From Tubulanus polymorphus (lineage: Eukaryota > Animalia > Nemertea), in NCBI RefSeq assembly GCF_964204645.1, contig NC_134031.1, forward strand, positions 8,618,001 through 8,682,000: 64,000 bases of DNA, given 5' to 3'. This document shows, piece after piece, positions 1 through 64,000 of the stretch; position 1 is the stretch's first letter, and each line of letters begins with the position of its first letter. The translations under genes and the position numbers were made by a program. The notes beneath the pieces are model-generated. The model did no database searches. It saw nothing but the letters and a program-made list of their open reading frames with translations, and was not told the DNA's origin.

Positions 1-317
1 CAATTTCTAAATCATGATGTCCATCTTCATTTTTTCCATGATAGATTATTTTAAATCCTTCTAAATCTTTTAATTCCTCTGTACTCAATGAAACCCATTT
101 ATCAGGTAAAAATACTTTAAATTCTCGCGATGTACTAACATTACAGTAACTTAAATTCGCTGATATTTCCTCTATATTTAGTTTTTATCTTTTCTAATTT
201 CAATATTTTATGTTCATTTTCTTTTGTAACATCAACTAACTTTTTTATTTCAAATTGTTTTTTTGCTGGTTTTATTCTGTTATTTATTGTTGCTAAGAAT
301 GCTTTTCTATCTCCCAT
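1..317 (-). pseudogene. Frameshifted small ORF (~105 aa visible) resembling a protein family seen in Polinton/Maverick-like endogenous DNA elements
   Basis: ATG at 317 (context TTATAAATG) reads MGDRKAFLATINNRIKPAKKQFEIKKLVDVTKENEHKILKLEKIKTKY. After one frameshift near 172 it continues EEISANLSYCNVSTSREFKVFLPDKWVSLSTEELKDLEGFKIIYHGKNEDGHHDLEI to the window edge. The KKL..TKY(G)..VFLP..IY.GK pattern is recognised from memory only. Confidence 0.35.
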
Positions 318-379
318 TTATAAGGAAAACAAATTACTTGTGGTGATGAGTGGGGATTACTTCCCCTGTATATAACAAA

Positions 380-600
380 CACGCTATTAACCGTTCTCAC
401 CCAAGCCTCACAGCATCTATTTATCTGGGCACAGTTGACACGCAATCACTGAACTACAGTAATAACACACGCGTTAATAACCGTTCTCAGTAGAGACTCA
501 CTGTATCGATCTATCCGCGCGCAGCTGTTGTTACGCGCACTCACTGTATATGTGTACCACAGAGAGCAATCGTCCGTTCTCACTAGAGCCTAGCTGTGAT
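380..600. repeat. Degenerate ~90-bp tandem repeat (about 2.5 units)
   Basis: CCGTTCTCA followed by ~AGAGCCTCAC recurs near 391, 481 and 574. ATTACTTGTGGTGATGAGTGG occurs at about 333 and 628. Confidence 0.5.
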
Positions 601-1885
601 GAGTGGTGTCTCATACTCAATTGAATTATTACTTGTGGTGATGAGTGGTGTCTCGTCCTCTCGTCCTCTGATCTGAAAGCCTACTTTTCCAATTACTGTT
701 CTTAATTATTCTTAATCGTTTTTCAATAGTATGCAGTGTTGTAACAACCGTGTGTAACGACCGCTGGTTTTTCGCCGACTAAAAGAAAAGCGTCTTCTGA
801 AATTTCATTTATTCCTACCAGACATTGATACATTTAATAAAAGAATTTGTCCAAGTCCGAATCATGGATGTTTTCTTTAACGATTTGCTCTATTTTTTTG
901 GTCTACCAAGTTATAAAAGATGCTGTATTCTGCGGAAAGTTCCATTCCTCCCCCTTCCGTGTCTTTCTTTCGTCCATTATCTGCAGGGGCAGAACTAGGG
1001 GGGTGTCGGGGTGTTTTTTGAACAAAGGTTTTGCACCTATAATTATTTTTTCAACGCACGAAATGACCGAACGCATCCCCCTTGTAGATTGAAAGAAACT
1101 TGTTAAAAATTGTTTAATGTACATATCCTTTTTGGTTTACCTTTGTCAGCATTATGAGGTTGGCATTGAGCCAATTCATGTAAAATCGCGGTACGCTTTT
1201 TTATGTGAGCATTTTTTTCATTGGTTCTCGGGTTAAACGACGTATAATCGATGCGATTGAAGACATGGCGAACCTCCGTCGATGACAGGGTCAACTCTGT
1301 TTAAATTCGACGATAAACTGTTTTTGGCGGGAAAATTCTTAGCTCTTGCGTATAAAATTGCAATGACCTCGATTGGGGGCGTCGTCTCTGCGAGCGAATG
1401 TGATTGGCTGTTTTTGGGATATACGGGGAATTCCGGCGCTACTGAAATAATTATGGGGAAGCCATTTATGGCGAACGTTTCATTGGACGAGGTGCGAATT
1501 AAATGCTCATTGCTGGTGAGAATATAATTATTTCACATATCGCCATAGGTATTGTTTCGTTTTAATACCCGGTGATTGTGTTGATTGAGATTGAAGTGAA
1601 GCGAAAGTCCACTACACAAGGCTTCCACGTGCGTGGGAGCGCTAACATTAGATTGTTGCACACACAAACACACGCCCATACAGACTACTATATGGAGATG
1701 CTGTAACGCTGCTTGGCGCGTGCACATTTGCTATGATAACAGGCTGAATAACCGTCGTAGCAGAAGATGAGCGCTGTGTTTTCTGTTTGATAGAATTTGT
1801 AATAAATTGTAATTTCCTGTGACCTGAAAATACTAAGCAGCAAACTATAGGTATAGGTCGAGGTCTGAATATTGTAGTGGTAAAT

Positions 1886-3378
1886 CTTTGGAAGAGAGTT
1901 CAAGTATCCGAATAACCATAGAAGCGATAACACTAAAAACCTCATTTTCTAATGAGTAAATACAGTTTATTAACACGAACGTTTTCGGGATCATATCCCC
2001 TTATCAGGTGAAATACAAGTGAATCAAATGGTTAAACTACAGGTTTATATACAACATAAGTTACAAAATTACAAGTGCTAAATTCTAAGCTAATTACAAA
2101 CCAAGTATTTAATTACAAGCTAATTATTTGAATACATTTAAGATAAAGGATGAGCCGTTTTGGAATAATTGTTGATTTAGAGAAGGTCGTTGCGCTTTAA
2201 TAAACTGGGCCTCCCTTATTTTACAGTCGAGATCAGATGAGCCTTTGTCTAGAATTTTGAATTTGTTATCACTGAATTCCTGATCACAAGTGTGACAAAT
2301 TGCGAGATGTTGTCCAATCGCAGAAGTCTTTGATCTGTATTCTTTAATCCTAATGGCTAAATGTCGTTTAGTTTTCTCAATATAGGAAGTGTTTATATCA
2401 CATAAACAGTTAAATTTATATATGACTTAAGCCTTCAGCGATTTAGGGGTAGCACATTTCAAAGAGAAAAAATTCTTAATTTTGGTCGTAGTGAATGCAC
2501 ATTTCAGGTTAATTTCAAAATTCCTTTTAAATAGATATTTTGATTTTCGGGCAAATAGGGTTGACGGGTTACCAATATACAGTAAGGAGATGAATAGATC
2601 AATTCTTCATCGACGGGTTTCGGTTTAGGTTCGGAGTTCTGTTTCGATTTCAAAAATCTATTGATACATTGATCGATGACATGAATAGGAAACGCATCGG
2701 ATTTAAACAGATTTTTCAAGTAATTGATTTCATCTGAAAAGATGGTCCAGTCACTGCAAATATTGTAAGCACGAAAAAGCATGGTGTTGATGAGTCCTAT
2801 TTTCCATTTGTACGGGCACATGGCGTTGAAATTCAAAAGCAGGCCAGTGTTGGAAGCTTTCCTGTACACTCGAGATATAAAATCATGACCGGTTTCTAAC
2901 GGAATTTGTATTTCGGTATCGAGAAAAGGTAATAGATTAGGAACCAGTTCGAAAGTGAATTTCAAGTTAGAATGGAGGCGATTCAATTCTTCAAAAAAAT
3001 AGTCTGTAAGTGGACTCATTAAGAAATATGCCGAAAATATCGTCAACGTATCTCAGGTATAATGTCGGTTTGTAATTAGTTTTGGAGAGGAGCAAGTTTT
3101 CAAAATGGGCAAGACAAGGGTTGGCTAAGGTTGGGCCTAAGGGGCTGCCCATGGTGACCCCATCAACTTGCTTGAAAATCCGATTATTGTACATGAACAA
3201 ACCTGAAGTTGCGATTTTCAGTAATTCTTTAAATGCAGCCTTATCATATGAAGGTTTAGAGTTGGAAGCATATACATAATCGGAGACTATCTTTCAATGG
3301 AACATTAGTGAATAGTGACTCTACATCAAAACTTATTAGGATATCAGAAGGTTTAAAAACGAATTGTTTCAGTTTGTA
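1886..3378 (-). mobile_element. 5'-truncated Penelope-like retroelement (RT plus GIY-YIG endonuclease remnants)
   Basis: ORF fragments ISFDVESLFTNVPL, KQVDGVTMGSPLGPTLAN and YLRYVDDIF, plus a C-terminal IYKFNCLC..SYIEKTKRHLAIRIKEY. Flanked by an 8-bp duplication TGGTAAAT (1878-1885 and 3379-3386) that is single-copy in other HINE A copies. Confidence 0.9.
1974..2010 (-). ncRNA. Degenerate minimal hammerhead ribozyme in the Penelope terminal repeat
   Basis: Minus strand CAC-CTGATAA-GGGGATATGATCCC-GAAA-ACGTTC-GTG. The core reads CTGATAA instead of CTGATGA, so it is probably inactive. Confidence 0.6.
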
Positions 3379-4240
3379 TGGTAAATTCCAGGATTTAAAA
3401 CGATCTAATACTACGCCCCGGTGTTTTAGCTTCCGCGGCCATACATCGGAAGAGGTTTCGTTTCCAAGACTCAATATTCAGCCAACCTCTGATATGTGAC
3501 ATCAGATGAATTTTATTTGAATATTTTTTCATATTGTGAAATTATTTAAAAAAAAATATAAAATAGTTTCCAATGCCGCGCCTACCTGTACCCTACGAAA
3601 TTTTGGACGTAGACCATAAAGAAATGTTTTTCTTTGGTCTTATTTGACTACAAAATAATTCTTTAAGAAAGATAAAATACAATATAAACTTCTAGAACTT
3701 TGAAGTCACGAATTAAAAAGATTTTTTCAAGCAATGCCCTTACTCCAAACAAGCTCTAGCTTTCAATGTAAACCACACTTTGCCCATGGGCACTTTATTT
3801 ATAATTGAGTGGTTTATTCTTTCAATTAAACTTTACCAATATTTCAATTATTTGTTATCCTCATTCACCTCTTGACCCGTGTGAACACTTCAGAGGATCT
3901 TTTATCCGGTGTACGTGGTGTTTCGTAAAAAGTGCCCCTTTTCCTCATTGGTCACCCCCCATGGAAAATCCTAGATCCGCCCCTGCTCAGCCTTTCGATA
4001 TCTTCGGAATTTCTGTTTCCCAGAGGCAGAGAAAACGTTGCCAGTGTAGACACTGAATTTACAAAAAGTACAACATGAATAAGGCTAAAAGAAATTAATG
4101 ATGACTGCAATCATGTGTTGGATTCGCATTTTAGACACCCTGCGCTTAGGCAGTACAGATGGAAAAGCCGATTGAAGATGCATGCCATGATAATTTGATG
4201 AATATTACGGTGCCGCTAGATAACCTACTTAACATTCTAA

Positions 4241-4981
4241 AGGCTGGCTTATGTCGACAAGCAACGCGACGCCTACCGACGCAACTGGGTTGATCGCCGA
4301 TTAGCGGCAACTAGCGGCCTACGAGGCCGCCAGTTATCGGTTCGACAAAAGCCGGCTTGCCTACCGACTCATCGCAAGCCGTATCCGGCTAGTTGCCCAT
4401 TTTTTACTCCGGCCTACGGTAGGCGGACAGTTGCTTTCGATCGCAACCGACATAAGCTCATCTGCGACGCGACGGAACTGAGCGCAAGGATTCCAGCCAA
4501 TAAGAGACCGTATATACATAGTACAAATTATGACCGCTAGTTAGCGTCATTCGTAATTAGTCATAAACTTTCAAATTTAAGTATTTCGAAACGTAAACCA
4601 AACCTACAGCAAGGCAGATGACTGGACCGAAGATCTAGAAGCGAAATTGGTAAAATTATGGTGTGAGCGGCTATCTTTATATGATGTCGCTAGCACATAG
4701 TATTCAAAACAGAATCAGAGAGATACAGATCTTAAAGAAATAGCTTTTCAAATAGAAACAAATTTCCCAATAATTCAAAATAAATCTAATTTATCCTCAA
4801 AATGCTTATCACGTGACCATCTGAGCCGTTGCAGTTGCCAGTAATCGTAACCGACATAAGCAGGGAAGCAACTGGGAGGACCTCGTATCCCGATAGTCGG
4901 CTGGGCTGCGATTGCGGTTGCTCTCAGTTGCGTCGGTAGGAGTCGGTAGGCGTCGCGTTGCTTGCCGACATAAGCCAGCCT
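4241..4981 (+). mobile_element. Non-autonomous PIF/Harbinger element with MADF/Myb-SANT remnant
   Basis: ~40-bp TIRs AGGCTGGCTTATGTCGRCAAGCAACGCGACGCCTACCGAC with TAA/TGA flanks. 4617-4758 translates DDWTEDLEAKLVKLWCERLSLYDVAST*YSKQNQRDTDLKEIAFQIE. Confidence 0.8.
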
Positions 4982-5200
4982 TGAGTTCTTTCCGAGTTCA
5001 GCATCTAGCATTGTGACAAACACCCTACATAGATTTGTCGGCACTCTCCCTACGATGTTGTTGGTTTTATTCACCAGCATGCAGTGCTTGTCCTATTCAT
5101 TTTGGCTGTCCTTTTCCACCTTCAACTCGCATCCCTCAGATGGCCTAATGTGGTATACAGGGTACCCTTTCATAGACCAGTTCACTCATAAGATTGACAT
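4982..5200 (-). pseudogene. Decayed HIRAN-like domain ORF
   Basis: Reads MSIL*VNWSMKGYPVYHIRPSEGCELKVEKDSQNE*DKHCMLVNKTNNIVGRVPTNLCRVFVTMLD, matching the HIRAN pattern GY..Y / N..D / VG.VP. It is cut by the Harbinger insertion. Confidence 0.6.
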
Positions 5201-5379
5201 TTTTACAACAGCCGACGTGCGGTAGTGATGTGTATTTATGAATCAATCGGCAATCGATATCCTATGTACCATAAATGTTCCACGTGACATGATTCCTGCG
5301 TCTAGCCTATCATAATTTACAAAGCCATAATTCATCACAATAACAATATACATCGTACCGAGCAGATATCAGTAGGTAT

Positions 5380-5600
5380 TGTTAAATCTCCTCTTTCGTT
5401 GGCTCAATCAAGAAAGGGGGAATTATCGTTTCCATAGAACCTCTAAATTAATCAAAAACCACACCGAGATTTACCTAACGTCTTCTTTCTTTTATTTACC
5501 ACACCAAAAGAGAACAAGAATCCCCATACAATACGGAGTCACTAAAATACGGATTTGGACTCGGTAAAAGCCGGATACCGGACTTTACCGGTCCATCACA
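5380..5600 (-). repeat. 3' LTR of the Gypsy element
   Basis: Matches 13015-13133 plus 15546-15649 with roughly 14 differences by eye. Preceded on the minus strand by PPT TGGGGGGTGG (5601-5610). Confidence 0.95.
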
Positions 5601-6154
5601 CCACCCCCCAGTAAATTTTGTCGGTTGTATACGACTACAAACTATAATAGTCTATTCACATATTTACATAGTCCATTGAGATAAAATGAGAATGGAACGC
5701 TACAGACAAGAACAACCATTGGTAGCCATCATTCCGACGAATCACAGTTGTTGAACCGCGGGTTGTATCTGCAAAAATATCCGAACCAGTATGATGGACC
5801 GCAAAACCATTCACACACGTGTTTGACAGCCAGTGGGACGTCTAGGTGGTAGTCGACAGCCAGTGTGGTATCCAGGTCAAGTCGGGTTGCTAGTGTGGCA
5901 TCTAGGTTGCATACATATGACCTGAAAGACAAGAAAAGACAGAAACGGAGAGTACTCTGTTGATTTGAGTAAACAACAACTTTCAGTTGTTATGTCGCTT
6001 CGCAGTGGTGGTGGGTGGGGGGGGGGTAGTCAACCATTGATAGGTACTACTCCCGAACCATTATTCAGGATTAACCGCGGGTTAAATAGCACAGGATGTG
6101 CCTCATGATCCACTCCGGAAGCTGACCCTTATAATGGATACCAGTAATAGGGGT

Positions 6155-6472
6155 AATGGGCTTTCAGGCCAAAGGTCGAACGGTCGAGCTCATAAAAAAT
6201 GAAAAATATGAAAATAATAACAATTTCTACTTGAATTAGTCGCGAAACTCATAAAAAATGAAAAATAATTCTCACACACTCGAATTTATTTTTCATTTTT
6301 ACTCGCTAAAAAAAAGTGTGAGTAAAGTGTGAGTGAAATAAATTCGAGCGTGTTAGAATTATTTTTCATTTTTTATGAGTTCCACTCCTAATCCAAGTAG
6401 AAATTGTTATTATTTTCATATTTTTCATTTTTTATGAGCTCGACCATTCGACCTTTAACCTGAAAGCCCATT
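6155..6472. mobile_element. Near-perfect palindromic MITE inside the Gypsy 3' non-coding region
   Basis: AATGGGCTTTCAGG...CCTGAAAGCCCATT with arms complementary over most of the 318 bp. No clear TSD. Confidence 0.8.
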
Positions 6473-7407
6473 GCAGCAGAACTACATTTTACTCGGTCTA
6501 ATTCGACAGCTTCCATTTTGCTTTCTCCAGGGTTCACTATTATGAAGAAACAACAAATAATTCATTTAATAAAATATGTGGGTTATATACTAAAAACGTC
6601 TTGAGTATATACATATGGCTATATACAGATTTGATCCACCAGTCTTCAAGTATGTGATCAGTTTCCCTAGTGGGCAAGTGCCAACTATCACAGTTGAACT
6701 ATGCGGCACCTCGACAACCATTTGAGGGTACTCGAGAAGCCAGTTGAGCTACTTTCCGCATAGGGGAAATCCCAAACCCAAGCCAACATTACTAAACAAC
6801 TTAGGGTGAGCATTGTTTGCCTACTTGACTGGTGACTGATTCATTTTCAGAGCCAGAATGGCTTTTGTTTCCGGATCCGGTCCCAAGTTTCCATCCAGAC
6901 ATCTTGGTTACTGGGAGCCACTGAGCACACAAAGTCCCTCTGCCATGTAGAAGCCTTTATTGCAGCTCGCGGTCGGAGTCGTCCCCTGGCCGGTTGTCCC
7001 TCTGTAACGACAACCAACGACGAACGATTGAATATATTTGCCAAATCTTTAATGCGCCTTACTATCAACAATAACGACGATTAACTGCAATAAAAAATAC
7101 AAAAAAAGTTCTGAATACAATTATCCTTCGTATGCCATGAATTAAAGCACATTTACACTGCAGTTAAATCCAGTAGCAATCCATAATATACATAGAAAGG
7201 CAGAAAAATACAATGTATGATTAAATCAGCACAGCTTACCGAGTTTATGGCCCGAAATATTCATTGGTTAAATATACAAATACTGCAAGACACAGCTACC
7301 AAAAATGTCCAACTTGGAGGGCCAACTCCTAGACTACAACTGCCAGGATTGAAATACTAATACTCAGTAGTGTGAAATCAGGTGACAACTGACAGGTGAC
7401 AAGAGGA

Positions 7408-10400
7408 TTAGGATAAGCTGGCCATGGAAATAACCAAGCCACGCACAAAAGGAATTATATTTACAGTATACGACATTATCACACCAAATAAAAACGATTT
7501 GCGCGGAACACCCTCATCTACCGATTCTCCGTCGGATTCACCTTGTTCTGAGCCGGTGAGAACAGCGAGAGTCGGTGGCTCAGCTCGAGCAGGTGTTTCG
7601 GCTTTAATCCTTCCATTCCGAGGGTGCGGTTCCACCGGAATCAGCTGATCCTGTTCCTCCTCCTCCGAGCTTGAAGGACTATGTCCTTGTGCAACCGGGT
7701 CATGCTTCATGATGCCGTGCCTAGTGGAGGGAGGTTTGTTCTGGGGAACCTAGGGGTTTTCACCACCATCAAACCTAACTATCGCCGGTTTCATGTCGTT
7801 GAAGTGGACAACTTTGGTCTTGGTCTTTCCTGAGTCTCCACCCGATAATTTACCTCGGTCAGGCGCTGTGTGACCACAATCGGGCCATACCACTTCCTTC
7901 GGGGAATTTCGGGGCCTCCCCAGGCTTCACATAGTGACTGCATAGCCGGTCACCAACTTGATAGCCACCACGTGATGTGAATCTGTCATAATACTGTCGC
8001 TGGCGCCGTTGGGCAACAGTCAATCTCTCCCTGACTGCATTATATGCAGATTCAAGTCGGCCCGCGACACACCGAGCGTATTCTGTTGTGGACTGATCTG
8101 GCTCCGGGCTACCCACGATCAGATCAATCGGGAGACTCATTTCACGTCCAAATGTCAAAAAGGATAGAGTCTCCTGTGTTGATGACTGGACACTCGATCG
8201 GAATGCCATTAAGCATCCCGGAAGGTGGTCATCCCAGTCTTTCCCATTCTCGTCAACTGTCACCGTCAGCATCGCTTTGATCGATTTGTTGAAATTTTCA
8301 ACTTGTCCGTTCCCTTGAGAGTGGAAAGCAGTGGTTATAGTCCGATGGATGCCGAGTAGCTGATTAATCTCCTTGAACACCCTCGACGTGAAATTGGAGC
8401 CCTTATCTGAATGGAGGCTCTCCGGGCAACCATATCTGCAGATACACTCATTGATGAGTAACCGTGCCACTGTTTTCACTTTCTGGTTTCGCATCGGCCA
8501 GGCTTCCGGCCACTTAGTGAAAGCGTCCTGTACAACCAATATATACTGGTGCCTCTTCGTGTCGTAGGGTTTATCGGCTCTATCACGTCGATATGCAGAC
8601 GCTGGTTTGCACGCCCAACAGGTGTCGAGATGAGTGAGGCCCTGGTCTTTCTAGGTGGGTTTTTGCTGGTTTGGCAGTCCTTACCGCACTGGACATATCT
8701 CCGCACCATACCTTTCAGGCCGGGGCACCAAAAACTTTCTGACGTTTTTGACTTTCTGGTCAGTTTTCTTTTCACTTAGGTGTTTCGCTGCAAAACCATT
8801 GTGTAACTCCCTCAGGGCGATCTCTTTTAACTTACTCGGAAGTACAATCCGGTTCCTGGTGTACCGAGTCCCTGTTATGGTAGTTACACACAGCACATTG
8901 TCCACAACTAACAACCGCTCATAAATAGCTAACATACTCTTACTTATACGACCGAAATGTCGCATCTCATTTGGCTGATTACTCAGCACCATTGTACGGA
9001 CGAGGTCTATTTGTGGGTCTGCTGTCTGTGCACTCTCAATTTCTCGCATGTTCAAATCAGGCTTAACAGTTCCTGTCAGTTCCTGTATTCGTCGTATCGG
9101 TTTCGGTTCAGTCGGTCCACAACTGGGGCAATCGCCATGACGTCTGACCTTTTTTGGGAAACGAGACATGGCATCTGCATTCCCATGTTGCCTTCTGGGC
9201 CGATGCTAAATATCGAACTGGTACTCTTCAAGGCGCTCGTACCAGCGCGCAATCTGACCCTCCTGCTCCTTGAAATGTCTTAACCACTTGAGGGCCGCGT
9301 GGTCCGTCCTTACCAGGAATCTTTTGCCGAGCAGATGATGTCTGAAATGATGGATCATGTCTACTAAAGCAAGCATCTCTCGACGTGTCGTGCAGTAATT
9401 TTCTTCACCTCCTTTCAGTGTTCGTCCACTATAAGCAATAACTCTATCAACCCCCTGGCTATCGTCTTGTGAAAGGACACCGCCGATAGCCCAGTTGCTG
9501 GCATCAGTGTCGAGAATGAAGGTGTCTGCCGATGTACTGAAATCAGGGAATCCGAGAATTGGTGGTTTTGCAAGTGCCATTTTCAATCGCTGAAATGTAG
9601 CCTCCTGTGCCTCTCCCCAATGAAACGGTGTTCCTTTCTTGGTGAGAATGTAGAGCGGGTGAGCAATCGATGCATAATCTTCAATGAAGCGAGAGTAATA
9701 TGCGACGAGTCCAATGAAACTCCTTAGTTCAGTTAAGTTTGAGGGGGCCGGCCAATCAACCACTCGCTGTACTTTCTCCGGATCAGTCTGGATTCCAGCC
9801 CCGCTAACTATATGACTTAGGAATTTCAGCATCCTCCGAAACAAGTGGCACTTCTTGGGTTTCCGCTTCAAGTTAGCTGCTCGGAAACAGGCAAAAACTT
9901 CGAAAAGTCGATTAAGATGACTTCCCAAGTCAGAAAACAATAACATCGTCCAGATACACTAGATAACAAGTTTTCCATGCGACGGGGTCCAAAACCAGAG
10001 CCATCAGCCGTGAAAACGACGCAGGTGCATTGGTTAGCCCGAATGGCATGACGTTCCATTCGAATAAGCCACTTTCTGTAGCGAAGGCTGTTTTCGCTTT
10101 ATCTGCCTCACTGCCTCACTGACGGGCATCTGCCAGTATCCACTTGCGATCGAGTGACGAAAACCACGTTGATCCCGCAAGAGTCTCAAGTGTCGATTCA
10201 ACCCTCAGTAATGGATGGGCGTCTTCGACCGTGGCTTCATTAAGTTTACGGTAGTTCACACAGAATCTAAGTGAGCCATCTGCTTTCTTTGCGAGGACTA
10301 TCGGGCTTGACCAAGCTCCATGTGACTCACGTATCAAACCCTGTTCTAGAAGTTGATCAGTCGTGTCCGACACAAATTTTTGTCGATGAGGTGGTATTCG

Positions 10401-11802
10401 ACGAGGGTTTTGCTTAATCGGACGAGTATCCTGGGTGTCAATTTCGTGTTCTAATAGGCTGGTGCGCCCCAGATCGAAATCACCTGTCGAGAACACATCA
10501 ATGTTGCTCCCGATTACACTGGTCAATTCCTTTTTGGTCTCCTCAGGAATCCCCATGTCCGCATTCTGCAAGTCATCTAGCACGGTCTGGACCTTTTCTT
10601 CAGGGATCGGTCCCTGTGAGACTAAACGGTCTTGGTCACTCTTTTCGCCCTCATTTATCATGGACAAGGTCAGGGATTCAATTGGACTAAGCCAGGCGAT
10701 GGGTTGGCCCCAGTGGATAAAAGGGGCCAACCCATCGCCTGGCCCCTTTTTATCCACTGTGGTGAATCGGTAAAATTTGCTAGTCGCACCGGTGTGCGAC
10801 TCTTGGATAGGGTTGCTACTACTTTGGCAGCCTTCATACCCGATGACTTTAAGTTCTCAATGGTACCTGAAGTCGAGTTATTACCCACGAATTTATGTCT
10901 CATTATACCACTAGTGACTATCTATGTTCCCGCCGGGATACACAAGGTTTTTCTGGCGATAATTCTGCAGCATCTGGCCTTACTCTCTTGATTTCGAAGT
11001 GGAATGCTAGCCGTGCCAAAAGTAAGCTCATTTAATTCAAAATCAATCTTGCAGTTGAAGGACTCACTACCAGAAATCACTACCAAGTAGACCATCTTGA
11101 GTAACATCATCTACAATAACCATGGAGATATCAAAGTCACGACCCCCTAATGTAAGCCGTACTACATGTATCTCTATCCCTCTTAGGTGAAGATCCTGTC
11201 CATTAGCTGTACTTAGGCATCCCTCGGCTTTTTGCAGCTCGCTTACCGACTTTGTTGGGTTACGCTGCCCAGACTGAGGTCTTTAGGACAGTGACTGCAG
11301 CACCCGTATCGAGAAGGATACAGACCTCATCTTGGCTTTTTATTTGGCCCGTACAATAGAGTCCTGAGTCATGAACGATTACATCGCCCACGGTGTAAAC
11401 ACCTGAGCGCCCTCCGCTGGTTGTGGAGAGAGGTGAACCCTCCCTGGCCATTGTTGGTGGTGTGGCGTCCCTTGTCTCAGTTTCAATTTTCGATCCATAG
11501 GTATGGGGGAGTGGTTCCAGTTCAGGTGATACCATTACATCAGCCATCTGGGTTAGGTTTGAGTCACCTGCAGGCACATCACCCAAAATCTGTTGCCTCA
11601 TACGTCTTTGCGGTATTCGATATTTTCTTGTCGCATCAAAGTCATTAGGCTGCCCAGGGTAGGGAAGTCTTATTGGGTTGGGGTTCTCCTGCCCCTCTGA
11701 GAGCCCCTCCTGTCGTTTCCCGATGATGATGGTTTTGTGAATTGGCAATGACGGGAATAATATCCTCGTTGACCGCAGTTGCAACACTGGACCTGGGGGC
11801 AC
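7408..11802 (-). pseudogene. pol: Gypsy pol (protease, RT, RNase H, integrase), broken by stops and frameshifts
   Basis: LLDTGA protease; WSSPIVLAKKADGSLRFCVNYRKLN RT; LDTDASNWAIGGVLSQ and TDHAAL RNase H; LHNG..C..C zinc-binding region; DAFTKW, LHSDKGSNF and NGQVENFN integrase core. Confidence 0.92.
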
Positions 11803-12632
11803 TGACTTCCAGGATGATCAGGTTCGCGACAGCGCCAGCATATGTCGTCGCTCCGTTGTGACTGTTGGTTCATTCTCAGCTCCATCATATCCATATATGT
11901 GGCTAAGGACTCAACCATTTGAAGGAGTTTAGTCATATCATTTTGGGGGACACTGACTGCTGCAATCCGGCCCTCGGTAGCTCCTTGCTGTACCACCGAA
12001 ACTTTCTTTTTGCGGCTTTCTGCCGAACTGGAGAGGGTATCCGTCAGCTTTTTCGCAGTGAGCCTACTCCTGGCATGTCGTACAGCGTCCGAAATTGAGG
12101 GCGGGTCCTCTATCATCAGCGACTCCCTGGCGGTATGCGGTAGGTTAACCCCTGCCAGGAACTGGTCCATAGCCAGTTCATCCTGCACTTCCCTTGAAGT
12201 GATAGGATATGCGCCCCGGGCCAGTTCTTGTAATTCATCTGCGTAATGTTCAAGGGACTCCCCTCCACGCTGAACCGGTGCTTTCAACAAAATTCTCTCA
12301 CAGTACGAGACTGTTTTAAAACGGTCATGCAGCCGGTTGCAAAAATCCATATGTGACATATCAACTGGGAGCTGTAAATTCGACACTGCTTGATAAGACT
12401 CATGATCGAGCCGCATTTTAAGGTTTTTCTTCCGAGACGAACCCCCATCCCTCATGGCGCTTATCCCGACCTCATCTGCATAGTCATTAAACCGCTCCAA
12501 CCAAATTCTAGAATTTTGCCCAATATTATAGGGTTTTGGTGGTGGAATGCTTGACCGGCTATCACTCAATCGACGACTCTCCTGATCTTTTAACGACTTT
12601 TGGATCTGTTTATTTAGGTTGTCTAAAAACAA
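11670..12632 (-). pseudogene. gag: Gypsy gag with two zinc knuckles
   Basis: 320-aa ORF with Q.GGESLEHYADELQELARGAYP and DQFLAG. Knuckles CWRCREPDHPGSQC and CCNCGQRGYYSRHC (second lacks the His). The start region is frameshifted. Confidence 0.88.
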
Positions 12633-12991
12633 CCCCTCGCCCGATGTGCTTGGTTCATCGTCACTGTAAGTAAGCCTCAGCTCCTTAGTCTACGTTATGC
12701 GGTACAGACATTATTGGATACGAGAAGTGATAAATAAAAATGTACAATATCCAAATTTGGGCGTACACTGATAATTACTGGCTGTAAGGTGGGTTAGGGT
12801 CAGCAATCTGAGGTAAAAACACTGTAGGTTAACTCAACAGACGGTGGAAAACTAATAACCGACACCAGATTAATCTCAGTGGCCGTAAATAAACCGATAA
12901 CTTTCAGACTCTCTGTGAGAGAATTTACACAGACTATACTATACGTTCGCTTCGATTCAACTCAATATTTCCACAGTTTTAAGGTTCTAAA

Positions 12992-13012
12992 AATCCCAGT
13001 ACGCCGCCACCA
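12992..13012 (-). promoter_or_regulatory. Primer binding site (tRNA-Leu-like)
   Basis: TGGTGGCGGCGTACTGGGATT lies 2 nt after the 5' LTR and resembles the complement of a tRNA-Leu 3' end (TGGTGGCAGCGGTGGGATT). Confidence 0.65.
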
Positions 13013-13014
13013 TT

Positions 13015-15649
13015 TGTGAAATCTCCTCTTTCGTTGGCTCAATCAAGAAAGGGGGAATAATCGTTTCCACAGAACCTCTAAATTAATCAAAGACCACGCC
13101 GAGATTTACCTAACGTCTTCTTTCTTTTAATTAGACGGGCGCCGAAGCGCGAGCTGGAAGCTCCTTAAGTTAATCACGCGTATGAGGCAAATTCAAATTT
13201 TCTCTTTTTCTCCATACCGTCCTTCTCAAAAAAGTGTAGTTTACATCGGGGACACATGGGCATTGGCTAAATCGCGGCAACGAAAATGACGGTCACGGAC
13301 GGATTTTCGGCCTCGTCACGCGGGTAGTTTAAATACGTGAATGAAGGATTACAAAATGGGTTTGTGTAATTTTCAGAATATTTACAAAGAATATTCACAA
13401 AATATTGTCAAAAAATGTTATTTTTAGTTCGTATTTTTCCGTAGAAACCGATTGGAAGACAGGATTCGAGTCTCACAAAAAGCACAGTCCAACGGGTCGA
13501 ATGTTCATGGGCTTACATGCTTGCAAGCCCATATTGCTATCACACGGATTGATAACTTGCTTGGGGTGGGCTCTGATATTTACACACATTTAACACAGTA
13601 ATAAAATCTAGGTTCCTTTCGTATATTCTCTATATCGGTTGTCGTTTTCATTGTTTTATGATTTTGTTTAATCGTTTTTTTGTTATTTCAGCAGCGCATA
13701 CCAACCTTGGTCGAGCGTGCGTGATCAGTCTTGAAATTGGCATTCATGAGCGGCATAGTGTTGCCGACAATTCAATTCATTCTTTATTGACACAATTAAA
13801 ATTTCACAATAAAACATTTACTTTCACGTTTTTAAAAAATTCTTTTGATTTTTCTTTTACTTTCATTGGGTGCTTGTGTTAGCGGCCATTTTAAAAATCT
13901 CTGTATTAACATTTATATTTTTCAGTTTAAATATCTAAAACTTAAAGACCGCTTTTCTGTAAAATGAATTCTGAATTGAATTGAAGACTGGTTCCCTGTG
14001 CCCAAAGAGCCAGGGGCGGTACTCTATGGTGGCAATAAACTTTTGAATCGAATGATCGTAGTGGATTGTCATTTGAAGGAAATGCAACTTATTCTTGCTT
14101 AATGTCTTTATTATTTTAAAAAAGAAAAATCGTGGCTCCTATCTATTTTCGTGTTAGCTTCTCTTAACCTGAAGTCACTAGAGTTAGTCACGTATTTTCT
14201 TTCAGTTGTAAATGTTTCTATGCAAAATCATTTCAACACAATCCGATAAGTAATCTAGCAATTATCAACATGATGATAGATTCCGTTAAAACACTACAAT
14301 ATTCAAATAACAACTATCCAAAAGCTTGCACTAACTTGGTCCACGTCTACACAATAAAACCATTCCGATTCCCAGTTCCCGTGTGTAACATTTCATGTAG
14401 TGATGTAAGACAACACCGATCTCTTAGCTCTTTAAAAAGTAATCAATTCAAATTCCGATTAATTCTACTACAGAAATACAAAACCGCCAAGCCAGCTTTC
14501 AGTACAACCATGTCAGCAAGCCCATTTTTAGAATTTCTTCCTTGTTTAGAATAACAAGCCCGCCGGTTTCACAGCATCACTAAGGGTCGAGTCCCGGAGA
14601 ATAAGGCGCGCGCGCGGTCTGCGTGTTACAAAATGACCGTCCCGCTCCACACAAGTACTGAATAATCAACTAAATATTTTGCCAATCCCTGGGAGTAAAA
14701 TGCCGCGTTTTTAGCTTATCTTTGTGTGTCTTTTACTCCCGTTTTTCAAACGTTAGTCCCCTTTTCCGTTTCGAGTAAAATTCGTATACGCTATAATCCG
14801 TGTTCAAAATACCGTTGTTCCATTAATTCCGTACCCATGCAACCCGTTGTAATACTAAGGAAGAAATATTTAGTGTAAAACATATAAAACTATTGAAGCC
14901 ATGAGATTTAATGTAGAAATCTGACGTTTTTTAACTACAGAAAAATTTATTCGCGTGTAATCGAAAAAACAATTGGCTCTCAATATGTCATCAACATTTC
15001 CAAACTTCCACGTTGTTTTTCGCAGAAAATGATTAAAAAAAAAATTTAATCACGGGTCCCTTTAATTCGCTCGAAGGTCTATCATATTTTTGGTGATTTT
15101 CTTTGGTCACGGGTGCTTTCCCTCAGCAAAACCTAAATTTTTTACAATGTAGAACTTGGGAATAAATTTCTTGTGTAAAACATATAAAACTGTTAAAAGC
15201 CGTTCGTAGAACATATCTGACGATACAGAAAGATTATTGTCGTATGATATATTGTCGTATGTCAATTTGTAATCACCACTCCCAAAGCATGTTTTTTTTT
15301 CGCAAAAATGAATTCCTTTTCTATACATGTATTTGATCACGGCGAATCTTCGCTCGAATAGATCTTCGATATTTTGGGTGGTTTTCTTTGGCCACGGACC
15401 ACACCGAACACAGGTGCCCCCGCAAAACCTATGTTTTTTTACAATGTAGAATTCTATATAAGTTGCCGAAAGTGCACTCGCCTTTATTTATTCATTAAAA
15501 CTTAAGACTGGCTGTGCGTCACCAAGTTTCGACTTTGACATATTACCACGCCAAAAGAGAACAAAAGAATCCCCACAAAATTTGGGGTCACTAAAATACG
15601 GATTTGGACTCGGTAAAAGCCGGATACCGGACTTTACCGATCCATCACA
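13015..15649 (-). repeat. 5' LTR of the Gypsy element, split by a 2.4-kb insertion
   Basis: LTR halves at 13015-13133 and 15546-15649. Confidence 0.9.
13134..15541. mobile_element. 2.4-kb non-coding insertion in the Gypsy 5' LTR (possibly Helentron-like)
   Basis: Absent from the 3' LTR. ATTA on both sides (13130-13133, 15542-15545). No long ORF and no obvious terminal TIR. Confidence 0.75.
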
Positions 15650-15948
15650 GTATTTGATTGACAAGACCCAAACCCCGATTTACCGCCACACTATTTAGCG
15701 TCAAAATCGAGAATCCCCAAGGGCGGGTGGCCTTAAATCGAAGTATGACTGTGCAGTCGAACCTCATTAGTACGATGTCCATGGGAAAATGAAAAATCAT
15801 CATACTAACCGAATTTCTTATTAACCATTTGTTAAAAACAATTCCATAATTATTTCAACAGACACACCACAGAAGTTTGGTATTGCATGTATGGTCAGCA
15901 CCACCACACAATACACAAAGCGCAGACTTGGGCTGAGACAGCGTTTCA

Positions 15949-16373
15949 GGGGCCGTGCATAAAGTGCACATGCTCGTAAGTGGAAGGGGGTTTAAATAAT
16001 CCATACAAAGACGTACTGGTAAGAGAGGGGTGAGCTCAAAGCGTACATACGTTTCTAAGAGGGAGGGAGTGTTAAAAGTACAAACTTTTTGCACGAAGCA
16101 CAATGTGATTTTTACGAACATCCCCAATATTTGATGTGATTTCCTGGGAATTCCTCACTCTCAGTCTTTCACTGTCGACGGTACGTCATTGCGTAGCTCC
16201 GATGAATGCTGTTGAATTTTGCCGTCTTTAGACCATGTACTGAATAATTACACGCCACAGGGGGTCCTTCGTAAAAGTTTGTACACAAGTATAAAAACGT
16301 ATATAGAGAGTACATGGGAGAGGGGGGTTAGAAATACCTGCAAGTCAAGTGTATGTACTTCATGCAAGGCCCC
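15949..16373. mobile_element. Harbinger-like MITE
   Basis: GGGGCCGTGCATAAAGT...ACTTCATGCAAGGCCCC with TCA/TAA flanks. Confidence 0.6.
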
Positions 16374-16419
16374 TAAATAATTCTATATAAGAAAAGCAGG
16401 GAAATCTTAAAATCATTGT

Positions 16420-16703
16420 AGCGTTCGGCTCTGGGAAACCAAGTCGTGGGTTCAAACCCCGTAAATTGCCGTAGTGTCCTTGCGCAAGACACTTATCCCC
16501 ATTGCCTCTCTCCAACAGGTACCTGACCTGATAGATGATTCCTGAATGCTTGTTAGCCGCTCCGTGTTACTTCTCCCCAGGGAGAGATGATTGATACATA
16601 CATGTTCGAGTATTAAATGGCTGGGGTAATAATACCGAAAAATGTAAGGCGCTCCGAACACCCTCGCTGGATTTAGCGCTATATAAGAATTATTATTATA
16701 TTA
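16420..16703 (+). mobile_element. tRNA-derived CORE-type SINE
   Basis: B-box GGTTCAAACCC, CORE-like GTGTCCTTGCGCAAGACACTT, and a 3' tail GCGCTATATAAGAATTATTATTA. Confidence 0.6.
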
Positions 16704-17078
16704 CTGAGGTGTTCGCTGAATTGTACTAACAGGTTCGTTTGTATCTAGTTTAAGCTTTCTGGAGCTATAGATGTAAATCTAAAAATTACGTAAAAGAAGT
16801 AATACAAATTCAATTGAAGATATGAAACAAATACATCTTGTAATTCCATATGGAGAGAGTTTATTAGTCAACTACACAAACAAGAACATTTTTATCATAA
16901 ATAATAGGTGGACAGTACATTATTCGATGAAGCGGACAGTAGCTACCATTATGCTTTACAAGAAGTTTCCGTAGTATAAATGGATGAGGGGAATGCATTG
17001 TGTAGCGTAACCCTTTTGCTGTGAGCATGGTTGAACTTGTGTCCTAGCGTCCGCCTATATACCCTTTCCATTACTTAT

Positions 17079-17826
17079 AAAACTAGGCGTCCAGGGACAC
17101 TATGCCCACTTGGGAAGTGGTTTCAAATGCTCAACAATCTAACAATTTCAATATTCAACGCCCCCTGGTGACCATATACAAAAACCAATGACCTTGAAAC
17201 TCACCACAATCATAAACATGTCAGCAGCTACGATTTTGCAATTGATTGTGATGAGAAAATATACCTCGTTACCTATTTAATATGGAAATATTAAGTTATT
17301 CTACTATTCAACGCCCCCTGGTGACCATATTTAAAACCCAATGACCTTGAAACTCACCACAATCATAGAGCATGTCTTGAACTTCAACTTTGCAATTGAC
17401 CATGGTAACAAAATATGCCTAGGTACCAATGTAATAAGGAAATACTAGGTTATTCTACTTTTCAACGCCCCCTGGTGAGCATATAGAATAACTAATTTCC
17501 TTAAAAATCATCACAGTCATAGAACACGTTATAAGTTACAACTTTCTAATTCATTGTCGAAACAAAATATGCTTAGGTATCAAAATAATGTCGAATGTAT
17601 TCGAAAGATCAAGGTAATTGATCAAGGCGTCTTCAAAATTTAAAAAACGTATTAGAGCGCTGATTTTGGCGAACAACAATGGCTGCCAGTCGGCCATCTT
17701 GATTCTGAAAGGACCAGATTTTGGGCTGAAGGTGTGTCTAGGGTAGATACATGTACAAACCAAATATCAAGACATTACAAGTGAACGCAATAGCCCGCTG
17801 GAACTAAAGTCTCAAGTGGGCTAAAA
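17079..17826 (-). mobile_element. HINE family B with internal ~153-bp tandem repeats
   Basis: SubTIRs GCCCACTTGGGA / TCTCAAGTGGGC. Minus-strand 3' stem-loop GTGTCCCTGGACGC then CTAGTTT. Unit TTCAACGCCCCCTGGTGA at about 17154, 17307 and 17461. Confidence 0.75.
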
Positions 17827-20800
17827 TCACGATCAGGCTTACAACAACTGATCCGGCAGTCATAGAAATGAATGGATTACAAATTTTATAGCAGTTTACA
17901 AAAATGAACGAGCCAATTATCAGAAAAAACAATGTACAGTAAGTAGTATGTATCATTTTTTAGCCTTATTCATTATTATGTTAACTCCGACAACAATCAG
18001 AATGTGACAGCATAGGACATGCGATGAGCCCATCACCAGCCATCCAACCACACAAACCATCTGGTGATTTTCGCCATTTTTCAGAAATCTTTTCAAAAGA
18101 TTAGAATTGAAGTCGTCTTGTATGCGTACGTGGGTTGTAACAATGTATGATGACTAGTGCTATACAACACTTCATGACAGATTACGCACATCATAACTTC
18201 ATCATGCGCAGTGAAAAGGTTCAAACTGAACCAGAAAATTATCTGTGCTGGCTGGTTTTATAACCAATTTTACCTGGAATTTAGTTCACATCATGTGATA
18301 ATTTGATTACTGCCTTCAAATGCTAAAATTTGAATTATATATGTACTTGTATCGACCTGCCGCTGTAAAATAACTGGAAGAAGAGATTCATATCACTTAT
18401 ATCAGCAGATTTCAATAAAATACATAACTTTTTTTTCCAAAATATCCTGTTGAAGCTGTTAGGTTTAACGTGTAGGTAGCATATTTTTCACTTCTATTCC
18501 TTGTTTCTGGTTTCCTTTATTTACTTCATTTATATTTTTTTACTACATTCGTAATTTTGTCACAAATGTTGCCTCTACTTGAAAATATATTGATCGACTT
18601 CAGATGCAATTTATGTACATGTACTCATGGGGCCAATTTGTTTGCTATAAACTGGTAGGTGGTTAATAAATGAAATTGAATTGAATTGGTAGAAAAGACT
18701 CATTGCTCAGTCCACAGATACCTTCTGTTTTTATATTGAATAAGTCAAACAAAAATTTGGTATTCTGGTTTCTTGGCTGAATCAGTGGGTCCCAAATGAA
18801 CTGAGAATAGTCGCGTCAGGACTGGATCCAGCATTAGTACTACTCAGTACATAACTGTAAATACTACTCAGTACCCCTGAAAATAGTGAAATTTTGTCAC
18901 CTCCAGAAATCGATGTAAGCATTTGTTGGGATTTCAAATTAATGATACACACATAAGGGGATCCACTTTTATCATCGTGGTCCATCCACGAGTACTGCTC
19001 AAGCAATAATAAATGGCTCACAGCTCATCATCCTAAGGGCTGAAGGGCTTTCCCATTGATTCAAACGAGCCAATGGGCGAAACTTTCCATGTTAATTCCA
19101 ACCCCTATTTCTCTCCTAATGACACAATATCAGCTGTGTGGTTACGATTTGTGCCACCCAGAACTAACAGAACGTTACTCCCAGAACCATTCTCTGAGGA
19201 TCAACATGGTTGATCCTTAAAGTCAAGATTATAAATCTGATACACAAAATAACTCAGGAAATTCTAGTACGATTACAATATGATGAATAAATAAATTGTC
19301 CATGGGCAAAGTGTGGTTTACCTTGAAAGCTAGAGGTTGTTTGAAGTAAGGGGTATTGCTTGAAAAATCTGTTCAGATGATATTTCATGATATAGACGAT
19401 GAAAATAAAAACCCCTCTCAGGGCCAAGTACTGGCCCCGCCTCTGATGAATCTGACAAAAACTGGTATCATATAAAAGGCCATAATATTGTTTGCGAACT
19501 TTTATTATACTGTTAAGTTATAGGACTGATAGTTTTTGAACTATGTGGCTTAAAATATGTGTTGTCCAAAAGCACAAAAATGGCTGAAATTATTGAATTT
19601 CTAGGGTCGTCGCGGTGTAGAAAACCTAAAAGGATTAATACCCTGGTGTATTAATATAGAAATCGATGAGCTTGAAACACATCACAATCATAGAACTTGT
19701 AATGAGCTACAATTCTGCAATTGATTGTGGTTACTAAAAATATTCACTGCTACCAATGAATATGGAAATACCATGTAATTCTGCTATTGAACGCCCCCTG
19801 ATGAACATATACAGAAATCAATTACCTCAACAAAACCACCCCATATAAGGAGATGTGACCTATGACAATACCGACTGATCAAATACCTAGTCTAAACTAT
19901 TTCCTGACCAAAATAACCGTCTGATGAGTTTTATATTTCTTTGCTAAGTATACCATCATGAATTTCAACAGAAAATAGCAAAGCATTGGTAAGCTACAGT
20001 TCTAAATATGGGACAGCCATCTTGTGTCCGATCGACCTAATTTTTCTTATGATGATGGGCTTTTGGCCACATGTTCAATGTGTACCTCGGATCTGCAAAG
20101 CTCGGAAGTTTATAATCACTTGAAAACTTCAAATTTGTAATAAGTGCTGATTTTGGTGGAACAACAATGGCTGCCAGTCCACCATCTAGATTCTGACTGG
20201 GCCAGTTTTTCAGCGGCGGATGTGTCTGGGTAGATATACATAGATACCTGCACTAACCAAATATCAAGACAATCCATTGAAAACGTCCCGAGATGACTGG
20301 ACTCTAATTAGGGATTGATGAAAAGTGAACATAATAGCCCTCTGGGACTTGAGTCCCAAGTGGGCTAAAATGAATAACAAAGAATTGAAATAACAAAAGT
20401 TAAAATTATATAAATACATAAACATAATATAAATACATAAACATGACGTTTTTAAACATTAATTTGATGTAACCTGTAAAATTTATGGTATCCACGAAAA
20501 TGAACACCGAAACCAACATGAAAAATATGGGGTAGTCAACTACCTTTATGATATTAAAGCACATACGTGAGCCTTGTCTACACAAAGATATTTCAACCCC
20601 TAATGATCAACTTTTATGCAGTAACTTTGAGTTGGTCACCAATCAAACACTTTAACTTGGATTCGTAAACCCTGCACTCTGAATTAGTCCTTGCTTTTAG
20701 TCGGAGAATAATATGACTGTCCTTCCTCTGCTTTATCATAACAATTCAGAACTCAATCAGCTTGAAATCTTACCTGGGGGGACGAGGAGACCCGCTTATC

Positions 20801-20927
20801 CTGCATATAAGTGCACTGGGGACAATCTCAGTGTTGGAACTGTAGCGACTAATTTTGTGAATGACCTTTTTTCCTTTCTATACTACGTTTTTGACAAAGT
20901 TGAAGTAAATTCACTGCAGCAATATAA

Positions 20928-21530
20928 AGGCTGGCTAATGTTGACGAGCCACTTGACGCCTACCAACGCAACTCGGTTTATCACCGATTAGTGGCAACTA
21001 GTGGCCTACAAGAGGCCTCCAGCTGCTGCTCTATCGGTTCGCCACAAGTCGCAAGTCGTATCCAGCTAGTTGCCCATGTTCAGCTCCAGCCTACGGTAAG
21101 AGGACAGTTGCTTTCGATCGCAACCGACATAAGCTCATCTTCAAAGCGATGGAACTTAGCACAGGAATTCCAGCCAATCAGAGACCAAATATACTTAGTA
21201 CAAATTTTAGCCGATAGTTCGCGTTATTAGTACCTTGTCAAAAACTATCAATTTTCAGTAGTTTCAAACGCAAACCAGACCTTCAGCACGGTAGATGACT
21301 GGACCGAAGATCTAGAAATGAAATTGGTAGAATTATGGCTTGAGCGGCCCTCTATATGATGTCCCTAACGCATTGCATTTAAAGAAGAATCACAGAGATG
21401 GAGATTTCAAAGAAATATAACAATTCAAAATTATTTAACCATCTGAGCCAGTTCAGTTGCCAATAATCGCAGGGAAACAACTGGTCGGATCTCATCTCGG
21501 CTCCAGTTGCTGGGAATCGGAGCGCAGTCG
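20928..21530 (+). mobile_element. Second, 3'-truncated copy of the MADF-bearing Harbinger element
   Basis: Colinear with 4241-4920. 21294 onward reads DDWTEDLEMKLVELWLERP. Confidence 0.75.
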
Positions 21531-22083
21531 CCAAACGCCAGCTTTTAGAACCAGTTAAAAATCGGGAATTGGTGGAGGCAATCAAAACTTGCTTCCAATG
21601 CACCTGAACCAGGCAGGGTTTTGTTTAGTTGCTCAGTCTTGCAATGCCACCAGGTTTGAATCCAAGGGAGGACATTTGTACCCTGTCTCGATGCATTGAA
21701 CCCATGAATATCAGTCCAGAGACACCCACCATGCTGTATCCAAAATGGCGATACAAGTCAGAGGTGGCTTGTTGACCACAAGGCAGATGCAGATCCAGGA
21801 TTTTTTCCAGGAGGGGTTCATTAAGAATTTTAATGTTTAACTGCCTACTAAGATCTAATGATAGCTGGGGCCTATACGGCACATTGTTTGGCCAAACATA
21901 AGATGATATGGTACTGGTTGGTACTGTCAGTCCGCTTCGTCTTACATACATTCGTTCAAGAAAACGATAAAACAAGCGCCCCAAGGGGCACTATGGCCAG
22001 CCTGTCAGCTTTTCATAAAATGGCAAATGATGCATTCTGTGGGTTTAATTTGTCCTACACTCCCAGCTCAAAGACTAGTCAAT

Positions 22084-22549
22084 TGTCACCCCGATATAAT
22101 TTGCATATTTCATAATCATATAGATCTACAATGTCATATCGAACAGTTCATAACAACAATAATAATATAATATAACTTATGACTATAGTGTCAATATGTG
22201 CTTTAAGGTCGTAATCAACATGTGACATTACTCAACATGTTTTCACGATAATTAGCTATAGTCAGTGCTCATCGATAATTAATCAATGTCTCTCAAACAT
22301 GTCACTAGGTGTTTGTTTGTGAGTCCTGATGTCTACAACTTGTCTGACACCTAGTTCTCACATTATACTCATGATTCTGTATATAAAGACTATGTAAAGC
22401 TATGATAATCATTCTCATTCCGGGATGCAATAAAGATTGTACATATAAGGTTTAACTGCCTTGTTGTTCCTGATGGATGGAATCCTGTACCGCTGGTGTA
22501 AATGCTAGTTCCCCAGCCAGCCCGCTGATACAACAACCAGCCGGTTACA
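22084..22549 (+). mobile_element. Solo LTR of the family at 52406-59403
   Basis: TGTCACC...GGTTACA with 4-bp TSD CAAT. TATATAAAG at ~22380 and AATAAA at ~22429. Confidence 0.9.
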
Positions 22550-22765
22550 CAATCCCAGGCTAATAATTTACACAACTCAATAGTCATATAGACACAACAT
22601 ATTTTCTAAAATGGGCTAAAATACCCATGAGTAGACTAGGCTTAGACAGTCATAGTTAAAACACAATATTACTACAGAGCTCACTGGTATACCTTAATTT
22701 AGAAAACAAGCCAATATTGAAAAATCAATTTTGCAACTTGCATGCCTGCCATGAAATATTTAATA

Positions 22766-23205
22766 CAGTAGTACTCGCTCACCTCGGAATTTTGCTTGCC
22801 TCGGAAAAATAAAAAATCATTTTTCATTTGTAACTGTTTTTCAATGAAAAATATGTGTCTTGCTCAGAATTGCCCTCCTCAGAAATTTGTTTACCTCAGA
22901 CTGATTACCGTGGGACAAACATCATTTTCTTTGCTCACCTCTGAAAACTTTAACGACCTTCCGTGTTTTTTACCCATTTTTTTACTGACGATCTATGCAA
23001 TACATTTATCCCGACATTCATTGGTCATTTGTTTTAATATGTCTTATAACAGAGTTTACACACTTCATTGCAACAAGACATATTGAAACATAGAGGAAAT
23101 TATGTCTTTGAAAATACATTTCTATTTCTGCTCCTGCCTCGGAATTCGCCTACCTCGGCAAAATTTTTTCGGTCCCACGAGATCCGAGGTAAGCGAGTTT
23201 TACTA
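22766..23205. mobile_element. Tc1/mariner (pogo-like) MITE just downstream of the stomatin stop codon
   Basis: TA-CAGTAGTACTCGCTCACCTCGGA ... TCCGAGGTAAGCGAGTTTTACTA. Confidence 0.7.
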
Positions 23206-23290
23206 TTAATGTATTTTTTCTTCTCAATATTTGCGAATATCATACGAATTACTTGCATCTAGCAATGCTATGCAATCTACCATTTTTAGC

Positions 23291-23482
23291 TCATTTTCGG
23301 GGAAGGAAGTGTTGAAGGAAGTCAATAGGCAATGGGAAGATAATCGTTGAGTTCTTCTCTCCGGATATTGTGTTGAGAGTTTGTAGATATCGAAGTTGTA
23401 AAGCAGCTGGTGACTCATTCATTACATCTGCTGCTGCTTTCAGTGCTCGAGACGAATTCTGTTCACCCTCTGCAGCTATCAC
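23291..23482 (-). CDS. Stomatin/band-7 family protein, last coding exon
   Basis: AG acceptor at 23483-23484, then VIAAEGEQNSSRALKAAADVMNESPAALQLRYLQTLNTISGEKNSTIIFPLPIDFLQHFLPRK*, the classic stomatin C-terminus. Confidence 0.97.
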   Translation of the reverse strand: MIAAEGEQNSSRALKAAADVMNESPAALQLRYLQTLNTISGEKNSTIIFPLPIDFLQHFLPRK

Positions 23483-24357
23483 CTGCGAAAACATGACATT
23501 AAATTCAATTCAGTGTGGAAACAACGAGTTATTTACATGGGGTGTATCATTGAACGGCTCGTTTGAAGAGGTTCATTTCTCAAGCTGAATTGAAGTTTGT
23601 TTTCACGAGTCATTCGACAAGAACCTATACTTTGATTTCTGTTCTCTATACCCCTGCAACATACCAAAAGGTGAAAAAATGTGATTAAGTGCCGATTTCA
23701 GCCATCTTGATCCTGGTCGGGCTAGATTGTGGGTATATCTAAAGTAGAAACATGTATAAACCAAATATCAAGACAATCCATTGAAGGGTCTTCAAAACTT
23801 TCCAAAATAACTGGAATCCGGCTACGGACAAAAAGTGAATGCGGGACCTCCAACCGCAGGATTCGTCGTTTCCACATAAGATTTTTATCCCTGATGCTGT
23901 TAGTTTGGGTTAAACAATTACCAGAAAACTCTAAGGGCTCTGGGAAGCATAAGGTAAGCATTAAGGTCAATATTCATGGACTAAGTATCTGATGAAATAA
24001 AAAGAGTAGCACACTTACCAATGGTTACCTCAGAAATAGTCCAGAAATAAGAAATAATTATTTATGATAATATAGCTTCTTTCATTTTGAAAACTGCTTT
24101 CAACAGACACTTTATGACAATATAGGCATTTATAATATACAGGTGAACTACATATGGTATCTAGTCGAATGAAATGCTCGCCATTTTGTGGCTTTCCCAT
24201 AATAACATCAGAAGCGTCGAAATTCCATCTCCCGTCTACACATCAAAAGCACATATATAGGTCAGCCCATGTAAGTTTTGGAAACAGGGTTCCTTGTAAA
24301 TGAATGAAGAAATCCCTTCGAATTTAAAATTATACGATCAAATCTATTATTATGAAA

Positions 24358-24399
24358 CCACAACGTTTCGGCTGTTGACTAACAGCCATCATCAGGTGG
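24358..24399 (-). ncRNA. Minimal type I hammerhead ribozyme (Penelope terminal-repeat fragment) in the last stomatin intron
   Basis: CCAC-CTGATGA-T-GGCTGTT-AGTC-AACAGCC-GAAA-CGTT-GTGG: intact core, perfect 7-bp stem II, 4-bp stem I and palindromic AACGTT stem III. Confidence 0.8.
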
Positions 24400-25507
24400 A
24401 ATAACCAGAAAAACAAGTAACAAAGCATATACTCAAGCTCGGGTGAAATTTTAGAAACAATATTTGATAGCCGCAGCCAGGTACCTATTTTCAACAGGTT
24501 CAATGACAGGGTCATATAAAAACATTGAAAATAGAGGTAAAATTTCCATTCATTTTACAGTGGAACCTTTTTAATACAATTCTGTTTAAGATGAAACCCA
24601 TTAATTACAATCATTTTCAGCATGTCCCAACTAAGATATTTATATCAATCAAGATTTAGATAATTATAAAATTTGTAATGATCAATGATTTTGACTAGGC
24701 TGTGGGGCCTTCAACGTGGCTTTTACGCCTGGTATAAGATTTCAATGCCGAAGCGCCCATATCTGTTACATTGATGCTTGCCATGCTTCGTATGGGTTAT
24801 CGGTTGGCTGCACCCAGTCTCAAAATTCAGCGTGGCACAACAGACACAACTGTTATGTCCCCATGTTTTCTTGAAAGTCTCGAGACTCCGGAGACTTTCA
24901 CCACAAGTCTGCGGTGAACTTCCAAGCATCAATTAAGAGTTTCGCAATTCAATGCAATTCAATTACTTTCTTTATTTGCGCTTTATAAATTTTCATTATC
25001 AAGCTTTTCAAGCAATATTTTTTGTTTCAAGCCAAAAAAATTGTTTCAAGCTTTCAATCTATTCGCAAGCTGTTTTCAAGCGCTGAATAGCATTTTTCAA
25101 ATTCAAGCCATTTCAAGCACTGCGACGAACCCTGTAGAAAGTGAAGAATTTCCTATGCTTTTAGTGTTTTTCTCAGAGAACATTGCATCATCTGTTCCAA
25201 GCTTTGGGCCTAAACCCCTGTGCATCAATTCTACTTGCTTCACACAAAAAAAAAAAACTCGTCGGTATTACCACTAAATTTTGTGCCACGATTTAACATA
25301 CACCTTGGCAGACTCCCAACCAACTGTCAATAACATACGTATACCAAAAAGTGATCAGCTAGAAAAAGTATTGTGTTAGAAAAATCTTTTCTTATGGGAT
25401 TTCAGATTTACGAGACCATGATTTTGTCCGCAGTGATCTGAACATAATTTAACTACATTTGGTGCATTTTTACAATGCACGATTTTGGATATTATCATTG
25501 AAATTAC

Positions 25508-25586
25508 CTTTGCTCTTGCCTCTCTTGTGGCTTCAGCCTCTGCAGCCATAGCCCGTTGTAACTGGACAGGCAATCTTACGTCTTTA
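25508..25586 (-). CDS. Stomatin exon (KDVRLPVQLQRAMAAEAEATREARAK)
   Basis: 79 nt, phase 2 to 0, TTTTTTTTTCCAG acceptor and GTAATT donor. Confidence 0.97.
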
Positions 25587-25886
25587 CTGGAAAAAAAAAC
25601 TTTACATATAAAGTAGATGATATTGCATCTATCTAAGTGAAACAGTCAATACTGGTACAATCATGCAAATATGTCTCAAACATGCGAATAATCTTGCAAA
25701 GAACTAACACCTAGGTTTTCTATTGTCATGTGAAAAACAGTGAATCTCGACAACACAACCTAAACATGCAATGCCATTCCAAGCCTTAATTATAGCCTGT
25801 CAAATTGAGAGTGAATGGTAATTTTCCCCAGACGTCTGGGATAACTGCTTCAGAATTCCCAAATCAATAGGCCGCATCGTACTTAC

Positions 25887-25942
25887 ATCTCAACACGTTC
25901 AACCTTTATGCCCCACTCATCAGTTGCACTATCCAAACATTC
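25887..25942 (-). CDS. Stomatin alternative exon B (ECLDSATDEWGIKVERVEI)
   Basis: 56 nt, phase 0 to 2, TTTTCTTCATAG acceptor and GTAAGT donor, canonical WGIKVERVEI motif. Confidence 0.93.
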
Positions 25943-26747
25943 CTATGAAGAAAATGTGATAAAGGCCTAGCCTATGTAGCTAAGAAGAGTGGATATGACA
26001 ATTCTCTCATGCACAGATACTGTTTCACTTGACATAACAACAAAAAAGAGGAAGTAGCATAAATGTCTATACACACAATCTTAAATGGCAAATGGCACAG
26101 GGGATCAGTAACCAGGTGCTCAAATCAAAATTCCTACATAACTGCCTCTTAACAAGCACTAGCAGACAAAAATTATTAATTCTTAAGAAATTTTATTTTT
26201 TGCATTCGTGTACACTGTAATAGGTGTAAAGTCGATAAAGATTAATGGATATTTAGTTTAATTGCCAAGAGGATTTCCAATGATGCTCGTGAAATGAATA
26301 AAAAGTTAATACAATAGGAATAACCTATTCAGAGAAAATTTTTTAAAGATAAGATCAAACATTAGAACTTATTCATTTTCTGCTATCCCATTCACCAAAA
26401 ATACATCCATGTTTGCCCATATGACTCTGAAGTGAATGTTTGAAGAAACATATGAATACTTGAAGTCATTTACAATTTTCTAATCAATTATCCCAAGGAA
26501 CCTAATTTTGTGCTGGCATGAACAGCACATCGTCTGCAGGCTGAAAATGTGCTACAGGGCCAATGTCACAATTCTGTGACTATGGCGGTTGGTAGGCGTC
26601 ACACTACAATATTGGGACTATGGCAGTTGAAGGGTTAATTAAACTGGTCAGAAATAAGGGTGAATAAGTGTGAGATTTAACTTACCCTGTAACTAAATAA
26701 AGCAAACTAGCCCAAAAGATCTATGGTTTTCATAAAGTCTGGGTCTA

Positions 26748-27101
26748 GGGACCATTCATTTATCAAACAGACATGGGGGGGAAGGGCTATATCTGACGTG
26801 TACAATGGTGATATCTTTATTGTACAAGGAATTTCTGATACCACATGCTACCCATAGACCTATATACAGCGATGTGTAGAGAGGCTCAAGCCAATACGCC
26901 AAAAACTAGTGATTTCATTATGGTACTGAATGCTACCGACCTTATATCAATATAAAATCAACGATCATAAGTATTTCCTCGTTTTGTGAAAACCCAATGC
27001 TTCCAGCCATTGCCTATGAATACACCTATATGCATGCATACAGGGGGAGGGGGGCTTAAAAAATCAGAATTTTATGTGTATGTAATAAATGAATGGTCCC
27101 C
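26748..27101. mobile_element. Harbinger-like MITE between the two alternative exons
   Basis: GGGACCATTCATTTA ... TAAATGAATGGTCCC. Confidence 0.6.
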
Positions 27102-27417
27102 TATGAAGATATTAAACTCAAATCTTTTATTTAGTTTCTACTCATCAATATTGGTGCACATTTGTTTCCATTGAGAGCTTACACAATAAACCCGAACAAC
27201 TTTTTGCACAAAGGCCTTTGTTTAATAAGGTTTATGTTAAAAAAGTTTAGTTTTTTTTTTCTTAAAGTGATAATCACCTGATTGTGCAATTTTTCACATG
27301 TCTTTGACCAAAAAATCAATTTTACAATACAATTAGTATTGTTTTTTGAGTGCTTGTTTAAAGACAACCTAGTAGGTGCACGACGAGACATGGTAATTTT
27401 CAACCGTGTTTACTTAC

Positions 27418-27473
27418 ATTTCAACGCGTTGTACGATAATACCCCAGTCGTACGTCGCATCATAAAGTGTTGT
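27418..27473 (-). CDS. Stomatin alternative exon A (TTLYDATYDWGIIVQRVEI)
   Basis: 56 nt, phase 0 to 2, TTTAACGTAG acceptor and GTAAGT donor, open frame, homologous to exon B. Confidence 0.85.
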
Positions 27474-28645
27474 CTACGTTAAACATTTACCATGTAATCA
27501 GTGACACAAAAGTGATGAATCAGGAATAAACAATTTTGACCACTCGAACAAATCAGTCAACAAATAATTTTCCAGCTAGATGCAATAAGATCAATAAGAT
27601 CTCCAAATTGAAAATTAAAGGAAGTTTTTATTAGCCACAGCATTTTGATAGCAGGTTGGAGCTATTTTTTCAATTATCAGTTCAAGGGGAACTGCAGTGA
27701 ATTTTCTAGTAACCACATGCGTTTAAAATACTTATATTAACTCATCTTTTGGAAGGTCGAAAAACATTTCATCCATATTTCAAACTAGGGGTCCAGGGAC
27801 ACCATGCCCACCTGGAAAGTGGTTTGAAATTTTCAACAATCTGACAATTTCAATATTCAATGGCCGATGGTAAACATATACAGAAACGAATGACCTTGAA
27901 AGTTACCATAATCATAGAACATGTCTTAAATTTAAATTTTAAATTTTGCAATGGAGTACCCGCACCGTTTTTGTGACAATCGAGGATTCCACCAGGTTCA
28001 CTAGTAGCTAATCTACTTAAAAATTAATTTATTGTAAATTTGCTAGGCCTAATGTAAGGAGTCTAGAAATTCAGTTATATGAAAATAAACTAATTTTTTA
28101 CAACTGTCTTATACAACCGAGTGTTTGCTACGCCATCTGGTGGGAGAGCTGGTGTTGCGGGTTCCCCATTGATTTTATTAACAGGATATGCCTAGGTATC
28201 AATATACAATATGGAAATACTAGGTTATTCTGCTATTTAATGCCCCCCTGGTCACCATACACAATAACCAATTACTTTGAAACTCGCCACAATCATAGTA
28301 CATGTCATGAGGTAATATTTTGCAATTAATTGCTGTTACAAAATATGCATAGGTACCAATATAAATAGACAAATTTCATATGATTCAATATTCAACTCCT
28401 CTGGTGGCGAAAACAAAAAAATGGATAATCCCAATTTCATGTGAGATGTATCCTATGACAAAGCTAACAACTATAAAAAAATCAAGATAAGTTAAAACCT
28501 GTTGATGTTTTTCCTCAAAAACCTATTTTCCATCTACGAATGATGACAAAAGGTGGGCCAACGATTGCATGACAATCAACTGATGGAAAAACCCATCTAG
28601 TATGTTAAAGAATGAAAGTTTCCAAAGTAAACCCATCAAAAATTA

Positions 28646-29281
28646 GGCCCTTCAAAATTGATACCTTGTTTCTCATCCAAACCTCTCATGACGAGGGCGG
28701 GCAAATTTTTTGTTTATGAGCTTTTTTAAAATAAAAAAGTGGAAATAAACTCGTATTTCCATATTTTCCAACGAGACGAGGGCGGGAGGTTTTTCTTTTT
28801 AAATAAAAAAAAATATTCCTTTTACAATACTTAAATGAGACGAGGACGAGTTTTTTTTCTCTTTAGAGACCAGATCCATAGAAAGTCAAATGCACAAGAC
28901 CAAGAATGTACATTTTGCTTATTTTCTTTTATTTAAAACATCTAAACTACAAAATTTTAAACAAATGCATTTTAAAAAGGCATTTGATCTCTAGGATCAC
29001 ATGCCCAATCATTTAGTGAATTGCTGGGAATGTCATCCTTATCATATGTAAACTCCACACACAGTCGTACTAATTATCGCCAAAAAACGATATGCACAAA
29101 AAAAAAACGACTGTACAACTTTCTTCCATCACGCGCGCGTGAGGTGTTTTTATTTTATAAAAAAAAAAGAGACGACCGTAACTAATCTGTTGCGGGTTTC
29201 GGACTTTATCATTTTCTTTTTATTTTGGCTATCGGGAGTGACGCGATTTGATGAGAAACAAGGTATCAATTTTGAAGGGCT
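28646..29281. mobile_element. MITE with TTA TSD (PIF/Harbinger-like)
   Basis: ~32-bp TIR GGCCCTTCAAAATTGATACCTTGTTTCTCATC with TTA on both sides. Confidence 0.8.
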
Positions 29282-29783
29282 TTACATATCATTAGGAGGC
29301 TACAGGTGTTGGGAATTCAGGGCAAAAATGACCTTTTTGGGCAATAAAAAGGTCACAGGACGGCAATCCTGTGCCCAACCGACCCAAGTTGACATAGGTG
29401 GATATAGACGTATGTGAAAGATCAACATAATAATTCATTGAAGCATCTTCAAAATCTCTCTTGAAAACTCTAACTAGATGAGTCGGTAAGCCTCTGATGC
29501 CTCCGCTTGAAAGCTACGTCTATACTAGACCAATTCCTCTAACTATCAGGTAATGCTGTCTATATCAATTGAAAACACTGGGTATTGTAGCTAGATAGAT
29601 ATGTGAAAAAAGTTTTAGATATTTACTTATTGTTTTTGAAAGCAGCCACCTGGTGGCCAGAATTTAAACTACAGCAACCTGAATTTATATTGGAATGTAC
29701 CTCGGACCAATTCTTACTTGTCTACCAAGAATTAAAAATGGCTATCTTGAATCTGACTGGGCGAGTTTTTGGTGTGTATAGAC

Positions 29784-30550
29784 CAGAGCTGCCAACCTAG
29801 ATTTTATCTTTTGCTGAATTTATTTGGTGTAAATCGGATCACAAATATTTCTAATATTTTGTTCATAACTTTTGAAGAGGAGGCCGGTGTCGGCATCAAG
29901 GTGTGTAAGGCTGTACGTACGGGTAATACTGGCGCTTACAACAGGCTCAGCATTGATGGTGTATTTATGTGCGAGTAGATGTAATGATCTGCTTTACCGC
30001 TAAATCGGCGTTCATCACGCATGATTTTAAAAAATTATATTATTCAGAGTATTTAAATATTATCATGATAATTATAATATTCTTGAGCAAGCGAATAACA
30101 TCTGTGGACCTATTTCATTGAGGCGTATCACGCAATCTGAAAATCTTCCCATCCTGTCACGTGACTTCATTACTGCATCTTGACGATAGCTTAGGTTCTC
30201 ATTCTTCGAACCAAAAATCATTATTAGGGCAAATTACTACAAACAAAATTTGTGTTCCCGTTTTCTTACACCGTACTAGTGCGTAGACTACATCTTCATC
30301 TTAGTACAGATGGCACACTAGGACAGTGTCATATTGAGAGTATAATTTGAGTTGACAAGAGATTTTGAGAGATTTAAGAAAGAACGATGCAATTTGCCAT
30401 TAAAACGATTAAGTCTTCCGTAACTTATCAAATTTTTCAGTATTCTCAGGTGAATAAAAATCTGTAACAATTCTTCTAAAAACAGAACACCGTATTTTCA
30501 CACAATATTCCGGAACAGTTTCGGAAAAATCAGAACGGTTGGCAGCTCTG
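29784..30550. mobile_element. Non-autonomous hAT-like element with a 6-bp TSD
   Basis: 14-bp TIR CAGAGCTGCCAACC. ATAGAC at 29778-29783 and 30551-30556. Confidence 0.82.
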
Positions 30551-30686
30551 ATAGACCATTGTATTAACTAAATATCAAGACAATTTATTGAATCATTTTC
30601 AAAACTTCCCAAAACAGCTGGATTTAGTCTACAAACCGATGGATGAAAAGTGAATGCAACAGCCCGCGGGAACATAAGTCCCAAGT

Positions 30687-31520
30687 GGGGATATTGACAT
30701 CGACAAATTCAAGTTCTTGAATTACTCGTTTGATGGCGCTAGTCAGAACCGGAAATTGGAACCTAAATCCCCCATGTTCTAGTTCATTTGCAATAAAAAT
30801 CTCTCGCTTCAAGTTTTTAGTTAGCGATATTTTACTTACCATACAACGGCACGCATAATCCTTTGAGTATGATATCCTGACAATGTGTTGAATTTGATAA
30901 AACCTCACTTCGTACGCTAAAGATCACTAGAAATATCAAAAAACTACCAAAAATAACAAATTTAGCGATGACGCCCGAAGCAGCTAACGGAAGTAATGAC
31001 TGGTGCCGGGTGTCATCACTTTGTTTTTGAGTTCAAGACTCTAAGGTAAATTTTACACTGATAAATATGAAATAATACTATGAAATAAAATTGATTTTAG
31101 AAGGACTAAACTCGTAGATTCATAATAAAAATATGAAAAGTACCAGGACTCGAACCAACAGTCTTAATTGGGCCATCAAGTGCTGCCACCATGTGATACC
31201 TGGCAACCAGTCTTTACATCGTCAGCCGTTGCAAAATGTTTTTTTGATAATTTTAGGACATTTATAGTGATTTCTAGCCTTTGCAGTGAGGTTTTATCTT
31301 ATCCAACGTAGCAGTAGGATAACCTATTTCAAGGATTATGCGTGATGATATATAGTAAGTTCAATATATCGCTCATAGATATATCGCTCATTGAAAACTT
31401 GAAGCGAGAGATTTTCATTGCAAATGAACTAGAACATGGCGGATATAGGTTCCAATTTCCGGTTCTGACTAGCGCCATCAAACGATTAATTCAAGAACTT
31501 GAATTTGTCGATATCCCCTA
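30687..31520. mobile_element. Long-TIR (foldback) MITE
   Basis: GGGGATAT..CGACAAATTCAAG... / ...CTTGAATTTGTCGATATCCCC with inverted arms over 130 bp. This explains the mirror ORFs 30624-30908 and 31342-31599. Confidence 0.8.
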
Positions 31521-32549
31521 TTGCAATGAGAAATGGCAAACTAGTAGGAAGCTACAGGACTCGGAATTCGGGCCAAAATTGACATTTTTGTCCACTTAAA
31601 AGGTCATAGGACGGCCATCTTGAGTCCGATCGACCCAATTTTTATGGGCCCAGGGGGTTTTCGAATATAATTGAAAAAGATCAAGGTAATTGATCAAAGC
31701 GTCTTCAAAAAGTTCAAAAACATGTAAAAAGTGCTGATTTTGGTGAACAACAATGGCTGCCAGTCGGCCATCTTGATTTTGACAGGGCCAATTTTTTGGC
31801 CGAAGATGTGTCTAGGGTAGATACATGTGTAACCCGAATATCGAGACATTACATTGAAGCGTCTACAAACCTTCCCAAAATAACTGGATTCCGTCTATGG
31901 ACGGACGGACGGACGACGGATAAAAAGTGAACGCAATAGCCCGCTGGGACTAAAGTCCCAAGTAGGCTAAAAAGGAGAGGTTAAGCAGAGTCCTAGGGCC
32001 GCCGCCATGACACGAGAAATGGGGAGAGTGTAACTTAGTACAATGCTGTGTATTCCTTTGTTTATTCTTTGTGTATTCATTACATGAAGCCTGACAACAT
32101 TTTGAAAATGCAGCATTTGAATGTATATTGAATATTGTCTAGTGAATATAGTCATATAATGATTACGAGATAGATGGAGATGACACTGGCAGCTAAGCAG
32201 GAAAATTGTTGACAGCCAGATTTTTAATGAGTGTGTATGACACTCAATTATGTGAGTGGCTGGACTACATCATCAATGTTTAAATGCCTCACTTTGTGGA
32301 GTTTCTAATATGACAGCTCCCAACCACATTACATGCTACCGATAGCCATATAAGTTTCCTTGTCAGAGTTAATTTGAGATAGAAGTTCAGGAGTTTGGAG
32401 TAAGAAACTGGACGCTTAGATATGCGTTATGTTTCAAATAAAGAGAGATAACGGAAACATGATAACACAAACAAGAATCAGAATTTTGGACTCTTGAACT
32501 GAGTCATGGGCAATTAAGACTTTGACCAAACTGTCAAACTAAATGTTAC

Positions 32550-32753
32550 CTGCATTGCAGCGCTGATGCTTTCTCTTTCCGATAATATCTCTGAGAGATT
32601 CCTCGTTCCAAGTACATTTCTCAATGTCGTCTGCGCTAACAATCGAGTTGAATGATGCGCATCTTCAACATTAGCAACGGATATTGTAGCATTTGACACA
32701 CGGTAATATACAACTGCATCAACCGATACTGTGACACTATCACGAGTTAGTAC
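32550..32753 (-). CDS. Stomatin exon (VLTRDSVTVSVDAVVYYRVSNATISVANVEDAHHSTRLLAQTTLRNVLGTRNLSEILSERESISAAMQ)
   Basis: 204 nt, phase 0 to 0, AG/GT flanks, SPFH core motifs. Confidence 0.97.
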
Positions 32754-33205
32754 CTACAACGAGACAATCAAACATAAGCCACATTCACACTACCACTAGT
32801 CAACCCTTTCGTTACGTTATGTGGTGACTTGCATTTTCATCAATAATTTTCATAACACCAATTCGCCATCTATCGCAAAACTTTATTAACTTTTCAGCTA
32901 CTATGCACGAACAGTTGTTTAAAAACATATTTTGTAGATCAATATTAATTAGTATATTTCTGATGGAATAGAATCATAATAGAATAGCAGGCTATGTATA
33001 GATAGATAGCAATTGGTAGGATATCCGAACTTTATTAGAGCTTTTTCTGTAAAAATAAAAGTTGTGTTAATTAGGTAGCGACTTAAATAATAAAATCAAC
33101 AAGAAACAAAATTCTTAGTATGGACTTTCCTAAATTTACATGAATGTTAAATCAGCATCAAAAATAAATATTGGTACTCTAGAGATTAAGCAGAACAAAT
33201 GAAAA

Positions 33206-36200
33206 ATATAGCTGCAAAGCAGCGACAACGGGTTTCTGCCTCGCTGGTTTAAATTTCGCACTGGGAAGCGCACAAAGATTGCACCATATAATTCTTATCA
33301 GTTCATAACATGCGACTATATTGAAAGAGCGGGACACATATCCGGGATATGTGGATCCACAAGGGCTAACACGTAAAAAGTACTGATGTACGTTAATTGT
33401 TTGGCGCTTTTATAGTTCCGTTGGGGAGTTGCATGAACTAATCGTACCCGTTGGTATATGGCACCATTGTGTATACTTATACCATGTTTTTGATGTGATC
33501 CAGCTTTGAAATCGAATTAAACCACCTGTACTCAATAAATGCTAATTGATTTCAACATGCATTCGTGAAGCATTTTGATAATATCGCATCATTAAAGATC
33601 TTGATTTGTTCTATCAAGAACTCAATCTTATTCTGATGAAATGACGTTAAACAGAGATAAGGACATATCTCTGTTAATTCGGTAAAAGACATCTGTTTTA
33701 TTGAAATATTTGAATAGATACATTATGTAAAGTTCTAGATCGCCAATTAAGCACTATTATCAATATTATTATAAAATATAGCTGCCAAGCAGCGATGACA
33801 GGTTTTCTGCAAAGCCATTCAGAATGATGGGAATTGTAGTAAATTGAAATATCGATACATAGAATAAAATGCATTGACAGATTCAAACCTAATATGCTGT
33901 GTAAACGTCAAATATGATTCAGCTTTGAAACCGAACATACGTGGACGTACAATCACAAATATTAATTTATTTGACCAGGCATTTATTTTGGCATTCAAAC
34001 ACCATGATACTGTATTATCACCATGCTTAAAAATGGATCTGCCCTATTAAGAACTCATCTTAAGCACCTGCTGAGTCGATAGATTGAGTGAATTTACAGA
34101 TAAGAACGTACTATGATTTAGAATAGATTTAAGAAGTTAATGTTTTTATTGAAATATTTGAATAAATACATATATTGTAGTGTAGATTCAATCAATAAAT
34201 TATGAATTGATCTGATCTGGGTTTCTGGTTGATGTTGATTTTGGCTTTTATGGATTACAAATTCTATAGTGATAAACAATTGATACCTGCAACATGTGTG
34301 TAAATCAAACCTATTCCACTAGTTGCGTGTGTTTCCTAATTAACGGGAGAGTCACTCATGATCCGAGTTATTAGAAAAATAATGTTCATTTAGTTATAGA
34401 AATTCATTGCCTTTTTGGAAATTCTGTAATAATATTTGTTCTGTCCTAATTTTTATTACTGTACGAACCAATGATATGCTTTGTAAATATGATGTAATAA
34501 CATAAATTTGAATTTGAATTAAATTTGAACATGAGAATCAAGCATAACTTGTGTTTTTTCAACTTGTCTTTTGTTAACAGTTCCAGAGTTTCAATTACAA
34601 TCAAATCCAAATTGGCTAAAAAGTACATAGGACTAAATGAAATGAACGGTTAGTTACTGCAAACCTATTCCAGTGTTATGTCGATCGTGTTGAATCACTT
34701 TCCTTGAGTTGAAAGAATCAGATCTTCTATGGTGCAACATCGGTCGAAGAGAGATATCTTGGCGTTGACTGTCCTTGACATTGGAATCAGCATCATACCC
34801 ATTTGAACTGCAAAATATTCATACAACATGAAAACCTACAGTACATGTATACAGTAATCAAACTTTCACCGATGTTGGATATTTGAATGAACGTTGGGCT
34901 TATTTCAGTATTCTAAAGCAGGAAATAATAAGCCCAATAAATAGGCCCTATTCCCATTGGAACAATTGTATAATTCGTACAGCAGCACTTATCAGTCAAG
35001 TATGGAGAAATCGGTATACCAAACCTACGAAGAGCAAAATGTACAGGGCTACAATGATTTCTGGTATACAAGCCGTGACCACATGAACGTTTTGGTTTGA
35101 CTATTAATGTCAGCAGGTCAGAGAAGGCCTGGCCAAATTTAATCACATGGCTCAAATCAATTAGCCTTTCTGCGTGTGAATACTTCACTGTAGTTTTAAA
35201 AATAGGCCTATCGAGTGAATTAGTACAAAGACTGAATTAGACTTTAGGCTAGTCCTGACCAAATCCTATCCATGTTATAATTGCACCAGTTATAGTAACA
35301 TCACTGTAGGGCCGACGAGAGGGAAAAAGTTGTGTTTGTAGTACATAGGCATGGTAGGCTTGTCGTACTCACTTAATACTTAAAATGCTGTTGTTACCTG
35401 TACGTGACTGTACGGTGATTTCTACAGGTTAGCCGTATGTGAGTACGTAGACGCTCAGACTTGCAATATTGGGATTCGAAACCAGACGAAAAAAAATCCA
35501 GTTGTAGTCCAGTGATTTACCCACGGTGCCACAGAACGTAACTGCAGGGTGGATGTAATTTGATTTACAAATAGCCTAGCCTCACCTAACCCAAACTCTA
35601 TTCTTTCACGCATGCGCGTTTGCAGATTATAGGAACTCACGTACGGCGTTTTTAGGGAACTCACGTACGGTTAATCTGTGGATATCACCATACAGTCACG
35701 TACGCATAACAACTTCGTACTTAAAAAATGGTATTGGCTACTATATAATAGGCCTATAGACAAATAAATACCGGTTGGTAGGCTTTCTTAGCTTCCACAC
35801 TTCACAACCGAACCAACTGACCAACCAGTATATTTATTCCCAGTACGCCGGCGCAGGCCTAACACTGTTTGTCAACTGTGTGTACCGTAGTAGGCTATCG
35901 ATAATCACCTGATACTTTTCTGTCGTTTGTTTTCTCTCTGAGACGAACGTGATTCTGCACCGTAATTCTAGTAGCCCTCCGCGACTCAACGACCTTGATT
36001 TAAACTTGATCAATTCAAAATCTGTTTATTGACGCTTTTGGTTACATGAACTGATCAGCAATATACTTAAATGAAATAACCGGAATAACAAGAAATCAAA
36101 AATATTAAAGAAGTAACAAACAAATGCCCATAAACCTGTCAGACAAGCGAACGCCGGACTCGTAAACTATTGGACTCGGACCTGCTGAGCAATAAATTCA

Positions 36201-36559
36201 TAAAATTGACTTTGAAATTGATTGTGGAGAAGAGAGGGAATAATTCGATATGCTCTTCCTCATAAAGAAGAGAGAAATTTCGGAAAGAAAACACAACATG
36301 GCTTCTAATTGAACGGAGCCAAATTTCCGATTTTACAGCTGGACAGTGCTTTTATAACGTGGATTTATCAAAATTCCCGTGCAGTATCTGGAGATTAAGT
36401 GAGCTGAAGGATATCATACGGATTGTATCGGCGACAGCGGTAAGGTAAGGAAGCCTTTACACTTTTTACAAAAACTGTGTGGAAAAGGGAAAAAAATAAA
36501 TAATAATAATCACGCGAATTTCAATAGGGTTTTCTGTGAAGAAACAGAAAACCCTAATT
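33206..36559 (-). mobile_element. Probable Helentron-like non-autonomous element (family D)
   Basis: Minus strand starts TAATTAGGGTTTTCTG..CAGAAAACCCTA (hairpin) and ends GTCGCTGCTTTGCAGCTATATTT (stem-loop). The 3' end is repeated at ~33775. Confidence 0.45.
35386..35717. mobile_element. MULE-like MITE
   Basis: Imperfect ~55-bp TIRs and 9-bp TSD TACTTAAAA (35377-35385, 35718-35726). Confidence 0.75.
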
Positions 36560-37924
36560 AACAACTGATGGAATCCCAAGCAAAGAATCCCTTCAGGTCA
36601 TATGTATGTAAAATGTCAGAAAACCAGTTATTGCTGCTTTACAGCAATATTTTTGCAGTCTAACTTGTTTACGTCTCAGTTGCAGTGGGGCAGGGCGCTC
36701 ATTATAATGCTCACTCAAATCACTTACACTGCAGCCCAACGTTTTTCAGTGTGTAAACTCCATCGTACTCGATCGGTATACAGGGACATTGAGGAATTGA
36801 ATTTTAGGCACCTGAGCCCTCACTTAATTCGAGCAAAAGACCTTAACTGACTTCACAGAATTTGATTATGAGTCGAGGATTTTCTAAATTGCTGAATGCT
36901 TTCTGCTCTGGTTTTAAGATCAATTCAAATTCAATCTTGAATGCACAAAAATTAGTCAAATATATATATATTCATTTTATTGAAAGAAATTCTACTGAAC
37001 ACAGAATTTGAAATGTATGATGTGTTTGTTGATTTATCCAGGCGAAATAATTAAAGCAAAATCAACTGTCAATCAACAAGGTGAAATTTTCATTTATCTT
37101 CGGATAATTTGTCTACCCCTGATGATACAAGCATTTTGGTTACACCTTTTGAAACCTCAACGCTTTATCTGCACGTGTCAATTAGTCAGCCACAGTCGAT
37201 TTTCATGCCATCTGACCTCTTTCCACCTGTAATTACGCAATCAAATGTAAGAATTACTCAGTTATGTAATATAATAGAGGAGTGAAAGGAAATATAATAG
37301 ATACCTTAGGAGACCAATTTAAATCGTGCGTTTGTCGGGAAAAATCTATTACTACTGTCTCCCAGAGCATAGACCGTTAAGCCATGTGGAATTGGTATTT
37401 CAAGGGCTATTCGGTTTACTCCAAAACAAGTGTCTGATAAACTTTAAAAAGCTTCCGTAGGACTCTTGATGCCCATGAATTATCATCCCATAATAACAAT
37501 GAATCCAATTCTGCATGTACGTTAGCACGACTGATTACTAATCCAAATATTTTAAACATGGCATTAGAAAAAAAAAACAATTACACAAAACGTCAAGTAC
37601 TTACAGCATCTGAGACAGTTGCGCATAAGTTGGCTTTGATTGCCAATGACAAAAAAGCTTGATCTGAAACGTACACTTGCACACTGTGGTTTAAATATAT
37701 TCCCACCAGCTGCGAGAATCCGCAAAGGAATAAAATAAATTGAAATTGAAAGGAATTGAAGACTGTAGTAACCAGTTTATTCCACGATGAATAGCTGGAA
37801 AGGAAGTAATCGAAATAAATAGTCGTATACATGAGTGTAAACCAGCCCCTAACTAACTACTTAGGCTTTCCACTGGCTTTACACACTACATTAAGGGCCT
37901 AAATCTATTCTAGGCGTATCCCCC

Positions 37925-39664
37925 AAATAAATTGCCCATGGGCAAAGTGTGGTTAACCTTGAAATCTAGAGGTTGTTTGGAACAAGGGCATTGCTTGAAA
38001 AATCTTTTTAAATCGTGACTTCAAAGTTCCACAAGTTTATATTGTATTTTATCTTTCTTAAAGAATTATTTTGTAGTCAAATGAGACCAAAGATATATAT
38101 TTGGTTACGGTCCACGTCCAAAATTTTGTAGGGTACAGGTTGGCGCGGCAGGGAAACTATTTTATATTTTCAAAAAATAATATGTTTCACAATATGAAAA
38201 AAATATTAAAATAAGGCCATCCCAAAATAATTGTCTGTTTGCCGTAACACCGAATCAATTTTTCAGGATGAGTCGGCAGGTAGGTAGAAATTTTTTTTGC
38301 AAAATGTTTGGGCAAAAAAAAAATATATTTATCCCCTATTTTACATGGAAACAATATCGAAACAATATAGCGTAGATTTCGAGAATTATTCTAAAATTAT
38401 TACTTCGTCCAGAGCGTCATCTCCGTGTTAAAAATGAAAGAGTACATTGAATATATGCGTGCTTTTACCAGCTTTAATTTAGTCACTTAGAATGAATGGC
38501 AGCTTATTGGAACAATGCCAGTTTCCTGGAAAACTTAAATTAGGCCACATGTCAAGTCATGTTTTCACACGATGCACACTTGAATTCAAACAAAAGTAGC
38601 TCATACGTCGGCAGTTGGTCGGCCGTTTTTATCAAAACTAAAATTTATTTCAATGAATCCCAGAAAAAATGTTTTCACTCGGTACCTGTGAAGTCGGGTC
38701 GGTCGGGTTACGGCAAACAGACCATTAATATGGGATGGCCTAAACTTCATGTGATGTCGCTATATTAAATATTCAACGCCACCCTCAGATGTGTCATATC
38801 AGAGGGTGGCTGAATATTGGGTCTAGGGAAACCTCTTCCTATGTTGGCCGTGGAAGTTAAAATAAAGGTACAGAAGAAATCGGCTATTAGATCATTTTAA
38901 ATCCTGGAATTTACGACTACAATATTCAGACCTCGACTTATACTTGTAGCTTGCTGCTTAATATATTCAGATCACAAGAAATTACAATTTATTACAAATT
39001 CTATCAAACGGAAAACACAGCGCTCATCTTCTGCTACGATTTTTTAGCCTATTTTCATGTCAAACGTGCACGCATTACAGCATCACCTTTAGTAGTGTAC
39101 TGTACGAGCTTGTGTGTGTGTGGTGCTGTAGCACTCCGCGCGCACGTGGAGGCCTCGTGTAAGTGAATGTTAGCTTACACTTCAATGTCGATCAAAACAA
39201 TCACCGGGTATTAAAATGAAACAATACCTATGGCGGATGTGTGAAATAATTACATCCTCACCAGCAATGAGCATTTGAAATTCGCACGTATACGGCACCT
39301 AGTCCAATGAAATGTTCGCCATTCTATGGCTTGCCCATAATGATTTAGTAGCGCCGGTATTCCCCGTATATCCCCGAAACAGCCAATCCCATTCCGCTCA
39401 TAGAGACGACGCCCCCCAATCGAGGTCATTGCAATTTTATACGCGAGAGCTAAGAATTTTCCCGCCAAAAACAGTTTTTCGTAGAATTTTAACTCAGTTG
39501 ACCATGTCATCGACGGAGATTTGTCACGTCTTCAATCGCATCAATTATAAGTCGTTTAAGCCGAGAACCAATGAAACAAATGCTCACATAAAAAAACGTA
39601 CCGCGATTTTACATGAATTGGATCAATGCCAACCTCATACTGCTGACAAAAGTAAACCAAAAAG
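37925..39664 (-). mobile_element. HINE family A copy
   Basis: Reverse-complement homologue of 1129-3800. A partial copy follows at 40800-41677. Confidence 0.75.
38215..38740. mobile_element. MITE with TAA TSD nested in HINE A
   Basis: TIR GGCCATCCCA..TGTCTGTTTGCCGTAAC with TAA duplicated. Absent from other HINE A copies. Confidence 0.85.
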
Positions 39665-40800
39665 CTAGGCCGTAAGTAGGTAGCCAACAATGATCATAAT
39701 AGAACATGTCAGCAGCTATGATTTTTTAATCAATTGTGATAACAAAGTACACCTCGTTACCAATTTAATATGGAAATACTTAGTTATTCTACTATTCAAT
39801 GCCCCCTGGTGACCATATGCAAAACCCAATGACCTTGAACCTCATCACAATCATAGAACGTGTCTTGAACTACAACTTTGCAATTGATCATGGTAACAAA
39901 ATATGCCCAGGTACCAATCTTATAAGGAAATACTAAGTTATTCTACTATTCAACGCCCCCCTGGTGACCATACAGCATAACTAATGTTCTTGAAACTCAC
40001 CACACTCATAGATGATGTCATGAGCTACAACATTGCAATTGATTGTGGTAACAAAATATGCATTGATAGAATTATAATATAGAAATACTAAGATATTGTA
40101 TAATTCAACGCGCCCTGGTGGAAATATACAAAAACCAATGACCTTGAAAATCACCACAATCGTAGAACATGTTATAAGCTATAACTGTCTAATATATGCT
40201 TAGGTATCAATATAATGTCGAAAAACTTACTGAGTCCTGATGACACCAAGATGGCCACCAATTGCGTCATAATTGGCTGATCAAAAATACCGGTCTCAGG
40301 TATAAAACATCCCTTTCCAAAGAATACCCATCAGCAATTGCAATGAGAAATGGCAAACCAGTAGGAAGCTACAGGACTCAGAATTCTGTCCAAAATTGAC
40401 ATTTTTGATCACTAAAAAGGTCATAGGACAGCGATCTTGAATCCGATCGACCCAATTTTTCTTATGCTGATGGGCCCTTTGGGGATTCATATATACACGA
40501 AAGATCAAGGTAATTGTTCAAAGCGTCTTCAAAATTTCCCTCAAAAAGTTCAAAAACGTGTAAAAAGCGCTGATTTTGGCGAACAACAATGGCTGCCAGT
40601 CCGCCATCTTGATTCTGACAGGGCCAGTTTTTGGGCTGAAGATGTGTCTAGGGTAGATACATGTGTAACCCAAATATCAAGACATTAACTTGAAGCGTCC
40701 TCAAAACTTCCCAAAATAACTTGATTCCGTCTACGGACAGACGACGGACGAAAAGTGAACGCAATAGCCCGCTGGGACTAAAGTCCCAAGTGGGCTAAAA
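39665..40800 (-). mobile_element. HINE family B copy with ~3.5 tandem ~153-bp units
   Basis: Repeat unit at about 39795, 39948 and 40104. GGAC microsatellite, and hairpin CTGGGACTAAAGTCCCAAG before GTGGGCTAAAA. Confidence 0.75.
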
Positions 40801-41879
40801 ATATTCAAATAAAATTCATATGATATCACATATCAGAGGCTGCCTGAATATTGAGTCTTGGAAACGAAACCTCCTCCAATGTATGGCCGCGGAAGCTAAA
40901 ACCGGGGCGTAGTATTAGATCGTTTTAAATCCTGGAATTTACCACTTCAATATTCAGACCTCGACCTATACCTATAGTTTGCTGCTTAGTATTTTCAGGT
41001 CACAAGAAATTACAATTTATTACAAATCAAACAGAAAACACAGCGCTCATCTTCTGCTACGACGATTATTCAGCCTGTTATCATACCAAACGTGCACGCG
41101 CCATGCAGCGTTACAGCATCACCATATAGTAGTCTGTGTGAGCGTGTGTTTGTGTGTGCAACAGTCTAATGTTAGCGCTCCCACGCACGTGGAAGCCTGG
41201 ACTTTCGCTTCACTTCAATCTCAATCAACACAATCACCGGGTATTAAAATGAAACAATACCTATGGCGATATGTGAAATAATTATATTCTCACCAGCAAT
41301 GTGCATTTAAAATTCGCACATATACGACACCTAGTCCAATGAAACGTTCGCCATTAATGGCTTTCCCATAATTATTTCAGTAGCGCCGGAATTCCCCGTT
41401 AAACCCAAAACAGCCAATCACATTTGCTCGTAGAGACGATGCCCCCCAATCGAGGTCATTGCAATTTTATACGCAAGAGCTAAGAATTTTCCCGCCAAAA
41501 ACAGTTTTTCGTAAACAAAGTTGACCATGTCATCGACGGAGGTTCGTCATGTCTTCAATCGCATCGATTATACATCGTTTAACCCGAGAACCAATGAAAA
41601 AAATCCTCAAAAACGTACTGCGATTTTACATGAATTGGCTCAATGCCAACCTCATACTGCTGACAAAGGCAAACCAATCATTTAGTAATCAATTATTCAA
41701 TTTCAATCACATATCATTATGAACTGACCCAACTCTAATGATTTCATTATTAGTGTTTAACTTTTACAAATATTGTTGACAATATTATAATTGATTTGAT
41801 GTACGTTTAAATGTTTACGCCAAGTAACCAAATAAAATTGAATCTCATATAGAGTTTTCAATGTTCTTGGAATACATAA

Positions 41880-42522
41880 GGCGCGTTCACACGACGAAAT
41901 TTAGACCGGTCTAAATTTAGTCTAAAGAGCAAACCAGGTCCGGACCAAATTTTGGACCGGTCTAAATATGCGTGTGTGGACAGAAACTGGTACCAGGTCC
42001 GGTCTAAATCATAATTCTGAATCTCTGCGGTATAGATGTCGTGACCTCTGCGGCAGAGTGTGAGTCCAGTTTATTAAGTTTTAAATGCTTTTATTACCGT
42101 TTATATAATTATTCTTAAGAACTGTTTTACCTCCCTATACTATGGAAATGTTTGGAGCGTAATTCGTATTCGTATATCGCAATCATCATCCGTTTTACTG
42201 CCGTGCTTTGAACCATGTTTAAACGACACTTAGAGTTTCAGCGTGATAGAATAAAATTGAATTCGCAAAAATGTCTTAACCTGACAAGAGGATCGAATTG
42301 GTCAAATGTCTTGCTATACTTCGAATCTGGAAGCAAGACTTTATCCAGGTGCAATTGATTATTTAGCAGATGGCGACATCTTGTGGGCCCGGTGACAAGC
42401 GATTTTATTACCGCGTTTCAAAACGCTGTGTGAACGCTCACCAAAATTTGGTCCGGTCTAAATTTGGACCACACCAGGTACGGACCCATTTAGACCGGTC
42501 TAACTAGTTGTCGTGTGAACGC
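41880..42522. mobile_element. Harbinger-like MITE with internal palindromes
   Basis: GCGTTCACACGAC ... GTCGTGTGAACGC, with repeated TTTAGACCGGTCTAAA subterminal motifs. Confidence 0.7.
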
Positions 42523-42759
42523 TGTTGTACTGCGAAAATGTTGTTTTGTGATAAATCCAACTTCAAAACTATAGACTTCATTAAGATAGAAGCAAATTAC
42601 TCTTAGTGACGTCACTATTGTGTATAGGCCTACAATGATTCTGTGGTCCCTCACTACGCATAACTAGCTTTGCATTCTGCATCACGTAAATACTACCGTA
42701 TGGCCCAGTGTCATTTCTAACAAACACTTTTTTATATTTCAGTAAACATCCAAGATTTA

Positions 42760-43550
42760 GTATAGTATATTATAGTTTATTTTGCATAATAGATTGATAC
42801 AAAGATATGTTATTATACAATATGATATGGAACAGTATGTTTATATAATAACAATCAATCATTGTAGCAATAGATTATGCAAGGAACAAGGAAAAGCCAA
42901 AGTTGGCTTAAACTAGTCCTAATCCCTCGTCCATTCACTCCCACATGCACACCCTCATTCACTCTCACATGCACAAGTTACCAAACATTAGGATACATAC
43001 ATACATTCAAAATGGAAAAAAAAGCGAGTAGCACGCAAAGGGTATCAATCAATAGTTAGAACTAAGGAAATGATGAAGTCTATTTTTAAAAGCTGATGGA
43101 GATTGAGGGCATTTGAGGCTTGTGCTTAAACTGTTCCAGAATTTGGCCCCTTGGATTTTGACAGACTTGTATTTGTAATTGGATTTAGCAAATGCTTTAT
43201 ATATTTGTATAGGTCCCGCAGCCTGTGAGTCGGCCTACATCTATAAATGTTGTTTCTGAAGTTAAAGAAATGATTTAAAACTTCAGGTAGGAGATGGCTA
43301 ACCTGTTGGAAGACAAAATAACCAATTTGGAATTTGTGGATATCTTCCAGTTTTAGAATATGTAGTTTAAGAAATATTGGAGAGGTGTGTTCAAGCCAAT
43401 AGTATTGAGTAATGGTTCTAAGGGCCCTTTTTGTAGTATAAATAAAGGTTGTAAATATGATGTACAGGCGTTACCCCAAACAAGATTTGCATATTCCAAA
43501 TGCGAGTGGACAAAACAATGATAGAGATTTTTACATAAATAGACAGTAAA
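42760..43550 (-). mobile_element. 3' fragment of a CR1/L2-clade LINE
   Basis: KNLYHCFVHSHLEYANLVWGNACTSYLQPLFILQK and GAKFWNSL..SAFKNRL, followed by a 3' UTR. Confidence 0.75.
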
Positions 43551-44497
43551 AGAAAACATTATCATTACCAGCCATGAAGATAAAAACTCTGCTAAGTCTT
43601 AGGATAAAAAGAATGAATATTTCCATTCGTTTCAATTCATCTTTAGCTTAGTAAATCAAAATTTATAAATGCTTGCCGAGCTTTATGATATAATTCAATT
43701 ATATAGATTCATAAAAGATCATCAAACTATTTTTAGGCACGTAGGCCTGCCAATCACCTGCAGAAAAGTGCTTCAAACAATGTGCCGACAATCGCCGTCT
43801 AACCAAAGGCTATAAAAATGCCCACACTTAAACTAGTTGATTTGACCCCAAAATGCTGGGAAAAAGCATCTGAGCACCTACAACTATAAATATTTCTGGA
43901 CCCCGTTCCAATTGAGGGCTCGTGCCTTTTGCGCTCATTTTCTGAGGACCGCCATGGTTTATTTTCAACTCAAGCAAGGACACTGCATTGTTAAAATATA
44001 ATCAATACTTAATTTAGGTGGATCATGATAAATGGATAAATATATGACCCAGGAACCAGTTTTTTCGTTTGATTCTAACCTCAATGACGATTTATTTGCT
44101 TGCTAAGAGGAATAATAAATCCTGTACGAAAGCACACTGTCAACATTAGTACCTGTTATTTCTATTGCTTATGAATAATTGATGACTAGTGATACCTGCA
44201 CTCTAATACATCATATCTCATTGTGGGAAATGATATCTGATCGAACATAACTTTTTCTGAGTAGATTTTCCTTAACATCTACTGTTTAATAGATTACTAC
44301 ATAGGTGTAGGGTTCTACTTCCATGGATGAAATCATATCAACAGTGCGATTTGCAGATCGATGTGCTTTGCACTATTTTTTAGAGCAACTCTGATAACAT
44401 ATATCCAGAAATCAAATTAGTTCATGTGATCATCTGAGGTTATCAATGAATTCCATGACAAATATATCTGTCAAAATATCCAAAATAGCATACATAC

Positions 44498-44580
44498 CTC
44501 TTGTGGGGGTACGTCAAATGATACAGTTCTCAAATCAACCTTTCTATAACTTTCAATGCACGGTAATACAAAGAATATAC
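44498..44580 (-). CDS. Stomatin exon (GIFFVLPCIESYRKVDLRTVSFDVPPQE)
   Basis: 83 nt, phase 1 to 0, TTTGTAG acceptor and GTATGT donor. Confidence 0.97.
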
Positions 44581-45371
44581 CTACAAATAGTCAAGTAAAA
44601 TGAAAATGAAATTATATTTGAAGAATTAATAAAAAGCACATTACATTCAAGTGTAACCTCAAATTCTATTCATTGATAAGACACTGTAGATTATCAAATA
44701 GAGTTGATAAAGCAAGGGGGTTAACATATTTCCAAGCATGTGTGTCAACCTATGATAGTATATAATTTTGGCTGAACTTTTAGTAGAAAATTTTGAGTTC
44801 ATTCATATAAGTTATCATATGAAGGTCTACTAGTAGTAAAGATCAAGATGTAAACATCAAAGTAGTATGTTAACTATCATCATAAAGACATAAATGTCAC
44901 CCGATCAAAATCGTACAAATCCTGAATACTACGATAAAAGAAGCATTTTATGATAAAGTCTGAATGACTCAATTATTCCAATGATGATGGACCCTTAGAG
45001 GATCCATATACATGTACATATGACGGGTATTGATCAAAGCATCTTCCAAGATATTTCAGATATTTCCAATGTATCTAATGGAAATTTTGAAATAAGGGAC
45101 ACTTCAAAAATTAGGGCAATTCTAAGGGAATTGGAAGGGGACTTTCCGAAAAAGGGGATCCTCGAACCCCCATTGGCACATGCATGGACTATAAGTTAAG
45201 AACTGCTGATATTTTCATAAAAAACGTTTTTCCATCAATGAATGAGGACTGATGACATTTAAGATGGCTGCCGATTGCATCACGCTTGACTGATCAAAGA
45301 ATTGACAATAGACTGACAAAAAAACTCGAGAATTTCAACGAAAAACTAGATGAGTTGGTACACCTTTTACG

Positions 45372-46276
45372 TATGGAACGCGATAAATGAAAAAAATATT
45401 TGCGCTGCACCGACGTAATGTTTTTTGCAATGTAATCGTGTCCCGACATAAGATTAAGAATTCGCTACGATATATATTTTTACAGTGACATATCTTAATT
45501 TGACGACGTAATACACATGCATTTGTGACGACGTAAGTTCTTGCAACGACGTAAGTTTTGCGATGAGGTAGCCCACATATCGACGTAGTTATGAATTTTC
45601 AAAGACGTAAGTTATTGCGACGACATGAATTATTTCCGAAAATCACCACCAGTTCATTCAATTGGGCACTGGCTACTGTGGCAATCGAGGATTCCATTTA
45701 TGGCATGCAAGGATCTGCCAGGTTCGCTAGTGGTTACTCTGTTACTTTGCTTCAATTTCTTCCACATTTCAATTGAATCTCGAATCATTTTTCTCATCAG
45801 CAAATCTTTTTTCAGTAAAACTATACCTCTCATCGGCTAATCTTTTTTCAATAAAACTATACCATACATTTATCAGGGACGCCAATCTTACGTATATTTG
45901 ATGATTGTTTGACAAATTTCCATCTGGGAGCCAAAAAATCCAATTCAAAGTTCATTTAATGAACTAATTTTCACTATAACTGAGTGCATTGTTGCGCCAT
46001 CTGTTGTGTGCCCATACCCCATTGCAATTCAATTAAATACAATTGAAGAAAATTGAATGAAAATCTGCAATGCAACCTGGGTGTGATCTTCGAAAATAAC
46101 TTGTGTTGTCGCAAAAGCTTACGTCGTCACAAATGCATTTGTATTATGTCGTCACTTTGCTGTAAAAATATGTCGTCGGAAATTCTTAATCTTATGTTGG
46201 GACGCGATAACGTTGCAAAAAACATAGGCCTATGTCGGTGCAGTGCTCATATTTCTTTCATTTATCGCGTTCCATA
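45372..46276. mobile_element. Long-TIR non-autonomous DNA transposon
   Basis: TATGGAACGCGATAAATGAAA ... TTTCATTTATCGCGTTCCATA with ~190-bp inverted arms. It interrupts a repeat that is intact at ~29475. Confidence 0.75.
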
Positions 46277-46580
46277 TTGATGCCCCCGCTTACAAGCTAT
46301 GTCTATACTGGATCAATTCCTCAGCTAACAATCTGTAACACTGTCTACACCAATTGAGAACACTGAGGTATTGTAGCTAGGTAGATATTTTTTGGTTATG
46401 AACCTCATACTATGTCAAACCTGTTTACCAAGCTTTAGATATTTATTATTCATCAAACCTGTGTACCAAGTTTTAGATATTTATCTATTGTTTTTAGAAT
46501 GTACCTTGGACCATTTCCTACCTGTGTACTAAGTTTGAAAAAAATTTCTCGAGAAATGAAGGCTGTTTTTTTACCGTTAA

Positions 46581-46871
46581 CCCTTTCAGTGCTGACTAAT
46601 CAATACCCTATAATAGTGCTGGAGATAATTTGAAAATTTTGAAAAATTGCACCCTAGTGCGTTGAATAACGGGAATACCACTATAGTGCGTCTACACCGC
46701 CGTGCAGTGTATTGTTAGTTACTAATATTTCACTATGTTTGACAGGTGCTACTAAATTTCAATAGGGATAAAAACTAATTACTAATTACATCAATACACC
46801 GCAGTGTGGTGTACTATCAAAATCCATCACCGATTCATACACTGCACTGCGGTGTAGACGCACTGAAAGGG
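46581..46871. mobile_element. piggyBac-type MITE
   Basis: TTAA-CCCTTTCAGTGC ... GCACTGAAAGGG-TTAA. Confidence 0.85.
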
Positions 46872-47770
46872 TTAAACAGACATTTTTCCCCAGCCAAAAG
46901 TGGTCTCATTTTCCCCAGCCAAAAGTGGTCTTATTTTCCCCAGATCCTCTTAGGAATTGCGAAAAAATTGACTATTCGTTCTCCAAAGACTTTAAAGTAT
47001 TCCTATTCTAGTTTATTTCATTGTTATGATCTGTTTTAATAATAAAATGCATGGTTGATGCTGTAGTGTAGTAGTAACAGCGCATAAGCCATACCTACCT
47101 TCCCTACAAAGCATAGAGTAATCGCCCAGACAATAGGTCAATGACATTCCTACCCACCAGGGTAGTGTTTAGTGTTACCATCTCGGAAACCTTGGAAGGC
47201 TCTATCGTGCTAACGTTTTCCAATGCAGCCCCCTGGTGGCAACAATTTATACTACAGCGACCTAATTTCATGTTCAACAAAATTTGCCAGCACTTCTCTG
47301 CACTACGTCTGCATAAAATCTTATGATCCTAGGTGAAATGCTTCCAGTAGTTATAGATGTTTATAAGTATGCGGCAGCGGCAGACAGACACGTCAAAATC
47401 TATATGCCCCGACCGATTAACATCGAGCTTGGCGTAATGACAAACCATTAGGAAAATACAGGCCTCATAAACGAGGTCACAGTATGGGGCATTTGTGTCC
47501 AATTCTTCTTTGGCTGAAGGGGGATACAAACATATATAAAAGATCAAGATAATTGATTGAAGCGTCTTCAACATTTCCCTTGAAAAATGCACAAAAAGTG
47601 CTGATTTCCGCGAACAACAATGGACACCAGTCAGTGATCTTGATTCTAACCAGGCCAGTTTTTGGGCTGTAGATGTGTCTAGGCTAGATACATGTACATA
47701 TAAACCAAATATCAAGACAATCCATTGATTCCCGAAATTCAGTTGGACATATGTCGATGGTAAGACTTAC

Positions 47771-47843
47771 CAGGTCCTTTAGCGCCTCCATGTAATAAGC
47801 GACCAAGTCTGAATATAACAGCTCTCTCATACTCCTGAACCAC
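47771..47843 (-). CDS. Stomatin exon (VVQEYERAVIFRLGRLLHGGAKGPG)
   Basis: 73 nt, phase 0 to 1, AG acceptor and GTAAGT donor. Not in the ORF track. Confidence 0.97.
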
Positions 47844-48322
47844 CTACTCACAAACAGAAACAAAGTATTTCTACATTAATTTTATATTCAAGACAATTCA
47901 GAAATGCTGGACATTCTCATAATTCTAAATTTCAACACCCCAGGGTGAACATAAACAGAAACCAATGACCTTGAAACTTGCCACAATCATTAAGCATGTC
48001 ATGACCTACAACTTTGCAATTGAATGTGATTAATGCATAGACTGCTATATACGGGTAAATGGAAATACTGCAATTTCACCATCCAACGCCCCCTGATGAA
48101 ATGATGCTGAAGCCAATGACCTTGAAAATCACCTCAATCATAATAACTAGGAATAGAATCGCTTGCATGTGTGCGCAATCCGTCAGATAATAATGGCCGA
48201 GTTCATAAAGTTGCCCAGCTGGCTGTCAAAATTATCGACAGATATGGGTCTATTTTTTCCCTTGGATGGTAGTAGAGGTGATTTTGATCGACAAATTCAA
48301 ATTAACTTTTAAAGATTTATTG

Positions 48323-49456
48323 CGGTGTTGTCATATCGCGGAAAGACGGAATCGCGGAATTTTCCAAAAACGCGGAATTTCTTCATTTTAACTATAAATA
48401 GTAAACGGGTTTTCCCACGGGGATACCCACTGTCGGACAGGGCATCGGACCCAGGTTTTCAACCACGGGAATTAGTATTTGATAATTTATTATATCGCCA
48501 GTCAACAACTTAACGATACTGTTCCAAATAATGTAGAACCTAGGCAATACGTGCTTTGCGAATTCAGTGATACAGAGTATCGCTGCATTAACTGAAGGAA
48601 TACAAATCGATGGTACGTAAACGTAGGATTTTTGATGACACCATGGGTCATTCTCCAGGACTCAGTTCCGAGTTAAGATTTGACTCTGGTCTCTGGATTT
48701 AAAACATTGGAAATGAATTGATTCTCAGTAACTCAGAGTTAACTCACAACTGTGGAACTGGATCGATGTCAGACGAAAATAAATAGACATTATGTACATT
48801 TCATTCTGGCTTAGGATTGTTCATGCGTGTTGTGTGTCTACATTGTTGTTATAAGCGAATGTGGTTTATCTTTTAGAATTAAATGATATGAAAGATTATA
48901 AAATGGTTTCGTTTTTTTTAATGTTTTCTTTGTGACTGCTATAACATATATGTTCCTATGCTGATTATTTGGATCAAAAGAATCTCATTGGTACCGGTAC
49001 TGGACGAATTTGACGAAGGAATTTGAACCGATTCTTGTTTGGTCGTAGGATTTCATGTTTGCAACCATCTACAACTACGGTCCGACACCGCGAACGTGCT
49101 CAATATTTATCTGATAATATTCGTTTCTGAAGTTCTCAAAAAGTCGATGAACTTCGATAACCGAAGTTTGCCCAGTAGAAATAGACATTAGGTGCCTGGT
49201 CTCTTTCACCCCACTTGATTCTGACTTCTTCTACAGGTGGCAGCCAGTCAACGGTATCGTAATATAATAATTCCATATAAAATTGCCTGCAAATAATGGG
49301 ACTCGAACCTAACTCGTTGCATCGATCGGTCCGGTGCCTTGTCCGACAGTGGGTATCCCCGTGGGAAAACCCGTTTTCTATTTAAAGTAAAAATGAAGAA
49401 ATTCCGCGTTTTTGGAAAATTCCGCGATTCCGTCTTTCCGCGATATGACAACACCG
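48323..49456. mobile_element. Non-autonomous Mutator-like (MULE) element
   Basis: ~130-bp TIRs CGGTGTTGTCATATCGCGG... and 9-bp TSD GATTTATTG (48314-48322, 49457-49465). Confidence 0.9.
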
Positions 49457-50496
49457 GATTTATTGTATCCTAAATTCATATCCAACGACTGATTGCCTCC
49501 CGGAGCCGTTAAGATTATCATGCTGGAGTGACATATAAGCAGTACTATTACAGCCAGAGTAAGGATACAATATAATACAATATTGGTAATGTATATAGTG
49601 CTATACCAATGGGGATTAACTTATTGTCAAGTCAGGATTTTTGTGTTTTTTTTGGTCACTTGAGTTGAGTTTTCCGCATACCCACCTACGTTTAAAATTT
49701 CCACAGGATAAGAAACAAGGTATCAATTACTTGTGGCCTAATGTGGAATAACTTTTTCCCACCTACGAATGAGTACTGATGACACCACGATAGCTGCCAA
49801 TTGCGTCATAATTGGCTAATACAAAAATAAAATCAGGTATAAAACATCCCTTTCCAAAGAATACCCAGCACAAATTGCAATGAGAAATGGCAAACCAGTA
49901 GGAAGCTACAGGACTCAAGCGATAATCGATATTTTTGGTCAGTAAAAAGGTTACAGGACAGCCATCATGAGTACGATCGACCCAATTTTTTTTTCTTCAA
50001 AACTTCCCAAAATAACTGGATTCCGTCTGCCGACGGATGGACGAAAAGTGGACAAATTAGCCCATTGGGAATAAAGTGCCAAGTGGTGCAAAAAAGCGTC
50101 ATGATCTACAATTTCATTGATTAAAAAATTCGCATTGGACCGAAAACAAAGCAATCATACTATAATTGGCTTAGATGTTGAAATATATTTCAAGGAACTC
50201 CTCTATCATTGTAGCATTTTAGGTTATCATATTCACACCGCTAATGTGTGTATATTTGCATCCAAGAATGATTTTGTGTTAATAAATAGCATATGCCAAA
50301 AAGTAAACTTTTATTCACTGCCCTGGCACTATCATAGTTCCAGATTTTATTGAATGACATGTCCTCAATCGCATCAATTATGCATCCTTTAGGCTGAGAA
50401 CCAATGAAACAAATGCTCACACAAAAAATGTACCACGATTTTACATTATCGGTTCAATGCCAATTTCACTATCACTAACAAAGGTAAACCAAAACT

Positions 50497-52250
50497 AATA
50501 AACAAGAGCCCCAAGGGGCACTATGGCCAGCCTGTCAGCCTTCCATAAAATAACAAATGATGCATTCTGTGGGTTATATTTGTCAAAATACACTCCCAGC
50601 TCAAGAGTCAATACCTATAATTTACACAGTACAATCGTGTTTTCATAAGTAACACAGACGGGGAACTGGCAAGAACAAATACATCAGATCAATCTTTCCC
50701 CTTGGTCTTATTGATTTGAATGCAGAATAGAATTGAATTGGATTTTCTGAAATTTGCTCAACAAAACAAATTTGATTTGGATTTGATGTTTCATTTGTTT
50801 AATAAAGTAAAATTGAATTGGATTTTATATTTTTTGCGGAATAAAATTTGATTGAATTTGCAGTTTGAGCACATGGCTAATTAGCATATCATGGTAATCC
50901 ACCCGAAAAAACGCTATTTTTCGCATACTTTGCATAATTGTCAATGATATTTTCTGTAGTGCAAATAAAAATATTCCTCCCAAAAACCAAATCAACTAAA
51001 AATTTCACAGAAATCAAGTCTTGAAATACAAATTTAAATCTTAAAATAAAACCCGGAAGTAAAACAGTAGATGATACCGCAGGTTCACGTGAACACCTGA
51101 TGATTTCAGCGGCTAAGCCAATCATAGAGGAGTGTGCTTTCTGTTTGGCTCTTTAAAACTGATATTTTTGTATTCAGATTTTCACGAAAAAGCTCATATA
51201 AATTTTAACAAGGCCCTTTTTCAAAATTTGGCTCACTACGATTTGCAGAATGGATAATGCTTTAATGAATGATATGCATGAATATACGCTCAGTTGTACA
51301 GTCACAGTAGGGCCTTTGCTTTGGAATCCATGCCATTTAAGGGAGCATCTCAAAATTTCAATAGTTGCATATGTAAGATTTTACAAGCGCCACCCGTACA
51401 GCACCCCCCAGAGATTAAATTTGGAAAACCACTCAATAAGTTTTTAGCCCTTGGCCCATAGTATCGACATACCAAGTTTCGTCAACATCAGACTATAATT
51501 GTAGGAAGAACAACGATTTAAAGATTTTACAAGTGTGACCTGTACAGCGCCCCCTAAAGTTCAAATTGGGAAAACGGCTCTATTACTTTTTAGCCCTTGG
51601 CTTGTAGTATCTACGTACTAAGTTTCGTCAACATCGGCCAATAATTGTAGGACAAGTAGCAATTTAAAGATTTTACAAGCGCCACCCGTACAGGCCCCCC
51701 TAGAGATCATATTGGGAAAACGGCTCAATGACTTATTAGCTCTTGACCCATATTAGCTCTTAACCTGCCGGCAGCTTTAATGTTCAGTCCTATGTGTAAC
51801 AGGTGATTTGCGTGTTAATGAAATTTACTCATCAAATTTACTCATAACTTCCAAACTATTGTATATAGGGCATTGAAACTTGACAAAGTTGTAGTTTATA
51901 GTCATATCCATGGGATAGTGCTGAAAAACTAAACTTCCAATTTTTGAAAGAGGGGGTCCACTGGGTGGGGTCAGAATTCTTCAAAATATCAAAATGAGAA
52001 ATTACTTCCGGGTTCGGATTCTCCAGTATCGGCAGTGCCGTGCGTTAAGAACTACGTCTCAACGCGCTTCGAGGCAAACAAAAGCAAGATAGGTCGGGCT
52101 GTCGACTACAGTCGCCAACGGCAGTTCCCCAGTGTGTCAACTACAGTCGCCTACGGCAAGTTGAGGGTTAGCTTCATACCAAGTTTGGTCAAGATTAGAA
52201 AAGAACTGTAGCCCTAGTAGCAAATTGAAGCAAAAGTTGACGGATGGATC
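50497..52250 (-). mobile_element. HINE-like family C with ~145-bp tandem repeats
   Basis: End AAACAAGAGCCCCAAGGGGCACTATGGCCAG is shared with 21969. Unit AAGATTTTACAAG at about 51376, 51521 and 51667. Confidence 0.5.
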
Positions 52251-53185
52251 CTTTAGAACACTATTGTCCATAAAATAATTTTCTAGAAATCCGAAAAGTT
52301 CATCGGCCCATCCATAATTCAGCTTGTAAAAAAATCAGCCTTAAGAGTAGACAAGAAACGAAATTCTTAATATGGACTTTCCTCAATTTAAATGAGTGGA
52401 GTTTATGTAACCGGCTGGTTGTTGTATCGGCAGGCTGGCTGGGTGACTAGCATTTACACCAGCGGTACAGGATTCCATCCATCAGGAACAACAAGGCAGT
52501 TAAACCTTATATGTACAATCTTTATTGCATCCCGGAATGAAAATGATTATCATAGCTTTACATAGTCTTTATATACCAGGGATGATAACAGACCATTATT
52601 GAAAAGGCGGAAACGAGCGCCGTAGGCGCGAAGTAATTACGGGGGGTCTGGGGGCCCTCCCCCCAGAAAATTTTTGATTTTCACATCATCTCAGATCGTT
52701 TTTCAGCAGTTTTCCGATTGAAATTTCACTCAGCAAAGCCAAAAAATCAAACAACATCGTCCATGTTTTACACAACACACTGCTAGTTCCAAGACGGCAG
52801 GGACATAATTGATGCAGAGACAACTATAATGTAACTAGTAGGTTCGAATCCCACATTGATCAATCTTCTTGAAAGCGACGATCACTTGCCCACGCAATAG
52901 ATAATTGAATTAGACTTTATTTTCCAGCATGCATCATTAAAGCACTAATTTTTAATAAACTGATATCACAACAAGCTAGATTTCCATAAAAAAAACTTAA
53001 ATAGAACAGTGGGTTATCTTATGAATTTTCTAACGAAGTAAGGTTTGGAAAAATATTCTATAAAACACATGTACACATCATTACCAATCTAAACATACTA
53101 CATGTACATAGTCAGTACAGTCAGTCGGCATCATTTTATTTAACAAAACACATAAATGTTTTTCCAATAGTGGACAAGCCAGAGA

Positions 53186-55374
53186 TTACTTCTTTTTTAA
53201 TAGTCTTACAAGTTCCATCTGCTTATGTCTTTTAGCTTGTCGTTGTTTTGCACGCATAGCAGATACATGTGCCTCTCGGGCTTTCTTTGCAGCTGAGATG
53301 CACTGTTCGCGGGCTTTGCGTTTTGAAACTTTCTTAACCTCTTTAGCCTGAAGTTCCTCCATACGAGCCGCTTTCTTATCTTTTTCACCCTGCAATTCAT
53401 CCTTGTATCGTTTAGCTGCAGTGTTCATATTTTTAACGAGATTTGGACACACAGGGTCATGAAGAATATCTTCTCTTTTGAAAAAGTCTACAGCTGACGT
53501 TTTGCCTAATCCGTATTTCACACTCTGGATTGCGCTGAAAGATTTGACATGAAGTCTATTGGTTGTGCTGTTCAGAATTTCGCCCATAATGCTAAACGAG
53601 CTCTCGACAACTGGGCAACTGAAACAGCTAAGTAAAGCAAATACCATGCGACAGAGGTATGGATATTTGCCCAAATCATGTACAGCAGCCCACCAGGAAT
53701 CGATTCTAACTTGCTTTCCATCTTTATCAACTGCTGCTGGCAGACTGGAATCCGAGTGGAATTTATGCACTTCTAATTTATAACAGTTGATCTCCGTTTC
53801 ATTAGCCAGAACATTGACGACTAATTGTGGGAGTTTTTTCATATATTTCAGTGCCGTTTCATGTCGCTGGCATTTTGGGTCTATTGCCGAGATATACCGG
53901 AGAAGTTTATTGTCGATAGGCATTTTTTTAGCGAGGTACTGGGCGGTATTGAGATAGGCCCTCTCGACACGATCATGAAAGTCTTTGACAAACTGGGATG
54001 ATTTATTTTCCCCCGCAATTATTTGGGATGCAGATTCGCCTATGAACATCTCAGTGGTTGGCAGGAGGTTTTCTGAGATTATCAGAGAAGACAACTTTCG
54101 ATCCGATTCAGGAATTGCAGATGGTTTAACACAAAGGGAAATGAAATCCCTGAATAATTGACATTGCTCATCATTGAGCTTGTGGACACATGGCTCTTCA
54201 ACAGTTTGGAATAAGAGTACATATCTTTTTAGAACTGGCAATACCGCCGTGTAAAAATGCACATAAAGCTTAAGCTTTTTACGCTGAATGATGAGTTTAT
54301 CGATAATTCGTAGCTTTCTTTCTTTTCCTTCCGCTGTCAGATTTTTCCATTTGGCGGCAGCAGCAACATAGATTTTTTTGATCTCATCTTTCGTGGGTTC
54401 AGACAAGTTAAATTTGCGATATATGTCAACACATAGAGCCAAATACACGATTTTGTCTTTCTGTATAAATCCATAGTACAGCAGAGTATATCCATCGATT
54501 TTGCGAATAAGGTCTGACGCCGCATCATGGACCGATAGCCATCGGGTTCCGACGTACCGCTCGGGCATCGAAAACCCAATGCCTAAGAGATCAAGGATAA
54601 TTTGGAGCCAGTTTTCTACGTCCTTAGAAAAATGCAAATCACTTGCAATATCGGTTATCAATTTCTCTATGAATCCATCAAATTCTTTTGTGAAATGTTT
54701 CGCGGCGTTGTGAGTGTGATGTATCGAATCACCGTCGATGTCAAGCAAATGCTGGGCCAAATTATCCTTTATTAACTTCTCCAAGCCAGTTTTACTACCT
54801 CTCATGACGTTACAGCTGTCGAGGAGGACAGACATTAATCGGTTATAATCTAAATCACGCTGCTGGAAAACCTCAACCAAAGCACTATAAACAGATGCGC
54901 TAGTGGTAGAAATAAGATTACATGAGGCCAAATGTCTGACAACAACTTGTCTCTCCTTCTCACTAAAGTAACTGACAAGGATCGACAGAACTTTTTTTGT
55001 GGATTGGCTTGTAGCCTCATCGATGTTTAGTGAATAGAACGTATTTCTGAGTTCATCCGCTAACTGTTCTTCGGTGGTTTGCGCCAGACCCAGTCGCATC
55101 TTATATGAAGCCGCTAAACGACCCATAGACAATTTGCTTAATGCTGCCCGATCCATGGCAAGTGCTTTTGCCAACTCAATCAATTTTGGAGACTGAGAAA
55201 ACGGCAATGAGTTTTCAGCAATATATGAAAGAACTAAAGCCTCCTGGCTTACGACCCGGTCCGATATTGGGACTTTAGGTTTAGCGGTCGTCGTAACGGC
55301 CTGTTGTTCATTATTTGGATTTTGGAATATTGGGCAGATCCCGTAAGATCGACCAACATCGGCTCCCGAACTAC
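53186..55374 (-). CDS. hAT-like transposase, exon 2 (DDE core and dimerisation region)
   Basis: FYSLNIDEAT, VLLDSCNVM, TRWLS, SWWAAV..KYPYL and VESSFS. Acceptor TTCACTTTCAG at 55375, no internal stops. Confidence 0.9.
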
Positions 55375-55500
55375 CTGAAAGTGAATGCAAATTCTAGTTC
55401 TTTATTCGGTTTGATTTTACAATTTAAGAAAAACTTGAAAATCGTCTAATTTTATTTACAAATATTAACCTGTGTGGCATGTGAACGTAGGCCTACTTAC

Positions 55501-55786
55501 CTGGAAGTACGTAATTAGATCTCCGTTCTTTGACGATGTCAACGTGTTTCTGAGTTTTAGCGTGGTTTTCAAGCGCAATTCGACCCTTACTTCCGTATTT
55601 TATTTCTGTTTGGCACCAGAGACAATAAGCTTTCCCCGGTATGTCTATCTTCCTCACGAAGTCAGCGAGAGGAATCCCATCAACCATTTTCTCCAGCCAA
55701 TCCCACTTCCATAGGTTTTTTTTAAATTCTTTTTGGTCGATTGTCCTGGGGTCAATCGTCCCAACTCTCTCAACAATTTTCCACAT
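55501..55786 (-). CDS. hAT-like transposase, exon 1 (BED-like zinc finger)
   Basis: MWKIVERV..WKWDWL..AYCLWCQTEIKYGSKGRIALENHAKTQKH. Phase-1 GTAAGT donor at 55500 joins exon 2 in frame, giving ~824 aa. Confidence 0.85.
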
Positions 55787-56365
55787 GATTCTATATCGCA
55801 ATTTCACACTACGCACACGTGTTTAAAACACAAGCATGTACTATTAAAAACGACCACCGCTCGGTGAAAAATCAATAATGTAGATACATGTATATACATA
55901 TATCCAGACACGCGCTCGCCAACCGACAGAGAAAACTTTGTTAGTATACAAATGCCGCTAAATGATCGCATTTAAAAATAGATCGGGAAACGATTTTATG
56001 GTCATGCCAATCTATCCTTACAATGCTGGAAAACCACAGTCATCGTCCTAACCCCCACCCCATTTTTTCAACGGATATGCATTGATCTGAGAAATGATAA
56101 AAATTGATTGAAAAGGCGGAAATCCGCCGATCGGCGGAAAATTATCATCCCTGATATACAGAATCATGAGTATAATGTGAGAACTAGGTGTCAGACAAGT
56201 TGTAGACATCAGGACTCACAAACAAACACCTAGTGACATGTTTGAGAGACATTAATTAATTATCGATGAGCACTGACTATACTTAATTATCGTGAAAACA
56301 TGTTGAATAATGTAAAATGTTGATTACGACCTTAAAGCACATATTGACACTAAAGTCATAAGTTA

Positions 56366-56413
<48 letters not shown>

Positions 56414-57932
56414 CATTAATATGTAGTAGAGCTATGAAATATTATGAACTCTTCGATATGACATTGTAGATCTATATGATTATGAAATATGCAAATTATA
56501 TCAGGGTGACAGATGCCCCCTTGTCCAATTAAATTTGGTCCTCCAAATTTGCGGAAGACGCAGATACTATAAGTTCATCAAAACTCCTTCCATCGCGAAA
56601 ACATGAAAGATTGACTTTCACCGCGCGAAAATGTGCAAACGCTGGACAGTAACGGCCGGATTCTCAGTCATTCACGAAAGAGTCACATGTTGTAGTTATT
56701 TACGGACGATGCGATAATACGTTAACTGTGATTTTGAATGATCTGCAGAGGATCCCCGAATTCTGGTTGGTTCTGCGACGAACAGAAGTAGCGACATGTT
56801 GTGTAGTTATAGCGTCCCGAAGATCAGTTGGTGATGCAAGTTGCAAGTAGTACGCATTTCTCTGTTTTGAAGATCTTTCGATTATTGACTGGAAATAACT
56901 TCGTGACACAATGATAGTAACACGCAACATTTGACATCAGAGCAGAGTTCAGGCAATGACAAAACACAAATACAGTTACCCTTGTCAACCAAAAGGAAAA
57001 AATTATCATCATCCAAAATAAGTGGCCAGGTGTAACTGAGATTATATATTTGTCCACATAAAAATTCAACCAATTCATCTTCATGTTTTAGTTATACTAA
57101 CAAACAAAAAATATGAACCTATGAAAATGAAAATTGCCGAATAAACCTTTAGTATAGTCGAAATAGTTTGTTGCGAAAAAGTATAGATACGCACTGTACT
57201 GTAAGTAGATGAATTTGACTAATTAACCTTAGACATATCCCCTGAGAAGTGTTCCGTATTCTAATACTTATAGTACGAAATGAAACTAAAATTGATTTAT
57301 GCTGATTGGAACTAGATGCCTAGAAAAAAAGAATTGTGAATCATACTATTTAAACCGGCGATAACTTTTTTGATCGTACGGTAGTATCTTATATCCAAAT
57401 TCCTATAATTTTCTATCATGTTCATCTGACCACTAATTCGAGACAAAGAAGCAACTGTATTACCTTCGGCTGACAAAAAGTTACCGTAATGCATTGTACC
57501 CACTGAAACAGCAGCAATGTTCACGATCAGTACGGCCATCTCGTCACAGCTGTAGATGAATACGATCTTCTCGTGAGGTCAACGTTCCAGTCACAACCAA
57601 TAGTTTAACAGCTTCATCTGTACTTGTGTTAGTCACGAGGACTTAAATTTGGGTTCTCCACCATCTGTAACCGTCGATCTGTGAAGGTAAACCCGGTTCT
57701 CCGCCATCTGTAACCGGCTGGTTGTTGTATCGGCAGGCTGGCTGGGGAACTAGCATTTACACCAGCGGTACAGGATTCCATCCATCAGGAACAACAAGGC
57801 AGTTAAACCTTATACGTACAATCTTTATTGCATCCCGGAATGAGAATGATTATCATAGCTTTACATAGTCTTTATATACAGAATCATGAGTATAATGTGA
57901 GAACTAGGTGTCAGACAAGTTGTAGACATCAG

Positions 57933-58825
57933 GGGCCGGTTTCACAAAGCATAATTAACTTTAATTATAATTAGGACCTAAATCATGATTAAATTTCCTT
58001 AATCATGATTAGTTAATTACGATTAAAATTCGGTTTCACGAAAGGGTTTAATTACAAAATTAACTAATTACATAATTAGGCAACTTAATTACAATTTAAC
58101 TGTATCAAAATGGCGGAACTTTATACAGCCATTTGCTGTCCAAGCATCAACAACAGGAACAACCTTCCTTGTTTAGAGGAAAAGAGAAATTCACTCCTTT
58201 GGGAGTTAAAGATTGCTCTGAAAGGTCTCAGGAACCAGTGGAAAAACTTAGCAAGATGTCTCAAAAGTTTTTAAATAGAAACTCACCTCCAGTCAGCAAA
58301 ATAAAATCCTCGTAAATGGGGTTTATTTCCGAGCAGTGATTAGCACTTTTTTAACACTTACTCCATAGATATGTACTCTACTGACAGAAATCTATCATAT
58401 GTATGGACAAAATCAATTAATTCAATACTTCTAAGTATGTGGTGGTCGTGCTGACAAAAACATAGGACGTTTGAAAATAAATCAATAGAATTTAGAGTAT
58501 TGACATTTTACAAAAGGCAAAAAATCCAAATTATTTGAGCCAAACAATCTGAAAAACTGAATAAGTGTAGGAATTGCCGTCATCAATTAATAAACACCAA
58601 ATTCCATGAATAATATCTGCAGCTTTTTGTTTTTAATAATAAACTAATGATGATTAAATGGTTTAATTACACTCTAGAGGAGAATTAAATTTTGTAATTA
58701 ACTTAATTATAATTAAAGTTAATTACGTTTTGTGAAACACCTAACTTGATTAAATCATGATAATTTAATCATGATTAGTGATTTAATCATAATTAAGGGT
58801 TAATTACGCTTTGTGAAACCGGCCC
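57933..58825. mobile_element. Harbinger-type MITE with CAG TSD in the 5' LTR
   Basis: TIR GGGCCGGTTTCACAAAGC with CAG duplicated. Empty site CATCAGGACT in the other LTR copies. Confidence 0.88.
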
Positions 58826-58982
58826 CAGGACTCACAAACAAACACCTAGTGACATGTTTGAGAGACATTAATTAATTATCGATGAGCACTGACTATAGCT
58901 AATTATCGTGAAAACATGTTGAGTAATGTCACATGTTGATTACGACCTTAAAGCACATACTGACACTATAGTCATAAGTTAT

Positions 58983-59244
58983 ATTATTATCATTATTATC
59001 ATTATTATCATTATTATTATCATTATTATTATCATTATTATTATCATTGTTATTATCATTATTATTATCATTATTATTATCATTATTATTATCATTATTA
59101 TTATCATTATTATTATCAATATTATTATCATTATTATTATCATTATTATTATCATTATTATTATCATTATTATTATCATTATTATTATCATTATTATTAT
59201 CATTATTATTATCATTATCATTATTATTTATTATTATTATTAAT

Positions 59245-59302
<58 letters not shown>

Positions 59303-59310
59303 CATCATTA
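58983..59310. repeat. (ATTATTATTATC)n / (ATT)n microsatellite inside the LTR
   Basis: Direct reading. It is the source of the poly-Ile/Leu ORFs. Confidence 0.97.
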
Positions 59311-60069
59311 ATATGTAGTAGAGCTATGAAATATTATGAACTGTTCGATATGACATTGTAGATCTATATGATTATGAAATATGCAAATTATATCAGGGTG
59401 ACATTTAATCCAGCATTAAAATTAAACATTGGTATTCTAGAGACTAAGTAGAATAAATGCATTTAATGATAAAGAGTGAAAACTCCATTGTATTGAATTC
59501 AAATGATGGGAGAAAATTGACTTTTTACCGACAATTAGATCAAAAATAAGGGCAGAAAATATCAAGAAAGAAATTTCTTTTTTTCAAGTTATAAATGGAA
59601 AGGCATAACTATCTTTGGCATAAAGTTTTTGGCAGAATTTCAGAGAACCGTGCTCCAAGTAATCAAAAAGCCTAAGATATCCCCCTTGATCCTAAGATGT
59701 CCCCCATTGTCTATTGACACAATCTCCATGAAGCACTATACATGTTGTAATCACATTCAACACAACTGCATGATGATTCATCACTGGGTTTTCCCCACTG
59801 ACCCAAATAGTTCATGGAGTGACGATCTCATTTATTTCTTACACTGTGTACGAAGTTTGTTAGACCATTTATTTTCGTAAATTGAGCAATTTCCAAGATT
59901 CACTTCCACCTTTCACAATTTCACTATACAAAATTCGCTGCTTTTCACAGTGGCCCACGACAAACCCTGGCAGTTGATTCATTTACAGTTTCAAAGAAAA
60001 CTTTAACTAGGCCACACGCTAGGCGCGCTTTTCATATACATGCACAGATCAATAAACCACATAGCAGCG

Positions 60070-60400
60070 AGTTCCTCCCTCGGCAGGAATTCGAACTTGA
60101 TTGCATTGCTACACTCAGCCAAGGAATGAACCCCTGCCATAGTAAGCCTGGTACACAGGTACATGCTGCACGAAAACTTGCGGCACCAATCACATTGCTT
60201 GTTGTAAAATTGGTGAGGTTGATTTAATGGAAGAACTATAAATCGGAAAACCTGGGCTAAAATAAAATGGGATTTCTGATTGGCTAATAATGACATCATC
60301 TAAGCTGCGCGTGTAGCTGCACACTCGGTCTAGTGTGGCAGGATTTCGTACCATGACTATCTTGATGCCATCAGGTTCGAATCCCTGCCGGGGGAGGATG
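60070..60400. repeat. Divergently oriented pair of related tRNA-like (SINE) heads
   Basis: Plus strand TGGCAGG..GGTTCGAATCCCTGCCGGGGAGG (60336-60398). Minus strand TGGCAGG..AGTTCGAATTCCTGCCGAGGGAGG (60074-60140). Confidence 0.45.
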
Positions 60401-60811
60401 CCAGTATAAGTGACACACACTTGTGTGAAGCCATGAACAGGGCATGTGATCTTCCGAAATGAAATGTAGTTCCAACAACAAAAAATAAATTAATAAATAA
60501 GATTCCGAGGATTCCGATGAAATTCAATAGGGTTAGAGATTTTTTTACTGTATTGAATGTTTTGAAAGTTCCGAAGAGAAACAAAGCCTCGTTTGGAAGT
60601 TATTTTGTATCAAAGGAAGAAAGTTTTATATGCAATAGCAAAAATTAGAAAAGACACTTGCCTATGAAGTGAGAACAAATTTTGGTGAAAAAGGTTACTC
60701 TGAAACTTCGGAATTTATACAGGTTTAACATGAGTTTTTGTATGAAATGTTGATAGAATATTAGCTTTTCATATAATGGATACTGGGATTGATATACACT
60801 GTATCACCAAC

Positions 60812-60921
60812 CTTTAAGCAAATACAGAGGGAAAATGGAAAGGTACATGCCACCATTAACCATGATATAATAGTCAAGACCCAGCCACAGCAACCAAGAC
60901 CTTCAATGGCATTTTCATCAG
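60812..60921 (-). CDS. Stomatin exon encoding the membrane hairpin (DENAIEGLGCCGWVLTIISWLMVACTFPFSLCICLK)
   Basis: 110 nt, phase 1 to 0, TTTATTTATAG acceptor and GTTGGT donor. Contains the CGW palmitoylation motif and the conserved hairpin proline. Confidence 0.95.
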
Positions 60922-61567
60922 CTATAAATAAACAAAACATATGAACATCATACAAGACAATTAGGTTAATGGTGGAATTTAGATGATGTAATGGAATCAT
61001 ATCAAGTGGCTTAACTAAAGTGATATAACCATACTACAGAGAAAAGGTCTGCCCTATATCAACCTTAAAGTAATGTCACATTAAATCCATACAGAAATCC
61101 AAGATTCTGTCGAATCAAGATCATCTATTTGATGTTTTCATTATGTAACATCTGTTACCAGCAAAAAACCAATCTTTCATCAGAACTAATGCAAATATTT
61201 GCTGAGAAGGGTTCTAACTTATCCAAGATCCTGGGATTTATCAAACCCTCAAGAAATTTTTAAGAAGATGTAATTTCAAAATAAATCACATACTTCATGT
61301 AATCATGTTGACTCATATCATATATCAATATCATTGGCAAGATCATTTTTTTCTAATTAAAACTTAATCAATTAACTAATTTCTGCCAATTAAGTGGCCA
61401 ATGGTGAAGTGATTGACTGTCAGATACACGGTTATTGTACAGACATGTACACTCAGAATTCCCTGATCACTATCCCCAAATTCTCTGATCCATGCGAGAT
61501 ATAGTCTGAACATGATGGTAGAAGTCCCCAATTCGAATTTTATATGAAATAATCTATTAAAACGAAA

Positions 61568-61609
61568 CCACAACGTTTCTGCTGGTGACTAACAGCCATC
61601 ATCAGGTGG
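61568..61609 (-). ncRNA. Second copy of the minimal hammerhead motif (stem II mutated)
   Basis: CCAC-CTGATGA-T-GGCTGTT-AGTC-ACCAGCA-GAAA-CGTT-GTGG. Flanks are homologous to 24314-24410. Confidence 0.65.
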
Positions 61610-62857
61610 AATGACCAGAAAATAGAAGAACATATAAACTTACTGGACATAAACGAAAGCATGAACGTGTCAGAATAAATGTTAACAGAACAAGTGACAA
61701 ATGAAAACAAACAGGTGTACCATAGAAACCACAATTCGAGAAAACGAACAACTTATTATTAGCAGGGGCATCAGAAGAAAATTTTCATGGGGCACTCAGG
61801 TCGCCCTACGACACGACACAACTGACGACCACTAGTTGTGAACTGCGCTCAGGTCGCTTACAACAAGAACATTACAGGGATTCATCAATTCAATTTGATT
61901 CAATCTGCTAATAATAAGGCGATAAAGTAGTTTGTCGTTTTCGTTCAAAAATCACTTTTTAAGTATATTTCAAGATGAAGACTGTTCTATTTGTCAGTGT
62001 TTATAGAATGAACAAAAAGACAGTTATTGACAAAAAGTGGGCCAAAAAAAATTGTTTTAATAAACATTATATAGCAGGACTCGTACCCATAAACAGCAGC
62101 AAAGTGAAGGTAATCTTAGTTGGCAAAAACGCCGCACAACAAGTGGTGGTCGCTGCAACACATTGCTGAAAGTTCAACATGTTCAACTCATAGCGACTGG
62201 GAGTTTTCTGTCCCTGACCCGTCGCTATCAATTGTAGACACGCTCAGGTCACTAGGTTAATGGGACCACAGACTTAACTATTGAATGAATTTCATGTTTC
62301 TGCCAAACGTTTTAGCCTATGCTATTTGTTTTGTTAAACGATTCTGTTAAAGACAAATCTAGTTTATTCTGATGTTTTCCATCATGCGCCAGCCAAGAGA
62401 TATATATTAATCAAGATTTGTATTGAAAAACCCATTTAATACAACAATTTCGCCACTTTCCCCTACACAAGATTCGTATTTAACGTACAACTGTAAGGTT
62501 AATCTCGACTGACTGTGGTTTTTCCTACAAGAACTGTTATGCCCTATTGAAAAGAAAAATGAGAAGAAAACGATTTTTCTGAATGCAAAATACTCTGATG
62601 CATAAGAGGTAGATCGACCAGACAAATGTATGCATCAAAATGTTGAACCCAGGAAGAAAGCCAATAAATATTTGGATGGATATATGAAAGCTGTGGGTAC
62701 TGGAGTGTGTAATGGGTAGTGTAGTGTGATCTGTGTGCATTTGTGGCCAGCACACAGATCACATTGTTCATTGGGGTTTAGTCCAGGACTCGCGAGATTT
62801 TCAACAACACGGAAGTAACGTGTAATAAATGATGACTTGAATTGCATGACTACCTAC

Positions 62858-62867
62858 CACCCCTCAT
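62858..62867 (-). CDS. Candidate tiny first coding exon of stomatin (ATG AGG GGT G)
   Basis: AATA-ATGAGGGGTG|GTAGGT has the phase-1 donor required by the next exon and would give MRGADENAIEG. This may be chance, and the true first exon may lie outside the window. Confidence 0.25.
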
Positions 62868-63175
62868 TATTGTTGGAAAAGTAAACGTTCCGCACTGACT
62901 AAAAATTAGTAATAATAATTAATAACATTTTAGAAATGGCCAGAATTTTAACTTCGCGTAAATCCCGCGCGGTGGCGCCACCGAGCGGAGTGGGGCCAAT
63001 ACGTCGAGATACGTCGAGAGCGATGCCAGCGTTGGTGTCACTGAGGCAGGCTGATGATTGCTTGTTAGTCTTTTTGTTTGTTTACGTCGTTCGGACCTTG
63101 GTTTTTAAGCCTATTGGATTGTTCATTTAACCTCATGACGGGACGGCCTTTGAAGTGTTGCCCGCACCACTGTAA

Positions 63176-63266
63176 GCAGTCAGCAGGACTCGAACCCACA
63201 TGTCACTCAGCACTGATAGTGGATGCAACAGCATCAAGCCTTAGCTCACTGAGCTACTGCGGCTGC
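63176..63266 (-). mobile_element. tRNA(Ser/Leu)-derived SINE head or tRNA pseudogene
   Basis: GCAGCCGCAGTAGCTCAGTGAGCTAAGGC...GTGGGTTCGAGTCCTGCTGACTGC has A and B boxes but no canonical anticodon arm. Confidence 0.5.
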
Positions 63267-63279
63267 TCAGTTCAATTCC

Positions 63280-64000
63280 AAATAAATTGCCCATGGGCGA
63301 AGTGTGGTTTACCTTGAAAGCTAGAGGTTGTTTGGGGTAAGGGCATTGCTTGAAAAATCTTTTTAATTTGTGACTTCAAAGTTCTACAAGTTTAAATATT
63401 CTATTTTATCTTTCTTAAAGGATTATTTTGTAGTCAAAAGACCAAAGATATACATTTGTTAACGGTCCACATCAAAAATCAAAAATCCTGTAGGGTACAG
63501 GTAGGCGCGGCATGGAAACTATTTTATATTTTCAAAGAAATATTTTTCATAATATGAAAAAATATTCAAATAAAATTCATATGATGTCACATATCAGAGG
63601 GTGGCTGAATGTATGGCCGCGGAAGCTAAAATACCGGTGCAGTAAGAAATTGGCGTATTAGATCGTTTTAAATCCTGGAATTTACCACTACAATATTCAG
63701 ACCTCGACCTATACCTATTGTTTGCTGCTTAGTATTTTCAGGTCACAAGAAATTACAATTTATAACAAATTCTATCAAACAGAAAACACAGCGCTCATCT
63801 TCTGCTCCCTGCTGATGAAATGTCAAATGCGCCAGCAAGCAGCATTTCAGTATCACTATAATAGTGTATACTGTACGCGCGTGTTTGTGTGTGCAACAGT
63901 CTAATCTAATGATTTCCGCGCGCACGTGGAGGCCTTGTGTAAGTGAATGTTCGCTTACACTTCAATGTCAATCAAATCAATCACCGGGTATTAAAATGAA
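63280..64000 (-). mobile_element. HINE family A copy, cut by the window end
   Basis: AAATAAATTGCCCATGGGCGAAGTGTGGTTTACCTTG, colinear with 37925 onward. Confidence 0.75.

What the first reader, a model, noticed from the sequence alone, without database searches (positions are those of the whole stretch)
25887..27473. Tandem duplicated, mutually exclusive exon in a stomatin/MEC-2-like gene that would swap part of the SPFH pocket
Seen: two 56-nt exons with identical phases (0 to 2) and GTAAGT donors lie between the same flanking exons. B encodes ECLDSATDEWGIKVERVEI and A encodes TTLYDATYDWGIIVQRVEI. Including both or neither shifts the frame, so only one can be used. Known: this segment matches mammalian stomatin residues ~176-194, containing T182 (hydrophobic pocket implicated in ASIC modulation) and W185, just before the V197 dimer strand. 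Inference: A keeps L, AT, WG, V and RVEI but changes D to Y twice, K to I and E to Q. Length, frame and splice sites are preserved despite heavy nucleotide divergence, which suggests a selected isoform switch altering channel or partner specificity.
Basis: partly seen in the sequence, partly recalled or inferred. Interest (0 to 1): 0.85.

Follow-up and report, generated by a model that had tools for sequence, protein, structure and literature searches.

The report
Either/or exon pair in ribbon-worm stomatin
A ribbon-worm stomatin gene (a membrane-scaffold and ion-channel regulator) carries two old, intact, either/or copies of one small exon, a design also found in this gene family in other animals, but no RNA data could be obtained to show that the unusual copy is used.

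Summary
On the minus strand lies the Tubulanus polymorphus gene for XP_074655776.1 ("band 7 protein AGAP004871-like"), a close stomatin homologue. Between exons ending at 32550 and starting at 25586 are two homologous 56-nt exons, A (27473-27418) and B (25942-25887). Both have an AG acceptor, a GTAAGT donor and the same phase. Using both or neither creates an early stop.

A and B share 33/56 nt and 11/19 aa. Differences pile up at third codon positions, so both copies evolved as coding sequence after an old duplication. A is single-copy in the genome.

The same exon is tandemly duplicated in relatives. RefSeq isoforms of Lineus longissimus and of the hemichordate Glandiceps talaboti swap it. 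A copepod-like contig, three unnamed contigs and a scallop also carry two or three intact copies.

Against current use of A: RefSeq lists only the B form. A has the weakest acceptor in the gene. A replaces two almost invariant acidic residues (human D179 and E190).

Verdict: a real tandem-duplicated, frame-enforced mutually exclusive exon pair. It is a new member of a known kind. Use of A and any effect on channel partners are untested. Other follow-ups in this scan reported similar exon pairs elsewhere in this genome.

The parts
60809..60922 (-). upstream coding exon (about residues 41-78 of XP_074655776.1, membrane hairpin); boundaries approximate
   Evidence: local tblastn of P0380 on the window, 100% identity
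47769..47846 (-). coding exon (about residues 78-102, VVQEYERAVIFRLGR...); 5' boundary approximate
44498..44584 (-). coding exon ending ...DVPPQE (residues about 102-129); single copy here, although Lineus has three variants of it
   Evidence: Lineus isoforms
32550..32753 (-). coding exon, 68 aa, ends ...ISAAMQ in phase 0; splice donor feeding A or B
27418..27473 (-). exon A, 56 nt, divergent alternative copy (TTLYDATYDWGIIVQRVEI); AG acceptor with weak pyrimidine tract (11/25), GTAAGT donor; not in RefSeq
   Evidence: (single copy in genome)
25887..25942 (-). exon B, 56 nt, canonical copy (ECLDSATDEWGIKVERVEI); strong acceptor (17/25 pyrimidines), GTAAGT donor; the copy used in XP_074655776.1
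25508..25586 (-). downstream coding exon, 79 nt (KDVRLPVQLQRAMAAEAEATREARAK); acceptor shared by A and B
23291..23482 (-). last coding exon (VIAAEGEQNSS...FLPRK) plus stop codon

Best explanation
Exons A and B are products of an old tandem duplication of the 56-nt exon that encodes the end of a helix and the following strand of the stomatin SPFH2 domain (human residues 176-194). Because 56 is not a multiple of three, an mRNA must carry exactly one of them. Both or neither gives an early stop well before the last junction, so such mRNAs should be removed by nonsense-mediated decay. B has the strong acceptor and the family-typical sequence, and is the default form (the RefSeq protein). A has a weak acceptor and is most likely a regulated, low-abundance or cell-type-restricted alternative. 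It keeps the pocket residues Leu and Thr and the W-G...R-V-E-I core. It replaces two acidic residues on one helix face with Tyr (human 179 and 183). It also neutralises a Lys/Glu pair on one strand face (188 and 190). Shown here: the anatomy, the frame logic, coding-type divergence, and recurrence of the design in relatives. Inferred: current use of A, decay of the wrong forms, and any effect on how the N-terminal loop or a partner docks beside the pocket.
For: Anatomy and frame. Selection: 12 of 18 third positions differ against 11 of 38 first and second positions (Fisher p=0.0085), with pS 0.86 against pN 0.31. Random-substitution control: P=2e-4 for the aa identity and 3e-5 for the silent codons. 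Flanking introns show no similarity, so the duplication is old. A is single-copy, not a repeat or an insert from a paralogue. Same exon swapped in RefSeq isoforms: Lineus longissimus X1-X10 and Glandiceps talaboti X1/X2. Intact tandem copies with mostly third-position differences occur in L010, L013, L015, L016 and L017. A scallop has an upstream copy that also carries Tyr at the 179 position, and its RefSeq model XP_021351346.1 joins that copy to the next exon. The model of the B form puts residues 198-207 in a helix and 209-216 in a strand at pLDDT about 87-94, so 179/183 share a helix face and 188/190 share a strand face. D183 contacts R14 of the N-terminal loop in a human stomatin assembly (PMC13724742).
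Against: RefSeq gives a single protein for this gene, with B, and its 90% cluster has one member. A has the poorest pyrimidine tract of the five acceptors examined. Among 100 distinct versions of this segment in relatives, position 179 is Asp in 99 and position 190 is Glu in 99, and A breaks both; this could also reflect relaxed constraint. Helobdella, a related contig and the Tubulanus paralogue each have a single copy. A hairpin that could loop out exon A is no more stable than shuffled sequence (z=-1.3).
Confidence: 0.55

Rival explanations
1. Retired exon: A was a working alternative exon for most of its history but is no longer spliced in. It is only beginning to decay, and the gene now makes only the B form.
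For: RefSeq has only the B form. A has a weak acceptor. A breaks two nearly invariant acidic positions. Single-copy genes in leeches and in the paralogue show that the duplicate is dispensable.
Against: No stop, no indel, and both splice sites are intact. Nonsynonymous divergence is far below the saturated synonymous divergence. The changes come in structurally paired positions rather than scattered. A weak acceptor is also typical of regulated exons (general knowledge).
Confidence: 0.3
2. Dosage valve: A acts mainly as a regulatory exon. Including it together with B makes a frame-shifted mRNA that is degraded, which lowers stomatin output rather than making a second protein.
For: A+B gives an early stop about 98 nt before the last junction (corrected for the 25508 exon end). 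This fits the usual rule for nonsense-mediated decay (general knowledge).
Against: A poison exon needs no protein-level conservation, yet A keeps 11/19 residues with 8 silently changed codons. Related species' records splice the copies one at a time.
Confidence: 0.08
3. Chance look-alike or fragment of another stomatin gene that landed in the intron.
For: A is short (19 codons), and an open frame of that length is common by chance (46%).
Against: A has exactly the same length, phase and splice signals as B. It is no closer to the paralogue (37/56 nt) than B is. It is single-copy with non-repetitive flanks. The aa identity is far above the random expectation.
Confidence: 0.03

Closest known systems
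Lineus longissimus 'band 7 protein AGAP004871-like' isoforms X1-X10 (XP_064650278 to XP_064650288, RefSeq)
   Same: It appears to be the same stomatin subfamily (no tree was built), in another ribbon worm. The same 56-nt exon exists in two versions used one at a time, and all isoforms are 325 aa.
   Different: The two Lineus versions differ at only 4 of 19 residues, and both keep Asp179 and Glu190. Lineus also swaps two other exons (three versions of the ...PPQE exon and two of the KDVRLP exon), which are single in Tubulanus. The Lineus locus itself could not be fetched.
Glandiceps talaboti (hemichordate) isoforms X1/X2, and tandem copies in a copepod-like contig (L010)
   Same: Two intact copies of this exon with most differences at third codon positions. 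The Glandiceps isoforms differ only in this exon.
   Different: The copies lie 124 nt (Glandiceps) or 48 nt (L010) apart, so steric exclusion is possible in L010. In Tubulanus they are 1475 nt apart, and only the frame enforces exclusivity.
Mizuhopecten yessoensis XP_021351346.1 locus (L018)
   Same: A divergent upstream copy with Tyr at the 179 position and a non-Glu at 190 lies 2.6 kb before a canonical copy. The gene model joins the divergent copy to the next exon.
   Different: The scallop copy also changes Thr182 to Ala and Ala181 to Cys. Common origin with exon A cannot be decided from 19 residues. The scaffold starts inside the gene.
Classic tandem-duplicated mutually exclusive exons (e.g. 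sodium-channel exon 5a/5b; reviews PMC9013439, PMC9741552)
   Same: Homologous neighbouring exons of equal length and phase, of old origin, that substitute a structural segment. This comparison rests on the abstracts listed and on general knowledge.
   Different: No competing RNA structure or other dedicated selector was found here.
C. elegans mec-2 alternative splicing (PMC8934639)
   Same: A stomatin-family gene whose isoforms are neuron-type specific (abstract).
   Different: As far as I know those isoforms differ in 3' exons, not by an exon swap inside the SPFH domain. The paper mentions mutually exclusive exons only as a category in its methods.

Membership tests
Stomatin subfamily of SPFH/Band 7 proteins | Band_7 (PF01145) domain | tested here: met
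   The precomputed Pfam hit PF01145 is listed for P0380, the RefSeq protein of this gene. I did not run a separate Pfam scan.
Stomatin subfamily of SPFH/Band 7 proteins | Full-length similarity to solved stomatin, including hairpin, SPFH, coiled-coil and C-terminal parts | tested here: met
   phmmer against PDB: human stomatin chains 9oh9_A, 9wkz_A and others at E about 1e-124 over residues 39-302.
Stomatin subfamily of SPFH/Band 7 proteins | Pocket-lining residues Leu178 and Thr182 (Brand et al. 2012) | tested here: met
   Both are present in exon A and exon B.
Tandem-duplicated mutually exclusive exons | Neighbouring homologous exons of the same length, phase and splice signals between the same flanking exons | tested here: met
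Tandem-duplicated mutually exclusive exons | A mechanism that forbids joint inclusion or joint skipping | tested here: met
   Frame shift with early stops in both cases. Decay of those mRNAs is inferred, not shown.
Tandem-duplicated mutually exclusive exons | Both copies kept under protein-level selection | tested here: met
   Codon-position test, pN/pS and random-substitution control.
Tandem-duplicated mutually exclusive exons | Transcripts that carry A alone and transcripts that carry B alone | not testable with these tools
RefSeq shows the B form only.
Tandem-duplicated mutually exclusive exons | Duplicated arrangement conserved in related species | tested here: inconclusive
   Duplicates of the same exon occur in Lineus, Glandiceps, a scallop and several contigs. 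One-to-one descent with A is not shown, and leeches have a single copy.

The most novel reading that the evidence does not exclude
Exon A and the scallop's Tyr179-type exon descend from one ancient alternative exon of lophotrochozoan stomatins. It gives a second protein form in which the acidic rim beside the hydrophobic pocket (179/183) and a charged strand face (188/190) are replaced. This would change how the N-terminal loop or a channel tail docks, so that particular cells (for example mechanosensory neurons) tune DEG/ENaC/ASIC-type channels differently from one gene.
Probability: 0.15. Interest if true: 0.65.

Novelty: new member of a known kind. Interest (0 to 1): 0.4.

Why it matters
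Stomatin-family proteins (stomatin, STOML3, MEC-2, podocin) tune mechanosensitive and acid-sensing channels and build membrane microdomains. How they gain partner specificity is unclear. My four full-text searches found no paper describing an exon swap inside the SPFH domain of a stomatin. Yet gene records of several phyla show exactly that at this one exon, which carries two pocket residues and, in human stomatin, a residue that holds the N-terminal loop. The ribbon-worm pair is the most divergent example seen here. It would be a natural experiment on what the surface beside the pocket does. On its own it is one more tandem-duplicated either/or exon, with use of the odd copy unproven.

Tried and rejected
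sent 9.6 kb. One search was one retry at 4.9 kb, within the operators' stated size limit for the reads tool. I did not try again, and read laying was not used.

2. Lineus locus: look-ups of isoforms X1 and X8 found no record. The genomic order and any unannotated Tyr-type copy in Lineus remain unknown.

3. Competing RNA structure: inverted-repeat search gave 24 short pairs. One pair (27388-27407 with 27476-27495) brackets exon A. However, the fold of that 124-nt stretch is not better than shuffles (z=-1.31, 17/200). The matching stretch around B folds worse than shuffles. I rejected this as evidence.

4. Flanking-intron similarity between A and B: none above shuffles.

5. Paralogue origin of A: only three stomatin-type loci exist in the genome. 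The paralogue at C7:3.89 Mb has one copy, and it is no closer to A than B is.

6. Literature: searches for stomatin or Mec2 with mutually exclusive exons found nothing on this.

Exons were joined only inside a local script to read the frame. The structure model is of the stored RefSeq B form.

Full report
**What is there.** The window is G000:C7:8618001-8682000 of a 268-Mb animal genome. Earlier notes of this scan named the animal as the ribbon worm Tubulanus polymorphus. I checked this. XP_074655776.1 ("band 7 protein AGAP004871-like [Tubulanus polymorphus]", P0380, 305 aa) sits on a contig of 21,623,276 bp, the length of C7. It also matches the window's exons at 100% within the exon boundaries.

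The gene runs on the minus strand from beyond 60922 down to 23291. It has coding exons at about 60922-60809, 47846-47769, 44584-44498, 32753-32550, 25942-25887, 25586-25508 and 23482-23291. It is a close stomatin homologue: phmmer to human stomatin chains gives E about 1e-124.

**The observation.** Exon B (25942-25887) is the one in the RefSeq protein. Exon A (27473-27418) lies 1475 nt upstream of B in the same intron.
- Both are 56 nt, start in phase 0, follow an AG and are followed by GTAAGT.
- They share 33/56 nt and 11/19 residues.
- A local frame check shows that A+B gives a stop 31 codons after the upstream exon. Skipping both gives a stop at the junction. Both stops lie roughly 75-100 nt before the last exon junction (the downstream exon ends at 25508).

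So one and only one copy can give a full protein. By the usual rule, the wrong forms should be degraded; this step is inferred.

**Is A real coding sequence?**
- Of the 23 nt differences, 12 are at third codon positions (of 18) and 11 at first or second positions (of 38). Fisher p is 0.0085.
- Synonymous sites are saturated (pS 0.86), while pN is 0.31.
- If 23 random substitutions are put on B, 11/19 identity is reached in 0.02% of trials and eight silently changed codons in 0.003%.
- If A had drifted freely for as long as it took to saturate silent sites, its replacement sites would be saturated too. They are not.
- The introns flanking A and B show no similarity, so the duplication is old.
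- A is single-copy in the genome.
- The genome has only two other stomatin-type loci. The nearer paralogue (C7:3.89 Mb) has one copy of this exon, and it is no closer to A than B is.

**The same exon is duplicated elsewhere.** This was the most informative result.
- In the distant ribbon worm Lineus longissimus, RefSeq isoforms X1-X10 are all 325 aa. They combine three versions of the ...PPQE exon, two versions of this 56-nt exon and two of the next exon.
- In the hemichordate Glandiceps talaboti, isoforms X1 and X2 differ only in this exon. Its two copies lie 124 nt apart.
- A copepod-like Logan contig (L010) has two copies 48 nt apart.
- ENA contigs L013, L015 and L016 (species unknown) have three, two and three intact copies.
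- In all of these, splice sites are intact and differences sit mainly at third positions, for example 16 of 22 in L010.
- By sequence signature, L015 and L016 look like the other stomatin type, the one resembling the Tubulanus paralogue (no tree was built). That would mean this exon has been duplicated in more than one gene lineage.
- Leeches (Helobdella and contig L012) have a single copy.
- Tigriopus isoforms swap a different exon of the same gene family.

I found no paper describing any of this. The design is present in gene records but apparently not in the literature I could search.

**What is unusual about A.** I collected 100 distinct versions of this 19-residue segment from relatives.
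- Leu178, Thr182, Trp185, Gly186 and Glu193 (human numbering) are essentially fixed, and A keeps them.
- A has Tyr at 179 (Asp in 99/100) and Tyr at 183 (Asp or Glu in 78; Tyr or Phe occurs in a few nematode proteins).
- A has Ile at 188 (Lys or Arg in 89; Met or Leu in leeches and Lineus) and Gln at 190 (Glu in 99).
- The single other Tyr179 case is a scallop exon. In Mizuhopecten yessoensis this divergent copy lies 2.6 kb upstream of a canonical copy, the same order as in Tubulanus. RefSeq model XP_021351346.1 joins it to the next exon.

Whether the scallop copy and A share an origin cannot be settled from 19 residues.

**Structural reading.**
- The AlphaFold model of the stored B form puts residues 198-207 at the end of a helix and 209-216 in a strand, with pLDDT about 87-94 there.
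- Hence 178/182 share one helix face. This is the pocket lining named by Brand et al. 2012, where T182W abolishes ASIC modulation (PMC3433786).
- Positions 179/183 share the neighbouring helix face, and 188/190 share one strand face.
- In a human stomatin assembly, D183 contacts R14 of the N-terminal loop while F19 enters a pocket between the two SPFH subdomains (PMC13724742).
- A therefore leaves the pocket lining unchanged but swaps an acidic rim for two tyrosines and removes a Lys/Glu pair.
- That these changes come as two spatial pairs fits a selected surface change, but this is inference. The R14 equivalent is not evident in the worm's N-terminus.

**Evidence against current use of A.**
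- RefSeq gives one product, with B, and its 90% cluster has one member.
- A's acceptor has 11/25 pyrimidines, against 14-17 for the other four acceptors.
- A hairpin bracketing exon A is not better than shuffles.

Exons were joined only in a local script to read the frame.

**Verdict.** This is a real, old, selectively maintained either/or exon pair and a new member of a known kind. B is the default form. A is most likely a rare or cell-specific alternative (about 0.55). Otherwise it is a recently retired exon (about 0.3).

Noticed in passing
L018:11471-12680 (Mizuhopecten yessoensis scaffold NEDP02002241.1): The intron after the canonical exon holds a tandem array (spacing a multiple of about 59 nt) of fragments. 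Each is made of the 3' half of this stomatin exon plus its GTAAGT donor, with stops in the upstream part. It looks like a minisatellite born from an exon-intron junction.
   Followed up: partly
L011:19266-24945 (Helobdella robusta) and L012:10776-15295: Two actin genes lie on the opposite strand inside the intron between the 56-nt exon and the next stomatin exon. The arrangement is shared by both leech-like loci.
   Followed up: no
L015:6646-6861 and 10034-10246; L016:8979-9170 and 10121-10318: These stomatin genes also carry two copies of the last coding exon (75-83% identical to the Tubulanus one). This suggests alternative 3' terminal exons in addition to the exon cluster.
   Followed up: no
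proteins P0484, P0477, P0485 and the other Lineus isoforms; P0063 and P0236 (Tigriopus): Lineus RefSeq isoforms combine three separate swap sites (3 x 2 x 2 versions). Tigriopus isoforms X1 and X2 swap the ...PPQE exon. The stomatin family seems prone to exon-swap diversification.
   Followed up: partly
protein P0097 (Macrostomum lignano, UniProt A0A1I8IC02) and P0022 (Helobdella): These gene models skip or misread the 56-nt exon, joining ...SMQ directly to DVRLPVQ or running into intron. These are probably annotation errors at this exon.
   Followed up: no
window 52571-56159: The hAT-like transposon noted by another first-stage finding lies inside an intron of this stomatin gene, between the exons at 60809 and 47846.
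   Followed up: no
window 7400-12700 (minus strand) and 2100-3300 (minus strand): Long open frames that look retroelement-like (a 339-aa and a 246-aa frame, among others) lie downstream of the stomatin gene. No family search was run on them.
   Followed up: no
window about 17640-17770, 20040-20310, 31600-31810, 40465-40680 (minus strand): An interspersed repeat recurs in several introns and flanks. Its translation repeats a motif of the type ...QPKNWPCQNQDG.LAAIVV... The element is unidentified.
   Followed up: no
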